In this document: piece after piece, positions 1-64,000 of the stretch
Layout: the number at the start of each line of letters is the position of its first letter
How positions within the stretch are numbered: the first letter of the stretch is position 1
Source of the DNA: a virus
Virus record (IMG/VR): IMGVR_UViG_3300035670_000132
Location: 1 to 64,000 of that record
Direction: 5' to 3' (one strand)
DNA length: 64,000 nucleotides
Translations under genes and position numbers: made by a program
Notes under the pieces: generated by a model
What the model was told of the DNA's origin: nothing
Database searches by the model: none
What the model saw: the letters and a program-made list of their open reading frames with translations, nothing else

Positions 1-2
1 CT

Positions 3-479
3 ATCAAGAACAATGCAAAGAGAAGTAGAGTAGTTCCTGCTGACATCATGCTAAAGACTCACGTTGGCGCTGCATCTACAGTCATGCAGCTAGCGCATCA
101 AGGTGTTCCTAGCACAGTAGACGGCGGTTTCTACGTTATTTTAAACAATCCAAAAAATACTTTGTTTGCAATTGATCCAGATGAATATCGAAATAAATTT
201 AAATTATTTCTAGCGAAAAAAGGCATTGCATCTTTTAACGATTTAAGCACTAAAGAAAAGAAAAAAATATTTAGCGAATTTGAAGCAAAACACAAAAAAG
301 AAAAAGCATACGAAAGTACCAAAGGCAAAAAAGTTGTCAGCAATTTCTTGTATTTGACACTCAAGAAGCCAGGAAAAGCGATGACAGACGACACTGATAT
401 CAAAAAGCAGCTTTACGATTGGGTTACGAAGAACGTTCCCAAACAAGCGCTGGACAAGATCGCAATGGACAAGTTATGA
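3..479 (+). CDS. C-terminal part of a hypothetical protein, possibly a P-loop kinase (zeta-toxin/AAA_33-like); 5' end lies outside the window
   Basis: Frame is open from base 3 (IKNNAKRSRVVPADIMLKTH...). The NAKRxRVVPxDI..KTH pattern resembles the lid of phage P-loop kinases, but no Walker A motif is visible here. Confidence 0.4.
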   Translation: MKNNAKRSRVVPADIMLKTHVGAASTVMQLAHQGVPSTVDGGFYVILNNPKNTLFAIDPDEYRNKFKLFLAKKGIASFNDLSTKEKKKIFSEFEAKHKKEKAYESTKGKKVVSNFLYLTLKKPGKAMTDDTDIKKQLYDWVTKNVPKQALDKIAMDKL

Positions 480-709
480 TGGGTTTCAAAAAATACTTCG
501 CATCAGTAGAACTCTCTCAAGATGAGTGGGAAGAAGAAGTCTACGGACCAGAACTCGTCGAGATGCTCAAGCAAGTTGACGGACGCTGGGCAGTTGTCTC
601 AAAAAAGACTGGCAAAGTTCTAGTCTATTACAAAGGCGAAGGCAAGCCCTCAGATGAGTGGTTTGCTGCGCAAGAGCGTCGCATTCAGTATTTCAAGCAT
701 AGAGGATAA
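476..709 (+). CDS. small hypothetical protein
   Basis: ATGA overlap with the upstream stop; 77 aa; the SD-like GAGG for gp5 lies at its end. Confidence 0.65.
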   Translation: MMGFKKYFASVELSQDEWEEEVYGPELVEMLKQVDGRWAVVSKKTGKVLVYYKGEGKPSDEWFAAQERRIQYFKHRG

Positions 710-717
710 AACATACT

Positions 718-2208
718 ATGTTCATTGGTCAGGATGGATTTATTTGGTGGATCGGCGTCGTTGAAGATAACAATGATCCTCTACTGATTGGTAGAGCGCG
801 TGTTCGCATTTTTGGATATCATCCAAAAGCAAAGCGAGATGAAACTTATACTAAAACTGCAAACAATAATGTTCCTACTGCGTATTTGCCTTGGGCAATA
901 CCACTGATGCCATTGAACTTGCCAAATGCATACGGAAAGATATCTATCGGAGAATGGGTTTGCGGCTTCTTTCTTGACGGCGAGAATGCGCAAGAACCAG
1001 TCATGATGGGTTATTTACCAGCAGCGAGAAAACAATCAGAATTTACTTACAGTAAAAGAGAGACGCAAAGAAACTTTCAAGACTTAGAAGGTCCAATTGC
1101 TGACGGCGAATACTTCGGTTTAGAATTTGAAAACAAGTCAAATAGATTTGAGTGGCATACTCCTTCAAATCATCATATAAGAATAACTGAAGTCGCTAAT
1201 GACTACGGCAATAAAGATTTCGTTCTAGCACATGCTACTGGAAATCTTTTCGTAGCTATGCAGACAGACAAAAATGGAATATCTAGATTAGCACTTTCAC
1301 ATCCATCTGGAACAAGTATCATACTAGCTGAAGATGATATTTACGTGAATAGTCCAAAATGGGGCAATTTTCCACTTGTAAATCAAATAAATTGGGTAGC
1401 ATATAATCAACACACCACTCAAGGCGGAAGCAAGCGTGGTCCTAGAAATTTCACAATCGGAACTCGCGCAAATCCACCAGCACCACCGCCACCAAGAAGA
1501 GGTGGAGGCGGATGCTTCATAGAGTCTTCACTCATTGCGATGGCAGATGGGTCTAAGAAAATGATTTGTGAAGTTCAAATCGGAGATTACGTTCTCGCTA
1601 GAGATGGAAAAACTATCAACAAAGTTAGATTTATTGAAGTAAATGATTCAAAGTATCACAATGAACTATACACTCCAAATCCAGAGATCGAGGCGTTTGC
1701 AACTACAGATCATCCGATCTACGTAGAAGATGAACTTGTATCTGCTGATTTAAAATTGACTCAATCATGCTATCCTTGGCTCAGAGTAACTCGCGAATTC
1801 AATAGCATAGATGTCACGTTTGATGAAAATAAATATGACTACGTGTATAATCTATGGGTAGATGGAGATGGAACTTACATCGTCAATGGATGTGGAACAA
1901 CATCAATCATCTTTGACGGCGGAATGCTCTCGGACTTTGTTGAGATGGGATACTTTGACGTCAGCAAAGTCAGACATCTATACGAAGAATACACAAAGAA
2001 TGGAAACACTCTTCTTCACGGAGCATTCATTCTAAATTATGCTCTAGGCAAGCTCAAATCACGCATTCTATATAGATTAGTAGCATACGCTGCTAGTAAA
2101 GACTTTAAGAGTTTGACTAGAAAACTTATTGTTACTCTTCCAATGTTAGCGTGTGCGAAGTTAGCACACTTAACTGAAAAATTACATAAATGGAGATTCT
2201 TCAAATGA
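718..2208 (+). CDS. gp5: baseplate hub/central spike gp5-like protein (OB-fold, short spike) fused to a C-terminal Hint domain
   Basis: N-terminus FIWWIGVVEDNNDPLLIGRARVRIFGYH...LPWA...GEWVCGFFLDGENAQEPVMMG is the Gp5_OB signature. Hint blocks: GG|CFIESSLIAMADG, TTDHP, VYNLWVDGDGTYIVNG. No lysozyme domain. Confidence 0.9.
   Translation: MFIGQDGFIWWIGVVEDNNDPLLIGRARVRIFGYHPKAKRDETYTKTANNNVPTAYLPWAIPLMPLNLPNAYGKISIGEWVCGFFLDGENAQEPVMMGYLPAARKQSEFTYSKRETQRNFQDLEGPIADGEYFGLEFENKSNRFEWHTPSNHHIRITEVANDYGNKDFVLAHATGNLFVAMQTDKNGISRLALSHPSGTSIILAEDDIYVNSPKWGNFPLVNQINWVAYNQHTTQGGSKRGPRNFTIGTRANPPAPPPPRRGGGGCFIESSLIAMADGSKKMICEVQIGDYVLARDGKTINKVRFIEVNDSKYHNELYTPNPEIEAFATTDHPIYVEDELVSADLKLTQSCYPWLRVTREFNSIDVTFDENKYDYVYNLWVDGDGTYIVNGCGTTSIIFDGGMLSDFVEMGYFDVSKVRHLYEEYTKNGNTLLHGAFILNYALGKLKSRILYRLVAYAASKDFKSLTRKLIVTLPMLACAKLAHLTEKLHKWRFFK
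1513..1905 (+). other. Hint (Hedgehog/intein-like) autoprocessing domain within gp5
   Basis: Block A Cys1 at 1513 (CFxxxSLIxMADGSKKxIxEVQIGDYV), block B TxxH, block F VYNL.VDG..TY.VNG. Ends CGTTS rather than HN. No endonuclease insert. Confidence 0.85.
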
Positions 2209-2432
2209 GCGATGAAGTTAGTGAAAACAAACCAATAGTAACTGAACCATGCCCTAAACCAGTAGAGGTTGAACTCAACTTTATGGATCATGCACTCAAT
2301 TGGCTTGAGACAATCTCTGAAGATGATGCTAATAAGTTTTTGAATGGGATCACTATTGATGCTGCGTTAGTGCTGTTCAAGCACTTTCCTGATAATCAAC
2401 TAGTGAAAGAAGTCTTACATTCTAAAGTATAG
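2205..2432 (+). CDS. small acidic hypothetical protein coupled to gp5
   Basis: ATGA overlap with the gp5 stop (ATG at 2205); 75 aa. Confidence 0.65.
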   Translation: MSDEVSENKPIVTEPCPKPVEVELNFMDHALNWLETISEDDANKFLNGITIDAALVLFKHFPDNQLVKEVLHSKV

Positions 2433-2465
2433 TTACTATATCGTATTGTCATAGTCTACACACTC

Positions 2466-2494
2466 AGTGTAGCACTCTGTCAAGCATTTGTCAA
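2466..2494 (-). promoter_or_regulatory. sigma70-type promoter on the minus strand (antisense to gp5 region)
   Basis: Minus strand TTGACA-N17-TACACT with an extended -10 TG; near-copy at 58549-58577. Confidence 0.6.
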
Positions 2495-2517
2495 TAGAAA
2501 AAAAGGAAAATATAACC

Positions 2518-2700
2518 ATGACTCCAACAACACATGAAACACTAGTCAGTCTTTTTGAAACTTACATGAAAGACAATGAAAAGTTCACAGCCAAAGGCAA
2601 CAAAGCAGCAGGCACTCGCGCACGAAAAGCGCTGTCTGAGTTTGCGAAGCTGACTAAAGAGCGTAGACGCGAGATTCAAGACGCTAAGACGGCAGAGTAA
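2518..2700 (+). CDS. histone H1-like (Hc1-type) small basic DNA-binding protein
   Basis: KGNKAAGTRARKALSEFAKLTKERR matches the Hc1-like motif; SD AAGGA precedes ATG 2518. Confidence 0.75.
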   Translation: MTPTTHETLVSLFETYMKDNEKFTAKGNKAAGTRARKALSEFAKLTKERRREIQDAKTAE

Positions 2701-2709
2701 ATATTCCAT

Positions 2710-2717
2710 TATAAATA
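2710..2717 (+). promoter_or_regulatory. T4-type late promoter
   Basis: TATAAATA immediately upstream of gp25. Confidence 0.75.
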
Positions 2718-2723
2718 CAGGCT

Positions 2724-3101
2724 ATGGCAACAGAATCATACTTTTCAGACTTTTCTCTGTCTTTTATTCCACATCCAGTCACTGGAGACATAGTTTCGAT
2801 AAAAGAAGAAACAGCAGTAAAGAATGCTCTGATCAATTTGTTGCGTAGCCCTGTTGGAAATAGACCATTTGATCCAGATTATGGTGTAAATCTACAACGA
2901 TATCTTTTTGAGCCAGCAGATGCTTTGACAGAAAACGAAATAAATGAAGACATCGCATATGCAATAAAAACATTTGAACCTCGCGTTGAATTGGTTTCAA
3001 TTACTAGTGAAATGGTAGAATATGGTGTTAACATTACTATCACATATTTTGTGAAGAATGTTCCAGAATTACAAACGCTAGAAACAACAATAACTAGGTA
3101 A
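2724..3101 (+). CDS. gp25: baseplate wedge subunit gp25
   Basis: SD..LSF..HPVTGD...AVKNAL.NL......RPFDP.YG......LFEP...FEPRV (GPW/gp25 family). Confidence 0.92.
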   Translation: MATESYFSDFSLSFIPHPVTGDIVSIKEETAVKNALINLLRSPVGNRPFDPDYGVNLQRYLFEPADALTENEINEDIAYAIKTFEPRVELVSITSEMVEYGVNITITYFVKNVPELQTLETTITR

Positions 3102-3121
3102 AAAACAGATCAGAGAATCAA

Positions 3122-4942
3122 ATGGCAACACCAACAAATCTAAAAATTGATGGTCTAGATTTCCAGTCTATCAAAGATAATTTCAAAACTTTTCTAAAAG
3201 CTCAAGACAAGTTCAAAGACTACAACTTCGACGCTGCTGGTCTAAATGTATTAGTAGACTTACTTTCATACAACACGTATTACAATTCGTTCTACGTGAA
3301 TATGGTGTCTAATGAAGCATTCTTATCTACAGCGCAGAGAAGAAATTCAATTGTAGCAGCAGCCAAGTCTTTGAACTATGTTCCAAGATCACGCACTTCT
3401 GCTAGAGTAGTCGCAACGTTGACTGTTGAGCCGGTTGGCACTCCAGCTAACGTTCTGATACCGAGATATACTTCGTTTTCGGCCGCTGCGACTGATGGCA
3501 CTGATGTAACTTTTGTGAACTTAGATCCAATCACAGTTTTCTCATCAGATAGCTATGCAGTAACTGGCGCGACTCTCGTCGAAGGAACATACGTCGCAGA
3601 AAGATATACAGTAAATACTGCTGACACAGAACAAAGATTCATCATCAATAATACTGATATTGACACTACTACGCTCAGAGTTAGAGTTCAGAACTCATCT
3701 ACAGATTCTACTATCCGCACATTCAATAGAGCAGATAATTATGTGAATCTAACTTCAGATTCTCTAGTATACTTCATTCAAGAAATAGAAGATGGCTATT
3801 ATGAAGTAACATTTGGCGATGGCACTTTCGGCACATCTCTTCTCGATGGAAACGTAATTCTATTCGACTATCTTTCCTCTAACGGCGCTACAGGTAATGA
3901 TATTACTGGAATGAGTTTCGCAGGATCAATCTCCGACGTCGTTGACATTGGAGCAGTCGTCACAACAGCATCTTACGGCGGTGATGATCGTGAATCTATC
4001 GAACGCATTAGATACAATGCTCCGAAAGCATATGCCGCGCAGAACAGATTGATCACTACTGACGATTATATCTCTCTAGTATTGCAACAACCAAATGTGC
4101 AGTCTGCAATTGCATGGGGCGGCGAAGATAACGATCCTCCATATTACGGGAGAGTCTTCATCGCAATTCAGCCAAAGAATGAAGAAGTTCTTACTGACAC
4201 AGAAAAGTTCAATCTAACTGAGTATATCATAAAGCCAAGAAAAATTTTGACAATGAGTACCGAGATTGTAGATCCAGAATACATCTATTTGATTATAGAT
4301 GCTTCAGTGAAATATGATACTAGTGTAAACGTATTGAATTCTACAAATCTAACTTCATTGATTCTACAAAGAGTGATGGAGTATAAAGACAGCGATCTCG
4401 CACAGTTCTCAAAATACTTTAGATATTCAAAACTGTCAAGAATTATTGACACATCAGATAGATCAATTCTAAGTTCTACTCTGAGAATTCAACTAAGAAA
4501 AGAAATTGAAGTTCAGTTGAATATCAATGCATCTTATGTTATTGATTTTGCTAACCCGATTGATGATATAACTAAAGACAGAGCAGCGAATCATCCTTAC
4601 GCCGCGGGAAATAAAATTTCATCAAATGCGTTCACATATCAGGGATTTTCAAACTGCTTCTTAGAAGAAAACGGCGGTGTAATCAGAATCTATCGTCAAT
4701 CTGGAGCAAATCTTGTCGGCGTAGTTCCTAACATCGGAACTTTAAACTACGATACTGGTCGAATAACCCTAAATTCATTTATTCCAGAATCATTTGCTGA
4801 CGGCGGCACTACACTCAAAGTCACTGCTGTGCCACGTGAGCCCGATATTCTGCCATTGAGAACTCAGATCATTACTATTCGTGAAGAAGACGTAACTGTC
4901 AATCTAATCAATGATAACGCAATCAGTCTAACGAAACGATAA
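3122..4942 (+). CDS. gp6: baseplate wedge subunit gp6
   Basis: LDF..IK.N.K.FL..Q..FKDYNF...GLN.L.DLL.YNT.YN and GG.D.ESIE.IR.NAP..YAAQNR..T..DY motifs. Confidence 0.93.
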   Translation: MATPTNLKIDGLDFQSIKDNFKTFLKAQDKFKDYNFDAAGLNVLVDLLSYNTYYNSFYVNMVSNEAFLSTAQRRNSIVAAAKSLNYVPRSRTSARVVATLTVEPVGTPANVLIPRYTSFSAAATDGTDVTFVNLDPITVFSSDSYAVTGATLVEGTYVAERYTVNTADTEQRFIINNTDIDTTTLRVRVQNSSTDSTIRTFNRADNYVNLTSDSLVYFIQEIEDGYYEVTFGDGTFGTSLLDGNVILFDYLSSNGATGNDITGMSFAGSISDVVDIGAVVTTASYGGDDRESIERIRYNAPKAYAAQNRLITTDDYISLVLQQPNVQSAIAWGGEDNDPPYYGRVFIAIQPKNEEVLTDTEKFNLTEYIIKPRKILTMSTEIVDPEYIYLIIDASVKYDTSVNVLNSTNLTSLILQRVMEYKDSDLAQFSKYFRYSKLSRIIDTSDRSILSSTLRIQLRKEIEVQLNINASYVIDFANPIDDITKDRAANHPYAAGNKISSNAFTYQGFSNCFLEENGGVIRIYRQSGANLVGVVPNIGTLNYDTGRITLNSFIPESFADGGTTLKVTAVPREPDILPLRTQIITIREEDVTVNLINDNAISLTKR

Positions 4943-7900
4943 TGGCTAAGATTTACTCTCTCAATCCAGCACTGAATCTTCGTCAGTCTATTTCTGAGGA
5001 CATATACAATAGTTCTGAGAAGTTTGTTGATTTCTTGAAAGCATACTATGAATGGATGCACACGACAGAAATCACTTATCAAATAATTTCTGGCACGTTT
5101 CAGAAAAACGAACTCATCGTCGGTCAAACTAGCAAGAACTATGCTAGAATAAACTACATAAAATCTAGCACAGAACTAGTTGTAGTTATTGAGAGAGAAA
5201 ATTTTCCGTTTGAAAACTTTGAATTGATCGTTGGTCAAACATCTGGCGCAACAGCTAGACTTTTGAGAATAACAGATAACGTCCTAAGACAAGCTCAGCA
5301 GATTTTACCAAATCGCGACGTTGATAAGAGCATTGATATATTCTCAGAGTATTTGAAAGACGAATTGTATAGTGCTATTCCAGCAAATTTCGCTGGCGAT
5401 AAAAGAGAACTAGCGAAACGCATTCGCGATTACTATCAGTCTAAGGGTCATGAACAATCTTATAGATTCTTCATGAAACTTCTTTACGATCAAGACATTG
5501 AAATTGCGTATCCGGGTGACGAAGTTCTTCGCGTATCTGATGGCAATTTTCAGCGCGAAACTGTCATTCGTGCTAGAATTATTGATAATCCAGAAAGTCC
5601 AATAATCTTCAATTTTTTATTCAAGACAATCAAAGGTAGAATTAGTGGATCAATTGCTAAAGTAGTTGACATCAAGAAAATTTTCGTCGGCTCTGTTTAT
5701 CTAGCCGAAATGAAACTATCGCTAGCTTCTGGAGTTTTTATAGCAGATGAGCCGATCTACGATTTGACAGATACTAATCCTATACCATTAGAAACTACCG
5801 TTTACGGTATTGTATCTTCATATGAAATCGTTTATGGTGGTTCTGGATATGCTCCAGGAGATGTTCTCACTGTCACGGGTGATGGCGAACAAGCGACACT
5901 CAGAGTCTCTGACACATATCGCTCAGGCATTGATGCTATCACTCTAGTCAGCACTGGCTATGGATATCAGAAATACGCTGTCACATTTGCAGACAACACT
6001 GGCACTGGTGGTTCTAATCTCACTGTCATGGTGTCTGAGATTGCAAACACTTATGATATCGTTGACGGTGCAAACACATACACTGTAGGCGATGTCGTCT
6101 CTGTAAAAGTCATCAACAAAGGACAAGACTACTTTGATGTTCCCACAATTACACTAAGAGATGATACAATATATGCGTTAGGGATGATATCCGAGAAGAA
6201 TATCAATATTATAGATGCCGGACAAAACTACAAACCAGGCGAGACAATAGAACTAAATCTTCTCGTCGAAGGTGAGACTGGCTATACAACTCGCGCAGTC
6301 GCAGAAGTTGCTTCTGTCGCAGAGCCACCAGATCCGCCAAGCACAAATTATATACTATTTTCTGACGAATTTGATCAATGGTCGTTAGCTAACGTAGATT
6401 CATTTTCTGCAAACTCAGAAATTGATACTACACAAACTGTTGATCCATTTGGAACTAACACTGCTGAGTATCTAGAAGAACCTGTAACTGGATTAGTTCA
6501 GCTCCATTATATTGAGAAGCAAGTCGAGATTGATACTCCTGGATATTATACATTCTCTGTATATTTGAAAGACGCATCTTCTATAGACAATTTGAATTCT
6601 GTGATTCACTTCTCTAATAATGCAGATGCAAACACAGGTGACATTGTAGCTGCTACTGTTCTTCTTAGTGGATCAAACACTATTGCGTCAACTTCTTTTG
6701 GTGCTAACTCAGAAGTGACTAATACTTCTATAGAATTCTTGAGCAACGATTGGCGCAGAGTTTCAATTTCTGGTAAATGCGACGACACAAGCACAACATT
6801 ATACTTGAGAGTATTCTTTCACGATTCTATTGATCTATCTTATATCGGTGAAGAGTATGAGTCATCTGGACTGAAAGGACTTTTTGTAGCGAGTTCTCAA
6901 TTTGAGCCAGGCAATGTTGCGACAACTTATATTCAATCAAGTGATACTGTCGGAGTTCGTCTCGGCGGCGATTATAACATCTATCTAGAAGATGGCGACG
7001 GCACTTACAATAAGCTAATGCTTGAGAGTGACGATTTTGCAAAGTATGATACTACGAATACAATCTCTTCAGTCTGGGTTGGAAATGGTCCAATCGAGCG
7101 AATAAAGATGCTAAATCGTGGTCGCGGATATCAACTTCAGTATGTCAATGACATTACTTTAGACTTTGTTGACACTCTATCTGGTTACGGAGCAAATCTA
7201 GAAGTAACTGGCATCATGGGCTCTGGAGCTAACGTTATAGTTGACACGGCTAACAATTCATCTGGAATTGGCGCAATCAAGAAAATTGAGCCAGTAAACT
7301 TCGGAGTAGATTACACAACAGCTACTGTCAGCGTAATAGATTCTGGTAATGGTGATGCTAATATTGTTCCCATTATTACTGGATCTGGAACAACTGTCGG
7401 ACAATTCATCGGCGATTCTGGTAAAGTTGATTACAAAAAAATTCAAGATTCATATTTCTATCAGCAATACTCATACGTAATCAAGAGTGGTATTGAAATC
7501 TCAAAGTATAGAGATGTCTTGAAGAAGATGATTCATCCTAGCGGTCTAGAAGTTTTCGGTGAAATCGCTATCAGAAATAATTTGAATCTGAGAATGAGAT
7601 CAGATGATCCGTTGCGAATAAATGATATTCTAAAAATATTTTTCACATTTTTGTCTGAACCAAATTCTGGAACACTTCGCTCTTGGTCACTCACAAACAA
7701 CGATAAATCTGCTGATGATTTGCAAATATACAAAGTTTCAGACTTCATTGGAGGCGGCGATACTGTATTCGCTGAAGTCACGATTGGTCAAGTTCACTTC
7801 AGCAGCACTCCATCGCCAACAATTCAGACATACAAGTATTATAACTTCGCAACTCCTTATGGAGAAGCCGTGTATTTTGAAATAGAGCGTCAAGTGAAAA

Positions 7901-8130
7901 TCGAAGGAACCGTCTCGGTTAACGTTTCAACTAAGATAGTTACGGGATCTGGAACAAACTTTTTTGAATTTTTCTCCGCTGGTGATGAATTTGCTGTCAT
8001 TGATAGACTAGGATCAACTGGATCTAATAGATTTCAAATAACAGAAGTGATTAGCTCTACTCAAATGAGAATCGCAGCCGCACCAGCACAAAACATTTCG
8101 GGCGCAGAAGCATACAAATTGAGCATATAA
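4942..8130 (+). CDS. gp7: baseplate wedge initiator gp7-like protein
   Basis: FVDFLKAYYEWM, YYQSKG.E.SY.FF..LLY and IQDSYFYQQYSYVIKS...HPSG motifs; lies between gp6 and gp8. Confidence 0.8.
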   Translation: MAKIYSLNPALNLRQSISEDIYNSSEKFVDFLKAYYEWMHTTEITYQIISGTFQKNELIVGQTSKNYARINYIKSSTELVVVIERENFPFENFELIVGQTSGATARLLRITDNVLRQAQQILPNRDVDKSIDIFSEYLKDELYSAIPANFAGDKRELAKRIRDYYQSKGHEQSYRFFMKLLYDQDIEIAYPGDEVLRVSDGNFQRETVIRARIIDNPESPIIFNFLFKTIKGRISGSIAKVVDIKKIFVGSVYLAEMKLSLASGVFIADEPIYDLTDTNPIPLETTVYGIVSSYEIVYGGSGYAPGDVLTVTGDGEQATLRVSDTYRSGIDAITLVSTGYGYQKYAVTFADNTGTGGSNLTVMVSEIANTYDIVDGANTYTVGDVVSVKVINKGQDYFDVPTITLRDDTIYALGMISEKNINIIDAGQNYKPGETIELNLLVEGETGYTTRAVAEVASVAEPPDPPSTNYILFSDEFDQWSLANVDSFSANSEIDTTQTVDPFGTNTAEYLEEPVTGLVQLHYIEKQVEIDTPGYYTFSVYLKDASSIDNLNSVIHFSNNADANTGDIVAATVLLSGSNTIASTSFGANSEVTNTSIEFLSNDWRRVSISGKCDDTSTTLYLRVFFHDSIDLSYIGEEYESSGLKGLFVASSQFEPGNVATTYIQSSDTVGVRLGGDYNIYLEDGDGTYNKLMLESDDFAKYDTTNTISSVWVGNGPIERIKMLNRGRGYQLQYVNDITLDFVDTLSGYGANLEVTGIMGSGANVIVDTANNSSGIGAIKKIEPVNFGVDYTTATVSVIDSGNGDANIVPIITGSGTTVGQFIGDSGKVDYKKIQDSYFYQQYSYVIKSGIEISKYRDVLKKMIHPSGLEVFGEIAIRNNLNLRMRSDDPLRINDILKIFFTFLSEPNSGTLRSWSLTNNDKSADDLQIYKVSDFIGGGDTVFAEVTIGQVHFSSTPSPTIQTYKYYNFATPYGEAVYFEIERQVKIEGTVSVNVSTKIVTGSGTNFFEFFSAGDEFAVIDRLGSTGSNRFQITEVISSTQMRIAAAPAQNISGAEAYKLSI

Positions 8131-8133
8131 ATA
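8126..8133 (+). promoter_or_regulatory. T4-type late promoter
   Basis: TATAAATA overlapping the gp7 stop, upstream of gp8. Confidence 0.7.
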
Positions 8134-8159
8134 TTCTCAAATCATAAAACGGAGAAGTC

Positions 8160-9482
8160 ATGCCAGCAGTCATTACAAACAAATTTAGAATCTACAATGC
8201 AATACAATTCGTAGATACTTTTTCAAAAGTAGACTACTCAACATATTTTTATTTGGGTGGAGTAATTCCTTATGCAGATGAACTGAATCCGCCAAGTCCA
8301 GGATCGACACCCGCAAACACTGACGTTGATCCATGGCTCAGTATGTTCGGCACAAAAAGAATTCAATCTGCTGACGTATCTCACGTATCTGACAGATTTA
8401 ACTGGACGTCAGGCGTAGTCTACGCTCAATATGATGATCAAGGAGAAGATGGCACCGACATTCTGGTTGATCAATTCCATGTTGTGACTGATGAATTGAA
8501 TGTTTACAAATGTCTGTTCAATAACGGTGGCACTCCATCAACAACGAAGCCAACAGGAACAGACGTAACGACAATTACAACTGCTGATGGCTACATCTGG
8601 AAATATATGTTCACCGTGTCAACTGCTGACGCTTTGAAGTTTTTGACTCCGAGTCATATTCCAGTAAAAGTTTTGACATCAGATGATGGCTCAAGACAAT
8701 GGCTAGTGCAAGAAGCTGCTGTTCCTGGATCTATTGACGTCATTCTAATCGAAAATGCTGGCTCTGGATATGAGACTGCGCCAACTGTTCAGGTTTTTGG
8801 TAATGGAACTGGACTTCAATTGACTGCAACAGTCAGTGGTGGTTCAGTAACATCTATAAACATTCTCAATAGAGGTTCTGGTTACTCTAAACTTGAGATT
8901 ACTCTTGTTGGAGGTGGTCCTGGTGGAACAACTCCAGCAAACCCAGCTTTAGTCAGAGCTATTATTCCTCCGCGCGGCGGGCATGGATCGGATCCAATTC
9001 GTGAGCTAGGTGGCGCATACGTCATCATGAACACTCGTCTAGACGGTTCAGAGTCTGAAACATTCACGACACGAAATGAATTCAGACAACTTGGAGTGAT
9101 AACCAATCCAACTACATACGGAACATCGACTGTAGCTACTGCACCAGTATACAGACAGACATATAAGTATCAATTGACTGGCGCAACAGGCATTTTTGAG
9201 CGTGACGAAACTATTGCATATGGCTCTAATACAGCAATCGTTGTTGACTTTGAAACTGTTGAAGGAAATACCTATCTATATACAACTGTACCAACACCTC
9301 AATTGTTTGACGTTGGTGTAAACTTGCAAGGGCAAACTAGCACAGCTAACGGAACTATTTTGACTATCGAAACTCCTGGTTTACAGCCATACTCTGGAGA
9401 TATTATTTACATCGAAAACAGAGTTTCTGTTGCTCGTGCTGACAGTCAAGTTGAAGATATCAAACTAATCGTAGAATTCTAA
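8160..9482 (+). CDS. gp8: baseplate wedge subunit gp8
   Basis: MPAVITNKFR, R.NWTSG..Y..YDD, VYKCL.NN.G..ST..P, DGY.WKYM.T, GGHG.D...ELG and C-terminal EDIKLIVEF. Confidence 0.9.
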   Translation: MPAVITNKFRIYNAIQFVDTFSKVDYSTYFYLGGVIPYADELNPPSPGSTPANTDVDPWLSMFGTKRIQSADVSHVSDRFNWTSGVVYAQYDDQGEDGTDILVDQFHVVTDELNVYKCLFNNGGTPSTTKPTGTDVTTITTADGYIWKYMFTVSTADALKFLTPSHIPVKVLTSDDGSRQWLVQEAAVPGSIDVILIENAGSGYETAPTVQVFGNGTGLQLTATVSGGSVTSINILNRGSGYSKLEITLVGGGPGGTTPANPALVRAIIPPRGGHGSDPIRELGGAYVIMNTRLDGSESETFTTRNEFRQLGVITNPTTYGTSTVATAPVYRQTYKYQLTGATGIFERDETIAYGSNTAIVVDFETVEGNTYLYTTVPTPQLFDVGVNLQGQTSTANGTILTIETPGLQPYSGDIIYIENRVSVARADSQVEDIKLIVEF

Positions 9483-9500
9483 AAGCATAAGGAAATTCAC

Positions 9501-12500
9501 ATGTCAAATCCAGGTGGCTTAGACTTCAATTCAACACCATATTATGATGATTACAATGAAGATGACAAATATGTTAGAATCTTGTTCAGACCTGGGCGTG
9601 CTGTCCAAGCTAGAGAACTAACTCAACTTCAAACGATCGTTCAAAAACAAATTGAACGATTCGGCAATTACTTCTTCAAAGAAGGAGCAGTAATTGACGG
9701 ATGTGAGCAAGGCTTGGACTTGAATCTTCCTTACATAAAACTGCAACCAACATATAACAGTGCAGAAGTCAATGTAGCATCTTTTCTAGAAAAGGAAATT
9801 GTAGGCTCTGAGACTGGTGTTACGGCTAAAGTCGGTATTGTTGCTGACATTGAAGGCACTGATCCAAAGACGCTTTATGTAAACTACACAGCATCAGGAA
9901 CTGGTGTTTTATCTGTAAATGCAATTCCATCAACGCTTGTTGTTGGCAATTCAATCGGCACAGCAAACGTAACTGCAACAATCAGATACTGGGACACATC
10001 TTTGCTGAAAATATTCGTGACAGATCCAGTTGGAGATTTTGAAGAATTGCTTGCAGCAGAAGAGCCAGTTGATGTCACTACACTTGACAACACTGGTGCT
10101 GGAATTACAATGAGTGTTGAAGCCGCTGTGGACTATCGCGAAGCAAAAGAATTTCAAAATTCAGAAACGATTTTCACAAAAGCATTGCCAGAAGGTTCTA
10201 GATCATACGCAACAAGTGCTACAACTGCCGCAACATCATTCACATCTGGTGGAAAAACATACAACAGGGCATCGAAAGTCACTGTTGGCGATGGCATCAT
10301 CTACGTCGCTGATCACTTCGTAAAACATAGCAATCAGACTATTTTACTTGACAAGTATTCAAATGAGCCAACATATAAGATTGGTGTAGTTCCATCAAAA
10401 GACACGGTAGATTACATTGAAAATGTTGAGCTAGTTGACAATGCTCAAGGTACGCCTAACTTCCAAGCTCCAGGTGCAGATAGATTCAAAATCGACACAA
10501 CATTGACTAAGATTGCAGTCAATGAAGACACTGCTGAGACAGAATTTATCACACTAATGGAAGTAGAAGCCGGCTCAATCAAGAAGAGAAAAACATTCGG
10601 CATCGAAAGCAAGATCGAAGAAGTCATTTCTAGAAGAACATACGAAGAGTCTGGCGATTATACGCTCTCAAATCCAAAAATCAGCATTCGCGAACACTTG
10701 ATTCAGGGCGAAAACGGTGGTAGATATTCTCTAGCTGACGGCGGAAACACAAATCTTCTATTACTAGAAGTAGATCCTTTCGTTGCATACGTCAAAGGCT
10801 TTAGAAGCGAGTTCATCTCAAAGCAATCTATCGAGCTAGAGAAGGGCTTAGACGTTCAGTACGTAGATCAAAACAAAACTCAAGTCAACTACGGCAACTA
10901 CGTTCAAGTCAACGAATTCATTGGATCATGGGACTTGATGCAGTCTACAAGAATTTCTCTATATTCTACTGCATTTGATAGTATTACTGCAAGAACTTTC
11001 TCTGCAACTACAGTAAACTCAGCAAATAAAATCGGCGAAGCTAGAGTTCGCTCAATTGACTATGTGAGTGGTGTTCCAGGCACACCATCTTGCGTTTACA
11101 ATCTATTCTTGTTTGATGTTCAAATGAATGCTGGTCATTCATTTGAAGAAGTTCGTGGCATATATGATTCTCCAGCAAGATATGCGGACATCGTTCTCGA
11201 TGAAAACGGAAACGCAGTTCTTCGTGAATCTTCATTCAATAATGTAATTTTTGAATTGCCATACGATGCAATCAGAGGTCTTCGTGATATTGACAACGAT
11301 ATTCAGTCTGGTTTTACTTTCAGAAAAGAATTCGACATCAACTTCAACTCAGGAACAGCTACTGTTACTTCTGGCGACAATAACGAATCTTTCGTTGGCA
11401 CTGGACTACTATCAGACACTCAGAAAAACGAAAACTACTTTATTTTCCCAACAACTGATGTTGACTGCGCTAACGTAGACGGAACAATCAGCATCAGCAA
11501 TGGATCATCTACAGTCGGTGGATCTTCAACAACATTCGTTGATGATTTTGAAGTTGGTGATTTTATTCGCCTTGGCACAGAAATTCATAGAATATCTGTT
11601 ATCACAAACAACACATCATTGACAATTGCAGACACATACGGTGGAACTAATCTAAGCTCAGAAAATGTGAATCTAGTTTTGCCAGCTTATCTTCCAATCA
11701 GAATGACTGGTCGTGGAAGCAATGGATCTACATCAGATCGTGCTATTACTGTCACTATTCCTGGCAGCACTAGCATGACAATCGAAATTAGAGAGACTGC
11801 GCCAGCATTCCAAGCTAAATTGATTGCAACTTTGAACAGATCAAACGCTAGAGAGATGAAAAAAACTCTCTATGCAAATCAAACTGTCCAAATTCAAGCT
11901 AATACACATCCTAATGGATTGTCTGGACCATATTCGTTGGGCAAATCTGACATATATCGTATCAAAGCAATCTACGAAAGTACAAGTTTTGATATTCCAG
12001 CTACAAGTGCTAACACGGATGTTACTGGTCTATACACTTTTGATAACGGTCAGCGCGACAACACATATGAAAACGGTAAAATTACACCAAAACTTGGCGT
12101 AGTTCCAACTGGAGCGCTTCAAGTCGTCTTTGACTACTTCACGCACGACATCACTCAAGGTTTGGGCTACATGTCTGTCGATTCTTATCCAATTGACGAT
12201 GTGAATGAGACATCAACGACAATCAATACGTCAGAAATACCAGTTTATATCAGTCGCACAAGCGGTTATGCATACAATCTAAGAAACTGTCTAGACTTCA
12301 GACTCAGAAAAACAGATTCTACAGCAGCAACTAATCCTCCAGACAGCGATGTGTTTCAGATTCCTGTTGGCGGATTGCACAATCCAGTGCCATTCTCTGA
12401 CTTTGACTCTAGCTTATCGCTATACAAGGGCAGAAATGCTCGTCTATTCTTGACAGACAGAGGTGAATTCGGTGTCGTCAACGGAAGCCCAGGCTATCCT

Positions 12501-15500
12501 TCTCCACAAATTCCAACTTCTATTCCGGGAACACTCGATCTAGCAATCGTCAGCATTCCTGCATATCCTTCTGAGCCAAAGAACGTTGTTATTGAGCCAC
12601 AGAAGAATCGTAGATACACAATGCGTGACATTGGCAAGATTGAAGATCGTGTCAATAGACTAGAATACTACACTTCTTTGAATTTGCTAGAGAAGCAAGC
12701 GGCAGAGACATCAATCGTCGATGAAAATGGTATTGATCGTTTCAAGAACGGTATTCTAGTTGATCCATTCATCGGATATAACGTAGCAGACGTAAATGCT
12801 GAAGACATTCAGACATCAGTCAACAGACAAGAAAAGTTTGCTACAACTAAAATTGATTTGAATCAAGTGCCAATGCAGTTTGATGCTGCACTATCAACTG
12901 GCGTAACTCGCAACACTGGCAACAAAGTCACTCTTTCATACTCAACAGAAGTATTCTCAGAGAATCCATATGCATCATCTGCCATCAATCTAACTCAAGA
13001 CTTGAGCTACGATTGGACTGGCGTGATGACAATGTATCCAACTACAGATAACTGGATGGAACTAGTAAACTATCCAGGAAAGAATCTCGTTGTCGATCTT
13101 GAAGGCAACGCAGACAACTGGCGTCAACTCACTGACGCATGGGAATCTGAACACGATTCTTGGGAAACTCGTTGGCTTGGCGTTCCTGTTCTTCAAGAAG
13201 CTGCGAAAGCTAAGTTTCCAGTAGGAAGAATCTATGACGTCTCAGCAGATCGTCAATATGATGACATCAGCGCTAACATCAAAGTAGGACCAACAGAACT
13301 TCAGTCAGAGACGAGAGTCGTTGACGTTTCAGTGAATCACTACATGAGAAGCAGAGATTTCATCTTCTCGGTGTCTGGACTAAAGCCATTTTCAAAGCTA
13401 TATGCATTCGTCGATGGCGTCAACGTCTCATCTAACTGCAAGTCAATCACTCTAGCAAGTGGAAAAACAATCAATGATGTATTCAATCTGATTGATTCTG
13501 ATGGCTTCGTTGCAACTGATGCGCTCACATACACTTCAGGAAACACTGGCGTTCTTTTCGCAAGTTCAACTGGTGAGATAAACGGCATTTTCACTCTACC
13601 AGAACAGACGTTCTTTGTCGGCCAGCGCGAATTCAAACTGTCTGATGATGCTCAGAACAGCGAAACGTCAGCTACTACCACAGCAAAAGCACTAATTGTT
13701 GCGCAAGGCATTTCTGAGATTGCATCAACAAGCGTATTGAACACAAGACCAGCCAACATCAATTTTGCGTCTGCGATTGAAAAGACTGCTGTCCAAAAGC
13801 AATCATCAACTGCTGGTGCTGCGATTAGAAACCCACTAAGTCAGAGTTTCATTGTTGACGATGTGAACTATCCTTACGGCGTCTTCGTATCATCAATTGA
13901 CGTATTCTTCAAGTCGAAGTCAACAACTGGCACAGATAAAGTCTACATGCAGATTCGTGAAATGGAGAATGGTCTTCCAACTCGCAAAGCAATCGGTGAC
14001 GCAATCGCTGCTGTCAGTGCATCGGCTATCACAACAAGCGAAGACGGAACTTCAGCGACTACGTTCACTTTCAGTAATCCAATCTACTTGACTGCTGGTA
14101 ATGAATATTGCTTCTCACTAATTCCAGAAGGAAATAGAGACAACTTTGAAGTCTGGATCGCTGAACTAGGCGCAATCGATTTGTCAAGCACATATAATCA
14201 GCCAAGAATTGAAAAGCAGCCAGCCGCTGGCACATTGTTTACTTCTTCTAACGATTATACATGGTCAGTTCGTCAAACTCAAGATTTGAAGTATACTATC
14301 AAAGTAGCAACTTTCACTGAAAATGCGACTTCATATGCATACTTGACGAATAAGAGTTTTGATGCAGACTTGAATTACACAAGTATTGTTCCTAACATTG
14401 CTCAAATCAGACCAGATAATACTGAAATCTCACTGAGCGTTAGAACAGCAGATTCGACATCTATTCTATACGAATATATTGATGTTGATAATCTAGAGCT
14501 TGTCAATTTAAATTCTCAGAAAACTATCGTCGATTCTGCTCAAGAAGTTTCTGATGAAATCAAATCATTGACATATCGTGTCACTATGCAGACACAAAAC
14601 AAGTATGTGACACCAGTTATTGATCTTGAGCGAGTTCAGACGATTGTATATAATAATGCAATCAACTATGACACATTTATCTCTCTTGATGGATTAGTTT
14701 CTTACTCATCAGGAGCAAACACAGTAACTGGCATTGGAACAAGTTTTACTCTTGATCTAGATACTGGCGAATATGTCAAGTTCGGAGATCAGTATCGTCA
14801 GATTCTATCAATATCAAGCAATACTTCGTTGACTGTCGCGACTGATTTCTCTGTCAGTGCGTCAAATGTTGCATACACATCTTCAAACGAAGAGAATCCA
14901 GACGGACCTTATGCGTCTTTGTCAAGATATATCACTCGCAGAGTCGAACTAGCTGACGGATTCGAAGCTAATGATCTAGTAGTTTACTTGGATGTCAATC
15001 GCCCAGTCGGAACTGACGTCAAAGTCTATTACAAGATTTTGAATGACTCTGATAGCGACTCATTTGATACTAAGTTCTATCAAGAAATGAGCCTTGAAGG
15101 TCAGCGCTTATTCAACGATGATCAGTCTAAGTATGTTGCAGAGAAATATGTTGTTCCTAACAGCATCAAGTCTGGTGGATCAAATCTACTATCTGGAACA
15201 GTAGATATAAGCACTTCATCAACTACTGTGACTGGAACATCAACACGATTCTTAGAACAACTTAGAATTGGAGACACAATTCGTGTAGATTCAGATTATC
15301 GTGTCGTTACTGCAATCGCAAATAATACTTCATTGACTGTTGATAGTAATTTCAGCGTAACTGCATTAGACAAAGAAATGTATAAGATGCTTTATAACGC
15401 AATTGTTTATACTACTCCAGATAATCGCACATATTCGGGATATAAATACTTTGCGATAAAGATCGTGTTCTTGTCTAACAATGTCGCTGTAGCGCCGAGA

Positions 15501-15533
15501 GTGAAAAAATTGAAAGCATTAGCATTGACATAA
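9501..15533 (+). CDS. large virion structural protein (DUF4815/VrlC-like)
   Basis: N-terminal PYYDDY....YVRILFRPGRAVQARELTQLQ, APGADR, RRTYEESGDY, RYTMRDIG..E.R...LEYYTSL.LLE; 2010 aa. Confidence 0.85.
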   Translation: MSNPGGLDFNSTPYYDDYNEDDKYVRILFRPGRAVQARELTQLQTIVQKQIERFGNYFFKEGAVIDGCEQGLDLNLPYIKLQPTYNSAEVNVASFLEKEIVGSETGVTAKVGIVADIEGTDPKTLYVNYTASGTGVLSVNAIPSTLVVGNSIGTANVTATIRYWDTSLLKIFVTDPVGDFEELLAAEEPVDVTTLDNTGAGITMSVEAAVDYREAKEFQNSETIFTKALPEGSRSYATSATTAATSFTSGGKTYNRASKVTVGDGIIYVADHFVKHSNQTILLDKYSNEPTYKIGVVPSKDTVDYIENVELVDNAQGTPNFQAPGADRFKIDTTLTKIAVNEDTAETEFITLMEVEAGSIKKRKTFGIESKIEEVISRRTYEESGDYTLSNPKISIREHLIQGENGGRYSLADGGNTNLLLLEVDPFVAYVKGFRSEFISKQSIELEKGLDVQYVDQNKTQVNYGNYVQVNEFIGSWDLMQSTRISLYSTAFDSITARTFSATTVNSANKIGEARVRSIDYVSGVPGTPSCVYNLFLFDVQMNAGHSFEEVRGIYDSPARYADIVLDENGNAVLRESSFNNVIFELPYDAIRGLRDIDNDIQSGFTFRKEFDINFNSGTATVTSGDNNESFVGTGLLSDTQKNENYFIFPTTDVDCANVDGTISISNGSSTVGGSSTTFVDDFEVGDFIRLGTEIHRISVITNNTSLTIADTYGGTNLSSENVNLVLPAYLPIRMTGRGSNGSTSDRAITVTIPGSTSMTIEIRETAPAFQAKLIATLNRSNAREMKKTLYANQTVQIQANTHPNGLSGPYSLGKSDIYRIKAIYESTSFDIPATSANTDVTGLYTFDNGQRDNTYENGKITPKLGVVPTGALQVVFDYFTHDITQGLGYMSVDSYPIDDVNETSTTINTSEIPVYISRTSGYAYNLRNCLDFRLRKTDSTAATNPPDSDVFQIPVGGLHNPVPFSDFDSSLSLYKGRNARLFLTDRGEFGVVNGSPGYPSPQIPTSIPGTLDLAIVSIPAYPSEPKNVVIEPQKNRRYTMRDIGKIEDRVNRLEYYTSLNLLEKQAAETSIVDENGIDRFKNGILVDPFIGYNVADVNAEDIQTSVNRQEKFATTKIDLNQVPMQFDAALSTGVTRNTGNKVTLSYSTEVFSENPYASSAINLTQDLSYDWTGVMTMYPTTDNWMELVNYPGKNLVVDLEGNADNWRQLTDAWESEHDSWETRWLGVPVLQEAAKAKFPVGRIYDVSADRQYDDISANIKVGPTELQSETRVVDVSVNHYMRSRDFIFSVSGLKPFSKLYAFVDGVNVSSNCKSITLASGKTINDVFNLIDSDGFVATDALTYTSGNTGVLFASSTGEINGIFTLPEQTFFVGQREFKLSDDAQNSETSATTTAKALIVAQGISEIASTSVLNTRPANINFASAIEKTAVQKQSSTAGAAIRNPLSQSFIVDDVNYPYGVFVSSIDVFFKSKSTTGTDKVYMQIREMENGLPTRKAIGDAIAAVSASAITTSEDGTSATTFTFSNPIYLTAGNEYCFSLIPEGNRDNFEVWIAELGAIDLSSTYNQPRIEKQPAAGTLFTSSNDYTWSVRQTQDLKYTIKVATFTENATSYAYLTNKSFDADLNYTSIVPNIAQIRPDNTEISLSVRTADSTSILYEYIDVDNLELVNLNSQKTIVDSAQEVSDEIKSLTYRVTMQTQNKYVTPVIDLERVQTIVYNNAINYDTFISLDGLVSYSSGANTVTGIGTSFTLDLDTGEYVKFGDQYRQILSISSNTSLTVATDFSVSASNVAYTSSNEENPDGPYASLSRYITRRVELADGFEANDLVVYLDVNRPVGTDVKVYYKILNDSDSDSFDTKFYQEMSLEGQRLFNDDQSKYVAEKYVVPNSIKSGGSNLLSGTVDISTSSTTVTGTSTRFLEQLRIGDTIRVDSDYRVVTAIANNTSLTVDSNFSVTALDKEMYKMLYNAIVYTTPDNRTYSGYKYFAIKIVFLSNNVAVAPRVKKLKALALT

Positions 15534-15537
15534 TACC

Positions 15538-15777
15538 ATGCAATCAAGCGTAAAACTGAAAGAAACAAAGAACGGTTTATCTGAAAGAGATTTACACTCA
15601 AAAGCGATACTGAACACGGATAACTCATTACTACTCAAGTATAAAATTCAGAAAAGTAGACAGATGAACGTTCAGAACAATTCGACTGAAATTGAGAGAT
15701 TGAAATCAGAATTTCAATCTCTCAAGAGTGAAATCTCAGAAATCAAACAAATTCTTCTTCAAATAGCAAGCAGGTAA
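15538..15777 (+). CDS. small coiled-coil virion-associated protein
   Basis: RD..SKAILNTD motif followed by heptad repeats; tight packing with neighbours. Confidence 0.7.
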   Translation: MQSSVKLKETKNGLSERDLHSKAILNTDNSLLLKYKIQKSRQMNVQNNSTEIERLKSEFQSLKSEISEIKQILLQIASR

Positions 15778-15783
15778 TAAGAT

Positions 15784-18700
15784 ATGCCAATAATCAATGT
15801 TGAGTTAGCTAACACATTCAATGAATTCAGAAACACGACTAACGAAGTTATCGCTAGAGTAAATGAATTTGAGAGTGGTATTGCTACGGCAAATATCAAT
15901 CTTGTCAATGCAAATACAATAGTAACTAATTCTGAGGTTCAGTCTAACGTATTCACGACAAGTGCAAATACTCACAGCTTGACACTTAGCACAAACAGTG
16001 GCGCAAATACTGGTTATATTTTGATTGAGCCAAACGACAATGGAAACGTTGTCATCGTCGCTAACGGAACTGGCACACTTTTTCTTGACACATCAACAGT
16101 GGTTGCTGGTAATAGTTTTATTGACACAACTATTACGTCCAACGGCGCACAAGATTTGATTCTCAGCACAAACACTGGAACAAACTCTGGATTCATTCGC
16201 ATCTACGATGGCGCAAATGGAAACGTTGTAGTAGAAACTAACGGCACTGGTGATGTTCAACTTAACGCAGATACTCTTCGTGTTGGTGATCTAAACTCAG
16301 ATTCTACTATCACAACTAGAGGAACTGGCGACATCATCATCAATACGAACGAGGGCACAAACACGGGCTTTATTCGCATTTACGATGGCGCTGATGGTCA
16401 CATCGTTGTAGAGCCAAACGGCGCTGGCGATGTTCAACTCAACACAGACACTGTTCGTATTGGATCTAGCAACGAAGACGTTGTTGTCACGACAAATGGA
16501 ACTGGCGACATCACAATTAGCACTAACTCTGGCACTAACTCTGGCACAATAAAAATATTCGACGGCGCTAGTGGAAACGTTGACGTAACACCAAGTGGCA
16601 CAGGTAGAACTAATGTAAAGAATGTCACTACTGGAAATCAAATTATTTCTACTGTAGCGACTGGTACTGCACCACTATCAGTAGCGTCTACAACTGCTGT
16701 AACTAATCTAAATGCAGACAAGGTTGACGGCATAGATGTTGCAACACCATCAGCCGCGGGCGGTATTGTCTATGCGTCAACAACTTCAGAGCTTTCAACT
16801 TCTGCTGCCGGCACTGCTGGTCAAGCAGTCATTTCTGGCGGAACTGGTGCGCCAACATTCCAATCAGTTTCAACGTCGAACGGAGCGTCAACGATTGTAG
16901 CCCGTGACGCTAACGGTGACTTTGCATCACGTAACGTTACTGTATCAAATATTATTGGTAATGGTTCTCAACTAACAAACTTGAATGGATCCAACGTAGC
17001 TACTGGAACTGTTCCTAACGCAAGAACAACTGGCTCATCAGCTAACGGAGCATCAACTCTAGTTCTTCGCGACGCAACTGGATCATTTGCTGCAAACGTT
17101 GTCACAGCGACTACTATTGCAGCAAGCGGATTTGCTGGAGACGGTTCTGGTCTAAACAGCCTAAACGCATCAAATATTGCAACGGGAACAATAGAAAACG
17201 CAAGAACAACTGCTTCATCATCTAACGGAGCATCAACTCTAGTTCTTCGCGATGCAACTGGATCATTCGCAGCAAACGTTGTCAGTGCAGTAAACGTAGC
17301 TACTACAGAATTTTCTACTACTAATGCTAGCGCGACAAATCTAACTGCAACTAATATTTCTGGCAGTGGCGCAGGCATAACTAGCTTGAATGGTTCTAAT
17401 ATAGCATCAGGAACAGTGCCTAATGCTAGAACAACAGGAACAGCAGCTAACAGCCCAAACACTCTAGTTCTAAGAGATTCTGCTGGATCTTTCAACGCAA
17501 ACGTTGGAGCATTCAATACAGTCACTGGTGTCGGCTCTGGTCTAACGTCACTGAATGCTTCAAGCATAACTTTGGGCACAATATCTAACGATAAAACTAC
17601 AGCCAACACTCAGAATAGTTCTAGTACAATAGTTCTTCGTGATGCTAATGGATCATTTTCTGCAAATGTCATAACATCACAATACATTTCTGCTAACGGA
17701 GCATTACTGAGTTCTCTAAATGCGTCTAGTATTAGTTTTGGCACGATACCAAATAGTGTAACAACGGCTAACACATCAAACAGTGCGAGTACAATTGTTC
17801 TTCGCGATACTAACGGCGACTTTAGTTCACGAAGAATTACATCAACTATTGCATCGGGAACATCTCCATTCGTAGTAACTTCTACAACTGTTGTTTCAAA
17901 CTTGAACGCAGACAAGGTTGACGGAAAAGATGTAGGCACACTCTCTGCTGCTGGTGGTATTGTTTACGCATCATCTACTACAGCACTAGCTGGAACTGCT
18001 GCTGGCACTGCTGGACAAGCTGTTATCTCTGGTGGAGCAAGTGCGCCAACATTTCAGACAGTCGCTTCTGCAAACGGAGCTTCAACAATTGTAGCTCGTG
18101 ATGCAGATGGATCATTCAGTGCTAATGTCGGCAATTTCAATGTTCTAACTATTTCAACTGGCATTGGTGGAGATGGATCAGCATTATCAAATTTGAATGC
18201 TGCTAACATTACAATAGGAACAATCGAAAATACAAGAACGACTGGGTCTTCATCTAACGGAGCTAACACTCTAGTTCTTCGCGATGCTAACGGCGATTTT
18301 AGCGCACGTAGAATTACATCAACGATTGCATCGGGAACATCTCCATTTGTCGTCACATCAACTACTGCTGTCACTAATTTGAACGCAGACTTACTTGATG
18401 GTCAACACGGTTCTTACTATCTAGACTGGACAAACACAACAAACAAACCAGATCCTGTCGTTACTGTAACTTTGACTGGAGATGTTGCTGGAAGTGCAAA
18501 CACTACACTAACCGATCTTGCGAGTGGTACAATTTCTATTGCGACGACAATTCAAGCGAATTCTGTGGCTTTGGGAACAGACACAACTGGAAATTACGTT
18601 GCAACAATTGCAGCAGCAACGCCAGGATCACAATCTGGAACTTCTGGTCTAACAATATCAGCAACTGCCGGTGAAGGCACAGCAGCAACTATTGCTCACG

Positions 18701-20448
18701 CAGACACATCAACTCAAGCGTCAGTAAACAACTCTAATGGAAATGTAATTCAAGACATCACACTTGATGGATTTGGTCACATTACTGCACTGGCTTCTGT
18801 TGACTTAGATGCAAGATATCTTTCATTCAAGACGTTAGAGGTCACAGACACAAATTCTGGCTATGCTTGGTCAAGCACAGGAAACGTTGTTGCTGATCTA
18901 TATGATGACAGACTTGTATTTGTTGATGGCGATGGCGTTGATATCTCAGCAGACGCGACTAATGATGCTATATTGATTCAGCACACAGATACATCAACGT
19001 TGAATGGTGCACAAGGCGGAAATGGTATTGCATCTATCACTGTTGACGGATTTGGTCACGTAACTGCCGTAGGAACAGCAACTTACTTGACTTCACAGTC
19101 TAGTGACTTTGGCAACGTCAAGATCGACAATACAGACACAGAATACACTTGGGTAACAACTGACGGAACTACAGTAGCAGCAGATACAACGGCTGACACG
19201 TTGACACTTGTAGCACGACAAACGGCTAGCGTTTCTGGTATTGTTCTTCACGCGAACACGGGTCTAGACGCAATCGCAATCTCACACGGAGACACTTCTA
19301 CTCTCACTGGCGCACAAGGCAGTGCTGGAATAGCATCTATCACCGTTGATGGAATGGGTCACGTAACAGCAGTTTCAACTGCAACTTACTTGACTTCACA
19401 GTCAACAGATTTCAAGACAATCACTGTCTCGGACACAAACTCAGGCTACACTTGGACAACTACTGGAAGCGCAGTCGCAGAAGCTGTCGGAGACACTCTA
19501 ACTATCGTTGACGGCGACGGTGTTGACATTTCTGTTGATGCAACTAATGACGCAATTCTGATTCAGCATACAGACACATCAACTCAAGCGTCAGTAAACA
19601 ACTCCAACGGAACTGTAATTCAAGACATCACGCTTGATGGATTTGGTCACATTACTGCACTGGCTTCTGTTGATTTAGACGCAAGATATCTCGCATTCAG
19701 AACAATTGAAGTCACAGACACCAACTCAGGCTACACTTGGTCAACCACTGGAAGTGCAGTCGCTGATGCATATAATGATACACTAAAGATAGTTGATGGC
19801 GACGGTGTTGATATCTCAGCAGACGCAACTAATGATTCAATTCTGATTCAGCACACTGACACATCGACACTAAACGGAGCGCAAGGCGGAAATGGTATTG
19901 CATCTATCACTGTTGACGGTTTTGGCCATGTAACAGCAGTTTCAACTGCAACTTATTTGACTGCTGAAGCAGACACACTACAGACTGTCACTAATAGAGG
20001 CGCAACGACAACTGTTGCAGTTTCAATCACAAATACAACTGCATCAACTTCAACAACAACTGGTGCGCTAAAAGTTTCTGGTGGTGTTGGTATTGCTGGC
20101 GCACTAAACGCGACAAGCAAATCATTCATTATTGATCACCCAACTAAGCCAGGAATGCTATTGCGTTACGGCTCTCTAGAAGGTCCAGAGCTAGGTGTCT
20201 ACGTTCGCGGCAAGTCTAAAGAATCTGTGATCAAACTTCCTGACTACTGGACTGATCTAGTTCACGAAGACACAATCACTGTGAATCTAACTCCAATCGG
20301 ATCGCATCAGCAACTCTTCGTATCTAAAGTAGAAAACAACGAAGTTCATGTTGAGTCTTCTTCTAGAGAAATGAACTATTTTTACACAATCTTTGCTGAG
20401 CGTAAAGACGTTGACAAGCTAGTTGTAGAGTATGCTGACGAGGAGTGA
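15784..20448 (+). CDS. long repetitive tail fibre protein
   Basis: Thr/Ser/Gly/Asn-rich 1554 aa with repeats (TLVLRDA.G.F, NLNAD..DG, D.FGHVT) and a C-terminal KSF.IDHP...LEGPE.GVY.RG domain typical of phage fibres. Confidence 0.85.
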   Translation: MPIINVELANTFNEFRNTTNEVIARVNEFESGIATANINLVNANTIVTNSEVQSNVFTTSANTHSLTLSTNSGANTGYILIEPNDNGNVVIVANGTGTLFLDTSTVVAGNSFIDTTITSNGAQDLILSTNTGTNSGFIRIYDGANGNVVVETNGTGDVQLNADTLRVGDLNSDSTITTRGTGDIIINTNEGTNTGFIRIYDGADGHIVVEPNGAGDVQLNTDTVRIGSSNEDVVVTTNGTGDITISTNSGTNSGTIKIFDGASGNVDVTPSGTGRTNVKNVTTGNQIISTVATGTAPLSVASTTAVTNLNADKVDGIDVATPSAAGGIVYASTTSELSTSAAGTAGQAVISGGTGAPTFQSVSTSNGASTIVARDANGDFASRNVTVSNIIGNGSQLTNLNGSNVATGTVPNARTTGSSANGASTLVLRDATGSFAANVVTATTIAASGFAGDGSGLNSLNASNIATGTIENARTTASSSNGASTLVLRDATGSFAANVVSAVNVATTEFSTTNASATNLTATNISGSGAGITSLNGSNIASGTVPNARTTGTAANSPNTLVLRDSAGSFNANVGAFNTVTGVGSGLTSLNASSITLGTISNDKTTANTQNSSSTIVLRDANGSFSANVITSQYISANGALLSSLNASSISFGTIPNSVTTANTSNSASTIVLRDTNGDFSSRRITSTIASGTSPFVVTSTTVVSNLNADKVDGKDVGTLSAAGGIVYASSTTALAGTAAGTAGQAVISGGASAPTFQTVASANGASTIVARDADGSFSANVGNFNVLTISTGIGGDGSALSNLNAANITIGTIENTRTTGSSSNGANTLVLRDANGDFSARRITSTIASGTSPFVVTSTTAVTNLNADLLDGQHGSYYLDWTNTTNKPDPVVTVTLTGDVAGSANTTLTDLASGTISIATTIQANSVALGTDTTGNYVATIAAATPGSQSGTSGLTISATAGEGTAATIAHADTSTQASVNNSNGNVIQDITLDGFGHITALASVDLDARYLSFKTLEVTDTNSGYAWSSTGNVVADLYDDRLVFVDGDGVDISADATNDAILIQHTDTSTLNGAQGGNGIASITVDGFGHVTAVGTATYLTSQSSDFGNVKIDNTDTEYTWVTTDGTTVAADTTADTLTLVARQTASVSGIVLHANTGLDAIAISHGDTSTLTGAQGSAGIASITVDGMGHVTAVSTATYLTSQSTDFKTITVSDTNSGYTWTTTGSAVAEAVGDTLTIVDGDGVDISVDATNDAILIQHTDTSTQASVNNSNGTVIQDITLDGFGHITALASVDLDARYLAFRTIEVTDTNSGYTWSTTGSAVADAYNDTLKIVDGDGVDISADATNDSILIQHTDTSTLNGAQGGNGIASITVDGFGHVTAVSTATYLTAEADTLQTVTNRGATTTVAVSITNTTASTSTTTGALKVSGGVGIAGALNATSKSFIIDHPTKPGMLLRYGSLEGPELGVYVRGKSKESVIKLPDYWTDLVHEDTITVNLTPIGSHQQLFVSKVENNEVHVESSSREMNYFYTIFAERKDVDKLVVEYADEE
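18701..19962 (+). repeat. about 390-bp imperfect direct repeat (approx. 18701-19092 and 19571-19962) within the tail fibre gene
   Basis: cagacacatcaactcaagcgtcagtaaacaactc...gcaagatatct is near-identical at 18701 and 19571; similarity continues at the same 870-bp offset. Confidence 0.85.
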
Positions 20449-20451
20449 TGC

Positions 20452-21825
20452 GTGGGCATTTATTATAATGCCCAGTCGATAACGTCTGGGCTTGTATCTT
20501 ACGTAGACGCTGGTAACTACAAGTCCGTAAAGGGAAGACGAAATATTCTTAGCTGGGATAGCTGGACTGCTGGCTCTGGCAGCGCAACTGGCTACTCTCA
20601 GAACGGACTGACTACTGAAAATACTAGACTAGCAGACACTGATCCTTGGGGTCAAACAAATATAGTTTGGGGATCTTATCCTTCAGGCGACGGAAATGCT
20701 GACGGTGGATGGAACACTTCTTGGTATAACATTGACCGAGAAAAACTCTACAGATTCAGCGTCTGGGTAAGAAGAACTAGCAGTACAACTGGCGGCACTT
20801 TTTATCTTGGCATGTATGATAACGTTGGCTCTGTCGTCATGAGCACTGGCTCAGTCAATACAAACGCATATTGGGACTGTAGAAACATCTCCTGGATGAC
20901 TCAGAATCAATGGTATCTTGTCGTTGGTCATGTATATCCTCACACAACAACTTACACGGGAAGACATCCAGACACAGGCGTATATACTGTTGATGGCGGA
21001 AGATTCGGCGATATTGGCGGATGCAATATCGGCAGTGGAGATATAAAATGGAATCCAGCCGCAACTCAAACTATACATAGAACTTATCACTACTATTGCG
21101 GCGACAGCACTAGCAGATTGCAATTCTATCAACCTAGAATTGATTTGTGTGACGGAACTGAACCAACAATAGATGATCTTCTAGACAATATTGGATCTAA
21201 AGCACTTGATATTGTCAGATCAAATAAACATTATCAATTTTATAATGCGCCTAAAGTCAACGCTAGCGGATACTTTGAATTTGATGGCTCTACTACATAC
21301 GTCAACAGCATATACGAAGACACTGATCTAGACGGAGATCCCATATTCACTGTAGACATGTGGATCAAAAGAACTGCATCGTTCAGTAGCGCTGGTTATT
21401 GGGGACTTGCAGGAGACGTTGCTCTTCAAGGAATAAATGGATATACACATCCAACAACCGCAAATAAAATATCCATTGATCTTTGGGGAACTGCAACTTT
21501 CCACACGAACGTTGACTATCCACTAAATCAATGGGTGCACGTTGTCTGGAGAAAAAAGTCATCTAATTTCAACGTGAATTCAGTCTCAATCTTTATCAAT
21601 GGCGTAGAGTATACCGGCGCAGGTCTTACTGTAGTCAGAGGAAGTGATCACACGCCAAACTTGACGACATCGACAAAGGGAATAACTTTAGGCAGATTAT
21701 CTCCTTCTTCAAACAGCTACTATGCTCCAGGTCATGTAGCTAATGCAAAGTTCTATGCTCGATCTTTGTCAGATGTTGAGATTTTGCAAAACTTCAGCGC
21801 ACAACGCGGCAGATTTGGAGTCTAA
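20452..21825 (+). CDS. LamG/concanavalin A-like lectin protein, paralog 1
   Basis: GTG start; GL..YVDAGN.KS N-terminus; FEFDG, W.HVV and FY.R.LS..EILQNF.AQRGRFGV C-terminus. Confidence 0.8.
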   Translation: MGIYYNAQSITSGLVSYVDAGNYKSVKGRRNILSWDSWTAGSGSATGYSQNGLTTENTRLADTDPWGQTNIVWGSYPSGDGNADGGWNTSWYNIDREKLYRFSVWVRRTSSTTGGTFYLGMYDNVGSVVMSTGSVNTNAYWDCRNISWMTQNQWYLVVGHVYPHTTTYTGRHPDTGVYTVDGGRFGDIGGCNIGSGDIKWNPAATQTIHRTYHYYCGDSTSRLQFYQPRIDLCDGTEPTIDDLLDNIGSKALDIVRSNKHYQFYNAPKVNASGYFEFDGSTTYVNSIYEDTDLDGDPIFTVDMWIKRTASFSSAGYWGLAGDVALQGINGYTHPTTANKISIDLWGTATFHTNVDYPLNQWVHVVWRKKSSNFNVNSVSIFINGVEYTGAGLTVVRGSDHTPNLTTSTKGITLGRLSPSSNSYYAPGHVANAKFYARSLSDVEILQNFSAQRGRFGV

Positions 21826-21831
21826 CGCATC

Positions 21832-23013
21832 ATGAGTGTTCTCCATTCGCCAAGTCTAGTATTGAACGATCTCGTGTTGTATTATGACAAATACAACATT
21901 GCGAATTCTTGGATAGGCAGACCAACGACGAATTTGTTGTCGTCAACGCTAGCGACATTCTCATCAACCTCTGGATGGTTTACAGGAGACGTTCCTGGTC
22001 CAGTTTACAGAAGAATTTTAGTTGGTCAAGGATATCGTGGCAGAAACGCAGTAATGATCCAAAAAGGAACAGCAGCGTCTGGTGGATATTTTCAAGTTGA
22101 GACTACATTTCCTGAAGCTGTAGTTGGCGGAACGACATACACTGCACAGATAAAGTATAAAAGACAAGACTCAAGCACAGCATTTTTGATAGGCGATTGG
22201 GGTGGTCCTGATGGAAATAATGCCAATTGGACAACGATATACGATGGTCAACTTGACACAGAATGGAGACTTCGCGTTGTTCAAAGACTATACACAAACT
22301 CAGCGAGTGCTGGATTCACGTTTGGTGTAAACAGCACAACTGCTGGAAAATGGTTGATTTTCTCAGACTTTCAATTAGAAAATAGCACAGTCTCTTCTGC
22401 ATTCACAGTCGGCACAAGAAGCAATACTCAATCAATTTTAGATTTGACACAAAACAATTTGATCACTTCTAATGCATTGACTTACGCTACGCCGAATACG
22501 TTCAGTTTTAGTGGATCAAGTTATCTAAGTGTTCCATTCAACGCGACAAAATTCAATTTCAATAGTGAACAGACAATCATTATTTGGATGAAAAACGAAG
22601 CGTCTGTTGCTGCTAGAAGAAATCCATACAATCAAGCGTATGGTGGCGGTGGAACTATAACTCACGAGAGCAATACCAACTTGAACTATTATTATGGAAC
22701 AAATGGTGGAAATAGCACACCATATACAAGTCATGGATCTCCGTTCAGCGTAGTGGATGGCGAAACTGCTATGGTTGCAATAACTAGAGATCCAGCGAAC
22801 ACAAAGTGGTATAAGAACGGCGTTCTTTCTGGAACTCGTGCAAATCCTTACGGCGCATCTGTAGTTACTGGAACTAGTCCAATTCTAATAGGCACTGGAT
22901 ATACTACAGGATTTATAGGTAACTTAGATTCAGTCATGGTGTATACTCGCGCACTCAGTGAATATGAGATTCTTCAAACTTTTGCTGCAACAAGAAACAG
23001 ATACGGGCTATAA
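21832..23013 (+). CDS. LamG/concanavalin A-like lectin protein, paralog 2
   Basis: Same terminal framework (YTRALSEYEILQTFAATRNRYGL). Confidence 0.8.
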   Translation: MSVLHSPSLVLNDLVLYYDKYNIANSWIGRPTTNLLSSTLATFSSTSGWFTGDVPGPVYRRILVGQGYRGRNAVMIQKGTAASGGYFQVETTFPEAVVGGTTYTAQIKYKRQDSSTAFLIGDWGGPDGNNANWTTIYDGQLDTEWRLRVVQRLYTNSASAGFTFGVNSTTAGKWLIFSDFQLENSTVSSAFTVGTRSNTQSILDLTQNNLITSNALTYATPNTFSFSGSSYLSVPFNATKFNFNSEQTIIIWMKNEASVAARRNPYNQAYGGGGTITHESNTNLNYYYGTNGGNSTPYTSHGSPFSVVDGETAMVAITRDPANTKWYKNGVLSGTRANPYGASVVTGTSPILIGTGYTTGFIGNLDSVMVYTRALSEYEILQTFAATRNRYGL

Positions 23014-23015
23014 CC

Positions 23016-24167
23016 ATGGCAGTAAACTTCAATCCAGCAATAGTCACTAATGGTCTAACGTTTGCATTTGATATGGGTAACACCAAGAAGTCTTGGTTCG
23101 GCGCGCCTACAACAAATCTAGCTAAAAACAGTGACGAATCAATTGACTGGAGCATAGGAAATCTAATTGCATCAGTCTCTCGCAGCACAGTAACTGCTAA
23201 TGAAGTATACAGAATAACATCTACAACTGCTGGCGCATTTAGATTTTATTTCAACTTAGCTAAGTTAGTCAACGGGCAAACTTACATGTTGTCTTTCAAG
23301 TATAGATTCATTTCTCAAAATGCATCTCAGAGTTTTTACTTGACTGACTGGAACGACACATCAATCATCACGACAACTACTGACTTGGGAGACGGCGTAT
23401 TCTATCACACCGGCGTAGGTTCTCGCGCAACATATGACAGCACATATAGATTCATGGATGGCTACATTTCAGCTAGCACAATCGTAGAAATATGGGACTT
23501 TCAGTTAGAGCAATCTTCAATTGCAACTCCATACACTAAGTATCAGAGAACAAATACTCAGTCTATTGTTGATATGACTAGTAGCACAACAGTGACAGTT
23601 TCTGATTTGCTGTATCTGTCAGACAATACATTTGAGTTTGACGGTAATGCAAGATTGTATGGAACATTATCTAATTCTGCTGCTGAACTTGAATACTCTA
23701 GGTTAATTTGGATAACTCCAACAGTATCAAGCGGAGATATGAAAAGTGCATTTTTGAACAGTATAGGAAATAATAGCGATAAAGCGGTCGGAATAGAAAA
23801 TGGATACGCTGCGTTTCATCAATATACAAATTCGAACGGTGCTGGAACTACTGGCGATTATTCTGTTAGAGGTGCCACACCAATTTCTTTATATAATACT
23901 TACATGATATGCGCAACTGTAGATAGAAACGTAAGCGTAAATAATATCAAAGTGTATTTGAATGGTAATTTAGACGCAACCGCATCAAGATCGATTGGAG
24001 TATCAAATAGTGACAGTATAATAATTGGAGGTCCAGCGTCAGACTCTTATTCTGGATCTAGAATGTTCTACGGATCTATATACTGCGGATTTCACTACAA
24101 TAGAGTATTATCAGATTTGGAAGTAATGCAAAATTTCAGTGCCCTTAGAGCACGATTTGGAGTCTAA
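23016..24167 (+). CDS. LamG/concanavalin A-like lectin protein, paralog 3
   Basis: NPAIVTNGL..AFD.GN.KSW ... YNRVLSDLEVMQNFSALRARFGV. Confidence 0.8.
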   Translation: MAVNFNPAIVTNGLTFAFDMGNTKKSWFGAPTTNLAKNSDESIDWSIGNLIASVSRSTVTANEVYRITSTTAGAFRFYFNLAKLVNGQTYMLSFKYRFISQNASQSFYLTDWNDTSIITTTTDLGDGVFYHTGVGSRATYDSTYRFMDGYISASTIVEIWDFQLEQSSIATPYTKYQRTNTQSIVDMTSSTTVTVSDLLYLSDNTFEFDGNARLYGTLSNSAAELEYSRLIWITPTVSSGDMKSAFLNSIGNNSDKAVGIENGYAAFHQYTNSNGAGTTGDYSVRGATPISLYNTYMICATVDRNVSVNNIKVYLNGNLDATASRSIGVSNSDSIIIGGPASDSYSGSRMFYGSIYCGFHYNRVLSDLEVMQNFSALRARFGV

Positions 24168-24171
24168 TCAT

Positions 24172-25359
24172 ATGTCAATAAATCATTCTCCTAAAATAGT
24201 AACTGATGAATTGCTGTTTTATTACGATCAAGAAAATACTCGCAGGTCGTGGTACGGAAAGCCAACTGAGAATCTGCTATCGCTAGCTGGATCAGATCCA
24301 TCAATTGAGAGGAGTGGAACTTCTTATCCTTATTACAGTGTCAATATAGATTCGTTCGTCAAAGCTCGTTGGTCTCCAACTAACAATAAACTATCAATGT
24401 CATTTGAAGGAAAGCGTGATTATGTTCAAGGAGGAACTGGCGGTGGTGGTGATGGATATCCAAGCATGTATATCTACTTCAGCGATTGGACCTGGTCTAG
24501 TTCATTTGGCACATCAAACTATGAATGGACACAAGCAACACAAAATAACATAACTATGCCAGATCCAACTGGCAAAACTGTATATTTTGCAATATATCAC
24601 ATGAACTCTGGAAATCCAGGAAGAAGTTATAGCAGAAATCATCAAGTTGAATTTGGAGAGTTTGCAACTCCATTCATCAACGGAACTAGAACTTCAACAA
24701 ACGCACTGCTAGATTTGACTGCACAGAATACGATCACAATGACGCAACTGACTTACACTTCAGATGGTAAGTTTTCTTTCGGTGGTCAAGGCGAAAATGA
24801 CGGCAGCCCAACTGGAGATTATATCACAATCCCAACTGCATTGACTAGCACTAGCCCATCAGTCAAGTCAAATGGATGCACGTACTCATGGTGGAGCAAA
24901 ATAACAGCAGCGCAGCCTTTTGGTCAGTGTATTCTCTTCGGCTCTGGCACTATTGCTCACGTTGAATTCAAGAATGAAGGCACTACAAGTCCATACTTCA
25001 GAACAGAAGCAGCGGTAGAGAATGGAAAGAGTTTTGGATCAGGCACAATCCCAGGCGGATCTCTTGTCGGCAGATGGGCTAACTTCACGATTGTGTTCGC
25101 GAACAATGAAGCTGGTCGACCAGTTCGCTGGTACCACAACGGCGAACTCTTTCACACAGGATCAATGACTGGAGGAACATCACCAGACACTGAGTATTTC
25201 TACTTCAGCAATATTGGTAGATCGACAGGAACAGCAGAATTTTTATACTCAAACAGTTTTTATGGAGAGATTCCAGTATTTCAAATATATAATAGATCAC
25301 TAACCGAACAAGAAGTGCTTCAGAACTTCAATGCACTGAGAGGAAGATTCTCACTATGA
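24172..25359 (+). CDS. LamG/concanavalin A-like lectin protein, paralog 4
   Basis: Start MSINHSPKIVTDEL aligns with the other paralogs; ends YNRSLTEQEVLQNFNALRGRFSL. Confidence 0.8.
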   Translation: MSINHSPKIVTDELLFYYDQENTRRSWYGKPTENLLSLAGSDPSIERSGTSYPYYSVNIDSFVKARWSPTNNKLSMSFEGKRDYVQGGTGGGGDGYPSMYIYFSDWTWSSSFGTSNYEWTQATQNNITMPDPTGKTVYFAIYHMNSGNPGRSYSRNHQVEFGEFATPFINGTRTSTNALLDLTAQNTITMTQLTYTSDGKFSFGGQGENDGSPTGDYITIPTALTSTSPSVKSNGCTYSWWSKITAAQPFGQCILFGSGTIAHVEFKNEGTTSPYFRTEAAVENGKSFGSGTIPGGSLVGRWANFTIVFANNEAGRPVRWYHNGELFHTGSMTGGTSPDTEYFYFSNIGRSTGTAEFLYSNSFYGEIPVFQIYNRSLTEQEVLQNFNALRGRFSL

Positions 25360-25952
25360 TTACAACTTTCAGATTTGATAATTCAGACTTCACTGAATAT
25401 GCCAACATGATTATGAATTTCAAGTCTCACTACACTGAGATGATGGCGACAGATTTGCAGAGAACTGGAACTAGTTTTCCGAAATCATTTCGCTGCGTGA
25501 ACCTGCTGAACATTGAAAGCTGTGGTCAGATGGCTCTATTTTTCACGAGACTCTTCACGCAGACTTACGTAGAACGTCACGGGCTTTTAGTGTCTCACGC
25601 AGCATATTACGGCAAACAAGGCTTTATTGACTGGCACACAAATGCAAACACTCCCTATTGGAACGCAGTTTGCACATTCAGCGCTAACGGTAATGGATTC
25701 TTTGAATATAAAGTTGACGATCAAGTTGTACATATGCAAGATCCAGTTGGCTGGTCAGTAAAGAAATCACGATGGGGTCAGCCTCCAGTCTGGCACAGAG
25801 CAGTATCAAACGACAGTGACAGAATAACTATCACATTCTCTTCAGAAGAAGAGAACAGAATAGACGCATTCTTATCTGGGCTAAACAATATTGATGTTGT
25901 CGTTGAAGAAGAATTGCATCCGTTCTTGAATCAAGCTCCACCAATAATGTAA
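25356..25952 (+). CDS. putative 2OG-Fe(II) oxygenase-like (double-stranded beta-helix) protein
   Basis: YY...GFIDWHTN ... VWHRA ... RITITF gives an HxN...H...R arrangement; ATGA-coupled to the upstream lectin gene. Confidence 0.55.
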   Translation: MITTFRFDNSDFTEYANMIMNFKSHYTEMMATDLQRTGTSFPKSFRCVNLLNIESCGQMALFFTRLFTQTYVERHGLLVSHAAYYGKQGFIDWHTNANTPYWNAVCTFSANGNGFFEYKVDDQVVHMQDPVGWSVKKSRWGQPPVWHRAVSNDSDRITITFSSEEENRIDAFLSGLNNIDVVVEEELHPFLNQAPPIM

Positions 25953-25959
25953 CAAAAAA

Positions 25960-27087
25960 ATGGGAATCTACTACAATCCTCGCCCAGTCAACGCTGGGTT
26001 GATTTTTGCGTATGATATGCAGAATACGATGAAATCGTGGAAAGGTATGCCCGTAACCAATGTCGTTACTAATTGGGATTTGGATCTTGGTTGGAGCAAA
26101 AGCTATTGCACTTCAATTCAGTGGAATGATTATGAGCCTCCAGCTGGAATATATTCTCCAGTCGTTTCTTTTATAGACGCAGATTCAAACGGAAATGGAT
26201 ACTGGTATTCATACGGAAATTATGCTCCACAAGATCCTAGCACAACATATTCAATATCAGTTTATGCGAGAACTGTCGGTGCACCTTGGTCAATTAGAGC
26301 ATATACAGCAGACAACGCAGAAGTTGGAAGACAATATACAGAATCAATAACTGTTCCAGGCGATGGATCTTGGTATAGGTTAGAATTTGTGCCTATAACT
26401 ACTCCGTCAAACACTCAATCAGATTCTCTTAGCTTTCAATTTACAGTAATTCCAGCGGGACAAAGATGTTGGCTTTGTGCGCCGCAGATGACTGCAACTG
26501 GATTTCATGTTCCATATGTTGCCGGCACTCGCTCAGCAACTCAAGCTATACTAGATTTCACTAATAATCGTACAATAACTGCTAGCGATTTGACATACAA
26601 TAATGACAATACATTCACATTTGATGGCACAAATGACGTCATACTCACAGATTTTCCTGCACAGACGCTACAGACATCAACACTAGAAGCTGTTGTATAT
26701 GACACTAAAAATAATGGAGCTTATCGCTCAATTATTCAAATAAATACTAACACAGATGATGCGTTGTATATCAATCCATCAAACAATTTGCAGTTCTGGC
26801 CAGCGACAGCATCTTCGCTTCAAGTTCCAGCAAATCAGTGGAACTATGTCTGCGCAGCATATAATGGATCATCAATTCTTTACTGCGTGAATGGTGAGTT
26901 TCAAGAAATTGCTGGAGCATCACTAGACTTCACAAACTATCAATTTCTGAGAATTGGTGGTCATAGCACAGGTGACGGCGAAAGATTCAAGGGGCAAATA
27001 CCTATAGCTAGAGTATATAACAGAGCATTGACAAGATCAGAAATGTTGCAAAATTATAGTGCATTTAGAGGAAGATTTGGCATATGA
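25960..27087 (+). CDS. LamG/concanavalin A-like lectin protein, paralog 5
   Basis: GL.FAYD..N..KSW.G.P.TN ... FTFDG.ND ... YNRALTRSEMLQNYSAFRGRFGI. Confidence 0.8.
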   Translation: MGIYYNPRPVNAGLIFAYDMQNTMKSWKGMPVTNVVTNWDLDLGWSKSYCTSIQWNDYEPPAGIYSPVVSFIDADSNGNGYWYSYGNYAPQDPSTTYSISVYARTVGAPWSIRAYTADNAEVGRQYTESITVPGDGSWYRLEFVPITTPSNTQSDSLSFQFTVIPAGQRCWLCAPQMTATGFHVPYVAGTRSATQAILDFTNNRTITASDLTYNNDNTFTFDGTNDVILTDFPAQTLQTSTLEAVVYDTKNNGAYRSIIQINTNTDDALYINPSNNLQFWPATASSLQVPANQWNYVCAAYNGSSILYCVNGEFQEIAGASLDFTNYQFLRIGGHSTGDGERFKGQIPIARVYNRALTRSEMLQNYSAFRGRFGI

Positions 27088-27611
27088 GTTTACAAATTGG
27101 ACCTAAGTGGAATATAACAGATGCTTTGAGATTCACACCAACTGGCAAGCATCCTCGACTTCATATCATGGCTGAATCTGGCTCATTTGAAGCTACTGAT
27201 CAAAACAGAAGCGTTCGTGTTCGTGCTAATGGCGTTGACTTGTTGAACAGTTCATCGCCCAGGTCGTATAGACTGACACAACTTCGCATCGTCAACGGCG
27301 ACTGGACTCTAGTCGCATCAAACGGCTACGATGTCTACGGAAGCACGGTAGATGCACAAGCTGCTGCTGATTTCATAGACACATTTCAAGTCGGCGACTT
27401 ACTCATCAGCAATACTTGGGACGAACCATACAACAATAGTGGATATTTTACAACAAAATTCAGAGACAACTTCTACTCAAACGTATTGTCATTCACTAGA
27501 GACTTTAGAGATATGCATATACTCATCGCCGTGAAGGGTAGAGGATTGATATACGAACAACATAGACGAAGATATTCAAATTCAATTCATTTTTCGGGTT
27601 GGATTTACTAA
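27084..27611 (+). CDS. ILEI/PANDER (GG-type lectin) domain protein
   Basis: YDVYG....A...ADFI.....GD.....TWDEP ... R...ILI..KG matches the GG/ILEI pattern. Confidence 0.65.
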   Translation: MSLQIGPKWNITDALRFTPTGKHPRLHIMAESGSFEATDQNRSVRVRANGVDLLNSSSPRSYRLTQLRIVNGDWTLVASNGYDVYGSTVDAQAAADFIDTFQVGDLLISNTWDEPYNNSGYFTTKFRDNFYSNVLSFTRDFRDMHILIAVKGRGLIYEQHRRRYSNSIHFSGWIY

Positions 27612-27624
27612 CAAGGGAACAATC

Positions 27625-28833
27625 ATGGGTGTTTTTTCTGGTCCAGAAATAGAAAACGATCAACTAATTCTGTGTGTAGACGCAGCGAATTCAAAAAGCT
27701 GGAGCTATAACGTTCATCCTAAGCCAATTGACATTGGTGCTTGGTGGACCGCATCTAGCAATAGTACAGTAACCAGAGATTTGACATTCACTGCGACGAC
27801 ACAATCGCCAGCGGGTGGTGTTCCTATAAAAATGATAGTTTCTGGTACAGATCCCTATATAACGTCAACGCAAGTTTATCTTGCGCCGGCAGCAGATGGT
27901 CAGACATGGACTATCAGCGTTTATGCCAAATCAAGTGTCGCTACTACAGGCGAGCTTTTTATTTTGGGATTGAATTCTTCCAATACATACGTTGAAGCGC
28001 CATCTGGCACAATAAACATAACTAATAATTGGCAAAGATTCTCTTACACATACACATTCACAAATGGAACTATAGCTGGAATAGCAATCAGACTAGATGG
28101 ACCAAACAGCGGTTTCGGCACAGATGGAGTGACTGCGCCAACAATTTGGTGGGATGGTCTTCAAGTAGAGCGCAACTCTTCAGCAACTGCATTCAATCCA
28201 GTAACTAATGCATCAGGAAACAAAGTTCTTGATGTGAGCCCGAATGACTACACAGCGTCTTTCGTCGGCTCAACATCACACAACAACACTGGAGCAAAAT
28301 CATTCGATACTAATGCAACAGCAGTGACTCAGAACAATAACATTGCTATTCCTACAATCACTTTTGCTGATGCGTCTTCATATTCACTTGATTTTTGGGT
28401 AAAAATTCGCTCTAGCGCTCCGTCAACGTTTCATAGTTTGACTGGAAACAACGCAACAGCGCCATGGGTTATTCTTTACACAAACGACACTACAGGCGCA
28501 AGTTGGTTCATGAGATTCAGAAACGCATCATCAACATATCAAGATTTTTCGAACGTCACTAACTGGAACATCCAATCAAATTGGGCTAATGTTACACTCA
28601 CAATTTCAAATTCTAGAGTTTGTAGTTTCTATTTGAATGGTATCTTTAGACAATCAATAACACTTGCAACTTCTGCTTTAGATGCGGTCACTATTGGTGG
28701 TGGATATTCTTCGGCAGGAAACTACTATCCGTTCCAGGGCAGCATAGGTCTCGCTAAGTTCTACACACAGACGCTGACTGCTGACGAAGTGAGAAAACAT
28801 TTCACTGCTAATCGTTCTAGATTTTCAGTTTGA
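27625..28833 (+). CDS. LamG/concanavalin A-like lectin protein, paralog 6
   Basis: GPEI..D.L.LCVDAAN.KSW ... FYLNG ... LTADEVRKHFTANRSRFSV. Confidence 0.8.
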   Translation: MGVFSGPEIENDQLILCVDAANSKSWSYNVHPKPIDIGAWWTASSNSTVTRDLTFTATTQSPAGGVPIKMIVSGTDPYITSTQVYLAPAADGQTWTISVYAKSSVATTGELFILGLNSSNTYVEAPSGTINITNNWQRFSYTYTFTNGTIAGIAIRLDGPNSGFGTDGVTAPTIWWDGLQVERNSSATAFNPVTNASGNKVLDVSPNDYTASFVGSTSHNNTGAKSFDTNATAVTQNNNIAIPTITFADASSYSLDFWVKIRSSAPSTFHSLTGNNATAPWVILYTNDTTGASWFMRFRNASSTYQDFSNVTNWNIQSNWANVTLTISNSRVCSFYLNGIFRQSITLATSALDAVTIGGGYSSAGNYYPFQGSIGLAKFYTQTLTADEVRKHFTANRSRFSV

Positions 28834-28877
28834 TAAATAGCTGAAGTTATAAAAACAATAAAAGGAACTGAAGAGTC

Positions 28878-30254
28878 ATGGCATACACAGACAAGAATCT
28901 AGTTATTACGCCTAACGTAGGCTCTGCGGGTGAAGATCCAACAATCACATTCAGTGGCGCCGATAGCACTCTCGGCGCACAATCACTTCAAGCGAGAATC
29001 TATCCAACATCAAACGGAACACTCTCATTCGAAGGCTCGGCTGGTCAGTTATTCAGCATAACAAACAGTTTGACTGGCACGATTTACTCAGTCAACGATG
29101 TATCTGGAATTCCAAGCATTGAAGTCTTCGACACAGGCGTAATTCGTCTCGCTCAGTACAGTGGAAGAGTTCTCATCGGTAATATCTCCGATAACGGCGT
29201 CGATACTCTTCAATTTGATCAAAATAGTAGTATACTATTTCAAAACATCAACGTAGCTAGTCAATTGACATCAAGTGTATCGACGGGAACTGCACCGTTC
29301 GTTGTCACATCAACTACTGCTGTCACTAACTTGAATGCAGACTTGGTTGATGGAATTCAAGGAGCATCTCTGCTAAGAAGTGACGCTTCTGATACATATT
29401 CTGGAGGTATTTTAACTGTATCAAATGACGCTGGAATAGACGTAACAAATACAGGACAAATCAACGGACTACAAATATATCAGCCCACCGTCAACGCTGA
29501 CGCTTTAATGTCTTTTCATATCTCTGGCGATTACGCAGTACATTTCGGCTTAGACGGAGAAACTAATGATCTAACAGTTGGCGGCTGGTCAAAAGGTGCT
29601 AACAAGTACAGAGTTTGGCACGCTGGAAATGATGGAGCATCTTCTGGTCTAGACGCTGACTTACTAGATGGTCAACATGGTTCATATTATACAACAGCGG
29701 GAAATCTTTCTGGAACAATACCTTCAGCGGTATTAGGCAATTCTACATTATACGTAGGAACTACAGCAATTGCACTCAATAGAAGTTCAGCTTCTCTATC
29801 TCTCACTGGAGTTAATATAGATGGATCTGCTGGCACATTTACTAGCACATCACAGAACTCAAGATTCAATTCTATAGGAGTTAATACTGCTGCTTCAGGA
29901 ACAGCAGGTGAAATTAGAGCTACAAATAACATCACAGCATATTTTTCTTCTGATAGAAAATTTAAAGAAAACGTTAAAGACGTTACAGATGCGACTGAGA
30001 TTGTTTCTGCAATAGGAGCAAAAACATTTGATTGGACTGATAGTTATATACAAGAACATGGAGGCGCTGACGGATATTTTGTTACAAAAAATGATTTTGG
30101 TGTAATTGCTCAAGATGTACAAGCAGTATTTCCGATGGCAGTAAGAACTCGCGAAGACGGATCACTTGCAGTTGATTACGGAAAACTAGCAATTTTAGCA
30201 TTCGCTGCAATTAAGGAACTTGCTGAAAGAATTAAAAAATTGGAAAATAAATAA
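28878..30254 (+). CDS. tail fibre protein with C-terminal intramolecular chaperone (peptidase S74-like)
   Basis: WHAGNDG..SGLDADLLDG fibre motif; SSDRKFKENV...GVIAQDV...P.AV...VDY.KL and a terminal coiled coil. Confidence 0.85.
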   Translation: MAYTDKNLVITPNVGSAGEDPTITFSGADSTLGAQSLQARIYPTSNGTLSFEGSAGQLFSITNSLTGTIYSVNDVSGIPSIEVFDTGVIRLAQYSGRVLIGNISDNGVDTLQFDQNSSILFQNINVASQLTSSVSTGTAPFVVTSTTAVTNLNADLVDGIQGASLLRSDASDTYSGGILTVSNDAGIDVTNTGQINGLQIYQPTVNADALMSFHISGDYAVHFGLDGETNDLTVGGWSKGANKYRVWHAGNDGASSGLDADLLDGQHGSYYTTAGNLSGTIPSAVLGNSTLYVGTTAIALNRSSASLSLTGVNIDGSAGTFTSTSQNSRFNSIGVNTAASGTAGEIRATNNITAYFSSDRKFKENVKDVTDATEIVSAIGAKTFDWTDSYIQEHGGADGYFVTKNDFGVIAQDVQAVFPMAVRTREDGSLAVDYGKLAILAFAAIKELAERIKKLENK

Positions 30255-30267
30255 AAAGGAAATTTAA

Positions 30268-32925
30268 ATGGCATTAAATCTATCAGGTCCGATTAGCATA
30301 GGAGGTCCTACAAGTGGTCAATCTATTAATTTAGAACTAGAAAAATCAGAAACTGCTACATCTAGTTTAAATGATGTAGATTTTAGATCATTAGCTAATG
30401 TTTTATCGGGTCCTATTAGTTTATCTGATTTTTACGGAAAAATTTATTTAAAGTATTTTATTTACTCTGCATCATCTGATGTCGGTGGAGGTAGTATACT
30501 TAAAGATTCCAAAGACGGAATTATTATTTTAAGATCACAAGGTGCAATGAGAATTTCAAAAACGGGTAATAGGTCTTGGTCTAAAACATATAATACATCG
30601 ACAAAGGGTATCACTCAAAGTCCTTCAAATCCTGACATAATTTTTATTGTAACCAGTGGCGGTAACAGTTCCAATGAAAATGGAGTATTAAGAATAGATG
30701 CATTAACTGGTAATGCAATTTGGCATAAAAGGATAGAACCTTTTAACAGTGACAACCTTAAAGATAGTATAGTGTGTGACAATAATTATGTTTACGTAAT
30801 ATGTAGAGGAAACGGATTAACAATAATAAAACTAGATTATTCAGGAAATTTCGTATCTAGTTATAATTTAACAATACCTAGTGTTGGATGGACGGGAGGT
30901 GCAGCATTTGATCCTACATTTTCTAATATTTATATAGCAGGAAGAGAACAACCTTTCTACACAGGATTGTTATGTAAATATTCTCTATCGAGTAATGCTG
31001 TACAGTGGATAAAAAGAACACCCACTTATTCGGAATTCTCTGCCGTATACGCATCATCTACTCAAATATTAGCAGGAGGAATGCACGACTCATCGACAGG
31101 AAATCGTGGATTTCTTGTAAGTTTTGATGTTAATGGAAATATTATATGGCAAAAAGGCATGGGAGGTACACAGGCTGCTATAACAGGAATAACTATGGAC
31201 GACTCTGGAAATATATGGTGTGCAGGCACAAATAAATTTTCCGGAAATCAAGCCGGCATAATTTTCAAATTAAATTCAAACGGTGATTACTTAGCCCAGC
31301 GTGAAATTGCAATCGATCCAGTACAATCCTTTACGGGAGCAAAAATTACATCATTACGATTAGTCGGCAATAATTTATTTTTTGGTGGATCGTTTTTTGT
31401 GCCAAATCAAACTTCTCAAGTATTTGCAATGGTTGGACTTTTACCTTCCGACTTAACTTTAACAGGCGAATATTTTAATAATAGTATTTCTATATATTCT
31501 CCTTATCTTGCTAATTATGCATATGCTACTGTAAATCTGCCTCAAGCAGCCACAACATATTCTTTAACTGATGTTAGCTTTAGCATCACAACTGATTCAA
31601 TTTCTTTCTCAAATCTTATAATAGTTGAAAATAATATTTCTGCTGGAACAGAATATAAAGCGTTTCCCTCTCCGCATTGGACATTAAAAGTGGGATCCAA
31701 TAATAATTATTGTCGTCAGATTACAGTTGATATATTCAATAATATATATGCTTTAATTAAGTCGACCTATATATTAACACTTTCAAAATATACACAAGAA
31801 GGTGATTTAGTTTGGACTAGAAATATTTCAAATAATTTTTCTCAAGTAGGATCATTAGGAGCAGTAAAAACAGATAGCTCGGGAAACATTTATATTGCCG
31901 GATCGTTTGGAAATCAAGGATATATTGCAAAATTTGATTCGTCTGGAAATATTCAATGGGCAAAACATAATAGCCCTCAGAATGTAAACAGTTATCATAA
32001 TATGGCGATAGATTCATCTGCAAATTTATATACGGTCGGAACAACAACTAATTATCCGGGATTTGAAAATATACTTTTAGTGAAATATGATTCGTCTGGT
32101 AATCTATTATGGGCAAAATATGTGGCTACACTTCAAGGTGAATCAGATAATGGATATGGTGTTGATGTTGATGCTTCTGGAAATATTTATGTTTCAGGAT
32201 CAATACGTGTGTCTACGTTTGATACCGGACAATTTAGTATTTTAAAATTAGATTCTAACGGAGCACTTTTATGGGGTAAATTCCTTGGTTTAACTACAGG
32301 AACTAATTTGGATTATGCAAGAGGATGTATAGTAAATTCTTCAGGAGTGTATGTTGCAGGTTATAGTTTTTCAGAAGGATCATCTGTACCTGTAATGGTT
32401 TTAGTAAAGTATGACACATCTGGTACTTTGCAATGGAAAAAAAAGTTAGATGATGGTAATACTAGTAATAGTAAATATTTTTTTAATATTGTCTATGATA
32501 GAAATTTTAATATCTATGTTATTGGATATACTGTAAATTCAGGTGTATATTCAAATAATATTGCAAAATTTGATACATCCGGAAATTTAATTTGGCACAG
32601 GAGGTTATCACATGGTGCTACATATGAATTTTCTGAAGCTATAGCTGTTAATTATTCTGATGTATTTATTGGAGGAACAGCCGGCAATGCTGCTATGATA
32701 GCTAGATTACCTAATGACGGATTTTTAACAGGAACATACAATAATGGTGTAAGTTATACTAATATTGAGGGTTCATTTACTTTAAGTGATGCAACTATAA
32801 CTGAAACTAGTGCATCAATTAGCATATCAAATGCATCTTCAATTGTTAATAATGATGCTATAAATTCATACAATATTACAACTACAGCTCTTCCTTCGGT
32901 GACAAAAACATTATTGACAGCATAA
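30268..32925 (+). CDS. putative receptor-binding adhesin with beta-propeller repeats
   Basis: N-terminal MAL..SG.IS....ISLSDFYGK motif typical of proteins following S74 fibres; many DSSGNIY..G / KYD.SG.L.W.K (SBBP-like) repeats in two blocks. Confidence 0.75.
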   Translation: MALNLSGPISIGGPTSGQSINLELEKSETATSSLNDVDFRSLANVLSGPISLSDFYGKIYLKYFIYSASSDVGGGSILKDSKDGIIILRSQGAMRISKTGNRSWSKTYNTSTKGITQSPSNPDIIFIVTSGGNSSNENGVLRIDALTGNAIWHKRIEPFNSDNLKDSIVCDNNYVYVICRGNGLTIIKLDYSGNFVSSYNLTIPSVGWTGGAAFDPTFSNIYIAGREQPFYTGLLCKYSLSSNAVQWIKRTPTYSEFSAVYASSTQILAGGMHDSSTGNRGFLVSFDVNGNIIWQKGMGGTQAAITGITMDDSGNIWCAGTNKFSGNQAGIIFKLNSNGDYLAQREIAIDPVQSFTGAKITSLRLVGNNLFFGGSFFVPNQTSQVFAMVGLLPSDLTLTGEYFNNSISIYSPYLANYAYATVNLPQAATTYSLTDVSFSITTDSISFSNLIIVENNISAGTEYKAFPSPHWTLKVGSNNNYCRQITVDIFNNIYALIKSTYILTLSKYTQEGDLVWTRNISNNFSQVGSLGAVKTDSSGNIYIAGSFGNQGYIAKFDSSGNIQWAKHNSPQNVNSYHNMAIDSSANLYTVGTTTNYPGFENILLVKYDSSGNLLWAKYVATLQGESDNGYGVDVDASGNIYVSGSIRVSTFDTGQFSILKLDSNGALLWGKFLGLTTGTNLDYARGCIVNSSGVYVAGYSFSEGSSVPVMVLVKYDTSGTLQWKKKLDDGNTSNSKYFFNIVYDRNFNIYVIGYTVNSGVYSNNIAKFDTSGNLIWHRRLSHGATYEFSEAIAVNYSDVFIGGTAGNAAMIARLPNDGFLTGTYNNGVSYTNIEGSFTLSDATITETSASISISNASSIVNNDAINSYNITTTALPSVTKTLLTA

Positions 32926-32926
32926 T

Positions 32927-33859
32927 ATGAAACAACTTAACAAAATAAATATAGATTTAAATTTACAACCATCACCAAAAGACGCAAGAGACTTCTTAGC
33001 GTCTGTAAACTATAGTGACAAAGAGTTTCTTCCTGCGCATGTTGACTTGTTGCCAGACGTTGAAGAAGTAGAGAATCAGTATCAGACTGGTTCATGCACA
33101 GCAAACGCAGCAGCAACAGCACTTGAAATCACATATAAACGCGCAGGAAAGAGCAAAGACTTCTCTAGACTCTACAATTATTGGTACTCTAGAGCTATCG
33201 GAAACATCTCTGGCGACAAAGGCGCTTATCCTCGCGATGTATGCAAAGCTCTAAACAAGCATGGTATTTGCTTAGAGTCTACTTGGGAATTCGACATCGA
33301 GAAAAATCTGAACGTAGAGCCTTCTATAGATGCGCAAGAGGAAGCAAAACAGTATCCTGTGCATGAGTATGCGAGACTAGATGATGACAGAGATATCGTT
33401 GTTGAAATCAAAAAAGCTGTAGCTGCTGGTATTCCAGTGATGACATCGATCAAAGTGTCTAAAGGATTCAATTCTCTCGGATTGAACTGGAAAGAACACG
33501 ATTGGGATCCAGAGCAAGAGCCAATTGGAGCGCATCAAGTCGTCATTATCGGCTACGATGACAAAGCTCAAAGATTTCTAGCACAAAACTCATGGGGAAA
33601 TCGATGGGCAGACGGCGGATTCTTTGGCATTCCATACACTAGAATAGGAACTGACTACTACGTCAAATCGACATCTTCATATGAGTATTGGATTTTGACT
33701 AAACTTGATGTTCCTTACGTTGACGCTGATGGAACAGAGACAGATCCATACAACATTATAGAAATTGAACGCAGCAAGAGTGAGCAGACAAAGAATTTAC
33801 TCTTCGCTGTTATTTTTGGAAGCATTTTCGCATTCATTATGATGATGTTGACTCGATAG
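32927..33859 (+). CDS. papain-like cysteine peptidase (family C1A) with C-terminal transmembrane helix
   Basis: NQ..TGSCTANA (Gln, Cys), GAHQVVIIGYDD (His), QNSWG..W.DGG (Asn); hydrophobic tail LLFAVIFGSIFAFIMMML. Confidence 0.88.
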   Translation: MKQLNKINIDLNLQPSPKDARDFLASVNYSDKEFLPAHVDLLPDVEEVENQYQTGSCTANAAATALEITYKRAGKSKDFSRLYNYWYSRAIGNISGDKGAYPRDVCKALNKHGICLESTWEFDIEKNLNVEPSIDAQEEAKQYPVHEYARLDDDRDIVVEIKKAVAAGIPVMTSIKVSKGFNSLGLNWKEHDWDPEQEPIGAHQVVIIGYDDKAQRFLAQNSWGNRWADGGFFGIPYTRIGTDYYVKSTSSYEYWILTKLDVPYVDADGTETDPYNIIEIERSKSEQTKNLLFAVIFGSIFAFIMMMLTR

Positions 33860-33866
33860 AAAACTG

Positions 33867-33912
33867 GAAGATTCCTTGTTGTATAAATAGAGAAAAACAA
33901 CAAGGAATCTTC
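33867..33912 (+). promoter_or_regulatory. late promoter (TATAAATA 33882-33889) within a 16-bp perfect inverted repeat that covers the gp13 SD
   Basis: GAAGATTCCTTGTTGT (33867-33882) and ACAACAAGGAATCTTC (33897-33912). Confidence 0.85.
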
Positions 33913-33914
33913 AC

Positions 33915-34661
33915 ATGGCAAGAATCACAACCCGCGAAGAGTTCAAGCAACACATTCTTAGAAATCTCGGTGCTCCGCTACTAGAAATCAACGTATCTGA
34001 TGATCAGATAGATGATGCTGTAGATGAATCGCTGCAATACTACTACGATTATCACTTTGATGGCACAGAAAAAGTCTACTTAGCACATCAAGTGACTGAG
34101 CAAGATATCGCGAATAGATATCTCACGATTCCAGAAAATATGATCAGTGTCATCAACATCTTTGACATTGGCACTAGCATCTCATCGTCTAACAATCTAT
34201 TTAACATTAGATATCAACTTGCATTGAATGACTTGTTTGCATTTAATACTGGACCATTTGCTTCGTATTACATGACGCTACAGAACGTAGCACTTGCTGA
34301 AGAGCTATTTGTTGGTAAGCAAGCAATTAGATTCAATCGTCACACAAACAAGCTCTACATTGATATGGCATGGAATGAAAAAACTCCTGCTGGCGATTAC
34401 ATCATTGTTGAAGGCTATCAAATTGTAGATCCAGAAACTTATCCAGACGTATGGGAAGATCGCTGGCTCAAGCGCTATGCGACAGCTATGCTGAAACAGC
34501 AATGGGGAACTAATCTCAAGAAGTTCGAGGGCATCGCTATGCCAGGCGGTGTCACATTCAACGGACAGAAAATATATGACGAAGCTGCTGCTGAACTTGA
34601 AAAGTTGGAAGCCGAGATGATTAGCAGTTACAGTCTTCCAGTTTCTGATATGATGGGATAA
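33915..34661 (+). CDS. gp13: neck protein gp13
   Basis: LR.LGAP..EINV.DDQ..D..D..LQY..DYHFDG; W..RWLK.YATA..K.QWG.NL.KF.G...PGGVT.NG. Confidence 0.93.
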   Translation: MARITTREEFKQHILRNLGAPLLEINVSDDQIDDAVDESLQYYYDYHFDGTEKVYLAHQVTEQDIANRYLTIPENMISVINIFDIGTSISSSNNLFNIRYQLALNDLFAFNTGPFASYYMTLQNVALAEELFVGKQAIRFNRHTNKLYIDMAWNEKTPAGDYIIVEGYQIVDPETYPDVWEDRWLKRYATAMLKQQWGTNLKKFEGIAMPGGVTFNGQKIYDEAAAELEKLEAEMISSYSLPVSDMMG

Positions 34662-34663
34662 AC

Positions 34664-35476
34664 GTGGCACGAAATCGGTTTTTCAATCAATACACTCCTG
34701 TCAAACAGGAGCAATCGCTTGTAGAGGATTTGATCATTGAATCGATCAAAATCTACGGCGTAGATGCGTATTATTTGCCTAGAACGCATGTCAACTTAGA
34801 CAGACTGTTCGGTGAAGATGCGTCAATGAGATTTGACGACGCATTAGAAATGGAAATGTATGTCAAATCATACGAAGGCTTTCAAGGTCAAGAGGACTTT
34901 CTCTCGAAGTTTGGTCTTCAAATTGACGAACAAATCACATTCGTTGTAGCTCAGAAGCGATTCAATCAAGCGTTGAAGCAATGCTTGATGACTGAATACA
35001 ATTACAATTTAGTTACTCAAGAAGGCGACGAGATTCTTCAAGAATCGACGTATGACTATGAGAGCATCATCAGACCACGAGAAGGTGATTTGATTTGGTT
35101 TCCAATGGCTGGATACATGTATGAAGTCAAGTTCACAGAGAACATAGAGAACTTCTTTCAGCTAGGCAAGCTCTACACATATGAACTTCGTTGCGAACGT
35201 TACGAATATTCAAGCGAGAAACTAGACACTGGCATCGCAGACATCGACAACGTAGAAGAGACTTTCAGTCAATCTTCAGAGTTTGTTGCAAAAGTATCAT
35301 CTGAAGATGGAACAATTCTTCTTCTAGAAGAAGGCAGTTATCTCGTTCTTGATGAGAACAACATTCAACGACAAGACGTCACAGCAGACAATGAATACAT
35401 TCAGTCTAAGATAAACGAAGACGACATTCTAGATTTCTCAGAGAGAAATCCATTCTCAGCAGTTGGAGCATACTAA
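34664..35476 (+). CDS. gp14: neck protein gp14
   Basis: GTG start; EQ.LVEDL.IESIKIYG....YLPR, LSKFGL, RP.EGDLI.FP, FFQLGK, DFSE.NPF. Confidence 0.92.
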   Translation: MARNRFFNQYTPVKQEQSLVEDLIIESIKIYGVDAYYLPRTHVNLDRLFGEDASMRFDDALEMEMYVKSYEGFQGQEDFLSKFGLQIDEQITFVVAQKRFNQALKQCLMTEYNYNLVTQEGDEILQESTYDYESIIRPREGDLIWFPMAGYMYEVKFTENIENFFQLGKLYTYELRCERYEYSSEKLDTGIADIDNVEETFSQSSEFVAKVSSEDGTILLLEEGSYLVLDENNIQRQDVTADNEYIQSKINEDDILDFSERNPFSAVGAY

Positions 35477-35479
35477 ACC

Positions 35480-36205
35480 ATGTTTGGTCACGATTTCTAT
35501 CACGGCTCAGTCAGACGTTATGTTATAATGTTTGGCAATCTATTCAACGAAATGCAGATCGGCAGATTTGACGAGAACGGAACACGAATCGACACGTTGA
35601 ATGTGCCCATCTCATATGGTCCTAAACAGCGTTTCATTGAACGTGTGCTAGCTGATCCAACGCTGAATAGAGCAGTATCGACAACTTTGCCGAGAATCGC
35701 TTTCTCAATGGCAAGTATGAACTATGCACCAATGAGAAAGTTGAATAGTACACTGAAGTTCAAGAACAATCTAGTGCTACCATCTGCTAGTGGGCAGACA
35801 ACGTATGCTCCAGTGCCATATGACTTCAACTTCACACTGTCTATTCTAGTCAAAAACGCAGAAGACGGAACTCAATTGATTGAAAAGATTCTTCCGTTCT
35901 TCACGCCAGACTACACAGTGACAATGAGAGTGCTACCACAGTTATCGGTGACAATGGATGTTCCAATCGAACTCATCGCGATAACTTCAGACGACAGTTA
36001 TGAGGGCGACTTCGACACATCTCGCAGAGTTCTCACTTGGGACCTTCAATTCATTGTCAAAGGCTACTTGTGGGGTCCAGTTACAACATCTAAGTATATC
36101 ACAGAAGCTGAGATCAAGCTATTCGACGGCCTTGACGCTGAAGATGAGTATTGGATAGCAAAAACAACAGCAAATACAGCAGGAACATTTCTAACTGAAA
36201 AGTGA
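35480..36205 (+). CDS. gp15: tail sheath stabilizer/terminator gp15
   Basis: FYH....RY...FG.LFN, VPI.YGPKQ.F, LPR..F, PVPY, Q..E.ILP.F.P. Confidence 0.92.
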   Translation: MFGHDFYHGSVRRYVIMFGNLFNEMQIGRFDENGTRIDTLNVPISYGPKQRFIERVLADPTLNRAVSTTLPRIAFSMASMNYAPMRKLNSTLKFKNNLVLPSASGQTTYAPVPYDFNFTLSILVKNAEDGTQLIEKILPFFTPDYTVTMRVLPQLSVTMDVPIELIAITSDDSYEGDFDTSRRVLTWDLQFIVKGYLWGPVTTSKYITEAEIKLFDGLDAEDEYWIAKTTANTAGTFLTEK

Positions 36206-36211
36206 TAATGC

Positions 36212-36640
36212 ATGAAAAAAACTATTGATGAAAAATTAAATGCAGTTTTTGACATTGTTCCTAACGTGATCAATGAGCAAAGCGAATCAAACATAGTTGA
36301 GACTTCTCAACAAAAGCAATCGACAGAAGAAGACGCTAACGTTGATGAAGACTATGAATACGCGAGAAACAATCTTCGCGGTTTGATTGAGAATGGCAAG
36401 ATCGCAATGGAAAACATCATCTTCTTAGCGAAAGAAGGCGAATCGCCTCGCGCATACGAAGTTGTTGGTCAATTGATCAAAACTCTAGCAGACACTAACA
36501 AAGACTTACTTGAACTAGGCAAAAAAGCTCGCGAAGCTAAAGGCAAAGACAAAGCAGAGCAGCAACAGCCACAGAACGTAACTAATGCACTTTTTGTTGG
36601 AAGCACAGCGGAGCTACAAAAAATGATCAAAGGTAAGTAA
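36212..36640 (+). CDS. gp16: terminase small subunit
   Basis: DYEYAR.NL..LIE.G, E.PRAYEV..QLIK, NALFVGST.ELQK. Confidence 0.92.
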   Translation: MKKTIDEKLNAVFDIVPNVINEQSESNIVETSQQKQSTEEDANVDEDYEYARNNLRGLIENGKIAMENIIFLAKEGESPRAYEVVGQLIKTLADTNKDLLELGKKAREAKGKDKAEQQQPQNVTNALFVGSTAELQKMIKGK

Positions 36641-38277
36641 TGCCAGTAAAAAGCTATCTTGGCAATCCTAATCTAAAAGCTGCTGGTGTTCAGATTGGTT
36701 TCACAAAAGAGCAGCTAGAAGAGTATCTGAAGTGCGCTGAAGATCCAGTCTACTTCATCAACAATTACTGTAAAATTGTCACGCTAGATCATGGTTTGCA
36801 GCCGTTCACACTGTATCCTTGTCAGGTCAATAAAGTCAAAGTCATTCATGAGAATCGTAAAGTCATTCTCATGGAAGGTCGTCAGCAAGGCAAGACAACA
36901 ACATCAGCAGCATATATTCTCTGGTACACAATCTTTCAAGAGAGCAAGACTGTAGCGATTCTAGCTAACAAAGCGCCTGCTGCTAGAGAAGTTTTGTATC
37001 GCTATCAGTTGATGTATGAGAATCTTCCTATGTGGATGCAACAAGGTGTCACGACATGGAACAAAGGTGACATCGCACTAGAGAACGGATCAATCGTCTT
37101 TACAGCCGCAACATCAGCATCTGGTATTCGCGGCAAGTCTGTAAACTTGCTTTACGTTGACGAGACTGCGATTATTCCAAACAACATCGCAGAGCAGTTC
37201 TTCACTTCAGTCTATCCAACAATCTCTGCTGGTGAAACGACAAAGATTCTTCTGTCATCTACGCCACTTGGATACAATCATTTCTGGAAGTTCTGGAACG
37301 ATGCAAAGAACGGTAGAAACGGCTTCATAACACTATTCATACCGTATTGGGAGATTCCTGGTCGCGACGAGAAGTGGGCTGAAGAGCAACGCAAGCTACT
37401 GGGCGATCTCAAGTATAATCAAGAAGTCTTATGTAACTTCTTGGGATCAAGTCTAACGCTAGTCAATGCTGATACGATTGCACAGTTGTCACCAATGCCA
37501 CCAATTTACAGCAAAGATGGTCTCGATGTGTTTGAAGCTCCAGACAAGACACACTCTTATGTGATCGTAGCAGACACCGCTAAGGGCGTAGGCGGCGACT
37601 ACTCTGCATTTTCAGTTGTTGATGTTACGTCAGTCCCATATAGAATGATAGCAAAGTATCGTGACAATCAAGTAAGTCCGATGCTCTATCCGTCAATTAT
37701 TCAAAAAGTGGGCAAAGAATATAATGATGCTTATGTCATGCTTGAGATAAATTCTTCCGAACAAGTAGCACATATTCTACACGACGAATATGAATATGAG
37801 AACATCATTTATGTGACTAGAAACACTAAGAACGGTCAGATAGTTTCTGGTGGCTTTGGCGGTGGCAAAACTCAGCTAGGAGTAAACACAGACAAAAAAG
37901 TCAAGCGCATTGGATGTTTCAACTTCAAGACTTTGATGGAAGAAAAGAAGTTGTTTGTTCCTGACGCAGACACAATTGCAGAGATTTCGACTTTCATTGA
38001 ACGAAAAAATTCATATGAAGCTGACGAAGGATATCACGATGACCTAGTGATGACGCTTGTTCTATTTTCGTGGCTGACGACAAATCCATACTTCAAAGAA
38101 TTGTCTAATGTCAATCTAAGACAAATTATCTACGAAAAACGCATGCAAGCGATTGAAGATGAACTAACACCGTTCGGTTTTATAAATACCGGAAGTGAAG
38201 ACGAAATTGAAATAGACGGTTCAGGTCAAGTTTGGAGCAAACAATCCAACGCTCAAGAATTTGATTTTTATAAATAA
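36640..38277 (+). CDS. gp17: terminase large subunit
   Basis: YLGNPNLK, Walker A RQQGKTT, Walker B LLYVDE, STP.G.NHF, nuclease HDDLVM. Confidence 0.96.
   Translation: MPVKSYLGNPNLKAAGVQIGFTKEQLEEYLKCAEDPVYFINNYCKIVTLDHGLQPFTLYPCQVNKVKVIHENRKVILMEGRQQGKTTTSAAYILWYTIFQESKTVAILANKAPAAREVLYRYQLMYENLPMWMQQGVTTWNKGDIALENGSIVFTAATSASGIRGKSVNLLYVDETAIIPNNIAEQFFTSVYPTISAGETTKILLSSTPLGYNHFWKFWNDAKNGRNGFITLFIPYWEIPGRDEKWAEEQRKLLGDLKYNQEVLCNFLGSSLTLVNADTIAQLSPMPPIYSKDGLDVFEAPDKTHSYVIVADTAKGVGGDYSAFSVVDVTSVPYRMIAKYRDNQVSPMLYPSIIQKVGKEYNDAYVMLEINSSEQVAHILHDEYEYENIIYVTRNTKNGQIVSGGFGGGKTQLGVNTDKKVKRIGCFNFKTLMEEKKLFVPDADTIAEISTFIERKNSYEADEGYHDDLVMTLVLFSWLTTNPYFKELSNVNLRQIIYEKRMQAIEDELTPFGFINTGSEDEIEIDGSGQVWSKQSNAQEFDFYK
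38269..38276 (+). promoter_or_regulatory. T4-type late promoter
   Basis: TATAAATA upstream of gp18; a second copy lies at 38181-38188 inside gp17. Confidence 0.7.
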
Positions 38278-38344
38278 TTGCACGTAAGAGTAAAAAATGA
38301 TAATGAGTGAAGACACTAAATTCTTATAAACAAGGAGAAAAAAC

Positions 38345-40264
38345 ATGGCAGTAAATCTACTTTCACCAGGCGTGAAGATCACAGAAGCTGATCTAGTCAC
38401 AACAGTTCCAGCTGCTGGTCCTGTCGTTGGCGCTTCAGTTGGTGATTTTCGCTGGGGTCCAATCAACGCACCAACTCTAGTTTCTAGCGAAGCTGATCTA
38501 GTAGCTAAGTTCGGTAAGCCAGACGGAACAACAATCGTTGACTTTCTAGTCGCAGCAAACTTCCTATCTTATTCTGGCGCAGAATACGTAGTTCGCGCAG
38601 CAAATACAGACGCAGCACTAAACGCAACAGCAGAAGCAACAACAGGTTCTGGCACAGCAGGAACTGGTCTTCTAGTTGAAAATGATGACGTTTATGACGC
38701 AGAAGTCGCTGATGGTTCAGCAGACGTTGGTCCATGGATCGCTAAGTATGCTGGCTCACTAGGAAACTCACTAAAAGTTTCAGTTTGCCCAAGCGCAGCC
38801 GCATGGTCCAAAACACTAACAGGCACATGGGACGTAACAGTAGCATCTAACACAGCAACATCAACAGCGGGCGCTGCTGACGATGAACTAGCTGTTGGCG
38901 ATACAGTTGTTATTGGCGGAAATACACTAGTTGTTGCTAGCGTAACTGATGCAAATACAATCGTTTTCACATCAGATGCAACAGAAAACGTAACTGGCGG
39001 AACAGCAAACGCAGAATGGGCATACACAGACTTGTTTGATGCTGCACCAGGAACATCACTTTCAGCAGAACTAAAAGGCGCTTCAGCAGACGAAATGCAC
39101 ATCGTCGTTATTGACGAAGATGGTCTATTCTCTGGCACAAAGGGAACAGTTCTAGAAAAGTTTGCTGGCGTTTCAAAGGGCTCTGACGCACGTAGCACAG
39201 ACGGCGCTTCTAACTATTACAAAGATGTCATCAATGTTCGTTCAAAGCATATTCGTTGGGCAGATCACGACGACATGGGTTCCAATTGGGGAACAGCACT
39301 AGTTAGCTCTGCTGGCGTTTCTACTGCATACACAGAAACAGCAAGTCGTCCTGGTACATACAGCCTATCAGGTGGTTTAGACGCTGCACCAACAGCAGGC
39401 AACAAGCAAGCTGGATTCGCTCTTCTAAACAACAAAGAAACATACGGCGACGTAACTGTTCTAATTGCTGGCGTAGCTAATACAGCTACAGTCAACGCAA
39501 TGATCGCAATTGCTGAGTATCGCAAAGACTTGATGGTCACATTCTCACCAGAGTTTGATGACGTAGTAAACAATGCTGGCGGCGAGACTGACGCAGTAAA
39601 TACATTTGCAAATACAATTACACGCAGCAACTACGCTATCATGGACTCTGGCTGGAAGTATCAGTATAACAAGTATGCTGACAACTACGTTTGGGTTCCA
39701 CTAAACGCTGACGTTGCTGGATGCTTGGCAAGAGTTGATCAAGAGCGTGCATCATGGTTCTCACCAGCTGGCTATGCACAAGGTCGTATTCTAAATGCAG
39801 TCAAGCTAGCATGGAATCCAGACCAAAACGCTCGTGACGCACTCTACAAGAATGCAGTAAACCCAGTCATCAATCAGCCAGGTCGCGGCACAATCTTGTT
39901 CGGCGACAAGACATTCACAACAAGACCAGGTTCATTCAGCAGAATCAATGTTCGTCGTCTATTCATCACTCTAGAAAAGAGCATCGGCGCACTAGCTGCT
40001 GATCTACTATTCGAACAGAATGATGACGCAACAAGAGCTGGCTTTGTGAATACAGTTGAGCCATATCTACGCAGCGTCGTCGCTCAGCGTGGTATTGCAC
40101 AATTCGTTGTAGTTTGCAATGAGACAAATAACCCAGAAGATATCGTAAATGCTAACTCATTTGTCGCAGACATCTATGTTAGACCAGTATCTTCAATCAA
40201 CTTCATTCAGTTGAACTTCGTCTCAGTAGCAGGTGCAGCACAATTCGCAGCGATCGGCGGCTAA
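38345..40264 (+). CDS. gp18: tail sheath protein
   Basis: SPGV...E.D, F.WGP, W.SPAG..RG, LFGDKT, RINVRRLF, YV.P..SINFI.LNFV. Confidence 0.96.
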   Translation: MAVNLLSPGVKITEADLVTTVPAAGPVVGASVGDFRWGPINAPTLVSSEADLVAKFGKPDGTTIVDFLVAANFLSYSGAEYVVRAANTDAALNATAEATTGSGTAGTGLLVENDDVYDAEVADGSADVGPWIAKYAGSLGNSLKVSVCPSAAAWSKTLTGTWDVTVASNTATSTAGAADDELAVGDTVVIGGNTLVVASVTDANTIVFTSDATENVTGGTANAEWAYTDLFDAAPGTSLSAELKGASADEMHIVVIDEDGLFSGTKGTVLEKFAGVSKGSDARSTDGASNYYKDVINVRSKHIRWADHDDMGSNWGTALVSSAGVSTAYTETASRPGTYSLSGGLDAAPTAGNKQAGFALLNNKETYGDVTVLIAGVANTATVNAMIAIAEYRKDLMVTFSPEFDDVVNNAGGETDAVNTFANTITRSNYAIMDSGWKYQYNKYADNYVWVPLNADVAGCLARVDQERASWFSPAGYAQGRILNAVKLAWNPDQNARDALYKNAVNPVINQPGRGTILFGDKTFTTRPGSFSRINVRRLFITLEKSIGALAADLLFEQNDDATRAGFVNTVEPYLRSVVAQRGIAQFVVVCNETNNPEDIVNANSFVADIYVRPVSSINFIQLNFVSVAGAAQFAAIGG

Positions 40265-40285
40265 TTCTGGCATAGTTCGGTAAAA

Positions 40286-40316
40286 TGAGTGAGAGTGTTA
40301 TTAGCACTCTCACTCA
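40286..40316. other. 12-bp perfect inverted repeat (stem-loop) between gp18 and gp19
   Basis: TGAGTGAGAGTG-TTATTAG-CACTCTCACTCA; no U-tract on the + strand. Confidence 0.7.
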
Positions 40317-40337
40317 AACAACTAAAAGGAGAAAAAT

Positions 40338-40871
40338 ATGTCATTTAGCGTAAACGATCTAAGAACGGCAATGGGTTTGGGCGTTCGTCCAAATCTATTC
40401 AGAGTCACATTTGCGACTGGTTTTGTGGGAGCACAGAACAGCCAAGCATCAGTTTTAGTGAAGTCGGCAGCACTACCAGGAGACACAATCGGAATGATTG
40501 AAGTTCCACACATGGGTGGTCGCAGACTAAAAGTTGCTGGTGATCGCACATTTGCTGACTGGACAATGACTGTTCTAAACGATAAAGACTATACTGTGAG
40601 AAAAGCACTAGAAACTTATCAAAATAAGTTTGTTGACATTGACTACACAAAGACAACGGTTGGAACAAGAATTGCTAACGGTGCTCCAGCAGCATTGACA
40701 GTCATTACAGTTGAGCAGCTAGACACAAACGGAAGTGCAACACTAAGAACTTATAAGTTGAATAACTGTTTCGTAACCGAAATTTCAGCAATTGATCTTT
40801 CATACGATAGCAGCGACGCAATTGAAGAGTACACAGTGAACTGGACTTATGATTACTTCACAGTATCTTAA
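40338..40871 (+). CDS. gp19: tail tube protein, copy A
   Basis: G.RPNLF.V, KSA.LPG..IG.IEVP..GR.LK.AGDRTF.DW..TV.ND, I.LSYD....IEE..V...Y. Confidence 0.9.
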   Translation: MSFSVNDLRTAMGLGVRPNLFRVTFATGFVGAQNSQASVLVKSAALPGDTIGMIEVPHMGGRRLKVAGDRTFADWTMTVLNDKDYTVRKALETYQNKFVDIDYTKTTVGTRIANGAPAALTVITVEQLDTNGSATLRTYKLNNCFVTEISAIDLSYDSSDAIEEYTVNWTYDYFTVS

Positions 40872-40874
40872 TAC

Positions 40875-40882
40875 TATAAATA
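40875..40882 (+). promoter_or_regulatory. T4-type late promoter
   Basis: TATAAATA followed by a strong SD (AAGGAGGT) for the second tube gene. Confidence 0.8.
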
Positions 40883-40901
40883 ATACATAAGGAGGTTCAA
40901 A

Positions 40902-41438
40902 ATGGCTATCTCAACAATTACAGCAATCACTTCTCAACTAAAGTCTGGTGCGCGCCCAAATCTATTTAATGTTGCAGTGACAGCTCCGGGTGGCGCAACT
41001 TCAACAACATTGCCAACAAATGCTAGTTTGCTCTGCAAAGCAGGTCAAGCTCCAGCATACACAATTGGCATGATTGAAGTTCCATTCAGAGGAAGAAGAA
41101 TCAAGCTACCGGGTGATCGCACATTCGCAGAATGGACTGCGACATTCATCGTCGATGAAGGATACAAAGTAAGAAAATACTTTGAAGAGTGGGCAAACTT
41201 TGTCAAAGCAAGAGACTTCACTTCTGGCGCAAACAGAACAGTCGCTGGAAACAACGTTGGCTACTACGGCACTATTGACGTCATTCAACTAAGTGACGAC
41301 AATAAAGCAGTGAGAACATATTCTTTGAAAGATGTGTTCCCAACAGACGTAGCTCAGATTGATGTCTCTTATGACACGACTGATGCTATCATGGAATTCA
41401 GTGTCACTTTCCAGTATCACTACTTCACAGTAAAGTAA
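40902..41438 (+). CDS. gp19: tail tube protein, copy B
   Basis: GARPNLF, IEVPFRGR.IK.PGDRTF.EWT.T, FPT.V..ID.SYD..D.I.EF.VTFQY. Confidence 0.92.
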   Translation: MAISTITAITSQLKSGARPNLFNVAVTAPGGATSTTLPTNASLLCKAGQAPAYTIGMIEVPFRGRRIKLPGDRTFAEWTATFIVDEGYKVRKYFEEWANFVKARDFTSGANRTVAGNNVGYYGTIDVIQLSDDNKAVRTYSLKDVFPTDVAQIDVSYDTTDAIMEFSVTFQYHYFTVK

Positions 41439-41486
41439 ATTGAAGTATTTCGCAACGACTAAATAGTTGCGTAATAGTTTTCAACA

Positions 41487-41517
41487 AAAAGGGGCTATTA
41501 CGCCCCTTTTCTTTTTT
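41487..41517 (+). terminator. intrinsic terminator after tube genes, part of an alternative-structure switch
   Basis: AAAAGGGGC-TATTAC-GCCCCTTTT followed by CTTTTTT. Confidence 0.8.
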
Positions 41518-41534
41518 GTCAACAAGGACTTCAC

Positions 41535-43196
41535 ATGGCTATTCGTTTATTTGGTTACAAGATCGGCAAAGACGACACAGAAAAAGATGATCTAAAATCT
41601 TTCGTTCCTCCAGCAGATGACGAAGGCGCTGTGTCAGTCATGGGCGGCGGCGTCTACGGAACATACGTTGATCTTGAAGGTCAGATTAGAAACGACGCAG
41701 AACTAATCAAAAAATACAGAGAGATGTCTCAGCAAGCTGAATGCGATGCAGCAATTGACGATATTGTCAATGAAGCAATCGTATATCAAGAAGATGACTA
41801 TCCTGTGCAGATCAATCTTGAAAAGCTAGAGCAGCCAGAATCTATCAAAAAGAAAATTAGTGATGAGTATTACTATCTACTAAAGCTGTTGGACTTCAAT
41901 AATCAGAGTTATGACATTTTCCGTCGCTGGTACGTTGATGGAAGACTATTCTATCACATGATGATTGATGACAAAACACCAAGAGCTGGATTGAAAGAGA
42001 TTCGTTACGTTGATCCAAGAAAGATCAGAAAAGTAAGAGAGATCAATAAGAGCAAGCCTCCAGTTGGAACTGGTGCACAGTCACTAGAGAATATTCAACA
42101 GAAACCGCTTGAATATTATGTGTTTTCAGAACAAGGATTCGCAAGAGACAATTCGCAAGGATTGAAAATTTCTCCAGACGCAATTTGCTATGTTCACTCT
42201 GGCATCACAGACAAAGACGGTAAAGTCATCGTATCTCATTTGCATAAAGCAATCAAGCCGATGAATCAATTGAGAATGCTTGAAGATGCGACAGTCATTT
42301 ACAGATTGTCTAGAGCACCTGAGAGAAGAATTTTCTACATTGACGTTGGTAACTTGCCAAAGATCAAAGCTGAACAGTATCTTCGTGACATCATGCAAAA
42401 GTACAAGAACAAGCTAGTTTACGATGCGCAGACTGGTGAAATTCGTGATGATCGCAGATTTCAGACTATGCTTGAAGATTTCTGGCTACCTCGTCGCGAA
42501 GGTGGAAAAGGAACAGAGATCACGACACTTCCAGCTGGCCAGAACTTAGGCGAAATTGAAGACGTTCTTTACTTCCAGAAGAAGCTATACAAGGCGCTAA
42601 ATGTTCCAGTTTCACGTTTAGAATCAGACACCGGGTTCTCTCTTGGTCGATCATCAGAAATCACTCGCGACGAATTGAAGTTCACTAAGTTCGTTCAAAG
42701 ACTTAGACTTAGATTCTCACACTTGTTTGACAGACTTCTTGAGACACAACTTCTGCTAAAGGGAATTTGCACTCGCCAAGAATGGCAACAGATGCGCGAA
42801 CAAATCAACTACGATTTCGTCGGTGATCAATACTTCAGTGAGTTCAAAGAAGCTGAGATCATGAAAGAGCGCATCGCGATTCTTACAGACATTGATCAGT
42901 TCGTTGGCAAGTATATCTCACGTAACTTTGTTCGCACTAAAATTTTGCGTCAAACTGAAGATGACATCAAGCAAATTGATCAAGAGATGAAAGAAGAGTT
43001 GCCACTTGAAGAAGCTGATGCTGAAGCTGAAGCAGCAAATCAAATGCCACCTCCGCCACCTCCACCTCCAGCAGCTAAGATCGTGATTCAGAAAGAAGAA
43101 CTTCGCGACGTAGATGACACAGATCAAAAAGAGCTAGCGAAGTCGATGACAAAGTTTTTTGATGTGTTGACTGAAGAAACGAAGAATGACAAGTAA
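41535..43196 (+). CDS. gp20: portal vertex protein
   Basis: YR.M....[59 protein letters not shown]. Confidence 0.97.
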
Positions 43197-44304
43197 GATA
43201 TTAGATGACGCTATCAATTTAGCAACGTCAATAGCGTATACTAAACGCGAGATTGGCAAGCTAAGAGATGTCATCGAAGAGCTAAAAACTACTCAGCAAG
43301 ACAAGCTGATTGTTGAGTACGTTGAAGGTCCTCGTGGTGAGCAAGGACCTCGTGGCATGCCTGGCTTGAGAGGCGACACAGGAGAACGAGGTCTTATTGG
43401 CGAACAAGGACCACAAGGCGAACAAGGTATTCAGGGAATTCAAGGCGAACAAGGTATTCAAGGACCAGTAGGTCCACAAGGCGAACAAGGCATTCAAGGC
43501 GAACGCGGAGAAAAGGGCGAAAAAGGTGACAAAGGCGACACTGGAGAACGCGGCGAAAAAGGCGACAAAGGAGAGAAGGGTGATCCTGGCATTCAGGGTC
43601 CTGTTGGCGCTGTCGGTCCTAAAGGCGAGAAGGGTGACAAGGGCGACAAAGGCGAGAAGGGCGACACTGGAGCACAAGGAAAACAAGGCGCTAAAGGTTC
43701 TAAAGGCGACAAGGGTGACAAAGGTGATCAAGGACCTATGGGACCGGCTGGTCTTCCTGGCACGAAAGGTGACACGGGCGAAGTAGGGCCACAAGGTCCA
43801 GCTGGCGTAAACGGCAAAGACGGCAAGACTCCAGATGTCAAGCCGTTCATCGAGCAGATCAGCGAACACTACAAGAAACTTCAGTCTGCATTGATCACTA
43901 AAGTGAACATGGCTATCACTAATCTTGGTGGTGGCGGTGGCAGCGGCGGTGGTTCTGTCAACATTCTTGACAACGATGACGTCGAATTCGCTCAACTGTC
44001 TTCAGTCTCAAACAACGCAATTCTAATATTTGACTCAACTAAGAAGAAGTTCATTGTTCGCGATCTAGTAGAGTTCATAAATAGTGTACAAACAGGAGTA
44101 GAAGTGCAGTACAACAAACTCATTGATGTATCTGGCGATTACACTTACATTGGTGAAGCAGTACCAGGCACATCTCAATCAGCATCAACTTGGCGCATCA
44201 AGCGTGTAGAGCAAATAGGACCAGACTACAACATTCTATGGGCAAGTGGCTCAGCAGAATTTGATAAAGTCTGGAACGATAGAACAACTTATACTTACTT
44301 CTAA
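43186..44304 (+). CDS. collagen triple-helix repeat protein (putative head/neck fibre)
   Basis: 56 uninterrupted Gly-X-Y triplets (43327-43830), a Gly linker and a small C-terminal domain YIGEA.PG...S...WRIKR...W..R..Y. Confidence 0.9.
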
Positions 44305-44312
44305 GGATTATC

Positions 44313-44735
44313 ATGATAAAGATAGCAGGTCTATGGGAACTAGGATGGAACACACCCATAAAAGAAGTAGAACAGTGGGAGTTTCCTCTTCGTGATTACG
44401 GCGTAGATGAATTCATTATGAGTCCAGTATCTGGAATTTCAAATAATGCGGTAAAAGAAGTTCCTGATATGGAGGCATTTTTAATAGATCAGAGGTCGCA
44501 AGGCTATTCAATTGTATTCGTTGATGAAAATGCGCCAGCTACGCTATCAGAATTTGATCATCCAGTTGACAATGTTGTATATGTTTTTGGAAAAGCGTCT
44601 CTAAGTCCCATGATAGCTTTTAGTAAGCCAGAAGACAAATCTATAAAAATACCAACCAAGAGCAACTTAGGACTACTTTGGCCACATCAAGTTGCTGTGC
44701 TAATACTAAATGACAGATTTGTGAAAGGTCTATAA
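44313..44735 (+). CDS. putative SPOUT-superfamily (SpoU/TrmH/TrmL-like) methyltransferase
   Basis: C-terminal knot pattern L.EF.HP....YVFG ... I.IP.....L....VA...L.DR; 140 aa. Confidence 0.6.
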   Translation: MIKIAGLWELGWNTPIKEVEQWEFPLRDYGVDEFIMSPVSGISNNAVKEVPDMEAFLIDQRSQGYSIVFVDENAPATLSEFDHPVDNVVYVFGKASLSPMIAFSKPEDKSIKIPTKSNLGLLWPHQVAVLILNDRFVKGL

Positions 44736-46397
44736 ATGGCTGTAATTATAACAGACCATAGAACGGTTATAAATGAAGCCGATTCGACAACTGGATGGAC
44801 TGGCGTAAACTCGTTGTTTACGTCTAACCCAGATCCTGTTGAATCAACAGGTTGTTTAGGTAGTGTGATTTCAACAACTACTTCTGATGTTTATTTCACA
44901 ATCACTGCTACAGATTATTCAGACGACATTATCTACATATGGACAAGACCATTCGGTACAATGGATACATTGACTAACGGTGGAATTGGCGTTTATCTGA
45001 GTGACGGAACTAATAGCGTTTCTTTTCACATTGCAGGAAGCGACTCGTCTTCTTTTAGATATAACGAGGGTCCAGTTGAATGGCAATGTGTAGCTATAGA
45101 TACAACAGCTTTACCAACTTTATTGACTAATAGAGGCGGAACTCCAGCTAACTTGAACTTGGCATCAATCACTAGAGTAGGAATAACATACAAAACTCTA
45201 CAAAAAGCTCTCGGTGGCGTATCTAACTGCTTCACCGACATTATGAGATACTTTACTCCTGGCGCAAATGATAACTGCGCAATTACTGTATCTGGCGGAA
45301 CTAGCGTAGATCCGGGCAACTTTCTTCAATTAGCTCTCGCAGATAGAGGCACGGGAGATTTACAAGCATACGGAGTATTTCACAGACTTGCGACTAGCTC
45401 ATACGGTATTCAAGCTCCTATACGATTTGGCGATACTGGCACAGGATCAAGTTGGTTCGAAGATTTCAATTCGACTGTAGTTTTCGAAGCTAGAGATTTC
45501 GCAACTACTAGATATAAAATTTTTATCACCGACAACGGAGTAGGCACAACAACTTTCAAATTAGGAAATAAAGTAGGAACAGGAACAACATCAACAGGAT
45601 CAGACGGATGTAATATTATCGTTCCTTCTGGCGTTGGTGCAGAATTTGACAGCCAAACAAATACTAATGTAACTGACGTTTTCTTGTATGGATCATTCTT
45701 CTCTGGATTCACGAACGGATTCAAGATGAGAACAAGTCAAGAATTTATAGATTCGACATTGACTTTATCGGGAACATTCTCTCCTAAAGGCGCATTAGTA
45801 TATAACAGCACAGTTTCATCACCATCAGCGAACGTTGGAATGATTATTGATTCTCCGAGTGAAGTTTCTAATGTAGTGAACTCTTTATTTTCTGGTTGCA
45901 ATAACGCAATTGAAATCACTGCGGCTGGAGAATATGATTTTGATAATCTAACATTCATTGGCAATACGTATGACATATTGAATTCTTCAACTGGAACAGT
46001 TACTATCAATGCTCTCAATGGAACAAATGTATCTACTTTCATAAACACGAACGGTGGATCTACAGTAATCAATAATGCAAAGACATTTACAATAACTAAC
46101 GTAGCCGCAAATACTGAAATTAGAATTCTCAGACAGTCGGACTTAGTTGAACTTGCTGGCGCTGAAGATGTGGGCAATACAACACCAGGAACATTCAATA
46201 CAGTCATAGCAACAGATCCAGTAAACTCAGGAAGATATACAGTTAGTTACACATATTCTTATTCAGCAGATATCGACGTATTTGTTGTAGCGCATAGCTT
46301 GTCTTTCCAGTGGTTGAGATCAAAAGCAACACTTTCAGACACTAATTCATCATTGCAAATATCTCAATTGTCAGATAGACAATATCAGAATCCATAA
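44736..46397 (+). CDS. putative virion structural protein (beta-rich, probable beta-helix segment)
   Basis: Thr/Ser/Gly-rich 553 aa; AIEIT.AGEY.FDNLTF.GN.YDI.N segment; abuts the upstream gene. Confidence 0.6.
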   Translation: MAVIITDHRTVINEADSTTGWTGVNSLFTSNPDPVESTGCLGSVISTTTSDVYFTITATDYSDDIIYIWTRPFGTMDTLTNGGIGVYLSDGTNSVSFHIAGSDSSSFRYNEGPVEWQCVAIDTTALPTLLTNRGGTPANLNLASITRVGITYKTLQKALGGVSNCFTDIMRYFTPGANDNCAITVSGGTSVDPGNFLQLALADRGTGDLQAYGVFHRLATSSYGIQAPIRFGDTGTGSSWFEDFNSTVVFEARDFATTRYKIFITDNGVGTTTFKLGNKVGTGTTSTGSDGCNIIVPSGVGAEFDSQTNTNVTDVFLYGSFFSGFTNGFKMRTSQEFIDSTLTLSGTFSPKGALVYNSTVSSPSANVGMIIDSPSEVSNVVNSLFSGCNNAIEITAAGEYDFDNLTFIGNTYDILNSSTGTVTINALNGTNVSTFINTNGGSTVINNAKTFTITNVAANTEIRILRQSDLVELAGAEDVGNTTPGTFNTVIATDPVNSGRYTVSYTYSYSADIDVFVVAHSLSFQWLRSKATLSDTNSSLQISQLSDRQYQNP

Positions 46398-46456
46398 AAG
46401 CATAAATAGTAAATAGTCTCGCGGGCTAAAATAAAAACAAAAAGGAGAACAGAGCC

Positions 46457-48043
46457 ATGGCACAGTTTTTATCAGCAAACGTAATTTCAGATCCAGACTT
46501 CTTGTCTGCGTCTATTAAATTGTCAACAGAAACAAGAACAGCAGGAGATGAAGTATTCATCGACACAACAACTAAAAAAATCAGTCTTCACGTTGACGGA
46601 GCACTTGAGATTCACGGAGTAACTCTCAAGTGCTTGTATTCATTCTTGAAAGAAGAATGGAAAAGCAACGCTAACTTGATTCAGTTCCCATTCCCAATGA
46701 CTCCAATTACTGACGAACAGTTTGAATTTTTCAACGGTTGGAATCTAGCGAACACAGATATTGAATCCGCTAATACTGGAGGACTTGTTCTTTATACTCC
46801 AGAGCTAATTCGTACTGGTGGATGGGCTGTAAAGAGCTACAATCCAGCAACAGATACAAACGGCAACGACACCGAGCGTTGGGCATCAGTCATTTCACTA
46901 GGATCACTCGGCGAAACTGACCAAGTCTACTATCAACAGACAGATACAGTTACTTCACTAGCTACAACAGCGAATTTCAAATTGACTGGCGCAGTCAATC
47001 AAGCTGTTCAATACTATAGCGACACAAACGGAGATGGAACAGCAGACTATGATTATAGTTCTTATCTAAGACTATTCGTTCGCGAGTGGGCTAAGACTTA
47101 TGCATCTTCAGCACTAACTGACATCGGTGTTACATCACTAAACTATCAAGCGTATCGTTTCCCACTAACAAACAGTGCAGACTCAAAGATTACTGGTATT
47201 ACTGGTCTGACAGAAGCTGACGCAAACGGCGCTGCTGCTCCATACAATAACATGAGCATCACATGGTATACTGTTGGTCAAGAGTTTACTGGATTCACGG
47301 CAGCATCTTCTAACGCCGGTTCAGCATTCTTCGAAGTTATCATTGACGCTGACGTAGGAAGCACTCAAGATCCAAACCCAAGTGCTGAACAAATCTACGC
47401 ATTTATTCAAGCTAAATTGAGACTAGAAACAAACATCAACTTCGGTGATGGAAACAATGGAACAACAACAGACGTCAAGTTAGGTAAAATTGTTCCAGAA
47501 AAACTACGCTTCGTCGGTGATGATTTGTTCACTCTAGGTCAAACTTCGCTATCAGAAGGTGTCTACATTGACAACTATCGTGTAACTGATAAAAACAGAC
47601 TACACTTCTGGGGTTACGAAACATCAACTGGTGGAACAGAATACACAAACATTCAGTTCCCATTCGCCGCTGCATTGACAATCAACTTCGGTGAAAACTT
47701 GCAGACAGATAATGCGGCTGAATATTGGGTCTTCTTCACAAACGATGACGCTGGATCTAATTTGGGAAGAGATTTCGGAACAGCAAATGCTATTATCGTT
47801 CAGACAAATACACTGACTGATATGCAAGGCGCTGCGAACGTTGTGTCTGTAACACTAGAATATGATTATGATGGAAATATTCAACGCGGCGCAGGATCAA
47901 ACAATACTCCAGTTCCAATCACTGTTGTTGCTATCGGTCTAGATAAAGCTCAGTATGTTAAGTCAACAACTACAATTTTGAGAACTGTTACTAACTCAGT
48001 ATCTCTAGTTTCTCCTCTAGAAAGAAACTACGCAAACCCATAA
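46457..48043 (+). CDS. putative virion structural protein
   Basis: CATAAATA late-like promoter at 46401 and SD AGGAG; motifs LYSFLKEEW, FPFPM..IT.EQFE, LIRTGGW; ends ERNYANP. Confidence 0.65.
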   Translation: MAQFLSANVISDPDFLSASIKLSTETRTAGDEVFIDTTTKKISLHVDGALEIHGVTLKCLYSFLKEEWKSNANLIQFPFPMTPITDEQFEFFNGWNLANTDIESANTGGLVLYTPELIRTGGWAVKSYNPATDTNGNDTERWASVISLGSLGETDQVYYQQTDTVTSLATTANFKLTGAVNQAVQYYSDTNGDGTADYDYSSYLRLFVREWAKTYASSALTDIGVTSLNYQAYRFPLTNSADSKITGITGLTEADANGAAAPYNNMSITWYTVGQEFTGFTAASSNAGSAFFEVIIDADVGSTQDPNPSAEQIYAFIQAKLRLETNINFGDGNNGTTTDVKLGKIVPEKLRFVGDDLFTLGQTSLSEGVYIDNYRVTDKNRLHFWGYETSTGGTEYTNIQFPFAAALTINFGENLQTDNAAEYWVFFTNDDAGSNLGRDFGTANAIIVQTNTLTDMQGAANVVSVTLEYDYDGNIQRGAGSNNTPVPITVVAIGLDKAQYVKSTTTILRTVTNSVSLVSPLERNYANP

Positions 48044-48070
48044 TATTATTTTTGATCAGGAGATTATGAC

Positions 48071-48595
48071 ATGAAATATGCAAGAGCTGATGTGAGATAC
48101 AATTGTTTCCTTGTGAGTAAGGGCAAAGCTCCTAAAAACAAGGAAATAATTGAACAAGTTGAAAATCAAATGGGTAATTATGCATGGGGTGAATTTACTG
48201 ATAAGTGGGACGTATACGTAACAAATAATCAGATAAAGGTTGTTCCGTGCATAAAAGACATAGGCAAAGTTGCTGAAATTTGTTCTTATAAGTATGTTGC
48301 AGCAAAGAATAATATTGAAATGGAAAAACTAAACGATGAAGAAGAAGCAATTATAGAAATGATTGAGTCTCAGTTTTTAGATGGCAAAATGACATGGAAA
48401 AACTACAGACAATCATGGGGCGTAACTTGGAATCAAGAACGAAATCGCGTAGAAACTTACTTGATGAATTTGCCAGAATCGCAAATAAAAGTGACTGAAG
48501 AAATGATTCAAAAAGTTCTTGATCGCGGCACTGCGGCTTCTGAAACTTTGCTATCAGAAGTAAAGATCAAATTCAAAGACACTAAAAAAGAGTAA
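48071..48595 (+). CDS. hypothetical protein
   Basis: SD AGGAG; 174 aa with an apparent internal duplication (Y.W..F...WDV / M.W..Y...WGV). Confidence 0.65.
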   Translation: MKYARADVRYNCFLVSKGKAPKNKEIIEQVENQMGNYAWGEFTDKWDVYVTNNQIKVVPCIKDIGKVAEICSYKYVAAKNNIEMEKLNDEEEAIIEMIESQFLDGKMTWKNYRQSWGVTWNQERNRVETYLMNLPESQIKVTEEMIQKVLDRGTAASETLLSEVKIKFKDTKKE

Positions 48596-48601
48596 AAACA
48601 C

Positions 48602-51097
48602 ATGGCTGGAGAACGTAATTATCTAAGAATTCCACCAGATAGCACTGGTAAGCGCGTTCGCTTAGTTCACGGCGCACAGATATCATACACTGGAAAAACT
48701 AATGGATACACATGGAAACTAGATAGAGAAGATTATTCTTTTGGCGCTGGTTGGAAATTTCACGTTCACAGCGTGTATGAATCCACGATAACATCTGGCT
48801 TACTTGATGTTAGTTATAGTAGGGATGAACTATACGCCGGTACTACACCAACAGTTGGTGACACTATTCTTGATCCTGATACAGGAGCAGCGATTGCCAC
48901 AGTATCAGCAGCAGTGGACTTATGGAACAACGCTACTAACATCGTTGGATATGAAAATCCAGAATTTGGTCTTAACGTAGATGACACTGGTTCTGCTAAT
49001 GTAAGATTCGCAGAAGGATTGCCGCAGTTAGATGCTTTTGGCAAATTAAGAACAAGCGGCGTTACTATTCTAGGTGATTATGTATTCTCTGACAACCCAT
49101 TAGTTCAAGACTTCACACAGACAAAGTGGGGGTTAGGTGTTTCAGGAGCAATTGATCCAGTTCGTAAAGGACTATTAGTAACAACTCCAGGATCAGTCAC
49201 TGCAACCGGTTTAGACAGTCAATCTACTGCGTATAGATTTACTTATACATCAAATACGTATCATCATTACTTTCCTGGATTCTCACACTTAATTATGATG
49301 ACTGTTGCTCTCAATAACGAGGGCGAAGATGGAGTCATGCGCGAGTGGGGCTACATGGATGATGACAACGGCTACTTTTTCCGTTCAAGTAGAGCACCTA
49401 CACCCGGTACGAATGAACTAACTCTAGAATTTGTTATTCGTTCTTCAGCAACTGGGTCTCTTACAGAAACAGTCATTGGTCGAAATGAAACCAAATACTA
49501 CGTCAATGGTGTCTTATCAAGCACAACAGGGTCTATTTGGAATGGTGATCTAGTTGACGGTACTGATAATAGTGGAAAAAATTTACGATTAGTAGATGAT
49601 AACATTTATTGGATCGATATTCAGTGGCTGGGTGCTGGTCGAGTAAGATTTGGAACATACCATAAAGGTCAGCGTGTCGTTATACATGAACACTACAATG
49701 ACACTAACAATGGATTCCCACACTCACAGACTGGCTCATTGCCAATAAGAATTAATCAATACTGTATTCCTGGAGTAGCAGTAGCAAATTCAGCATCAAT
49801 GAGAGTCTGGTGCGCTGCTGTTAGCACAGAGGCAAATATTGACTTAACTGCAAGAGGTTCAGGTGATCTTGAATCATTTGAAGTTGAATTCAGTTATGAC
49901 AACATTAATGACTGGAAGGGACTATCTGAACCTGTTTCTGGCAAGCAAGACAGAGTTGGCGTAATGAAGACTGGCGTAACAACTACTGGCACCGCAATGA
50001 CAGTGCCAAATGTTACTGGAATTAAGCCGGGATTTAGAGTTCACATTACAGCACAGAATGGTGGATCTGGTGTAATCTCAATGGACAATATTGTTACTGT
50101 GCTGGAGATCACTAACTCAACCACTATAAAGTTAAATAAAGCACCTGATGTCAACCTAACAGGTGAAGAGACAGTAATGTTCCACTTAAACGTGGATCAT
50201 GAGTATCACTTAATTGGTATACTTGCACCAGTAATCAATAGAGGACCACAGACATCAGTAAAGAATCGCACACTGTATCTGCCCAAGTTACTACAAACTA
50301 TGGCATATCATAAGAATACAGGTGCCGATGGTTTCTGCGAACTTGAAATTTACGTTCAGCCAATTATCTCTGGTAATAATGTTGCTATTACAAGAGCGAG
50401 AACAAACAGTGATGCTCTTCTAAAACTAGTTGACGAAAATAATGGTTATGGTGGTGTTATGTCATATGAAAATGACGGCAGAGCAAATTATTTCGGTGGC
50501 GGTTTCCATAACTCAATTACGTTTGTTAAGGGTCATTCAGAGTCAACATCTCTATCTGACCAGTATGCTAACTTCCAAAGTGGTGCGTTCAAGTTACCAG
50601 CAGACAATGGTGGAAATAACAGATGCCCAGTTTTGAGAGTGTATCAGTCACCAGCAGCAGGCGTGCCAACTGTAATACAGATCAATACTCCACCTACTGG
50701 AGTAAACTTTACAAGACATCGTGAGAATAATACTTCATTAACGTTTGAAAACATTCCAGGTGCTATAGGTAGTGATGCAACTTATGGTATAAATGGCAAG
50801 TCATTCTACGTTCGTCACTTAGACTTGGATAAACTTGAATTATACCAAGATGAACTATTCCAAACACCATTTGATACGTCTGGTTTAAGCAACGTTTCTA
50901 ATACACCAAATGCCGTCACAGATGGTGGATATACTTGGAATGCCACTGGTGGATTTATTATCTCTGGATACGGTGATAGCTTATACTTTGCTGTAGTAGC
51001 AAAGCCAATTGGACCTAGCGCAAACTCAACATTTGTCAGCACAAATGGTCCATTAGTTGTTCATTTCAAGTTAACATGGAATGAGATAATTCAGTAA
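48602..51097 (+). CDS. putative virion structural protein with a lectin-like beta-sandwich domain
   Basis: N-terminal RIPPDSTGKR; DAFGKLR.S, WG..D..NG.FF, IYWID.QWLGAGRVRFG motifs; 831 aa. Confidence 0.65.
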   Translation: MAGERNYLRIPPDSTGKRVRLVHGAQISYTGKTNGYTWKLDREDYSFGAGWKFHVHSVYESTITSGLLDVSYSRDELYAGTTPTVGDTILDPDTGAAIATVSAAVDLWNNATNIVGYENPEFGLNVDDTGSANVRFAEGLPQLDAFGKLRTSGVTILGDYVFSDNPLVQDFTQTKWGLGVSGAIDPVRKGLLVTTPGSVTATGLDSQSTAYRFTYTSNTYHHYFPGFSHLIMMTVALNNEGEDGVMREWGYMDDDNGYFFRSSRAPTPGTNELTLEFVIRSSATGSLTETVIGRNETKYYVNGVLSSTTGSIWNGDLVDGTDNSGKNLRLVDDNIYWIDIQWLGAGRVRFGTYHKGQRVVIHEHYNDTNNGFPHSQTGSLPIRINQYCIPGVAVANSASMRVWCAAVSTEANIDLTARGSGDLESFEVEFSYDNINDWKGLSEPVSGKQDRVGVMKTGVTTTGTAMTVPNVTGIKPGFRVHITAQNGGSGVISMDNIVTVLEITNSTTIKLNKAPDVNLTGEETVMFHLNVDHEYHLIGILAPVINRGPQTSVKNRTLYLPKLLQTMAYHKNTGADGFCELEIYVQPIISGNNVAITRARTNSDALLKLVDENNGYGGVMSYENDGRANYFGGGFHNSITFVKGHSESTSLSDQYANFQSGAFKLPADNGGNNRCPVLRVYQSPAAGVPTVIQINTPPTGVNFTRHRENNTSLTFENIPGAIGSDATYGINGKSFYVRHLDLDKLELYQDELFQTPFDTSGLSNVSNTPNAVTDGGYTWNATGGFIISGYGDSLYFAVVAKPIGPSANSTFVSTNGPLVVHFKLTWNEIIQ

Positions 51098-51098
51098 T

Positions 51099-51737
51099 AT
51101 GTCTTGGGCTGCACTCAACTACGGCTTTTGGGAATTCTGGGAATCATATGATCCAGCTAATGGATTTTATGGTTCTCAGAAAGTAACTTTTGATGGAGAA
51201 AATAAGCTGATATACATAAATCCAGGGGAAACAAACGTTTTTGTGAAAGACGACATTTACTCTGGATGGAAAGAGTGGGTTCAAGTTCGCGAAAACGCTA
51301 AGTTCTTAGATGCTATCAGAACAACGGGTGGAGATCCAGTGGGCGGTGGACTGTTCTCTGGCGACATCTACTTCATGATCAATGGATGGAAAATTGTAAT
51401 TCAGAGTCAAGTCACTGTCACTGGAATCATATACGATGAGACACCTGGAGTGTCTCCGTTCATTGTTCAGCCTGGCGGTGGTGTCATCAACGTCGTGAGT
51501 AACCTCGCATACGCATACAGTCAAACTTCTGGCTCTACACCACCAACTGTACAAGAGATCAGACAAGAGATGGATTCTAACTCAACTAAACTTAGCTCTA
51601 TTGATACTAAAGTCAATACATTGCCAACAGCGGAACAGATCAGAACTGAAATTGATACGAATTCTACGAAGTTGCAAGAAATTTCAACGAAGCAAGATCA
51701 AGCTCTCACGAAGGGAGACTTCATTGCACTTCAATAA
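51099..51737 (+). CDS. putative virion structural protein
   Basis: FDG..KLI......DIYS.WKEW...RT.GGDP...F..NGW; C-terminal duplicated PT.Q.IR.E.D.NSTKL. Confidence 0.65.
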   Translation: MSWAALNYGFWEFWESYDPANGFYGSQKVTFDGENKLIYINPGETNVFVKDDIYSGWKEWVQVRENAKFLDAIRTTGGDPVGGGLFSGDIYFMINGWKIVIQSQVTVTGIIYDETPGVSPFIVQPGGGVINVVSNLAYAYSQTSGSTPPTVQEIRQEMDSNSTKLSSIDTKVNTLPTAEQIRTEIDTNSTKLQEISTKQDQALTKGDFIALQ

Positions 51738-51745
51738 TCGTTTTT

Positions 51746-51753
51746 TATAAATA
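51746..51753 (+). promoter_or_regulatory. T4-type late promoter
   Basis: TATAAATA directly before SD AGGAG of the prohead core gene. Confidence 0.7.
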
Positions 51754-51762
51754 GGAGATATT

Positions 51763-51972
51763 ATGTCAGATACAGCATTACATGCAATCAAATCTGCACT
51801 TGACAACAACGCAGCAGAATTTAAAGACGCAATTGTAGATATGTTAGGCACTAAAGTGCAATCAGCTCTACAGTTACAAAAAACAAAATATGCAAATTCA
51901 TATTTCTCGGATGAAGTAGCATCTGAAGAAGATGAAGAACAAGAGGACCAAGAAGGAACTACAGATGATTAA
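51763..51972 (+). CDS. prohead core protein (gp67-like)
   Basis: Small helical protein with a very acidic C-terminus; position between gp20 and gp21. Confidence 0.6.
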   Translation: MSDTALHAIKSALDNNAAEFKDAIVDMLGTKVQSALQLQKTKYANSYFSDEVASEEDEEQEDQEGTTDD

Positions 51973-52210
51973 GTTCAAAGAGTTTTTGGAGATTGAAATC
52001 TCTGAAGCTGATTTTTCAAAAGCGCAAACAACATCAACTAAGAATGCACACGCATTAATCAAAGAAAAGATGAAAAACGAAGATCATCAAGATGCTTTGA
52101 TGTCTTTGTATGATGATTTAAATGAAGAGAATCAGCAGTTGTTTGAAGAAATGCTTGAAGCTGACATTGAAAAGTTGCTTGAATTTGCACTATCACGAAT
52201 CGGAGAGTAA
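51965..52210 (+). CDS. prohead core-associated protein (gp68-like position)
   Basis: MIKFKEFLE start; acidic; LYDDLNEENQ..F..ML motif. Confidence 0.5.
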   Translation: MIKFKEFLEIEISEADFSKAQTTSTKNAHALIKEKMKNEDHQDALMSLYDDLNEENQQLFEEMLEADIEKLLEFALSRIGE

Positions 52211-52216
52211 TGAATC

Positions 52217-52678
52217 ATGGCTGACACAGTAACAACGCAAGTTTTGAAAGATCATGCAAGAGGATATGCAGTCAAGTTCACTAACTTTTCTGACGGAACA
52301 GGCGAATCAAATGTAGTCAAAATTGATGCGTCAACACTAACAGCAGCCAATGACGACGGATCAGAGAGATTGTCTATCACTAAACTTTTCTGGTCTATTG
52401 GTTCTGGAACAAGCGCAACAATGTCACCAAGAATCACGCTAAAGTGGTTCGGAGCAGCAGCAAATACAACAATTGTCACATTGACTGGTTCTGGATTCTG
52501 GGACTTAACAAGCGCTGGTCAAGCACCACTAACAAATAATGCTACAAATCCTAATGGCGACATTCTACTTTCTACTGAAGGTTTCACTGCAAACGCAGCA
52601 TACACTCTCATCGTAGAAGGTCACAAAACTGCTGGCTACACTAGCAGAGAAACAACAGACGATGGCGTCTCGCCATAA
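52217..52678 (+). CDS. hypothetical virion protein upstream of gp21
   Basis: MADTVT.Q.L.D......KFTN.SDGTGE..V.K.D.S.L...GDILLST pattern of T4-like environmental phages. Confidence 0.7.
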   Translation: MADTVTTQVLKDHARGYAVKFTNFSDGTGESNVVKIDASTLTAANDDGSERLSITKLFWSIGSGTSATMSPRITLKWFGAAANTTIVTLTGSGFWDLTSAGQAPLTNNATNPNGDILLSTEGFTANAAYTLIVEGHKTAGYTSRETTDDGVSP

Positions 52679-52700
52679 TACATTGCGGAGAACAACTAAC

Positions 52701-53351
52701 ATGAGACTAATCACAGAAGTCAACGAAGAGATCAAGTTCATTACTGAAGCTAGAGAAGACGGCAAGAAAAGTCTCTACATTGAAGGCGTTTACATGCAAT
52801 CAGAGCGTCCAAACAGAAATGGACGCATGTATCGCTTTGAAACTCTAAACAGAGAAGCACAAAGATATATCACTGAATACGTGCAAAAAGGTCGCGCATT
52901 CGGTGAACTTGGTCATCCACAAGGACCAACAATCAATCTAGAGCGTTCAGCTATTTTGATCAAAGACCTTCGTGCAGAAGGAACAGACTTCTATGGTAAG
53001 TCTAAAGTTCTAGACACACCTTACGGAAACATCGTAAAGAATCTAATCGACGAAGGCGCAACACTCGGCGTGTCTACCCGTGGAATGGGAAGTCTAAAAG
53101 AAGGCAAAGATGGAGTAAAGATCGTAGATGACGATTTCTATCTTGCGACTGCCGCCGATGTTGTAGCAGATCCTTCTGCACCAGATGCATTTGTTCGTGG
53201 AATTATGGAAAATAAAGAGTGGGTCAATATCAACGGAGTCTGGACAGAACGACATATTGACGTAGCAAAAGCACTGATCAAAAAGACGTCTTCTAAAAAT
53301 CTTGAAGAAGCGAAGATTAGAGTGTTTGAATCTTTCATCAAACAACTATAA
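52701..53351 (+). CDS. gp21: prohead protease
   Basis: MRLITE, NRNGR.Y, GELGHP..PTINL, LGVS.RGMGSL, D.VADPSAPDAFV.GIME. Confidence 0.95.
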   Translation: MRLITEVNEEIKFITEAREDGKKSLYIEGVYMQSERPNRNGRMYRFETLNREAQRYITEYVQKGRAFGELGHPQGPTINLERSAILIKDLRAEGTDFYGKSKVLDTPYGNIVKNLIDEGATLGVSTRGMGSLKEGKDGVKIVDDDFYLATAADVVADPSAPDAFVRGIMENKEWVNINGVWTERHIDVAKALIKKTSSKNLEEAKIRVFESFIKQL

Positions 53352-53361
53352 TTTTCCAAGT

Positions 53362-53369
53362 TATAAATA
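53362..53369 (+). promoter_or_regulatory. T4-type late promoter
   Basis: TATAAATA upstream of gp22. Confidence 0.8.
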
Positions 53370-53403
53370 CATAACACTGACTCACACAAAAAGGAGAACT
53401 CCC

Positions 53404-54171
53404 ATGGGCATTGAAGAAAAACAAACAGAAGTTCTAGACGAGAAGAAAGTCGGTCTTTCAGAAGACGTAGATACTCTTTTCGCAGGTGAAGAACTATCTG
53501 AAGAATTCAAAAACAAAGCAAAAGCAATTTTTGAAGCAGCAGTAGCAGCAAAGATTGAAGAGCAGACAGCATCACTAGAAGAGCAGTTCAATCAGAAACT
53601 AGAAGAGCAAACAACTCAGTTTGCAGAATCACTAGTTGACAAGATCGATGAATATCTAGAGTATGTTGTTGAGAATTGGATGGAAGAAAATAAAGTCGCT
53701 ATCGAAAAAGCTCTAAAGGTTGAGATGGCAGAAGACTTTATGGTTGGTCTAAAGAATCTATTCACCGAGCACTACATTGATCTTCCAGAAGAGAAGGTTG
53801 ACGTAATCGAAGGCTACGAAGAACAAATGACTCGCATTAAGCGCGAACTTGATGAAGCAATTGCAGCTAAAGCAGAACTGGCAGAATCTGTAGTTGAATT
53901 CAAAAAAGAAAAGATTGCACAAGAAGTTTCAGAGGGTCTCTCTGAAGTTCAATCTGCAAAATTGAAGTCCCTAGCTGAGCACATTGAATTTGTATCAGAA
54001 GAGGACTACACAGAGAAACTTCAACTTACAAAGAAGAAGTATTTTGATGTAAAGGAAGAAGAGACCGTTTCTGAGTCTAAGGGTCTTGATTCTGTAGAAA
54101 ATCTGGATGAAGCATTCTCACCTGTTATGAGTCGCTATGTTCAGAACCTTTCCAGAATTGTGAAAAAATAA
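53404..54171 (+). CDS. gp22: prohead scaffolding protein
   Basis: LSEEFK.KA..IFEAAV, D.YLEYVVE.WM.EN..AIE; SD AGGAG before ATG 53404. Confidence 0.93.
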   Translation: MGIEEKQTEVLDEKKVGLSEDVDTLFAGEELSEEFKNKAKAIFEAAVAAKIEEQTASLEEQFNQKLEEQTTQFAESLVDKIDEYLEYVVENWMEENKVAIEKALKVEMAEDFMVGLKNLFTEHYIDLPEEKVDVIEGYEEQMTRIKRELDEAIAAKAELAESVVEFKKEKIAQEVSEGLSEVQSAKLKSLAEHIEFVSEEDYTEKLQLTKKKYFDVKEEETVSESKGLDSVENLDEAFSPVMSRYVQNLSRIVKK

Positions 54172-54176
54172 CTTTT

Positions 54177-54184
54177 TATAAATA
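54177..54184 (+). promoter_or_regulatory. T4-type late promoter
   Basis: TATAAATA upstream of gp23. Confidence 0.8.
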
Positions 54185-54224
54185 ACAACAGAGTTTCCAA
54201 AATACTCAACAAGGAGAAAAACTT

Positions 54225-55568
54225 ATGTCACAAATCGAATCACTAGTAAAGAAATGGGCTCCAATCATTGAACATGCTGATCTACCAGCAATCAAGGACG
54301 CTCATCGCAAGGCAGTAACAGCACAGCTATTGGAAAACCAAGAGCTAGACCTTCGTGTCAATACTTCTGGCGGATATCAAGCACCAACAAGTTTGCTATC
54401 AGAAGCAGCACCAACAAATAACTTCGGTGCATCTTCTTCAACAGCAGGCACAGGTGGTATCGACACATACGATCCAATTCTAATCAGCCTAGTTCGTCGC
54501 GCAATGCCAAATTTGATCGCTTACGATCTATGCGGCGTTCAGCCAATGAACGGACCAACAGGTCTAATCTTCGCAATGCGTTCTAACTACAGACAGCAGC
54601 GCGGAACAGAAGCTCTATTCAACGAAGCTAATACAGCATTCTCTGGAACAAACAACACTAACTCATTCGGCCAGTCACAAACTGGTGCATCTCCAGTTGT
54701 CGCTGACGTAGCTAACAACTACACATACGGCACAGGCATGTCAACAGCGCAAGCTGAAGCACTAGGCGATGATGCTAATAACCAGTTCCAAGAAATGGCA
54801 TTCCAGATCGACAAGATTGCCGTAACAGCTAAGAGCCGCGCTCTAAAGGCTGAGTACACAATGGAACTAGCACAAGACTTGAAGGCTATCCACGGTCTAG
54901 ACGCAGAGCAAGAGCTAGCAAACATTCTATCTACAGAAATTCTAGCTGAAATCAACCGCGAAGTTATCCGTACAATCAACGCAACAGCATCCGCTGGCGC
55001 ACAAGAGAACGTTGCAACACTAGGCACATTCGACCTAGACGTTGACGCTAACGGTCGCTGGTCAGTTGAGAAGTTCAAGGGCTTGATGTTCCAACTAGAG
55101 CGTGAGTCTAATGCACTAGCTAAGGCAACACGTCGTGGCAAGGGCAACGTCATGATTTGCTCATCTGATGTCGCATCCGCACTACAGATGGCAGGTGTTC
55201 TAGACTATACTCCAGCTCTAGCAAATAACCTACAAGTTGACGACACTGGCAACACATTCGCTGGCGTTCTAAACGGTCGCATCAAGGTCTACATCGACCC
55301 ATACTTCGCAGCATCATCTGGCATTCACTACGCTACAATGGGCTACAAGGGCACATCAGCATTCGACGCTGGCTTGTTCTACTGCCCATACGTTCCACTA
55401 CAGATGGTTCGTGCAGTTGGTCAGGATACATTCCAGCCAAAGATCGCGTTCAAGACACGTTATGGCATGGTTGCAAACCCATTTGCAACATCTGCTGCTG
55501 ACGGCGTTGTTGCATTCGCGAACAAAAATATCTATTACAGAAAGTTTGCAATTGCAAATCTAATGTAA
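54225..55568 (+). CDS. gp23: major capsid protein
   Basis: LISLVRRAMPNLIAYD.CGVQPM.GPTGLIFAMR, KSRALKAEYT.ELAQDLKA.HGLDAE, FYCPYVPLQ, FKTRYG. Confidence 0.98.
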   Translation: MSQIESLVKKWAPIIEHADLPAIKDAHRKAVTAQLLENQELDLRVNTSGGYQAPTSLLSEAAPTNNFGASSSTAGTGGIDTYDPILISLVRRAMPNLIAYDLCGVQPMNGPTGLIFAMRSNYRQQRGTEALFNEANTAFSGTNNTNSFGQSQTGASPVVADVANNYTYGTGMSTAQAEALGDDANNQFQEMAFQIDKIAVTAKSRALKAEYTMELAQDLKAIHGLDAEQELANILSTEILAEINREVIRTINATASAGAQENVATLGTFDLDVDANGRWSVEKFKGLMFQLERESNALAKATRRGKGNVMICSSDVASALQMAGVLDYTPALANNLQVDDTGNTFAGVLNGRIKVYIDPYFAASSGIHYATMGYKGTSAFDAGLFYCPYVPLQMVRAVGQDTFQPKIAFKTRYGMVANPFATSAADGVVAFANKNIYYRKFAIANLM

Positions 55569-55599
55569 TTTATTGAGCCGACGAAGATCGGACTTTCAG

Positions 55600-55625
55600 A
55601 GGGGCTCTTCGGAGCCCCTTTTTTT
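55600..55625 (+). terminator. intrinsic terminator after gp23 with cUUCGg tetraloop
   Basis: AGGGGCTC-TTCG-GAGCCCCT followed by a T run. Confidence 0.92.
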
Positions 55626-55666
55626 GTCACATAAATAGTGCATAAGACACATAAGGCTCGATTAAT

Positions 55667-56173
55667 ATGACACCAAATCCATCAAATAGAAGTTTTCTGT
55701 CAAACAACAAATATGAGTTAGTTATCAATAGACTACCTAACGTTGTTTTCTTTTTGCAGGCATTGAATCTGCCTAACATCACGCTGTCAAATGTGATCAC
55801 ACCAACTCCTTTTGTTGAATTGAAGAAGCCTGGCAATCAATTGCGCTATGAAGACTTGACTGTCAATTATATTCTTGATGAAGACATGCAAGCATGGTTC
55901 GAGATATACAACTGGATGATGGGTCTTGCTAATCCAGAGACGACAAACAAGACAGGCACACTCACAAAAACACCAGGTAAAGTGAACAGTATAACTTCTG
56001 ATATGTCTATTCTGATCAAGACTAATGCGAACAACTCAAATATAAAAGTAACTTTCTATGATGCATTCCCTACTGATCTAGGCGGTGTTCAATTGACGTC
56101 TACTGAAGGGCAAGATTTTCTCACTTCTACAATCACATTCACATATAATTATTATAAAGTAGAGAAGATTTGA
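55667..56173 (+). CDS. gp3: tail tube terminator/tail completion protein
   Basis: N..FLS...Y...I.RLP.V.FF.Q..NLP, PG..L.Y..L....LDED...W.EIYNW, F.DAFP..L; CATAAATA at 55630. Confidence 0.88.
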   Translation: MTPNPSNRSFLSNNKYELVINRLPNVVFFLQALNLPNITLSNVITPTPFVELKKPGNQLRYEDLTVNYILDEDMQAWFEIYNWMMGLANPETTNKTGTLTKTPGKVNSITSDMSILIKTNANNSNIKVTFYDAFPTDLGGVQLTSTEGQDFLTSTITFTYNYYKVEKI

Positions 56174-56198
56174 CATAATCTTCATTATCTGATATAAT
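56170..56198 (+). promoter_or_regulatory. consensus sigma70 (early) promoter for the uvsY-uvsW block
   Basis: TTGACA-N17-TATAAT with an extended -10 TG. Confidence 0.85.
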
Positions 56199-56225
56199 GA
56201 TTTATTTTACGTAATGAGGTTTGTA

Positions 56226-56663
56226 ATGACACTTGACCAGATCATTGAAGAGTGGAGAAAAGATTCTAGCATTGATTCCACTGAGTTAGGCAAAGAGTCA
56301 CTGAAGATTCCTCAACTTCATAGCAAATACATGAAGCTGTATTTTGAAGAACGGCAAAAGATGCGAGGTCACGAATTCAAGAAGAAAGAGATTGTTCTGA
56401 AGAAATACGAATATTTCAACGGAAGAATGTCTAGAGAAGAACTTGAAGATGCTGGTTGGGAGCCATTTGTCAAGAAGTTGATGAAGAATGAAGTTGATAT
56501 GTATATCGACTCAGACTCAGATATCATCAATATCAACATGCGTATTACTGCGCAATCAGAAAAGATTGATTTCTTAGAAGAAGTCTTGAAGAATCTCAAT
56601 CAAAGAAACTATCAAATACGCAACGCCATTGAATGGCAAAAATTCACAAATGGCGTCAACTGA
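56226..56663 (+). CDS. uvsY: recombination mediator UvsY
   Basis: W.KDS.ID...L..ESL.IP.LH.KY ... R.YQI.NAIEW.KF; SD GAGGT before ATG 56226. Confidence 0.9.
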   Translation: MTLDQIIEEWRKDSSIDSTELGKESLKIPQLHSKYMKLYFEERQKMRGHEFKKKEIVLKKYEYFNGRMSREELEDAGWEPFVKKLMKNEVDMYIDSDSDIININMRITAQSEKIDFLEEVLKNLNQRNYQIRNAIEWQKFTNGVN

Positions 56664-58110
56664 CATAGTAATTCAAAAAGTCAATGAAGTCTATATTAGA
56701 CTTCTATGCGACGCTGGGCTAGCAATGGAACTAAGTGAATTCTTTACGTTTTACATACCAAACTATAAATTTATGCCGGCATTCAAAAACAAAATTTGGG
56801 ACGGCAAGATTCGCTTGTTCAACACTCAGAACAGAACTCTCTACACTGGGCTAATGTCTTATGTTGAGAAGTTCTGTAAAGAGCGTGACTATACGTATGA
56901 ATGTGAAGATGAACTTTTAGTAGCTGATGAACTGTCACTTGATGAAGCGCAAACGTTCGTAGATACGCTAGGCATACCATTTCAACCTAGAGAGTATCAA
57001 CTAAAAGCATTCACACATGCTATCAGAAATAGACGTGGTTTGTTACTCTCACCAACAGCATCTGGAAAGTCACTGATCATCTACTTGATCACTCGATATG
57101 TTGAAAGTAAGACACTTATCATTGTTCCTACAATATCACTAGTAGCTCAGCTATTCAAAGACTTTGAAGACTATGGGTTTGATAGCAACGAAAATGTACA
57201 CAAAATCATTGCAGGAGCAACGAAGACTACTGATAAGCAAATTGTAATTTCAACATGGCAATCTATCTACAAGATGCCGCGCGAATGGTTTCAGCAATTC
57301 TCTCTCGTGATTGGTGACGAAGCACACTTATTCAAAGCTCAGTCACTCACATCAATTCTCGTCAATATGATTGACTGCAAATACAGATTCGGTCTCACCG
57401 GCACACTTGACGGCACACAGACACACAGATTAGTTCTCGAAGGCTTGTTCGGCAAAGTCAAGCAAATCACGACAACAAAAGACTTGATAGATGCTGGCAA
57501 TCTAGCAAAGTTCAAGATCAAAGCACTGTTGCTAAAATATGACGAAGATACGTGCAAGCATGTAAAATCTATGAAGTATCAAGACGAGATCGACTTTCTA
57601 GTCACACATCAAGCTCGGAACAAGTTCATCAAAAACTTAGCTCTCAGTCTCAAAGGCAACACACTTGTTCTGTTCCAACTAGTAGAAAAGCATGGCGAAG
57701 TTCTACATCGCATGATCAGTGAAGCTACGGCTGAAGATCGGCAAGTGTTCTTCATTCATGGTGGCGTAGACATTGACTCGCGAGAAGATGTGCGTCGCAT
57801 CACAGAAGAGGAAAAAGATGCTATAATTATAGCATCGTTTGGTACGTTTTCTACTGGAATAAATATCCGTAATCTACACAATGTGATTTTTGCTTCACCG
57901 AGCAAGAGCAAGATCAGAACCTTACAGTCTATTGGTCGTGGGCTAAGACTTGGCAAAGATAAAGAAATCGCTACGCTGTATGATATAGCGGACGATTTGA
58001 CTCATAAATCGCACAAGAACTTCACTCTTGATCACTTTATGGAACGTATGAAAATCTATAACGAAGAGAAGTTTGACTACAAGATTTACACAATCAATTT
58101 GAAGGGATAA
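56650..58110 (+). CDS. uvsW: SF2 DNA helicase UvsW
   Basis: WDGKIRLF, SPTASGKS, DEAH, GLTGT, QSIGRGLR. Confidence 0.95.
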   Translation: MASTDIVIQKVNEVYIRLLCDAGLAMELSEFFTFYIPNYKFMPAFKNKIWDGKIRLFNTQNRTLYTGLMSYVEKFCKERDYTYECEDELLVADELSLDEAQTFVDTLGIPFQPREYQLKAFTHAIRNRRGLLLSPTASGKSLIIYLITRYVESKTLIIVPTISLVAQLFKDFEDYGFDSNENVHKIIAGATKTTDKQIVISTWQSIYKMPREWFQQFSLVIGDEAHLFKAQSLTSILVNMIDCKYRFGLTGTLDGTQTHRLVLEGLFGKVKQITTTKDLIDAGNLAKFKIKALLLKYDEDTCKHVKSMKYQDEIDFLVTHQARNKFIKNLALSLKGNTLVLFQLVEKHGEVLHRMISEATAEDRQVFFIHGGVDIDSREDVRRITEEEKDAIIIASFGTFSTGINIRNLHNVIFASPSKSKIRTLQSIGRGLRLGKDKEIATLYDIADDLTHKSHKNFTLDHFMERMKIYNEEKFDYKIYTINLKG

Positions 58111-58114
58111 ATAT

Positions 58115-58525
58115 ATGCATCAACCAATAGATTCAAGTGAAGTTGAGAAAGCTATTGCAGTTCTCAAAGTATCAAGTGGTGAACACATTATCGCAGTAAT
58201 TCAAAATGAGACTAATAGTTTTTTAGATTTGATGCATCCATATCGAATTTGGACTTCAATGACTCAATCTGGTAATATCAGTATGACTATCGTCAAATGG
58301 GACATCTCTGTTGATGAGACTCATCCAATCAGAGTGTTCAAGTCTAATTTGATTTCTTGTGCTAAGCCAAACAATATTATGATATCAAACTACAAAGAAG
58401 CATTGACTAGTGTCTACGAAGAAGATGATGAAGAGTCTTCTACTGAAGAAGACTTAGATAAGATCGAATCAGCACTCAGTGAGATGATTCAACAATCATC
58501 TAAGAAAGATACTAAATTACACTAA
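58115..58525 (+). CDS. hypothetical protein between uvsW and gp55 (possibly Sm-like fold)
   Basis: LK..SGE.IIA....L..P pattern and acidic tail ending in LH; typical synteny. Confidence 0.6.
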   Translation: MHQPIDSSEVEKAIAVLKVSSGEHIIAVIQNETNSFLDLMHPYRIWTSMTQSGNISMTIVKWDISVDETHPIRVFKSNLISCAKPNNIMISNYKEALTSVYEEDDEESSTEEDLDKIESALSEMIQQSSKKDTKLH

Positions 58526-58548
58526 CCCTTTGAAGAGCCTACACAGCA

Positions 58549-58577
58549 ACTGTATCACTGTGTCAAGTCAAAGTCAA
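58549..58577 (-). promoter_or_regulatory. sigma70-type promoter on the minus strand upstream of gp55
   Basis: Minus strand TTGACT-N17-TACAGT with an extended -10 TG; near-copy of 2466-2494. Confidence 0.55.
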
Positions 58578-58602
58578 GCAAAACCATGAAGAAAGTGAAC
58601 AC

Positions 58603-59199
58603 ATGCCAGAATTAAAAGCAAAATCAAACCACTACGTAGACAATCAGACATTCCTAGCTCAGATGACTGAGTATAGAAAGACTGTCATTGAAGCAAAGGA
58701 AAAAGGCGTCGAGAAGCCTAGAGTTCCGAACTATATTGGTTTGTGTCTTTTCAAGATCGCAACACACTTGGCAAGAAAGCCCAACTTCGCAAACTACTCA
58801 TTCAAAGAGGACATGATCTCTGACGGAGTAGAAAACTGTCTCATGTATATTGACAACTTCAATCCAGAGCGATCAACGAATCCGTTTGCATATTTTACGC
58901 AGATCATCTACTATGCGTTCCTACGGCGCATTCAGAAAGAAAAAAAGCAGATGTATGTGAAGTACAAATCGATGGAAAACGAGATCGTCACAACATTGAC
59001 TGACTCAAACGCAGATGATATAATCACACAGAATATCAACGGAATGATTCACGATGCATATGCTGAAGAGTTCATCCGTGATTTCATTGAAGCGTTTGAA
59101 ACGAATGAACGTAAGAAGTCTTCTGGTAAGAAGAAAAAGGTTGGTCTAATCAAATTCATGGAGGATGATGATGCAACACCAATTCCAGCAGAAAGCTGA
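58603..59199 (+). CDS. gp55: late transcription sigma factor
   Basis: HYVDN..FL, YIG.C..KIA..L..KPNF.NY...DMISDG.ENC..Y..NF.P..S.NPFAYFTQI.YYAFLRRI.KEK. Confidence 0.95.
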   Translation: MPELKAKSNHYVDNQTFLAQMTEYRKTVIEAKEKGVEKPRVPNYIGLCLFKIATHLARKPNFANYSFKEDMISDGVENCLMYIDNFNPERSTNPFAYFTQIIYYAFLRRIQKEKKQMYVKYKSMENEIVTTLTDSNADDIITQNINGMIHDAYAEEFIRDFIEAFETNERKKSSGKKKKVGLIKFMEDDDATPIPAES

Positions 59200-59422
59200 A
59201 GAAGAGTCTGACATTGAAGTGAACACTCCTGTGCCGGTTCAACTTGAGAACTGGCTCAAAGTAGTAGCGAATAAGAAATCAAATTATGTGATGAAGAGTA
59301 ACGCTATTATGCATTTGACAAACATCAGGAATTTGATTGATTATACACTTGGTCATGAAAGGAAAAGCAATGAAACTATGTCTTCTCGGCGACACTCACT
59401 TCGGAGCGAGAAACGATTCTAA
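59165..59422 (+). CDS. hypothetical protein overlapping gp55 and gp47
   Basis: Fills the 170-bp gap; SD-like GGAGG near tandem ATGs; start uncertain. Confidence 0.5.
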   Translation: MMMQHQFQQKAEEESDIEVNTPVPVQLENWLKVVANKKSNYVMKSNAIMHLTNIRNLIDYTLGHERKSNETMSSRRHSLRSEKRF

Positions 59423-60437
59423 GCACTTTCATGAATACTTTGAAGAGTTCTATTGCACACTATTTGATTTCTTAATCAAAGAAGACGTAAAGCACATTAT
59501 TCAGCTAGGTGATCTATTTGATCGGCGCAAGTATGTCAACTTCTATACTCTAGCTGAGTCTAAGCGATATTTCTTTGATAAACTCAAAGAGTTCAATATT
59601 GAACTACATGCACTGATTGGCAATCACGACATCTTCTGGAAACACAGTCTAGACGTAAACTCACCTGAGCTTTTGCTGACGTCATATGACAATGTGCATA
59701 TTTACAATAAAGCGCAAACTATTCATTTTGATGGGTTAGCGATTGATGTGATTCCTTGGATGTGTAATGACAATACTGAAGAGATCATGAAGTTTGTTGA
59801 GAAGTCTGTCTCACCAATCTGTGTTGGTCATTTTGAACTAGTTGGTTTTCCTATGATGAAGGGTGTAGAAAGTCATGAAGGTGTTGAGTCTAAATTTCTT
59901 GATCGATATGATCACGTTTATAGTGGGCACTATCACACTCGCTCTACTATTGGCAATGTCACGTATACCGGCACACCCTATGAGCTTGTTTGGAGTGACT
60001 ATAAAGACGCAAAGGGTGTCTATCTTCTAGATACGCAGACGATGAAGGCTGAGTTCATTCAAAACAATAACCGGATGTTCTTCAAATTGCTGTATGATGA
60101 CTCAAAGTCATCTATGGAAGATGTTCTGAAAACAGACTATAGCAGATTCAAAGACAAGTATGTAAAGATCGTTGTGCTGAATAAACAGAATCCATATATG
60201 TTTGACAAGATGCTTGATGAGATTTTCAAAGTTTCGCCGATCGATGTTTCAATCGTTGAAGATTTTACTGAGTTGAACACTAGCGGTGAAGACGTTGACG
60301 TCGATCAAGCTGAAGACACATTGACATCACTATATAATTTTATTGATCAACAATCACTTCAAGTAGAGTCTCCTAGACTGAAGAATATTATGCATGAGTT
60401 ATACTTGGAAGCATTGTCATCGGAGAACGTTGAATGA
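59370..60437 (+). CDS. gp47: recombination endonuclease subunit (Mre11/SbcD-like)
   Basis: GDTHFG, GDLFD.R, GNHD, GH.E, SGHYH metallophosphoesterase motifs. Confidence 0.95.
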   Translation: MKLCLLGDTHFGARNDSKHFHEYFEEFYCTLFDFLIKEDVKHIIQLGDLFDRRKYVNFYTLAESKRYFFDKLKEFNIELHALIGNHDIFWKHSLDVNSPELLLTSYDNVHIYNKAQTIHFDGLAIDVIPWMCNDNTEEIMKFVEKSVSPICVGHFELVGFPMMKGVESHEGVESKFLDRYDHVYSGHYHTRSTIGNVTYTGTPYELVWSDYKDAKGVYLLDTQTMKAEFIQNNNRMFFKLLYDDSKSSMEDVLKTDYSRFKDKYVKIVVLNKQNPYMFDKMLDEIFKVSPIDVSIVEDFTELNTSGEDVDVDQAEDTLTSLYNFIDQQSLQVESPRLKNIMHELYLEALSSENVE

Positions 60438-62146
60438 TTTTGTTTAAAACTGTTAAATGGCGCAATTTTCTATCAACAGGAAACGTCTTCACTGAGATGA
60501 ATCTGTCTGATGAGTCTGCGACACTTGTTGTCGGATCAAATGGATCTGGCAAGTCTACTATGCTTGACGCAATCTGTTTTGGTCTGTTTGGCAAGCCATT
60601 TCGTAATGTGAATAAACCACAACTCCTGAACTCGATCAATCAGAAAGACTGCATTGTTGAAGTTGAGTTTGATATTGGCAATAAGTCATATCGTGTTGTG
60701 CGTGGCATCAAACCAAACATATTTGAAATATATTGCAACGGAGCATTGTTGTCACAGAACGCAGCAACGAAGGACTATCAAGAGCAACTAGAGAAGTTCA
60801 TTCTCAAACTGAACTTCAAGTCATTCACTCAGATTGTTATTCTTGGTTCAGCATCGTTCACGCCGTTCATGCAGTTGACTGCTAACGACAGGCGTATGAT
60901 CATTGAAGATTTGCTAGACATTCAGATTTTCTCTAGAATGAATAGTGTTCTGAAAGAAAAATACGCTAAGCTGAAAGATGATCTAGCTGAAGCTAAAAGA
61001 AAGCATGAGTCTGCTAAAGACAAGCATGATATTCTTGTTGAGCATATTGCAAAGCTAGTCAAAGGCAACAAAGACAGAATTCAACAAAAGAAAGATGTTC
61101 TGCAAAAAGAAACTGCATTGATTGCATCATATGAGTTGCAGATTGAAACGCTGAGTGCTGAGATCGATGTGCTGAGAGACAAAACGAAGGAGCAGAGTTC
61201 TATCAAGAATAAGCTCCAACGATATGACAATCTTGAAGCTAATTTAAACAAGACGCTAAAGAAAGTGTCTGATGATCTCACGTTGTATAATGAGACTGAA
61301 GAGTGTCCGGTGTGTAAGCAAGGCATTCCGCATGAACACAAAAAAGTTTTGATCAGCGAAAGAGAATCTAAGCTAAAAGATGTGGAAAATGCAATCAATG
61401 ACTTGAACAAGAAGTATAACGATGAATTTGACAGGCTAAAAGAGATCAATCGTCTTTTGACAAAGATAGACGAAAAGTCAAAAGAATGCACTAATCTTTC
61501 CAGAAATCTTGCTGCATCATACAAGTACATCAGTTCTCTACAAGATGAGATTGATGAAATGCAAAAGCCACAAGAAGACATCACAGAGATTGAGACTAAA
61601 GTTGATGACTTGCGCCACGAGATGAATGTTGCTATAATGAGTGAAAAGTCATTGACTGGCGATAAGCACTATCTTGATGTTGCGACGAATCTGCTGAAAG
61701 ACACTGGCATCAAAACAAAAATCGTCAGACAGTATATTCCAGTGATCAATAAGTTTGTGAACAAGTATCTTTCAGCGATGGATTTCTTCGTCAACTTCAC
61801 GCTCGATGAATCATTCAAAGAGACAATCAAATCAAGACATCGCGATGACTTTTCTTATGGTTCATTTTCTGAAGGCGAGAAGCAACGAATTGACATGGCC
61901 CTTCTACTGACTTGGAGAGCAGTCGCTAAGCTGAAGAATTCATCAAATACGAATTTGCTGATTCTAGATGAAGTGTTTGACTCAAGCCTAGATACTAACG
62001 GAACTGAAGACTTGATGAAAATTCTTGGCTTACTAGAAAGCACGAATCTATTTGTCATCTCGCATAAGGGTGACATCTTACAAGACAGATTCAGAAACGT
62101 GATTAGATTTGAAAAGGTAAATAATTTCTCAAGGATGGTAAAATGA
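60434..62146 (+). CDS. gp46: recombination ATPase subunit (Rad50/SbcC-like)
   Basis: Walker A GSNGSGKST, zinc hook CPVC, signature FSEGEK, Walker B LILDE. Confidence 0.96.
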   Translation: MILFKTVKWRNFLSTGNVFTEMNLSDESATLVVGSNGSGKSTMLDAICFGLFGKPFRNVNKPQLLNSINQKDCIVEVEFDIGNKSYRVVRGIKPNIFEIYCNGALLSQNAATKDYQEQLEKFILKLNFKSFTQIVILGSASFTPFMQLTANDRRMIIEDLLDIQIFSRMNSVLKEKYAKLKDDLAEAKRKHESAKDKHDILVEHIAKLVKGNKDRIQQKKDVLQKETALIASYELQIETLSAEIDVLRDKTKEQSSIKNKLQRYDNLEANLNKTLKKVSDDLTLYNETEECPVCKQGIPHEHKKVLISERESKLKDVENAINDLNKKYNDEFDRLKEINRLLTKIDEKSKECTNLSRNLAASYKYISSLQDEIDEMQKPQEDITEIETKVDDLRHEMNVAIMSEKSLTGDKHYLDVATNLLKDTGIKTKIVRQYIPVINKFVNKYLSAMDFFVNFTLDESFKETIKSRHRDDFSYGSFSEGEKQRIDMALLLTWRAVAKLKNSSNTNLLILDEVFDSSLDTNGTEDLMKILGLLESTNLFVISHKGDILQDRFRNVIRFEKVNNFSRMVK

Positions 62147-62670
62147 ATGATTTGATTTTAGTGCCAGAAACGAATGATATTCTGAAACGAACTACTGTGC
62201 CGTTTGATTTTCAGAATCCGCCGATTGATCCTAGAGTTCTCTCTGCGCAGCTACATGAATGCATGGTGAAGAACAAGGGTCTTGGTCTGTCTGCACCGCA
62301 AGTCGGTTTGCACTATAAAGTCTTCGCTATTCGTGTGAGCGATACGGATCCATTTGTGATGTTCAATCCAAAGATCGTCAACGTGTCCGACAAAGAAGTG
62401 AGCATGAAAGAAGGCTGTCTTAGTTTTCCTTTGTTGTTCATGAACGTGAAGAGACCCGACTCAGTGCGAATTCGATATCAAAACTGGAACGGTGAAACGG
62501 AGACGAAGCAATTCATTGGAATGACTGCACGAATTGTTCTCCATGAAATGGATCACATGGACGGCATCACGTTTCTGAATCGCGCATCATCGTTTGAGCT
62601 ACAGAGAGCTACACGTAAGCGCGGCATTCTGAAGCGTAAGACTACAGCGAAACAAAAAACGACAAACTGA
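62143..62670 (+). CDS. def: peptide deformylase
   Basis: GLGLSAPQVG, EGCLS, HEMDH motifs. Confidence 0.93.
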   Translation: MNDLILVPETNDILKRTTVPFDFQNPPIDPRVLSAQLHECMVKNKGLGLSAPQVGLHYKVFAIRVSDTDPFVMFNPKIVNVSDKEVSMKEGCLSFPLLFMNVKRPDSVRIRYQNWNGETETKQFIGMTARIVLHEMDHMDGITFLNRASSFELQRATRKRGILKRKTTAKQKTTN

Positions 62671-62679
62671 TTCGCTACA

Positions 62680-63162
62680 ATGAAACAGAAGCATATAGAC
62701 GCATTCATGAAGACTGCTGAGGTCTTTGCCGACTTGAGCACTGCGAAACGCAAGAAAGTTGGTGCGATTATCGTCAAAGACAATCGCATCATCTCTATCG
62801 GCTACAATGGCACACCTAGCGGATGGGACAACAACTGCGAAGACAAGATTTATACTTCGCCGTGGCAATCTGAATTCGATGACATCGAGAACGAGACGTA
62901 TACGCTGAAGACAAAGCCAGAAGTAATACATGCAGAACAAAATTGTTTGGCGAAATTAGCCAAGTCAACTGAGAGCGGAGACGGAAGTTCCATGTTTGTG
63001 ACTTGCGCTCCATGCATGGAGTGTGCTAAAATGATCGCTCAGTCTGGAATAAAAAACGTCTACTATCGTGAAGCGTATCGCTCAACTGACGGTGTAGATT
63101 TCCTACATAAGTGTAATGTACATGTTGAAAAGGTGACTATCGATGGCAACAAAACAGAGTAA
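62680..63162 (+). CDS. cd: dCMP deaminase
   Basis: VGA.IVKD.RIIS.GYNG.P.G, HAE, PC..C zinc motifs. Confidence 0.92.
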   Translation: MKQKHIDAFMKTAEVFADLSTAKRKKVGAIIVKDNRIISIGYNGTPSGWDNNCEDKIYTSPWQSEFDDIENETYTLKTKPEVIHAEQNCLAKLAKSTESGDGSSMFVTCAPCMECAKMIAQSGIKNVYYREAYRSTDGVDFLHKCNVHVEKVTIDGNKTE

Positions 63163-63514
63163 GAACAAAGTTCTCACTGAAGAGTCTACGAAGTATGAGA
63201 GTCTGATTGGATACAAAGAAAAGACTGGCGAACCAGCTTCAGTTCTAGACTTTATGGATCTAGATGAGTCTGAGCGACTTTCTGCTGAACAGCGAGACGA
63301 TGTTGAGTGGAAAAAGCATTGGGTTGGCATGCCAGAGTTTGTGCAAGAAGACAATCCAGCATACAAAAAACTGATTGTGTCTTTTCGTAATAAAGAAGAT
63401 TATGAGGAGTTTGCAAAACTCATTGGTCAGCCGTTGACTGAGAAAACAAAGACCATCTGGCATCCAAGGCTAGATCGCGAAGCTAACTCTCTTCTACGAT
63501 GGGTAGTTGAATGA
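63143..63514 (+). CDS. phage hypothetical protein
   Basis: W.GMPEF.QE....K...V.F....D..EFA.LIGQ.LT.KTK.IW.P motif. Confidence 0.65.
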   Translation: MATKQSKNKVLTEESTKYESLIGYKEKTGEPASVLDFMDLDESERLSAEQRDDVEWKKHWVGMPEFVQEDNPAYKKLIVSFRNKEDYEEFAKLIGQPLTEKTKTIWHPRLDREANSLLRWVVE

Positions 63515-64000
63515 ATCTTTTGACAGACAAAAAGTGGAATCTATTCGAAGAGTTTTTGTCTGACTATTCTTCTCTGTTCGACATCGATAAGAATAAGTCA
63601 AAAGAGCTTCTAAGAAGCGGTGAATTGTTTACTCGATTGACTGACTTTTGGTACGAAAAGCTGCACCAAAACGATCTAAATTCTGCATATAAAGTGTATG
63701 ATGACGAATACTATTTCGTTGACATTTTCAATTGCTATGTCACTTACAGTCGTGAATACATCAAGAGAATTCTAAAGAGTAAAGCATATGACGATCTCAA
63801 ATCAATCGAATCATATGTTGACATTGGATGCGGCTTGAGCTATAGTACGTGTGCATTGAAGCAAATTTTTCCTAACGCTAAAGCGTATGCGATAAACATC
63901 AAAGACACTAAGCAATGGAAATTCTGCGAGATGATGGGCAAGCGATATGATTTCACTTTGCTAGAATCTGTTGATGATATCAAGCATGACGTTGATCTTG
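63511..64000 (+). CDS. class I SAM-dependent methyltransferase, truncated by window end
   Basis: ATGA overlap at 63511; frame open to 64000; motif I YVDIGCGLSYST. Absent from the ORF track because it has no stop. Confidence 0.7.
   Translation, partial: MNLLTDKKWNLFEEFLSDYSSLFDIDKNKSKELLRSGELFTRLTDFWYEKLHQNDLNSAYKVYDDEYYFVDIFNCYVTYSREYIKRILKSKAYDDLKSIESYVDIGCGLSYSTCALKQIFPNAKAYAINIKDTKQWKFCEMMGKRYDFTLLESVDDIKHDVDL

Follow-up and report, generated by a model that had tools for sequence, protein, structure and literature searches.

A portable Hint cassette with an obligate helical tail, probably self-removing, at the end of the central spike of a marine T4-like phage

Hint domains are known from inteins, Hedgehog autoprocessing domains, and bacterial BIL or pretoxin domains. 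What such a domain does at the end of a baseplate spike is the question raised by the central spike gene of an uncultured marine T4-like phage, which lies in the 64,000-nucleotide stretch of DNA analyzed here (the window). The gp5 central spike precursor (P0001) comprises 496 aa encoded by an ORF on the plus strand (718..2208), as are all genes and domains located below, and was identified by its matches to PHROG baseplate hub families (E 1e-28) and by conserved gene order. Its N-terminal OB fold (aa 1–125; 718..1092), modeled with a pLDDT of 80–90, matches PHROG 694/430/1922 with E-values of 1e-25 to 1e-28, and the family profile recovers T4 gp5 from the PDB (1pdl/1k28; E 2e-14). OB fold and spike are homologous to those of T4 gp5: in the VIA alignment, residues 6..214 of the gp5 model fall on residues 6..441 of the T4 protein (Z 12.8, 177/436 residues aligned), and the lysozyme domain is skipped. 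Pfam likewise gave no match to a lysozyme family in gp5 (E ≤ 1); the T4-type lysozyme domain is not universal in the gp5/VgrG-type spike family. The spike proper (aa 126–252; 1093..1473) is short and beta-rich, according to the alignment to T4 gp5 and the strands in the model, and finishes with a conserved HTTQGGSKRGPRNFTIGTR motif. It is followed by the Pro-rich/poly-Gly linker PPAPPPPRRGGGG (aa 253–265; 1474..1512), a Pro/Gly run conserved in the family, which is modeled with a pLDDT below 50 and encoded by DNA of 62% GC, versus 37–41% in the flanks. The remainder of the protein consists of a Hint domain (aa 266–397; 1513..1908) and, directly behind it, a basic helical tail of 99 aa with five helices (aa 398–496; 1909..2205; pLDDT 79–93 in the full-length model), hereafter the CTD. 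A sequence-only reading of this DNA had proposed this layout, including the absence of a lysozyme domain, and all its numbered features were found where it had placed them.

Directly downstream of gp5 lie the baseplate wedge gene gp25 (2724..3101; PF04965, E 9e-15), with a T4-type late promoter motif, TATAAATA, upstream of it at 2710–2717 (motif search), and gp6 (phrog_219, E 4e-165). The gene order orfA-orfB-gp5-orfC-Hc1-like-gp25-gp6 is kept in 9 loci. The layout of gp5 itself is not due to chance, because more than 50 full-length homologs preserve the same arrangement.

As anticipated from the sequence, structure comparison confirms a Hint fold from aa 266 onward. Its best VIA match is BIL2 of the Tetrahymena BUBL1 locus (6Y75/6TMM; Z 15.9, rmsd 2.4 Å), followed by the DnaB and gp41-1 inteins (Z 13.7), the BIL domain of C. 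thermocellum (2LWY; Z 13.2) and the Hedgehog HhC domain (Z 12.6, rmsd 2.4 Å, 114 residues); overall, the matches have rmsd values of 2.2–2.4 Å across 113–129 residues, and the domain is modeled with a pLDDT of 85–92. Foldseek also matched the fold (E 2e-7), and in profile searches of the PDB the best sequence matches were BIL domains (E 2e-7); HhC was not reached by these searches. The Pfam family PF01079 scores 23.7 bits on P0001, against a gathering cut-off of 29.7, and covers residues 264–308 only; it is found at E < 0.01 in 39/40 family members. The pretoxin HINT family PF07591 had no match in P0001 at E ≤ 1.

The residues expected of an active Hint domain are strongly conserved among 150 cluster representatives (identity within the gp5 set is 36–79%). 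Cys266 (nt 1513–1515), Phe267, Thr329 and His332 of the TTDH motif (aa 329–332), Trp354, and Gly383-Asp384 in block F/G (VYNLWVDGDGTY..GTTSI, aa 376–397) are kept in 150/150, and Glu307 in 149/150; Asn390 is a further marked residue of the domain. The position of the intein terminal Asn is taken by Ser396 (S 139, T 8, N 2, C 1 among the 150) and position +1 by Ile397 (I 135, L 12, M 2, V 1), while residue 395 is Thr in this gp5 (T 86, H 52). In the VIA aligned ranges, residue 396 coincides with the terminal Asn of BIL2 and of the gp41-1, RecA, PI-SceI and DnaB inteins (six inteins and BIL2 in all). Because Ser396 replaces the terminal Asn and Ile397 occupies +1, canonical, Asn-dependent splicing is excluded, in agreement with the sequence-only reading, and a true intein is ruled out. 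The residue pattern nevertheless supports a Hint domain that can form a thioester at Gly265-Cys266 without canonical splicing, and cleavage is predicted at the Gly265|Cys266 bond, which falls between nt 1512 and 1513. The residue preceding Cys1 is variable (G 69, D 39, V 13, E 7, I 6 among the 150). As Gly stands there in only 69/150 sequences and the RR ahead of the glycines is not conserved, the suggested ubiquitin-type nature of the RRGGGG terminus is not supported.

The CTD opens with a conserved DGG motif (aa 400–402), of which Asp400 is invariant or nearly so among relatives (150 representatives), and further on retains Gly435 in 149/149 and Asn440 in 134/149 sequences. It has a pI of 9.8 and a net positive charge, is amphipathic, and contains no classical transmembrane (TM) segment. 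Its alignment holds no invariant Lys, Ser, Thr or Cys, which makes intramolecular transfer to an acceptor within the CTD unlikely. A search of 1.84 billion proteins with the CTD profile yielded 103 clusters, and in 76/76 complete new proteins the CTD stands at the extreme C-terminus, directly after this type of Hint domain. These counts support the CTD as an obligate partner of this Hint type, in a layout that resembles the Hedgehog 'Hog' domain. In VIA, the alignment with the Vint structure 8r2c extends to residue 437 and thus includes the first CTD helices. Modeled alone from 10 sequences, the CTD reached a pLDDT of 62, and this model found generic helical bundles only in a wide PDB search (best Z 6.0). 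Atlas searches with the CTD, and likewise with the Hint-less tail-2 described below, gave weak leads only, namely hypothetical proteins of viruses and short fragments annotated as Hint.

The pair of Hint and CTD is not restricted to spikes. Its N-terminal partners comprise gp5, DUF4815/phrog_358, Gly_rich_2, 'virion structural protein' PHROGs and small beta-rich proteins, and it also terminates giant baseplate-module proteins, Gly-rich proteins and small virion proteins. The phrog_358 partners carry tail-fiber-like segments, Gly-rich and collagen-like partners occur as well, some partners measure only 36–150 aa or are small beta-sandwich proteins, and in some a hydrophobic helix immediately precedes Cys1. 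In two loci (L084 and L085) the cassette lies exactly at a split in a homolog of the window's 2010-aa protein: the N-terminal part stops at about residue 1421–1453, and the next gene picks up the homology near residue 1445, starting a few dozen bases past the cassette stop (36 nt in L084). The downstream halves in split loci begin with Met-Lys or Met-Asn/Ser, not with Cys/Ser/Thr. On the tree of the cassette, the type of host gene must have changed at least twice and may have changed up to 11 times, and according to the OB tree close relatives among the spikes swapped the Hint-CTD and a Hint-less tail, tail-2, on at least 4 occasions. Tail-2 is a helical tail of 160 aa that has a TM-like helix at its end and the same linker as the Hint-CTD; despite a similar short motif at both starts, it yields 3 bits in an HMM comparison with the CTD and an hhalign probability of 1%. 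Other spikes of the same clade are also Hint-less (P0056, P0096, P0106), and P0060 stops 3 aa after the poly-Gly run, which suggests that the spike does not need the module. The related phage loci L090/L091 encode a different, A-type-like Hint domain that ends in VVHNK and lacks the CTD, and a related protein (L095) has a Hint and an S74 domain together. In cellular genomes there was a single match, at the contig end of a Burkholderiales MAG. The cassette was neither described in the literature searched nor present in 50,697 GenBank phage records, and the Hint-CTD is an undescribed unit that caps many virion proteins of related phages.

On gp5, the cassette is accompanied by orfC (2190..2432; conserved core nt 2283–2429), which encodes a small helical protein with two invariant lysines and overlaps the gp5 stop by 19 nt. 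The orfC HMM matched in 10/10 Hint-CTD gp5 loci, in the tail-2 form of L048, and in 0 of ~70 other gp5 loci; orfC was thus found only beside gp5 genes bearing a C-terminal module. A predicted complex of Hint-CTD and orfC scored 0.01, which is uninformative for or against binding.

The sequence-only reading had gone further and supposed that the module caps the membrane-piercing tip in place of PAAR. It was right that no PAAR gene (PF05488) precedes gp25, and none occurs elsewhere in the 78.5-kb record, which is only 43% complete; nor was a PAAR-like PHROG among the 25 families, of 37, that were listed for 29 small ORFs. However, PAAR was also undetectable in 32 related records, whether or not they carry Hint, and one of these is a complete genome of 150 kb. 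Since Hint-less relatives equally have no detectable PAAR, the mutual exclusion of Hint and PAAR expected among gp5 homologs is rejected, and the replacement idea is unsupported. The proposed ligation of an adduct to the spike tip gained no support either: the cassette occurs at internal split points within fiber-like genes and on many unrelated partners, and a self-removing unit fits this distribution better than a tip cap.

The explanation that we favor, and to which we would give about an even chance, is that the Hint-CTD of gp5 is a portable, self-removing cassette that cleaves at its N-terminus, presumably by hydrolysis. Gp5 would be made as a 56-kDa precursor, the last 231 residues of which form the cassette of Hint and obligate CTD. 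For cleavage, its timing, its hydrolytic outcome and the role of the CTD we infer the following course. The Hint domain would fold inside the infected cell, and Cys266, with the help of Thr329 and His332, would attack the Gly265 carbonyl in an N-to-S acyl shift. The thioester would then be resolved by water or a cellular thiol, probably with the help of the invariant acidic residues Glu307, Asp384, and Asp400. The expected products are a spike of 29.7 kDa that lacks lysozyme and ends in ...PPPPRRGGGG, and a Hint-CTD fragment of 26.5 kDa, which should stay whole, undergoing neither C-terminal cleavage nor splicing, because Ser396 stands at the terminal-Asn position and Ile397 at +1. The basic, amphipathic CTD probably holds the cassette at a membrane or serves it otherwise; it does not look like a spike-specific payload. 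The cassette moves among virion genes at Pro/Gly-rich joints, can split a gene, and alternates with a Hint-less helical tail on gp5. For comparison, T4 gp5 undergoes a single cut in the course of assembly, but no Hint domain makes this cut and both pieces are kept; the T4 spike also carries a lysozyme domain and is capped by the PAAR protein gp5.4. Some features sit uneasily with simple self-removal. The conserved, coupled CTD, the DGG motif and the extra invariant acidic residues exceed what hydrolysis seems to need, and in Hedgehog the appendage exists to choose the nucleophile (PMC7906309, PMC7765530). Moreover, the swap with the TM-like tail-2 and the presence of orfC beside both modules could mean that the module is carried in the virion as tip cargo, and the hydrophobic helix right before Cys1 in some partners points to chemistry at a membrane surface.

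Alternatively, the Gly265 thioester might be passed on by acyl transfer, as in Hog or BUBL, and the CTD would determine the nucleophile that receives it, be it the head group of a membrane lipid, a small molecule, or an amine of another protein. A covalent adduct or cross-link would then form the end of the spike and of the other virion proteins that carry the cassette. We regard this as rather unlikely, and hold the same doubt about a phage counterpart of Hedgehog cholesteroylation or BUBL conjugation that would move poly-Gly C-termini onto the CTD-selected nucleophile; this could be the head group of a membrane lipid or an amine of a partner protein, for instance the detached half of a split fiber gene. 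The nearest solved structure, BIL2 (Z 15.9), conjugates the preceding Gly-ended ubiquitin-like domain to lysines (PMC8616854), and the Hint of gp5 is likewise preceded by Gly-Gly, but BIL2, which lies between two ubiquitin-like domains, retains its terminal Asn143. Compared by the published definition, the motif pattern of the phage domain, with all intein motifs bar the C-terminal one, and its variable, non-essential positions fit those of B-type BILs (PMC7765530), whereas BILs were described in proteins that bacteria secrete or display on their surface and lack a conserved helical tail. With Hog (HhC, PDB 1AT0/6TYY) it shares the Gly|Cys-Phe junction, which in gp5 is the predicted cleavage site, the Hint fold without terminal Asn, and the helical appendage that directly follows Hint and is never separated from it (PMC2362128, PMC7906309). 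That the N-terminal 'cargo' varies while the C-terminal autoprocessing unit stays constant also recalls nematode warthog and groundhog proteins (PMC2362128). In contrast to Hog, however, the protein belongs to a phage virion and is made in the cytoplasm of bacteria, where there is no sterol; it has no known adduct, and its match to the Pfam Hint model is confined to the first ~45 residues and scores below the cut-off. Five helices make up the CTD, where the Hedgehog SRR is a helix-loop-helix, and no homology between them could be shown. The invariant Glu307, Asp384, and Asp400 could serve as general base, the role that Asp46 has in Hedgehog. Acyl transfer would further agree with the amphipathic and basic nature of a CTD never found apart from this Hint, with the hydrophobic helix just ahead of Cys1 in some partners, and with the two invariant lysines of orfC. 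It is difficult to reconcile with the variable -1 residue, with a CTD devoid of an invariant Lys, Ser, Thr or Cys as internal acceptor, and with downstream halves that do not start with Cys/Ser/Thr; in addition, a bulky adduct at the split points within fiber-like genes would sit between halves that must still fit.

Were the Hint-CTD instead to stay uncleaved or bound, three units on flexible linkers would be borne at the spike tip as cargo. At infection, the amphipathic CTD would engage the host membrane and Hint would release it, similar to toxin release by pretoxin-HINT, and orfC would act as holder or chaperone of the hydrophobic module in the producing cell. Type VI secretion offers a precedent in evolved VgrG proteins and Eag-type chaperones, and such cargo would suit a module that is placed at the tip of a puncturing device, alternates on gp5 with a Hint-less, TM-like-ended tail on the same linker, and has orfC beside both forms and beside no module-less gp5. 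We nevertheless consider it improbable. The same cassette occurs on many non-spike proteins, the CTD has no true TM segment, cleavage at the Hint N-terminus is normally spontaneous once the domain has folded in a reducing cytoplasm (intein chemistry), and there is no conserved redox trap. Pretoxin HINT modules also place Hint ahead of a C-terminal domain in a protein of a contractile or secretion device, with a small gene after it, but the CTD is conserved over 103 clusters and not polymorphic like the toxin domains behind pretoxin-HINT, and, unlike a toxin/immunity pair, orfC also accompanies the Hint-less tail-2 form. HINT proteases are placed under T5SS and T7SS, and not under the VgrG/PAAR (T6SS) route, in a published table that summarizes secretion systems (PMC3482391). 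By analogy to Peptidase_S74, the cassette might be a self-cleaving assembly chaperone, the CTD trimerizing the chains and Hint, in the place of the Ser-Lys dyad, then cutting it off. S74 domains are likewise C-terminal, largely helical, self-removing modules on trimeric phage tail proteins, many partners of the cassette (gp5, phrog_358 with its tail-fiber-like segments, Gly-rich and collagen-like proteins) are probably trimeric and fibrous, and the L095 protein bears both domains. There is no homology between the two, however, and a Cys thioester here contrasts with the dyad there. While S74 directly abuts the fiber, a flexible poly-Gly linker of 4–11 residues and a 130-aa Hint would here uncouple the register of tail and fiber. 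Close relatives moreover fold the same spike with no module or another one, and the smallest partners (36–150 aa, or beta-sandwich proteins) fit poorly, so we judge this role quite improbable. The missing terminal Asn and +1 nucleophile and the Pfam scores of P0001 under the curated cut-offs could, finally, be taken as signs of a decayed, unreactive intein or Hint relic that merely lengthens the spike. This is scarcely credible, as a relic would lose Cys1, Thr and His, which are kept in 150/150 diverged sequences along with many more invariant positions.

In the papers and GenBank phage records searched, no Hint domain with a conserved helical tail is found on a virion protein; here it occurs both on the spike that punctures the cell and on many other proteins of the virion, in marine T4-like phages that are abundant. 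If the cassette only removes itself, as we favor, it would be a new portable, self-erasing gene-end element through which structural genes may be split, shuffled or extended harmlessly, and annotators should note that the mature spike would have 265 aa, not 496. If the C-terminus is transferred, the phage would use thioester-based conjugation in virion parts, a chemistry of which we know no description in this setting, and could obtain lipid-tipped or cross-linked tail parts without a separate conjugating enzyme or ATP. On either reading, protein engineering would gain a natural Hint that is compact, cleaves at its N-terminus and comes with an accessory domain.

The central spike gene gp5 was called as an ORF of 496 aa on the + strand at window positions 718–2208. 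Its product consists of an OB fold (aa 1–125), a beta-rich segment (aa 126–252), the linker PPAPPPPRRGGGG (aa 253–265), a Hint domain that opens with Cys266 (nt 1513) and includes TTDH (aa 329–332) and a block F/G with the end GTTSI (aa 376–397), and a basic helical tail (the CTD; aa 398–496, pI 9.8), all placed as in the sequence-only reading. The N-terminus matches phage baseplate-hub families (PHROG; E 1e-25 to 1e-28), and a profile built from 40 gp5 homologues matched T4 gp5 (PDB) at E 2e-14. Pfam detected no lysozyme domain, which bears out the earlier claim that there is none. gp5 has gp25 and gp6 as neighbours, and the window at large forms a T4-like structural module whose closest cultured phages are the Pelagibacter phages HTVC008M and Mosig and the Methylophilales phage Melnitz (gp6 identity 36–37%); the source IMG/VR record measures 78.5 kb and is 43% complete. 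The gp5-to-gp25 stretch recurs in a second, separate IMG/VR record (L081, 35.9 kb; 9218–10708), whose proteins from orfA to gp25, as well as gp6 over its first 110 aa, are 100% identical to those of the window; the same phage was therefore assembled independently. Between gp5/orfC and gp25 lies a gene for a protein of 70 aa that is homologous to Hc1, the histone H1-like protein of chlamydiae (2488–2700; PF07432, E 1e-16). Its position is kept in 58 related loci, although such a protein is unexpected among baseplate genes. The window contains 11 copies of the T4-type late promoter motif TATAAATA (3.1 expected), 10 of these on the + strand. One copy (2710–2717) immediately precedes gp25, so that gp5, orfC and the Hc1-like gene belong to the preceding transcription unit. 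A run of six or seven adjacent paralogues (20452–28833) gives matches to phrog_8510 ("virion structural protein"), in its C-terminal part.

On the single gp5 sequence, Pfam returned Hint matches below threshold only (PF05203, 26.6 bits; PF01079, 23.7 bits), and PF01079 was matched by 39 of 40 gp5 family members. An AlphaFold2 model of gp5 computed from a 40-sequence alignment (mean pLDDT 80; 85–92 across the Hint domain and 79–93 across the tail) most closely resembles, in its Hint part, BIL2 from the Tetrahymena BUBL1 locus (Z 15.9, rmsd 2.4 Å over 129 aligned residues; Foldseek E 2e-7), followed by the DnaB mini-intein (6frg) and the gp41-1 intein (6riz; Z 13.7, 2.2 Å over 113–117 residues), the C. 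thermocellum BIL (Z 13.2, 2.3 Å over 116), Hedgehog HhC (Z 12.6, 2.4 Å over 114) and the Tetrahymena Vint domain (Z 12.3, 3.6 Å over 144). Judged by this model, the Hint domain proposed from the sequence is real. In an alignment of 150 representative gp5-type Hints, Cys266, Phe267, Thr329, His332, Trp354, Gly383 and Asp384 are invariant, Glu307 (149/150) and Asn390 (148/150) nearly so, and this conservation argues that the thioester step at Gly265-Cys266 is under strong selection. According to the structurally aligned ranges, residue 396 falls on the terminal Asn of BIL2 (143), gp41-1 (125), RecA (440), PI-SceI (454) and the DnaB intein (154); in gp5 it is Ser, followed by Ile397. Across the alignment, position 396 is Ser in 139 sequences, Thr in 8, Asn in 2 and Cys in 1, and position 397 is hydrophobic in all; Asp400-Gly401-Gly402, behind the Hint domain, are kept in 138, 147 and 138. 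Residues required for C-terminal cleavage and splicing are thus absent, and the domain is predicted to be incapable of splicing, as the sequence-only reading had held. The same pattern, with first-step residues kept and C-terminal ones gone, has been described for Hog-type and B-type BIL domains (PMC7765530).

The CTD is predicted to form five helices and has a net charge of +1 to +13. It contains no classical transmembrane stretch (maximum 19-residue hydropathy 0.7–1.4) and belongs to no known Pfam or PHROG family. Folded alone it gave an uncertain model (pLDDT 62) that found no specific structural match; the Vint alignment, however, extends to residue 437 and so covers the first CTD helices. 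Gly435 (149/149) and Asn440 (134/149) are conserved, and no nucleophilic residue is invariant in the representative alignment. A CTD-only profile retrieved 103 clusters from 1.84 billion representative proteins. Among the 87 new ones, 76 complete proteins carry the CTD at the extreme C-terminus immediately behind a gp5-type Hint, and the others are nine short fragments and two spurious matches. By this distribution the CTD is an obligate partner of the gp5-type Hint. Related phage Hints at three loci (L090, L091, L095) end canonically in VVHNK and lack the CTD, which indicates that a Hint without the terminal Asn goes together with a CTD.

The cassette of Hint and CTD is carried by more than 50 gp5 clusters. 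Together with the linker it also ends DUF4815/phrog_358 giants (1540–2397 aa), Gly_rich_2 proteins, proteins matching "virion structural protein" PHROGs and small beta-rich proteins of 80–150 aa. The junction before Cys1 is mostly poly-Gly (residue −1: G 69, D 39, V 13, E 7, I 6). In some partners a hydrophobic helix lies immediately upstream of Cys1, and in some one or more Hints with a canonical His-Asn end (HN-type) stand upstream in tandem. Such tandems were seen in P0135 (2397 aa), P0165, P0184, P0164 and P0191, where the cassette begins only a few residues behind one to four HN-type Hints ending in VHNK. A fibre-like protein of 1912 aa (L095:3275–9013) combines two different self-cutting devices, an internal Hint ending in LVHNK and, within the following 350 aa, a Peptidase_S74 chaperone domain. 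The cassette tree implies that the type of host gene changed at least two times and, by parsimony, as many as 11 times; the cassette is mostly inherited with its gene, yet has moved. The linker DNA has 62% GC within a gene of otherwise 37–41%, which makes it a plausible recombination joint.

In some phrog_358 genes the cassette coincides with a split. Residues 8–1453 of the window's intact 2010-aa phrog_358/DUF4815 protein (9501–15533) align to a cassette-ended gene in L084 (5414–11202), and residues 1445–1608 to the next L084 gene, which starts 36 nt past the cassette stop. L085 (4854–10695) is split likewise, with the cassette on the upstream half, and so is L091 (7089–9414), but with an HN-type Hint. 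The split point lies near residue 1445 of the window protein, at an NPLSQSF motif, and the downstream genes restart with MKPIAQTF or MKPIGQTF a few dozen bases after the upstream half.

In the OB-domain tree a single clade of 70 rows, with support 95/92, holds every Hint-CTD form of gp5. Nine members of this clade instead carry, after the same Pro/Gly linker, a Hint-less helical tail of 160 aa (tail-2) that starts with KIICTKLYELG, has conserved Cys and Trp residues and closes with a hydrophobic, TM-like helix. Tail-2 was seen in L048:6817–7968, P0054, P0057, P0063, P0095, P0097 and P0102. The tail-2 forms are nested among the Hint-CTD forms at no fewer than four places, and the two tails have evidently been swapped on gp5 at least four times; comparison of tail-2 with the CTD revealed no demonstrable homology. 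Several further members of the clade lack any module, and one of them, P0060, stops three residues past the poly-Gly run. OB-only mini-gp5 genes (97–130 aa) are present in many related loci; a gene for a 99-aa hypothetical protein immediately upstream of gp25 in HTVC008M, the nearest cultured relative (NC_020484, 30815–31114), resembles them in size and place. The end of gp5 is overlapped by orfC (2190–2432, conserved core 2283–2429), a small helical protein (about 55 aa in relatives) with invariant Ile54, Lys64, Phe66, Pro67 and Lys79 and no match to known families. It adjoins gp5 in all 10 Hint-CTD gp5 loci and in the tail-2 locus L048, whereas neither about 70 other gp5 loci nor the phrog_358 loci with the cassette have it.

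The sequence-only reading had also proposed that the Hint module replaces a missing PAAR tip. The lack of a detectable PAAR stands, as PF05488 had no match in the 78.5-kb record and none of the families listed (25 of 37) for 29 small ORFs was PAAR-like. The suggested mutual exclusion failed, because PAAR was equally undetected in 32 related viral records, whether or not they carry Hint; one of them is a complete genome of 150 kb with a Hint-less gp5. PAAR absence, by this comparison, is not linked to Hint, and would reflect either a trait of the phage group or the limited sensitivity of the model.

We favour, at roughly even confidence, a role of the cassette in its own removal. Cys266 would form a thioester with Gly265 that is resolved by water or a thiol, leaving residues 1–265 (29.7 kDa) as the mature spike, while Hint and CTD (26.5 kDa) depart in one piece. 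This reading is suggested by the conservation of the step-1 residues in the absence of those for step 3, by the many unrelated N-terminal partners, by the location of the cassette at split points, where a benign flexible scar would be tolerable and an adduct would not, and by close relatives that manage without the module. In the main competing explanation the CTD would choose a nucleophile to which the acyl group is passed on, in the manner of Hedgehog (PMC7906309) or BIL2 (PMC8616854). The strict coupling of Hint and CTD, the extra invariant acidic residues beside the active site, the amphipathic CTD and the likeness of the gp5 Hint to BIL2 keep it in play, and still we consider it unlikely. 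The alternation with tail-2 and the presence of orfC would fit a module that the virion carries at its tip as cargo directed at the membrane, which is more doubtful still. A chaperone role like that of S74 appears slightly less probable again, and that the cassette is an inactive relic is very improbable.

A tblastn search of 50,697 phage records with the Hint-CTD part yielded helicase inteins only. Among cellular genomes of 185,579 species, a single contig held a relative of the cassette, which lies at a contig end in a high-GC Burkholderiales MAG (L101:1–1023). There it follows a stretch of over 50 prolines and a poly-Gly run, and the CTD profile gave no match to its tail. In the literature searched we found no description of the Hint-CTD cassette. 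The entries named [quoted passage not shown] in UniProt-derived viral models indicate that cassette sequences are public but unstudied. We regard the cassette as a case of Hint autoprocessing that is new in its setting and in its accessory domain.

Follow-up and report, generated by a model that had tools for sequence, protein, structure and literature searches.

T4 needs its tail-tube and portal proteins in widely differing copy numbers. The tube and portal genes of the phage studied here lie side by side and run in the same late direction, and the question raised by this locus is how their expression is uncoupled; a protein-free RNA device would explain it. The window analysed was a stretch of 64,000 nucleotides (positions 1 to 64,000 of IMG/VR record IMGVR_UViG_3300035670_000132). 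We propose that positions 41440-41518 form a conserved cis-acting cassette that gates transcription of the sheath/tube operon into the portal gene by kinetic, origin-dependent antitermination, a reading to which we give a probability of roughly 0.4. Taken more broadly, the cassette probably controls the amount of transcription that enters the portal gene.

The 78.5-kb contig holding the window belongs to a T4-like myovirus, and all genes at its sheath-tube-portal locus are on the + strand. The tail sheath gene (38345-40264, from the gene listing of the window) is followed by two tail-tube paralogs, the first at 40338-40871 (177 aa) and the second at 40902-41438 (178 aa; PHROG 45 tail tube, E 1.9e-50), and then by the gene for the portal protein, a gp20 homologue, at 41535-43196 (PHROG 213 portal, E 5.6e-208). 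The stop codon of the second tube paralog occupies 41436-41438, and the tube-portal spacer measures 96 nt. The closest sequenced phages are distant, reaching 60-76% nucleotide identity only in short stretches of the genes for portal and tube. T4 late promoters carry TATAAATA at -13 to -6, the -13 position being poorly conserved in T4-like phages (PMC1524935). In the window, TATAAATA occurs 11 times versus 3.1 expected, with 10 of the copies on the + strand; copies precede the sheath gene and sit between the tube paralogs, and C/G/A-ATAAATA boxes likewise lie 5' of genes. This enrichment, together with the placement of boxes upstream of genes, indicates that the phage uses T4-type late promoters. 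One canonical TATAAATA is found at 40875-40882, inside the 30-nt gap separating the two tandem tube paralogs, from which it follows that tube paralog 2 has a late promoter of its own. This gene is the upstream source of the read-through RNA that reaches the cassette.

Within the spacer, three segments and an intrinsic terminator are arranged on the + strand. Segment 1 (41440-41456) has a core, CGCAAC (41451-41456), and two lower stems specific to the window, TATT (41446-41449) and TTGAAG (41440-41445). A late-promoter-like box, ACTAAATA (41458-41465), lies in the loop between segment 1 and segment 2 (GTTGCGTAATAGTTTT, 41466-41481); the GTTGCG of segment 2 pairs with segment 1, and its GTAATAG(TTTT) pairs with segment 3. 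Segment 3 (GGGGCTATTACGC, 41491-41503), which is complementary to segment 2, runs from the upper 5' arm of the terminator through its loop to the second nucleotide of the 3' arm. Stem 1:2 joins TATTTCGCAAC (41446-41456) to GTTGCGTAATA (41466-41476) through 6 bp, a T.T mismatch and 4 bp, with GACTAAATA (41457-41465) as its loop. Stem 2:3 joins GCGTAATAG+TTTT (41469-41481) to GGGG+CTATTACGC (41491-41503) through 9 Watson-Crick and 4 G:U pairs. The terminator itself (helix 3:4, 41487-41518) is the stem-loop AAAAGGGGC-TATTAC-GCCCCTTTT (41487-41510) followed by CTTTTTT, that is, a 9-bp stem with 5 G:C pairs, a 6-nt loop and the U-tract TTTTCTTTTTT; it ends 16 nt 5' of the portal ATG. By reading of the sequence, a Shine-Dalgarno-like AAGGA for the portal gene lies at 41523-41527, 7 nt before the ATG at 41535, and this ribosome site is outside all three helices. 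The only open reading frame overlapping the cassette is a TTG-started frame of 42 aa (41467-41595) without a ribosome site. All three stems of the original prediction, which had been read from the letters of the window, were found exactly where it had placed them. Its description of them as mutually exclusive needs qualification. As drawn, the stems do overlap, and a nested model does not allow 2:3 together with 3:4, but the conserved 6-bp core of 1:2 and the 7-bp conserved part of 2:3 share only G41471.

Folding of 41436-41534 with RNAfold gave hairpin 1:2 and the terminator together at -28.3 kcal/mol (z = -4.4), a value matched by none of 200 shuffles, and in this structure 1:2 is lengthened by pairing of 41440-41445 with 41479-41484. 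The terminator was the top match of a consensus scan across 34-50 kb. By scan and fold, a strong intrinsic terminator is predicted to end the tube transcript before the portal start. The stretch from the terminator to the portal ATG contains no late-promoter box, and the + strand of the window has its next one at 44076; every portal transcript must therefore cross the terminator, and the same is true in all relatives, in which a canonical promoter stands upstream of the terminator. The complementarity of the spacer to the terminator was also compared with chance. A Watson-Crick match of 9 nt between 48 nt of spacer and the terminator arose in 0.075% of 20,000 shuffles, and a match of at least 7 nt in 2.7%.

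The next step concerns where an RNA started in the loop of 1:2 would begin. The T4 rule, in which the box spans -13 to -6, puts the predicted +1 at G41471 on the + strand, the G of GUAAUAG, in agreement with the start at about 41471 that had been guessed beforehand. The sequence at this position contains no homopolymer. The box being in the loop of 1:2 and the predicted +1 in its 3' arm, late RNA would be made without the 5' arm. The conserved part of 2:3 corresponds exactly to the first 7 nt of the RNA predicted from G41471, and pairing with the terminator past these 7 bp is not conserved (CTATTACAG variants were found), which fits an RNA that begins at this G. The same two facts, complementarity that begins exactly at the predicted +1 and its lack of conservation beyond 7 bp, would also suit a portal mRNA whose first nucleotide is paired, be it within 2:3 or in a pseudoknot with the loop of the terminator, and which is thereby protected from 5'-end-dependent decay, with termination playing no part. 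We regard this explanation as decidedly unlikely: once made, the terminator is the minimum-energy fold and leaves the 5' end free, hairpin 1:2 goes unexplained, and the terminator must still be passed.

A late-promoter variant had been claimed for the loop of 1:2, and this was borne out for the family more fully than for the window. At least 86 of 94 related versions have a loop box with A at -12 (TATAAATA in 39, CATAAATA in 35, AATAAATA in 10 and GATAAATA in 2), whereas the window has C at that position. The box ACTAAATA is found in 4 family members, and in a few others the box is displaced; relatives carry NATAAATA at the same spacing as the loop box of the window. The -12 adenine is flipped into a pocket of gp55 in the T4 open complex (PMC7892883), and CTAAATA is the consensus in Aeh1 only, in which gp55 has diverged (PMC1524935). 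The box of the window, with C at -12, thus departs from the T4 gp55-type requirement, while the other late promoters of the window have A, and it is probably a weak promoter. Members with CTAAATA might have compensated by a more open 2:3 in read-through RNA, but no consistent trend was seen. A TTGA-like motif is often present upstream of the loop promoter and was considered as a sigma-70 -35 box. This candidate was set aside: the motif in many cases follows the tube stop codon directly, and its spacing to the TAAATA hexamer differs, with 14 nt in the window against 17 nt in L003.

From these parts, the proposed gate would operate as follows. RNA begun at the loop promoter would start at G41471 and would therefore be without segment 1. 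Its first 7-11 nt (GUAAUAG+UUUU) would pair with GGGG+CUAUUAC once segment 3 emerges from the polymerase, and this pre-formed 2:3 would have to open before the terminator stem could close, so that the polymerase would tend to continue past the U-tract into the portal gene. In tube-derived RNA, hairpin 1:2 would form first and hold part of segment 2; 2:3 would then form later or more rarely, and a larger share of these transcripts would terminate. The effect would be kinetic and partial, and not that of an on/off switch. In its strongest form, the idea is that of a self-contained, factor-free sensor of the promoter of origin: pairing of the first seven templated nucleotides with the loop of the next terminator would block that terminator kinetically, so that only locally started RNA enters the portal gene and the abundant RNA of the tail operon stops. 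That such a sensor operates in a broad uncultured T4-like clade is possible, although we hold it more tentatively than the gate itself. If true, it would be the transcription-termination counterpart of the hairpin of T4 gene e, a natural insulation of adjacent operons with very different output, and perhaps of use as a small portable insulator for synthetic operons.

Conservation was assessed in 94 distinct versions from uncultured T4-like phages. The search started from portal-anchored IMG/VR loci, among which the element was also found in contigs with portals 64-72% identical in protein, and the family was assembled by motif scans of IMG/VR and JGI metagenomes. In all 94 versions the cassette lies directly 5' of the portal start and a tube homologue lies upstream, with 40-54% protein identity to that of the window (74% in one). 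The stretch (N)ATAAATA-NNTGCGTAATAG and the terminator loop CTATTAC are nearly unchanged across the family. In the alignment, TAAATA..TGCGTAATAG is invariant in 94/94, as is CTATT, and the adjoining AC and G/C positions of the stem are at least 90% conserved. The spacer from TAATAG to CTATT varies in sequence as well as in length (12-22 nt). A further scan was made unbiased by leaving TAATAG and the terminator loop unspecified; it returned TAATAG only, with the loops TATTAC (55), TATTAT (6, compatible with G:U pairing) and TATTTC (2). CTATTTC, which breaks one pair of 2:3, is present in three members. Judged from this alignment, the features of the cassette are under strong purifying selection in the 94 relatives. 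Whatever the mechanism, some 25 near-invariant non-coding nucleotides beside genes at 40-54% protein identity mark a functionally important element.

The position of the cassette relative to the tube gene is less constant. The distance from the tube stop codon to the TAAATA of the box ranges from about 2 to 55 nt across the family and is mostly 18-32 nt. This range bears on a translation-coupled form of attenuation, in which a ribosome at the tube stop codon (41436-41438) would mask the lower part of 1:2 and free segment 2. The geometry of the window is suggestive, in that the stop codon is separated from the extended stem by 1 nt and from the core by 12 nt. Given the variable distance, and given that only the window-specific lower stem would be masked, we consider such coupling extremely improbable.

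Outside the family, no record with the element was found among the cultured phages of INPHARED, and no Rfam family matched at threshold (best match 25.3 bits versus a gathering threshold of 60). A pattern of 18 positions (16 fixed bases) gave 118 matches in GTDB genomes; all are without the full element and look like chance. Seven AT-rich IMG/VR contigs (L243, L266, L269, L282, L283, L287 and L296) share a conserved stretch ending in a GGGGCTATTACGCCCC hairpin, which is flanked by TATA..TATAA, has no upstream GTAATAG and stands in unrelated context. As GGGGCTATTACGCCCC is also a hairpin in these unrelated contigs, the motif by itself is not diagnostic.

A strong terminator 30-45 nt after a promoter box, with both ends conserved, could also delimit a small late RNA of about 45 nt that runs from the loop promoter to the terminator and uses GUAAUAG as a seed. 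We judge this very unlikely, the middle part being variable in length and sequence and the element being always fused to the portal ribosome site. In addition, sister lineages have the promoter in a single hairpin, or a terminator and then a promoter that feeds the portal gene, and the lack of a match to any Rfam family likewise speaks against it.

The gate depends on three helices, and the relatives allow each to be examined for compensatory change. In the terminator stem, 5 of the 9 pairs change on both sides (e.g. GGGAAGC/GCTTCCC and GGAGGC/GCCTCC), 96.4% of cells are paired across the family, and the covariation score is 0.130 versus 0.067 for shuffled alignments, with none of 500 shuffles reaching 0.130. 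In hairpin 1:2, the CGC/GCG of the core is almost invariant, and the core of segment 1 pairs with GTTGCG in 91 of the 94 relatives. MAFFT misplaces gaps in the loop of 1:2, so that the formal pair count covers the outer 1:2 pairs only; to tabulate the inner pairs, the sequences were anchored on CGC/GCG. These inner pairs switch between xTTGCG/CGCAAx and xATGCG/CGCATx, with T-A going to A-T and G-C to A-T or T-A, and several A-to-G or C-to-T changes retain G:U pairs. A large clade has a continuous 1:2 stem of 8-9 bp, TTACGCAA(T)/(A)TTGCGTAA. Convincing segment 1 sequences were lacking in three members (L232, L352 and L380); a downstream ACGC was considered as a substitute in L352 and L380, and folding gave no support for it. 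RNAalifold recovers both hairpin 1:2 and the terminator. Cells with G:U numbered far more than cells with A.C (49/6, 8/0 and 33/2 for the three helices), which points to folding of the sense-strand RNA, and the compensatory and G:U-preserving changes indicate that the terminator stem and hairpin 1:2 fold in this RNA.

Helix 2:3 behaves differently from the other two. Of its 7 Watson-Crick pairs, five never vary; the remaining two change in one partner only, so that 8 sequences have G:U and 4 have a broken pair. No covariation of 2:3 was found in the 94 relatives, and the evidence for this predicted helix is the complementarity of two invariant 7-mers and nothing else. A check of related spacers for covariation had been suggested at the outset; the terminator and 1:2 showed such covariation, and 2:3 showed none. 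The absence of compensatory change in the 7-mers, while neighboring stems covary, suggests a constraint beyond base pairing, and their invariance would be explained equally well by sequence-specific recognition by a factor. GUAAUAG/CUAUUAC, either single-stranded or as the 2:3 duplex, would then be an operator at which a protein of the phage or the host controls termination, portal translation or mRNA stability. We consider a trans-acting factor of this kind unlikely. No candidate protein was identified; the 78.5-kb contig has a single copy of the promoter together with GTAAT, and hence no regulon; and the spacing of 12-22 nt between the halves argues against a rigid dimer on DNA. Two further ideas, a mobile repeat and a DNA-level palindrome bound by a dimeric protein, were also considered and appear unlikely in view of the same half-site spacing, the excess of G:U over A.C and the single copy in the contig.

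We return to the gate and to whether the folding energies would allow it. In RNA started at 41471, 2:3 is the sole fold (-6.7 kcal/mol) until the 3' arm of the terminator emerges; once this arm has been made, the terminator is the minimum-energy fold at -9.5 to -13.9 kcal/mol. Helix 2:3 of the window amounts to about -6.7 to -8.4 kcal/mol versus this -9.5 to -13.9 kcal/mol for the terminator, and the family means are -6 to -10 versus -14 to -19 kcal/mol, the terminator always being the more stable. Any effect of 2:3 on termination must therefore be kinetic. In promoter-started RNA cut after segment 3 and before segment 4, the probability of 2:3 is about 0.98 across the family, so that the antiterminator proposed for this RNA is predicted to form ahead of segment 4, although it is less stable than the terminator that follows. 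In a model that allows no pseudoknots, the barrier from 2:3 to the terminator is 12-14 kcal/mol at 37 °C and 15-19 kcal/mol at 20 °C, which would make 2:3 a real kinetic trap. In kissing-loop geometry, however, the stem of a hairpin with a 6-nt loop can in principle close without the loop giving up its pairing to another strand; since the terminator loop may stay paired in this way, the barrier from the nested model is an upper bound and the true value may be well below it.

The read-through RNA is the weaker side of the gate. The RNA ending at 41501 has both the 1:2 core and 2:3 in its minimum-energy fold. Passage from pre-formed 1:2 to 2:3 costs 8.1 kcal/mol in the window and 9.3 kcal/mol on average in the family, and at equilibrium the probability of 2:3 in read-through RNA is 0.95 in the window and spans 0.00-1.00, with a mean of 0.47, across the family. 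Hairpin 1:2 is thus not a robust block, and the supposition that read-through RNA is held in 1:2 is weakened by the equilibrium value for the window. In the modeled folds, discrimination by RNA origin, if there is any, would therefore be kinetic and partial. In the copy of the window, 2:3 may mainly set how leaky the terminator is for read-through RNA.

The same numbers give weight to a constitutively leaky terminator, in which 2:3 forms in all transcripts and sets a fixed efficiency of termination, hence the tube-to-portal ratio, with no sensing of the promoter; the box and 1:2 would serve to add transcripts or to stabilise the 3' end of the tube mRNA. The read-through fold of the window, with 2:3 at a probability of 0.95 beside the 1:2 core, is as this account would have it, as are the C at -12 of the window box and the three members without a convincing segment 1. 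It nevertheless leaves unexplained why the pairing of 1:2 is kept up by compensatory and G:U changes and why a canonical box stands at fixed loop spacing in at least 86 of the 94 relatives, and in about half of the family 1:2 does suppress 2:3 at equilibrium. We therefore hold constitutive leakiness to be rather unlikely. For the promoter-sensing model as first put forward, the balance is mixed. The three-segment layout is kept in 94 relatives, portal transcripts must cross the terminator, and distant relatives embed a promoter in a hairpin; set against this are the C at -12, an antiterminator weaker than the terminator, formation of 2:3 by read-through RNA and the lack of covariation in 2:3. 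The model is plausible, unproven, and weaker for this window.

The design of the cassette can be compared with several known systems. In T4, soc is controlled by a late promoter placed in a hairpin. The same is known for T4 e (lysozyme) and I-TevI, in which a late promoter lies inside an RNA hairpin that controls translation (Uzan & Miller 2010, PMC3014915). The cassette has in common with e and I-TevI a gp55-type late promoter within a hairpin-forming region, and an upstream-started RNA that folds both arms beside a late-promoter RNA without the 5' arm, the fate of the RNA depending on its start. In e and I-TevI the hairpin hides the ribosome binding site, controls translation and separates early from late RNA. 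A hairpin of this kind, with a start-site-dependent block to translation, also occurs in the genome of the window, at 33867-33917. In the cassette, unlike in e, no structure covers the ribosome site, and what is controlled would be the termination of transcription; RNA of both classes is late, and the effect would pass through a third segment to a separate terminator. We rate the cassette as a variation on the T4 principle of a late promoter inside a hairpin. In the literature, no description was found of the cassette or of a templated promoter-of-origin version acting at a terminator. If true, the gate would add a termination-level version to the classic start-site-dependent hairpins of T4.

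A closer parallel to the pairing step is offered by pyrG of Bacillus subtilis, in which the transcript, through pairing of its 5' end to the 5' strand of the downstream terminator hairpin, prevents termination. As far as the account in PMC4448216 goes, this attenuation works without a protein factor (Meng, Turnbough & Switzer 2004, as cited there). In the cassette, GUAAUAG+UUUU at the predicted 5' end is similarly complementary to GGGG+CUAUUAC of the 5' strand of the terminator. The pairing segment of pyrG is an extra run of non-templated G produced by reiterative transcription at low CTP, whereas that of the cassette is templated, and the variable would be the promoter of origin. In attenuators of the trp type, helices 1:2, 2:3 and 3:4 are the anti-antiterminator, the antiterminator and the terminator, and the order of synthesis decides among them. 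The cassette has the same formal layout of three helices. It differs in lacking a leader peptide and any sensor, whether of ligand, tRNA or protein type, in that 2:3 is weaker than 3:4, and in that the 1:2 core has just one nucleotide in common with the conserved 2:3. The put RNA of phage HK022 binds RNA polymerase and modifies it processively. Like the cassette, it is a promoter-proximal, factor-independent RNA element that allows read-through of terminators; the action proposed for the cassette is instead a local competition for a strand of the terminator.

Other portal junctions show how the same place can be organised. In the gene 19-20 spacer of T4 and in L013-L017, a hairpin or terminator is followed by TATAAATA. 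These junctions stand in the same place and have the same task, to end the tail-gene RNA and to give the portal gene its own late promoter; because the promoter is downstream of the terminator, no bypass is needed, whereas the family of the window has the reverse order. The ordinary order of terminator and then late promoter also occurs in the genome of the window, at 55600-55640, where a terminator-like hairpin with a T-run is immediately followed by CATAAATA. Among the portal-anchored loci, 17 of 50 distinct portal-upstream spacers have a late-promoter box inside one hairpin; the stems are unrelated and mostly of 13-14 bp (7 bp in one), and a U-tract follows in some. More distant T4-like contigs show the box at the top of the single hairpin or in its loop, as a promoter embedded in a terminator-like hairpin: L024, L026, L028, L029, L033-L037, L039, L040, L046, L049, L053, L063 and L064, a group in which the hairpins are G+C-rich and of 13-14 bp, with TATAAATA or CTAAATA as the box, about 30-80 nt before the portal start. 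Going by sequence, RNA started at such a box would be without the 5' arm. The family of the window looks like a three-segment elaboration of this promoter-in-hairpin theme, of which the single hairpin is the simpler version.

A possible independent analogue with three segments was seen in L023, where GGGAC..TATAAATA..GTCC(T) and then a terminator, GGGGGGAC-TATG-GTCCCCCC, lie about 30-100 nt before the portal start. Segment 2 there mimics the terminator 3' arm, but with just 4-5 bp of pairing this may be chance. In the window, a 7-bp hairpin (TTTCAGT/GCTGAAG) located about 60 nt 5' of a gene start has GATAAATA (28833-28840) in its loop, which may also be chance. At 33867-33917, a perfect 16-bp hairpin (GAAGATTCCTTGTTGT / ACAACAAGGAATCTTC) has TATAAATA in its loop; its 3' arm contains AAGGA and ends just 5' of an ATG, hiding the ribosome site in the manner of T4 gene e.
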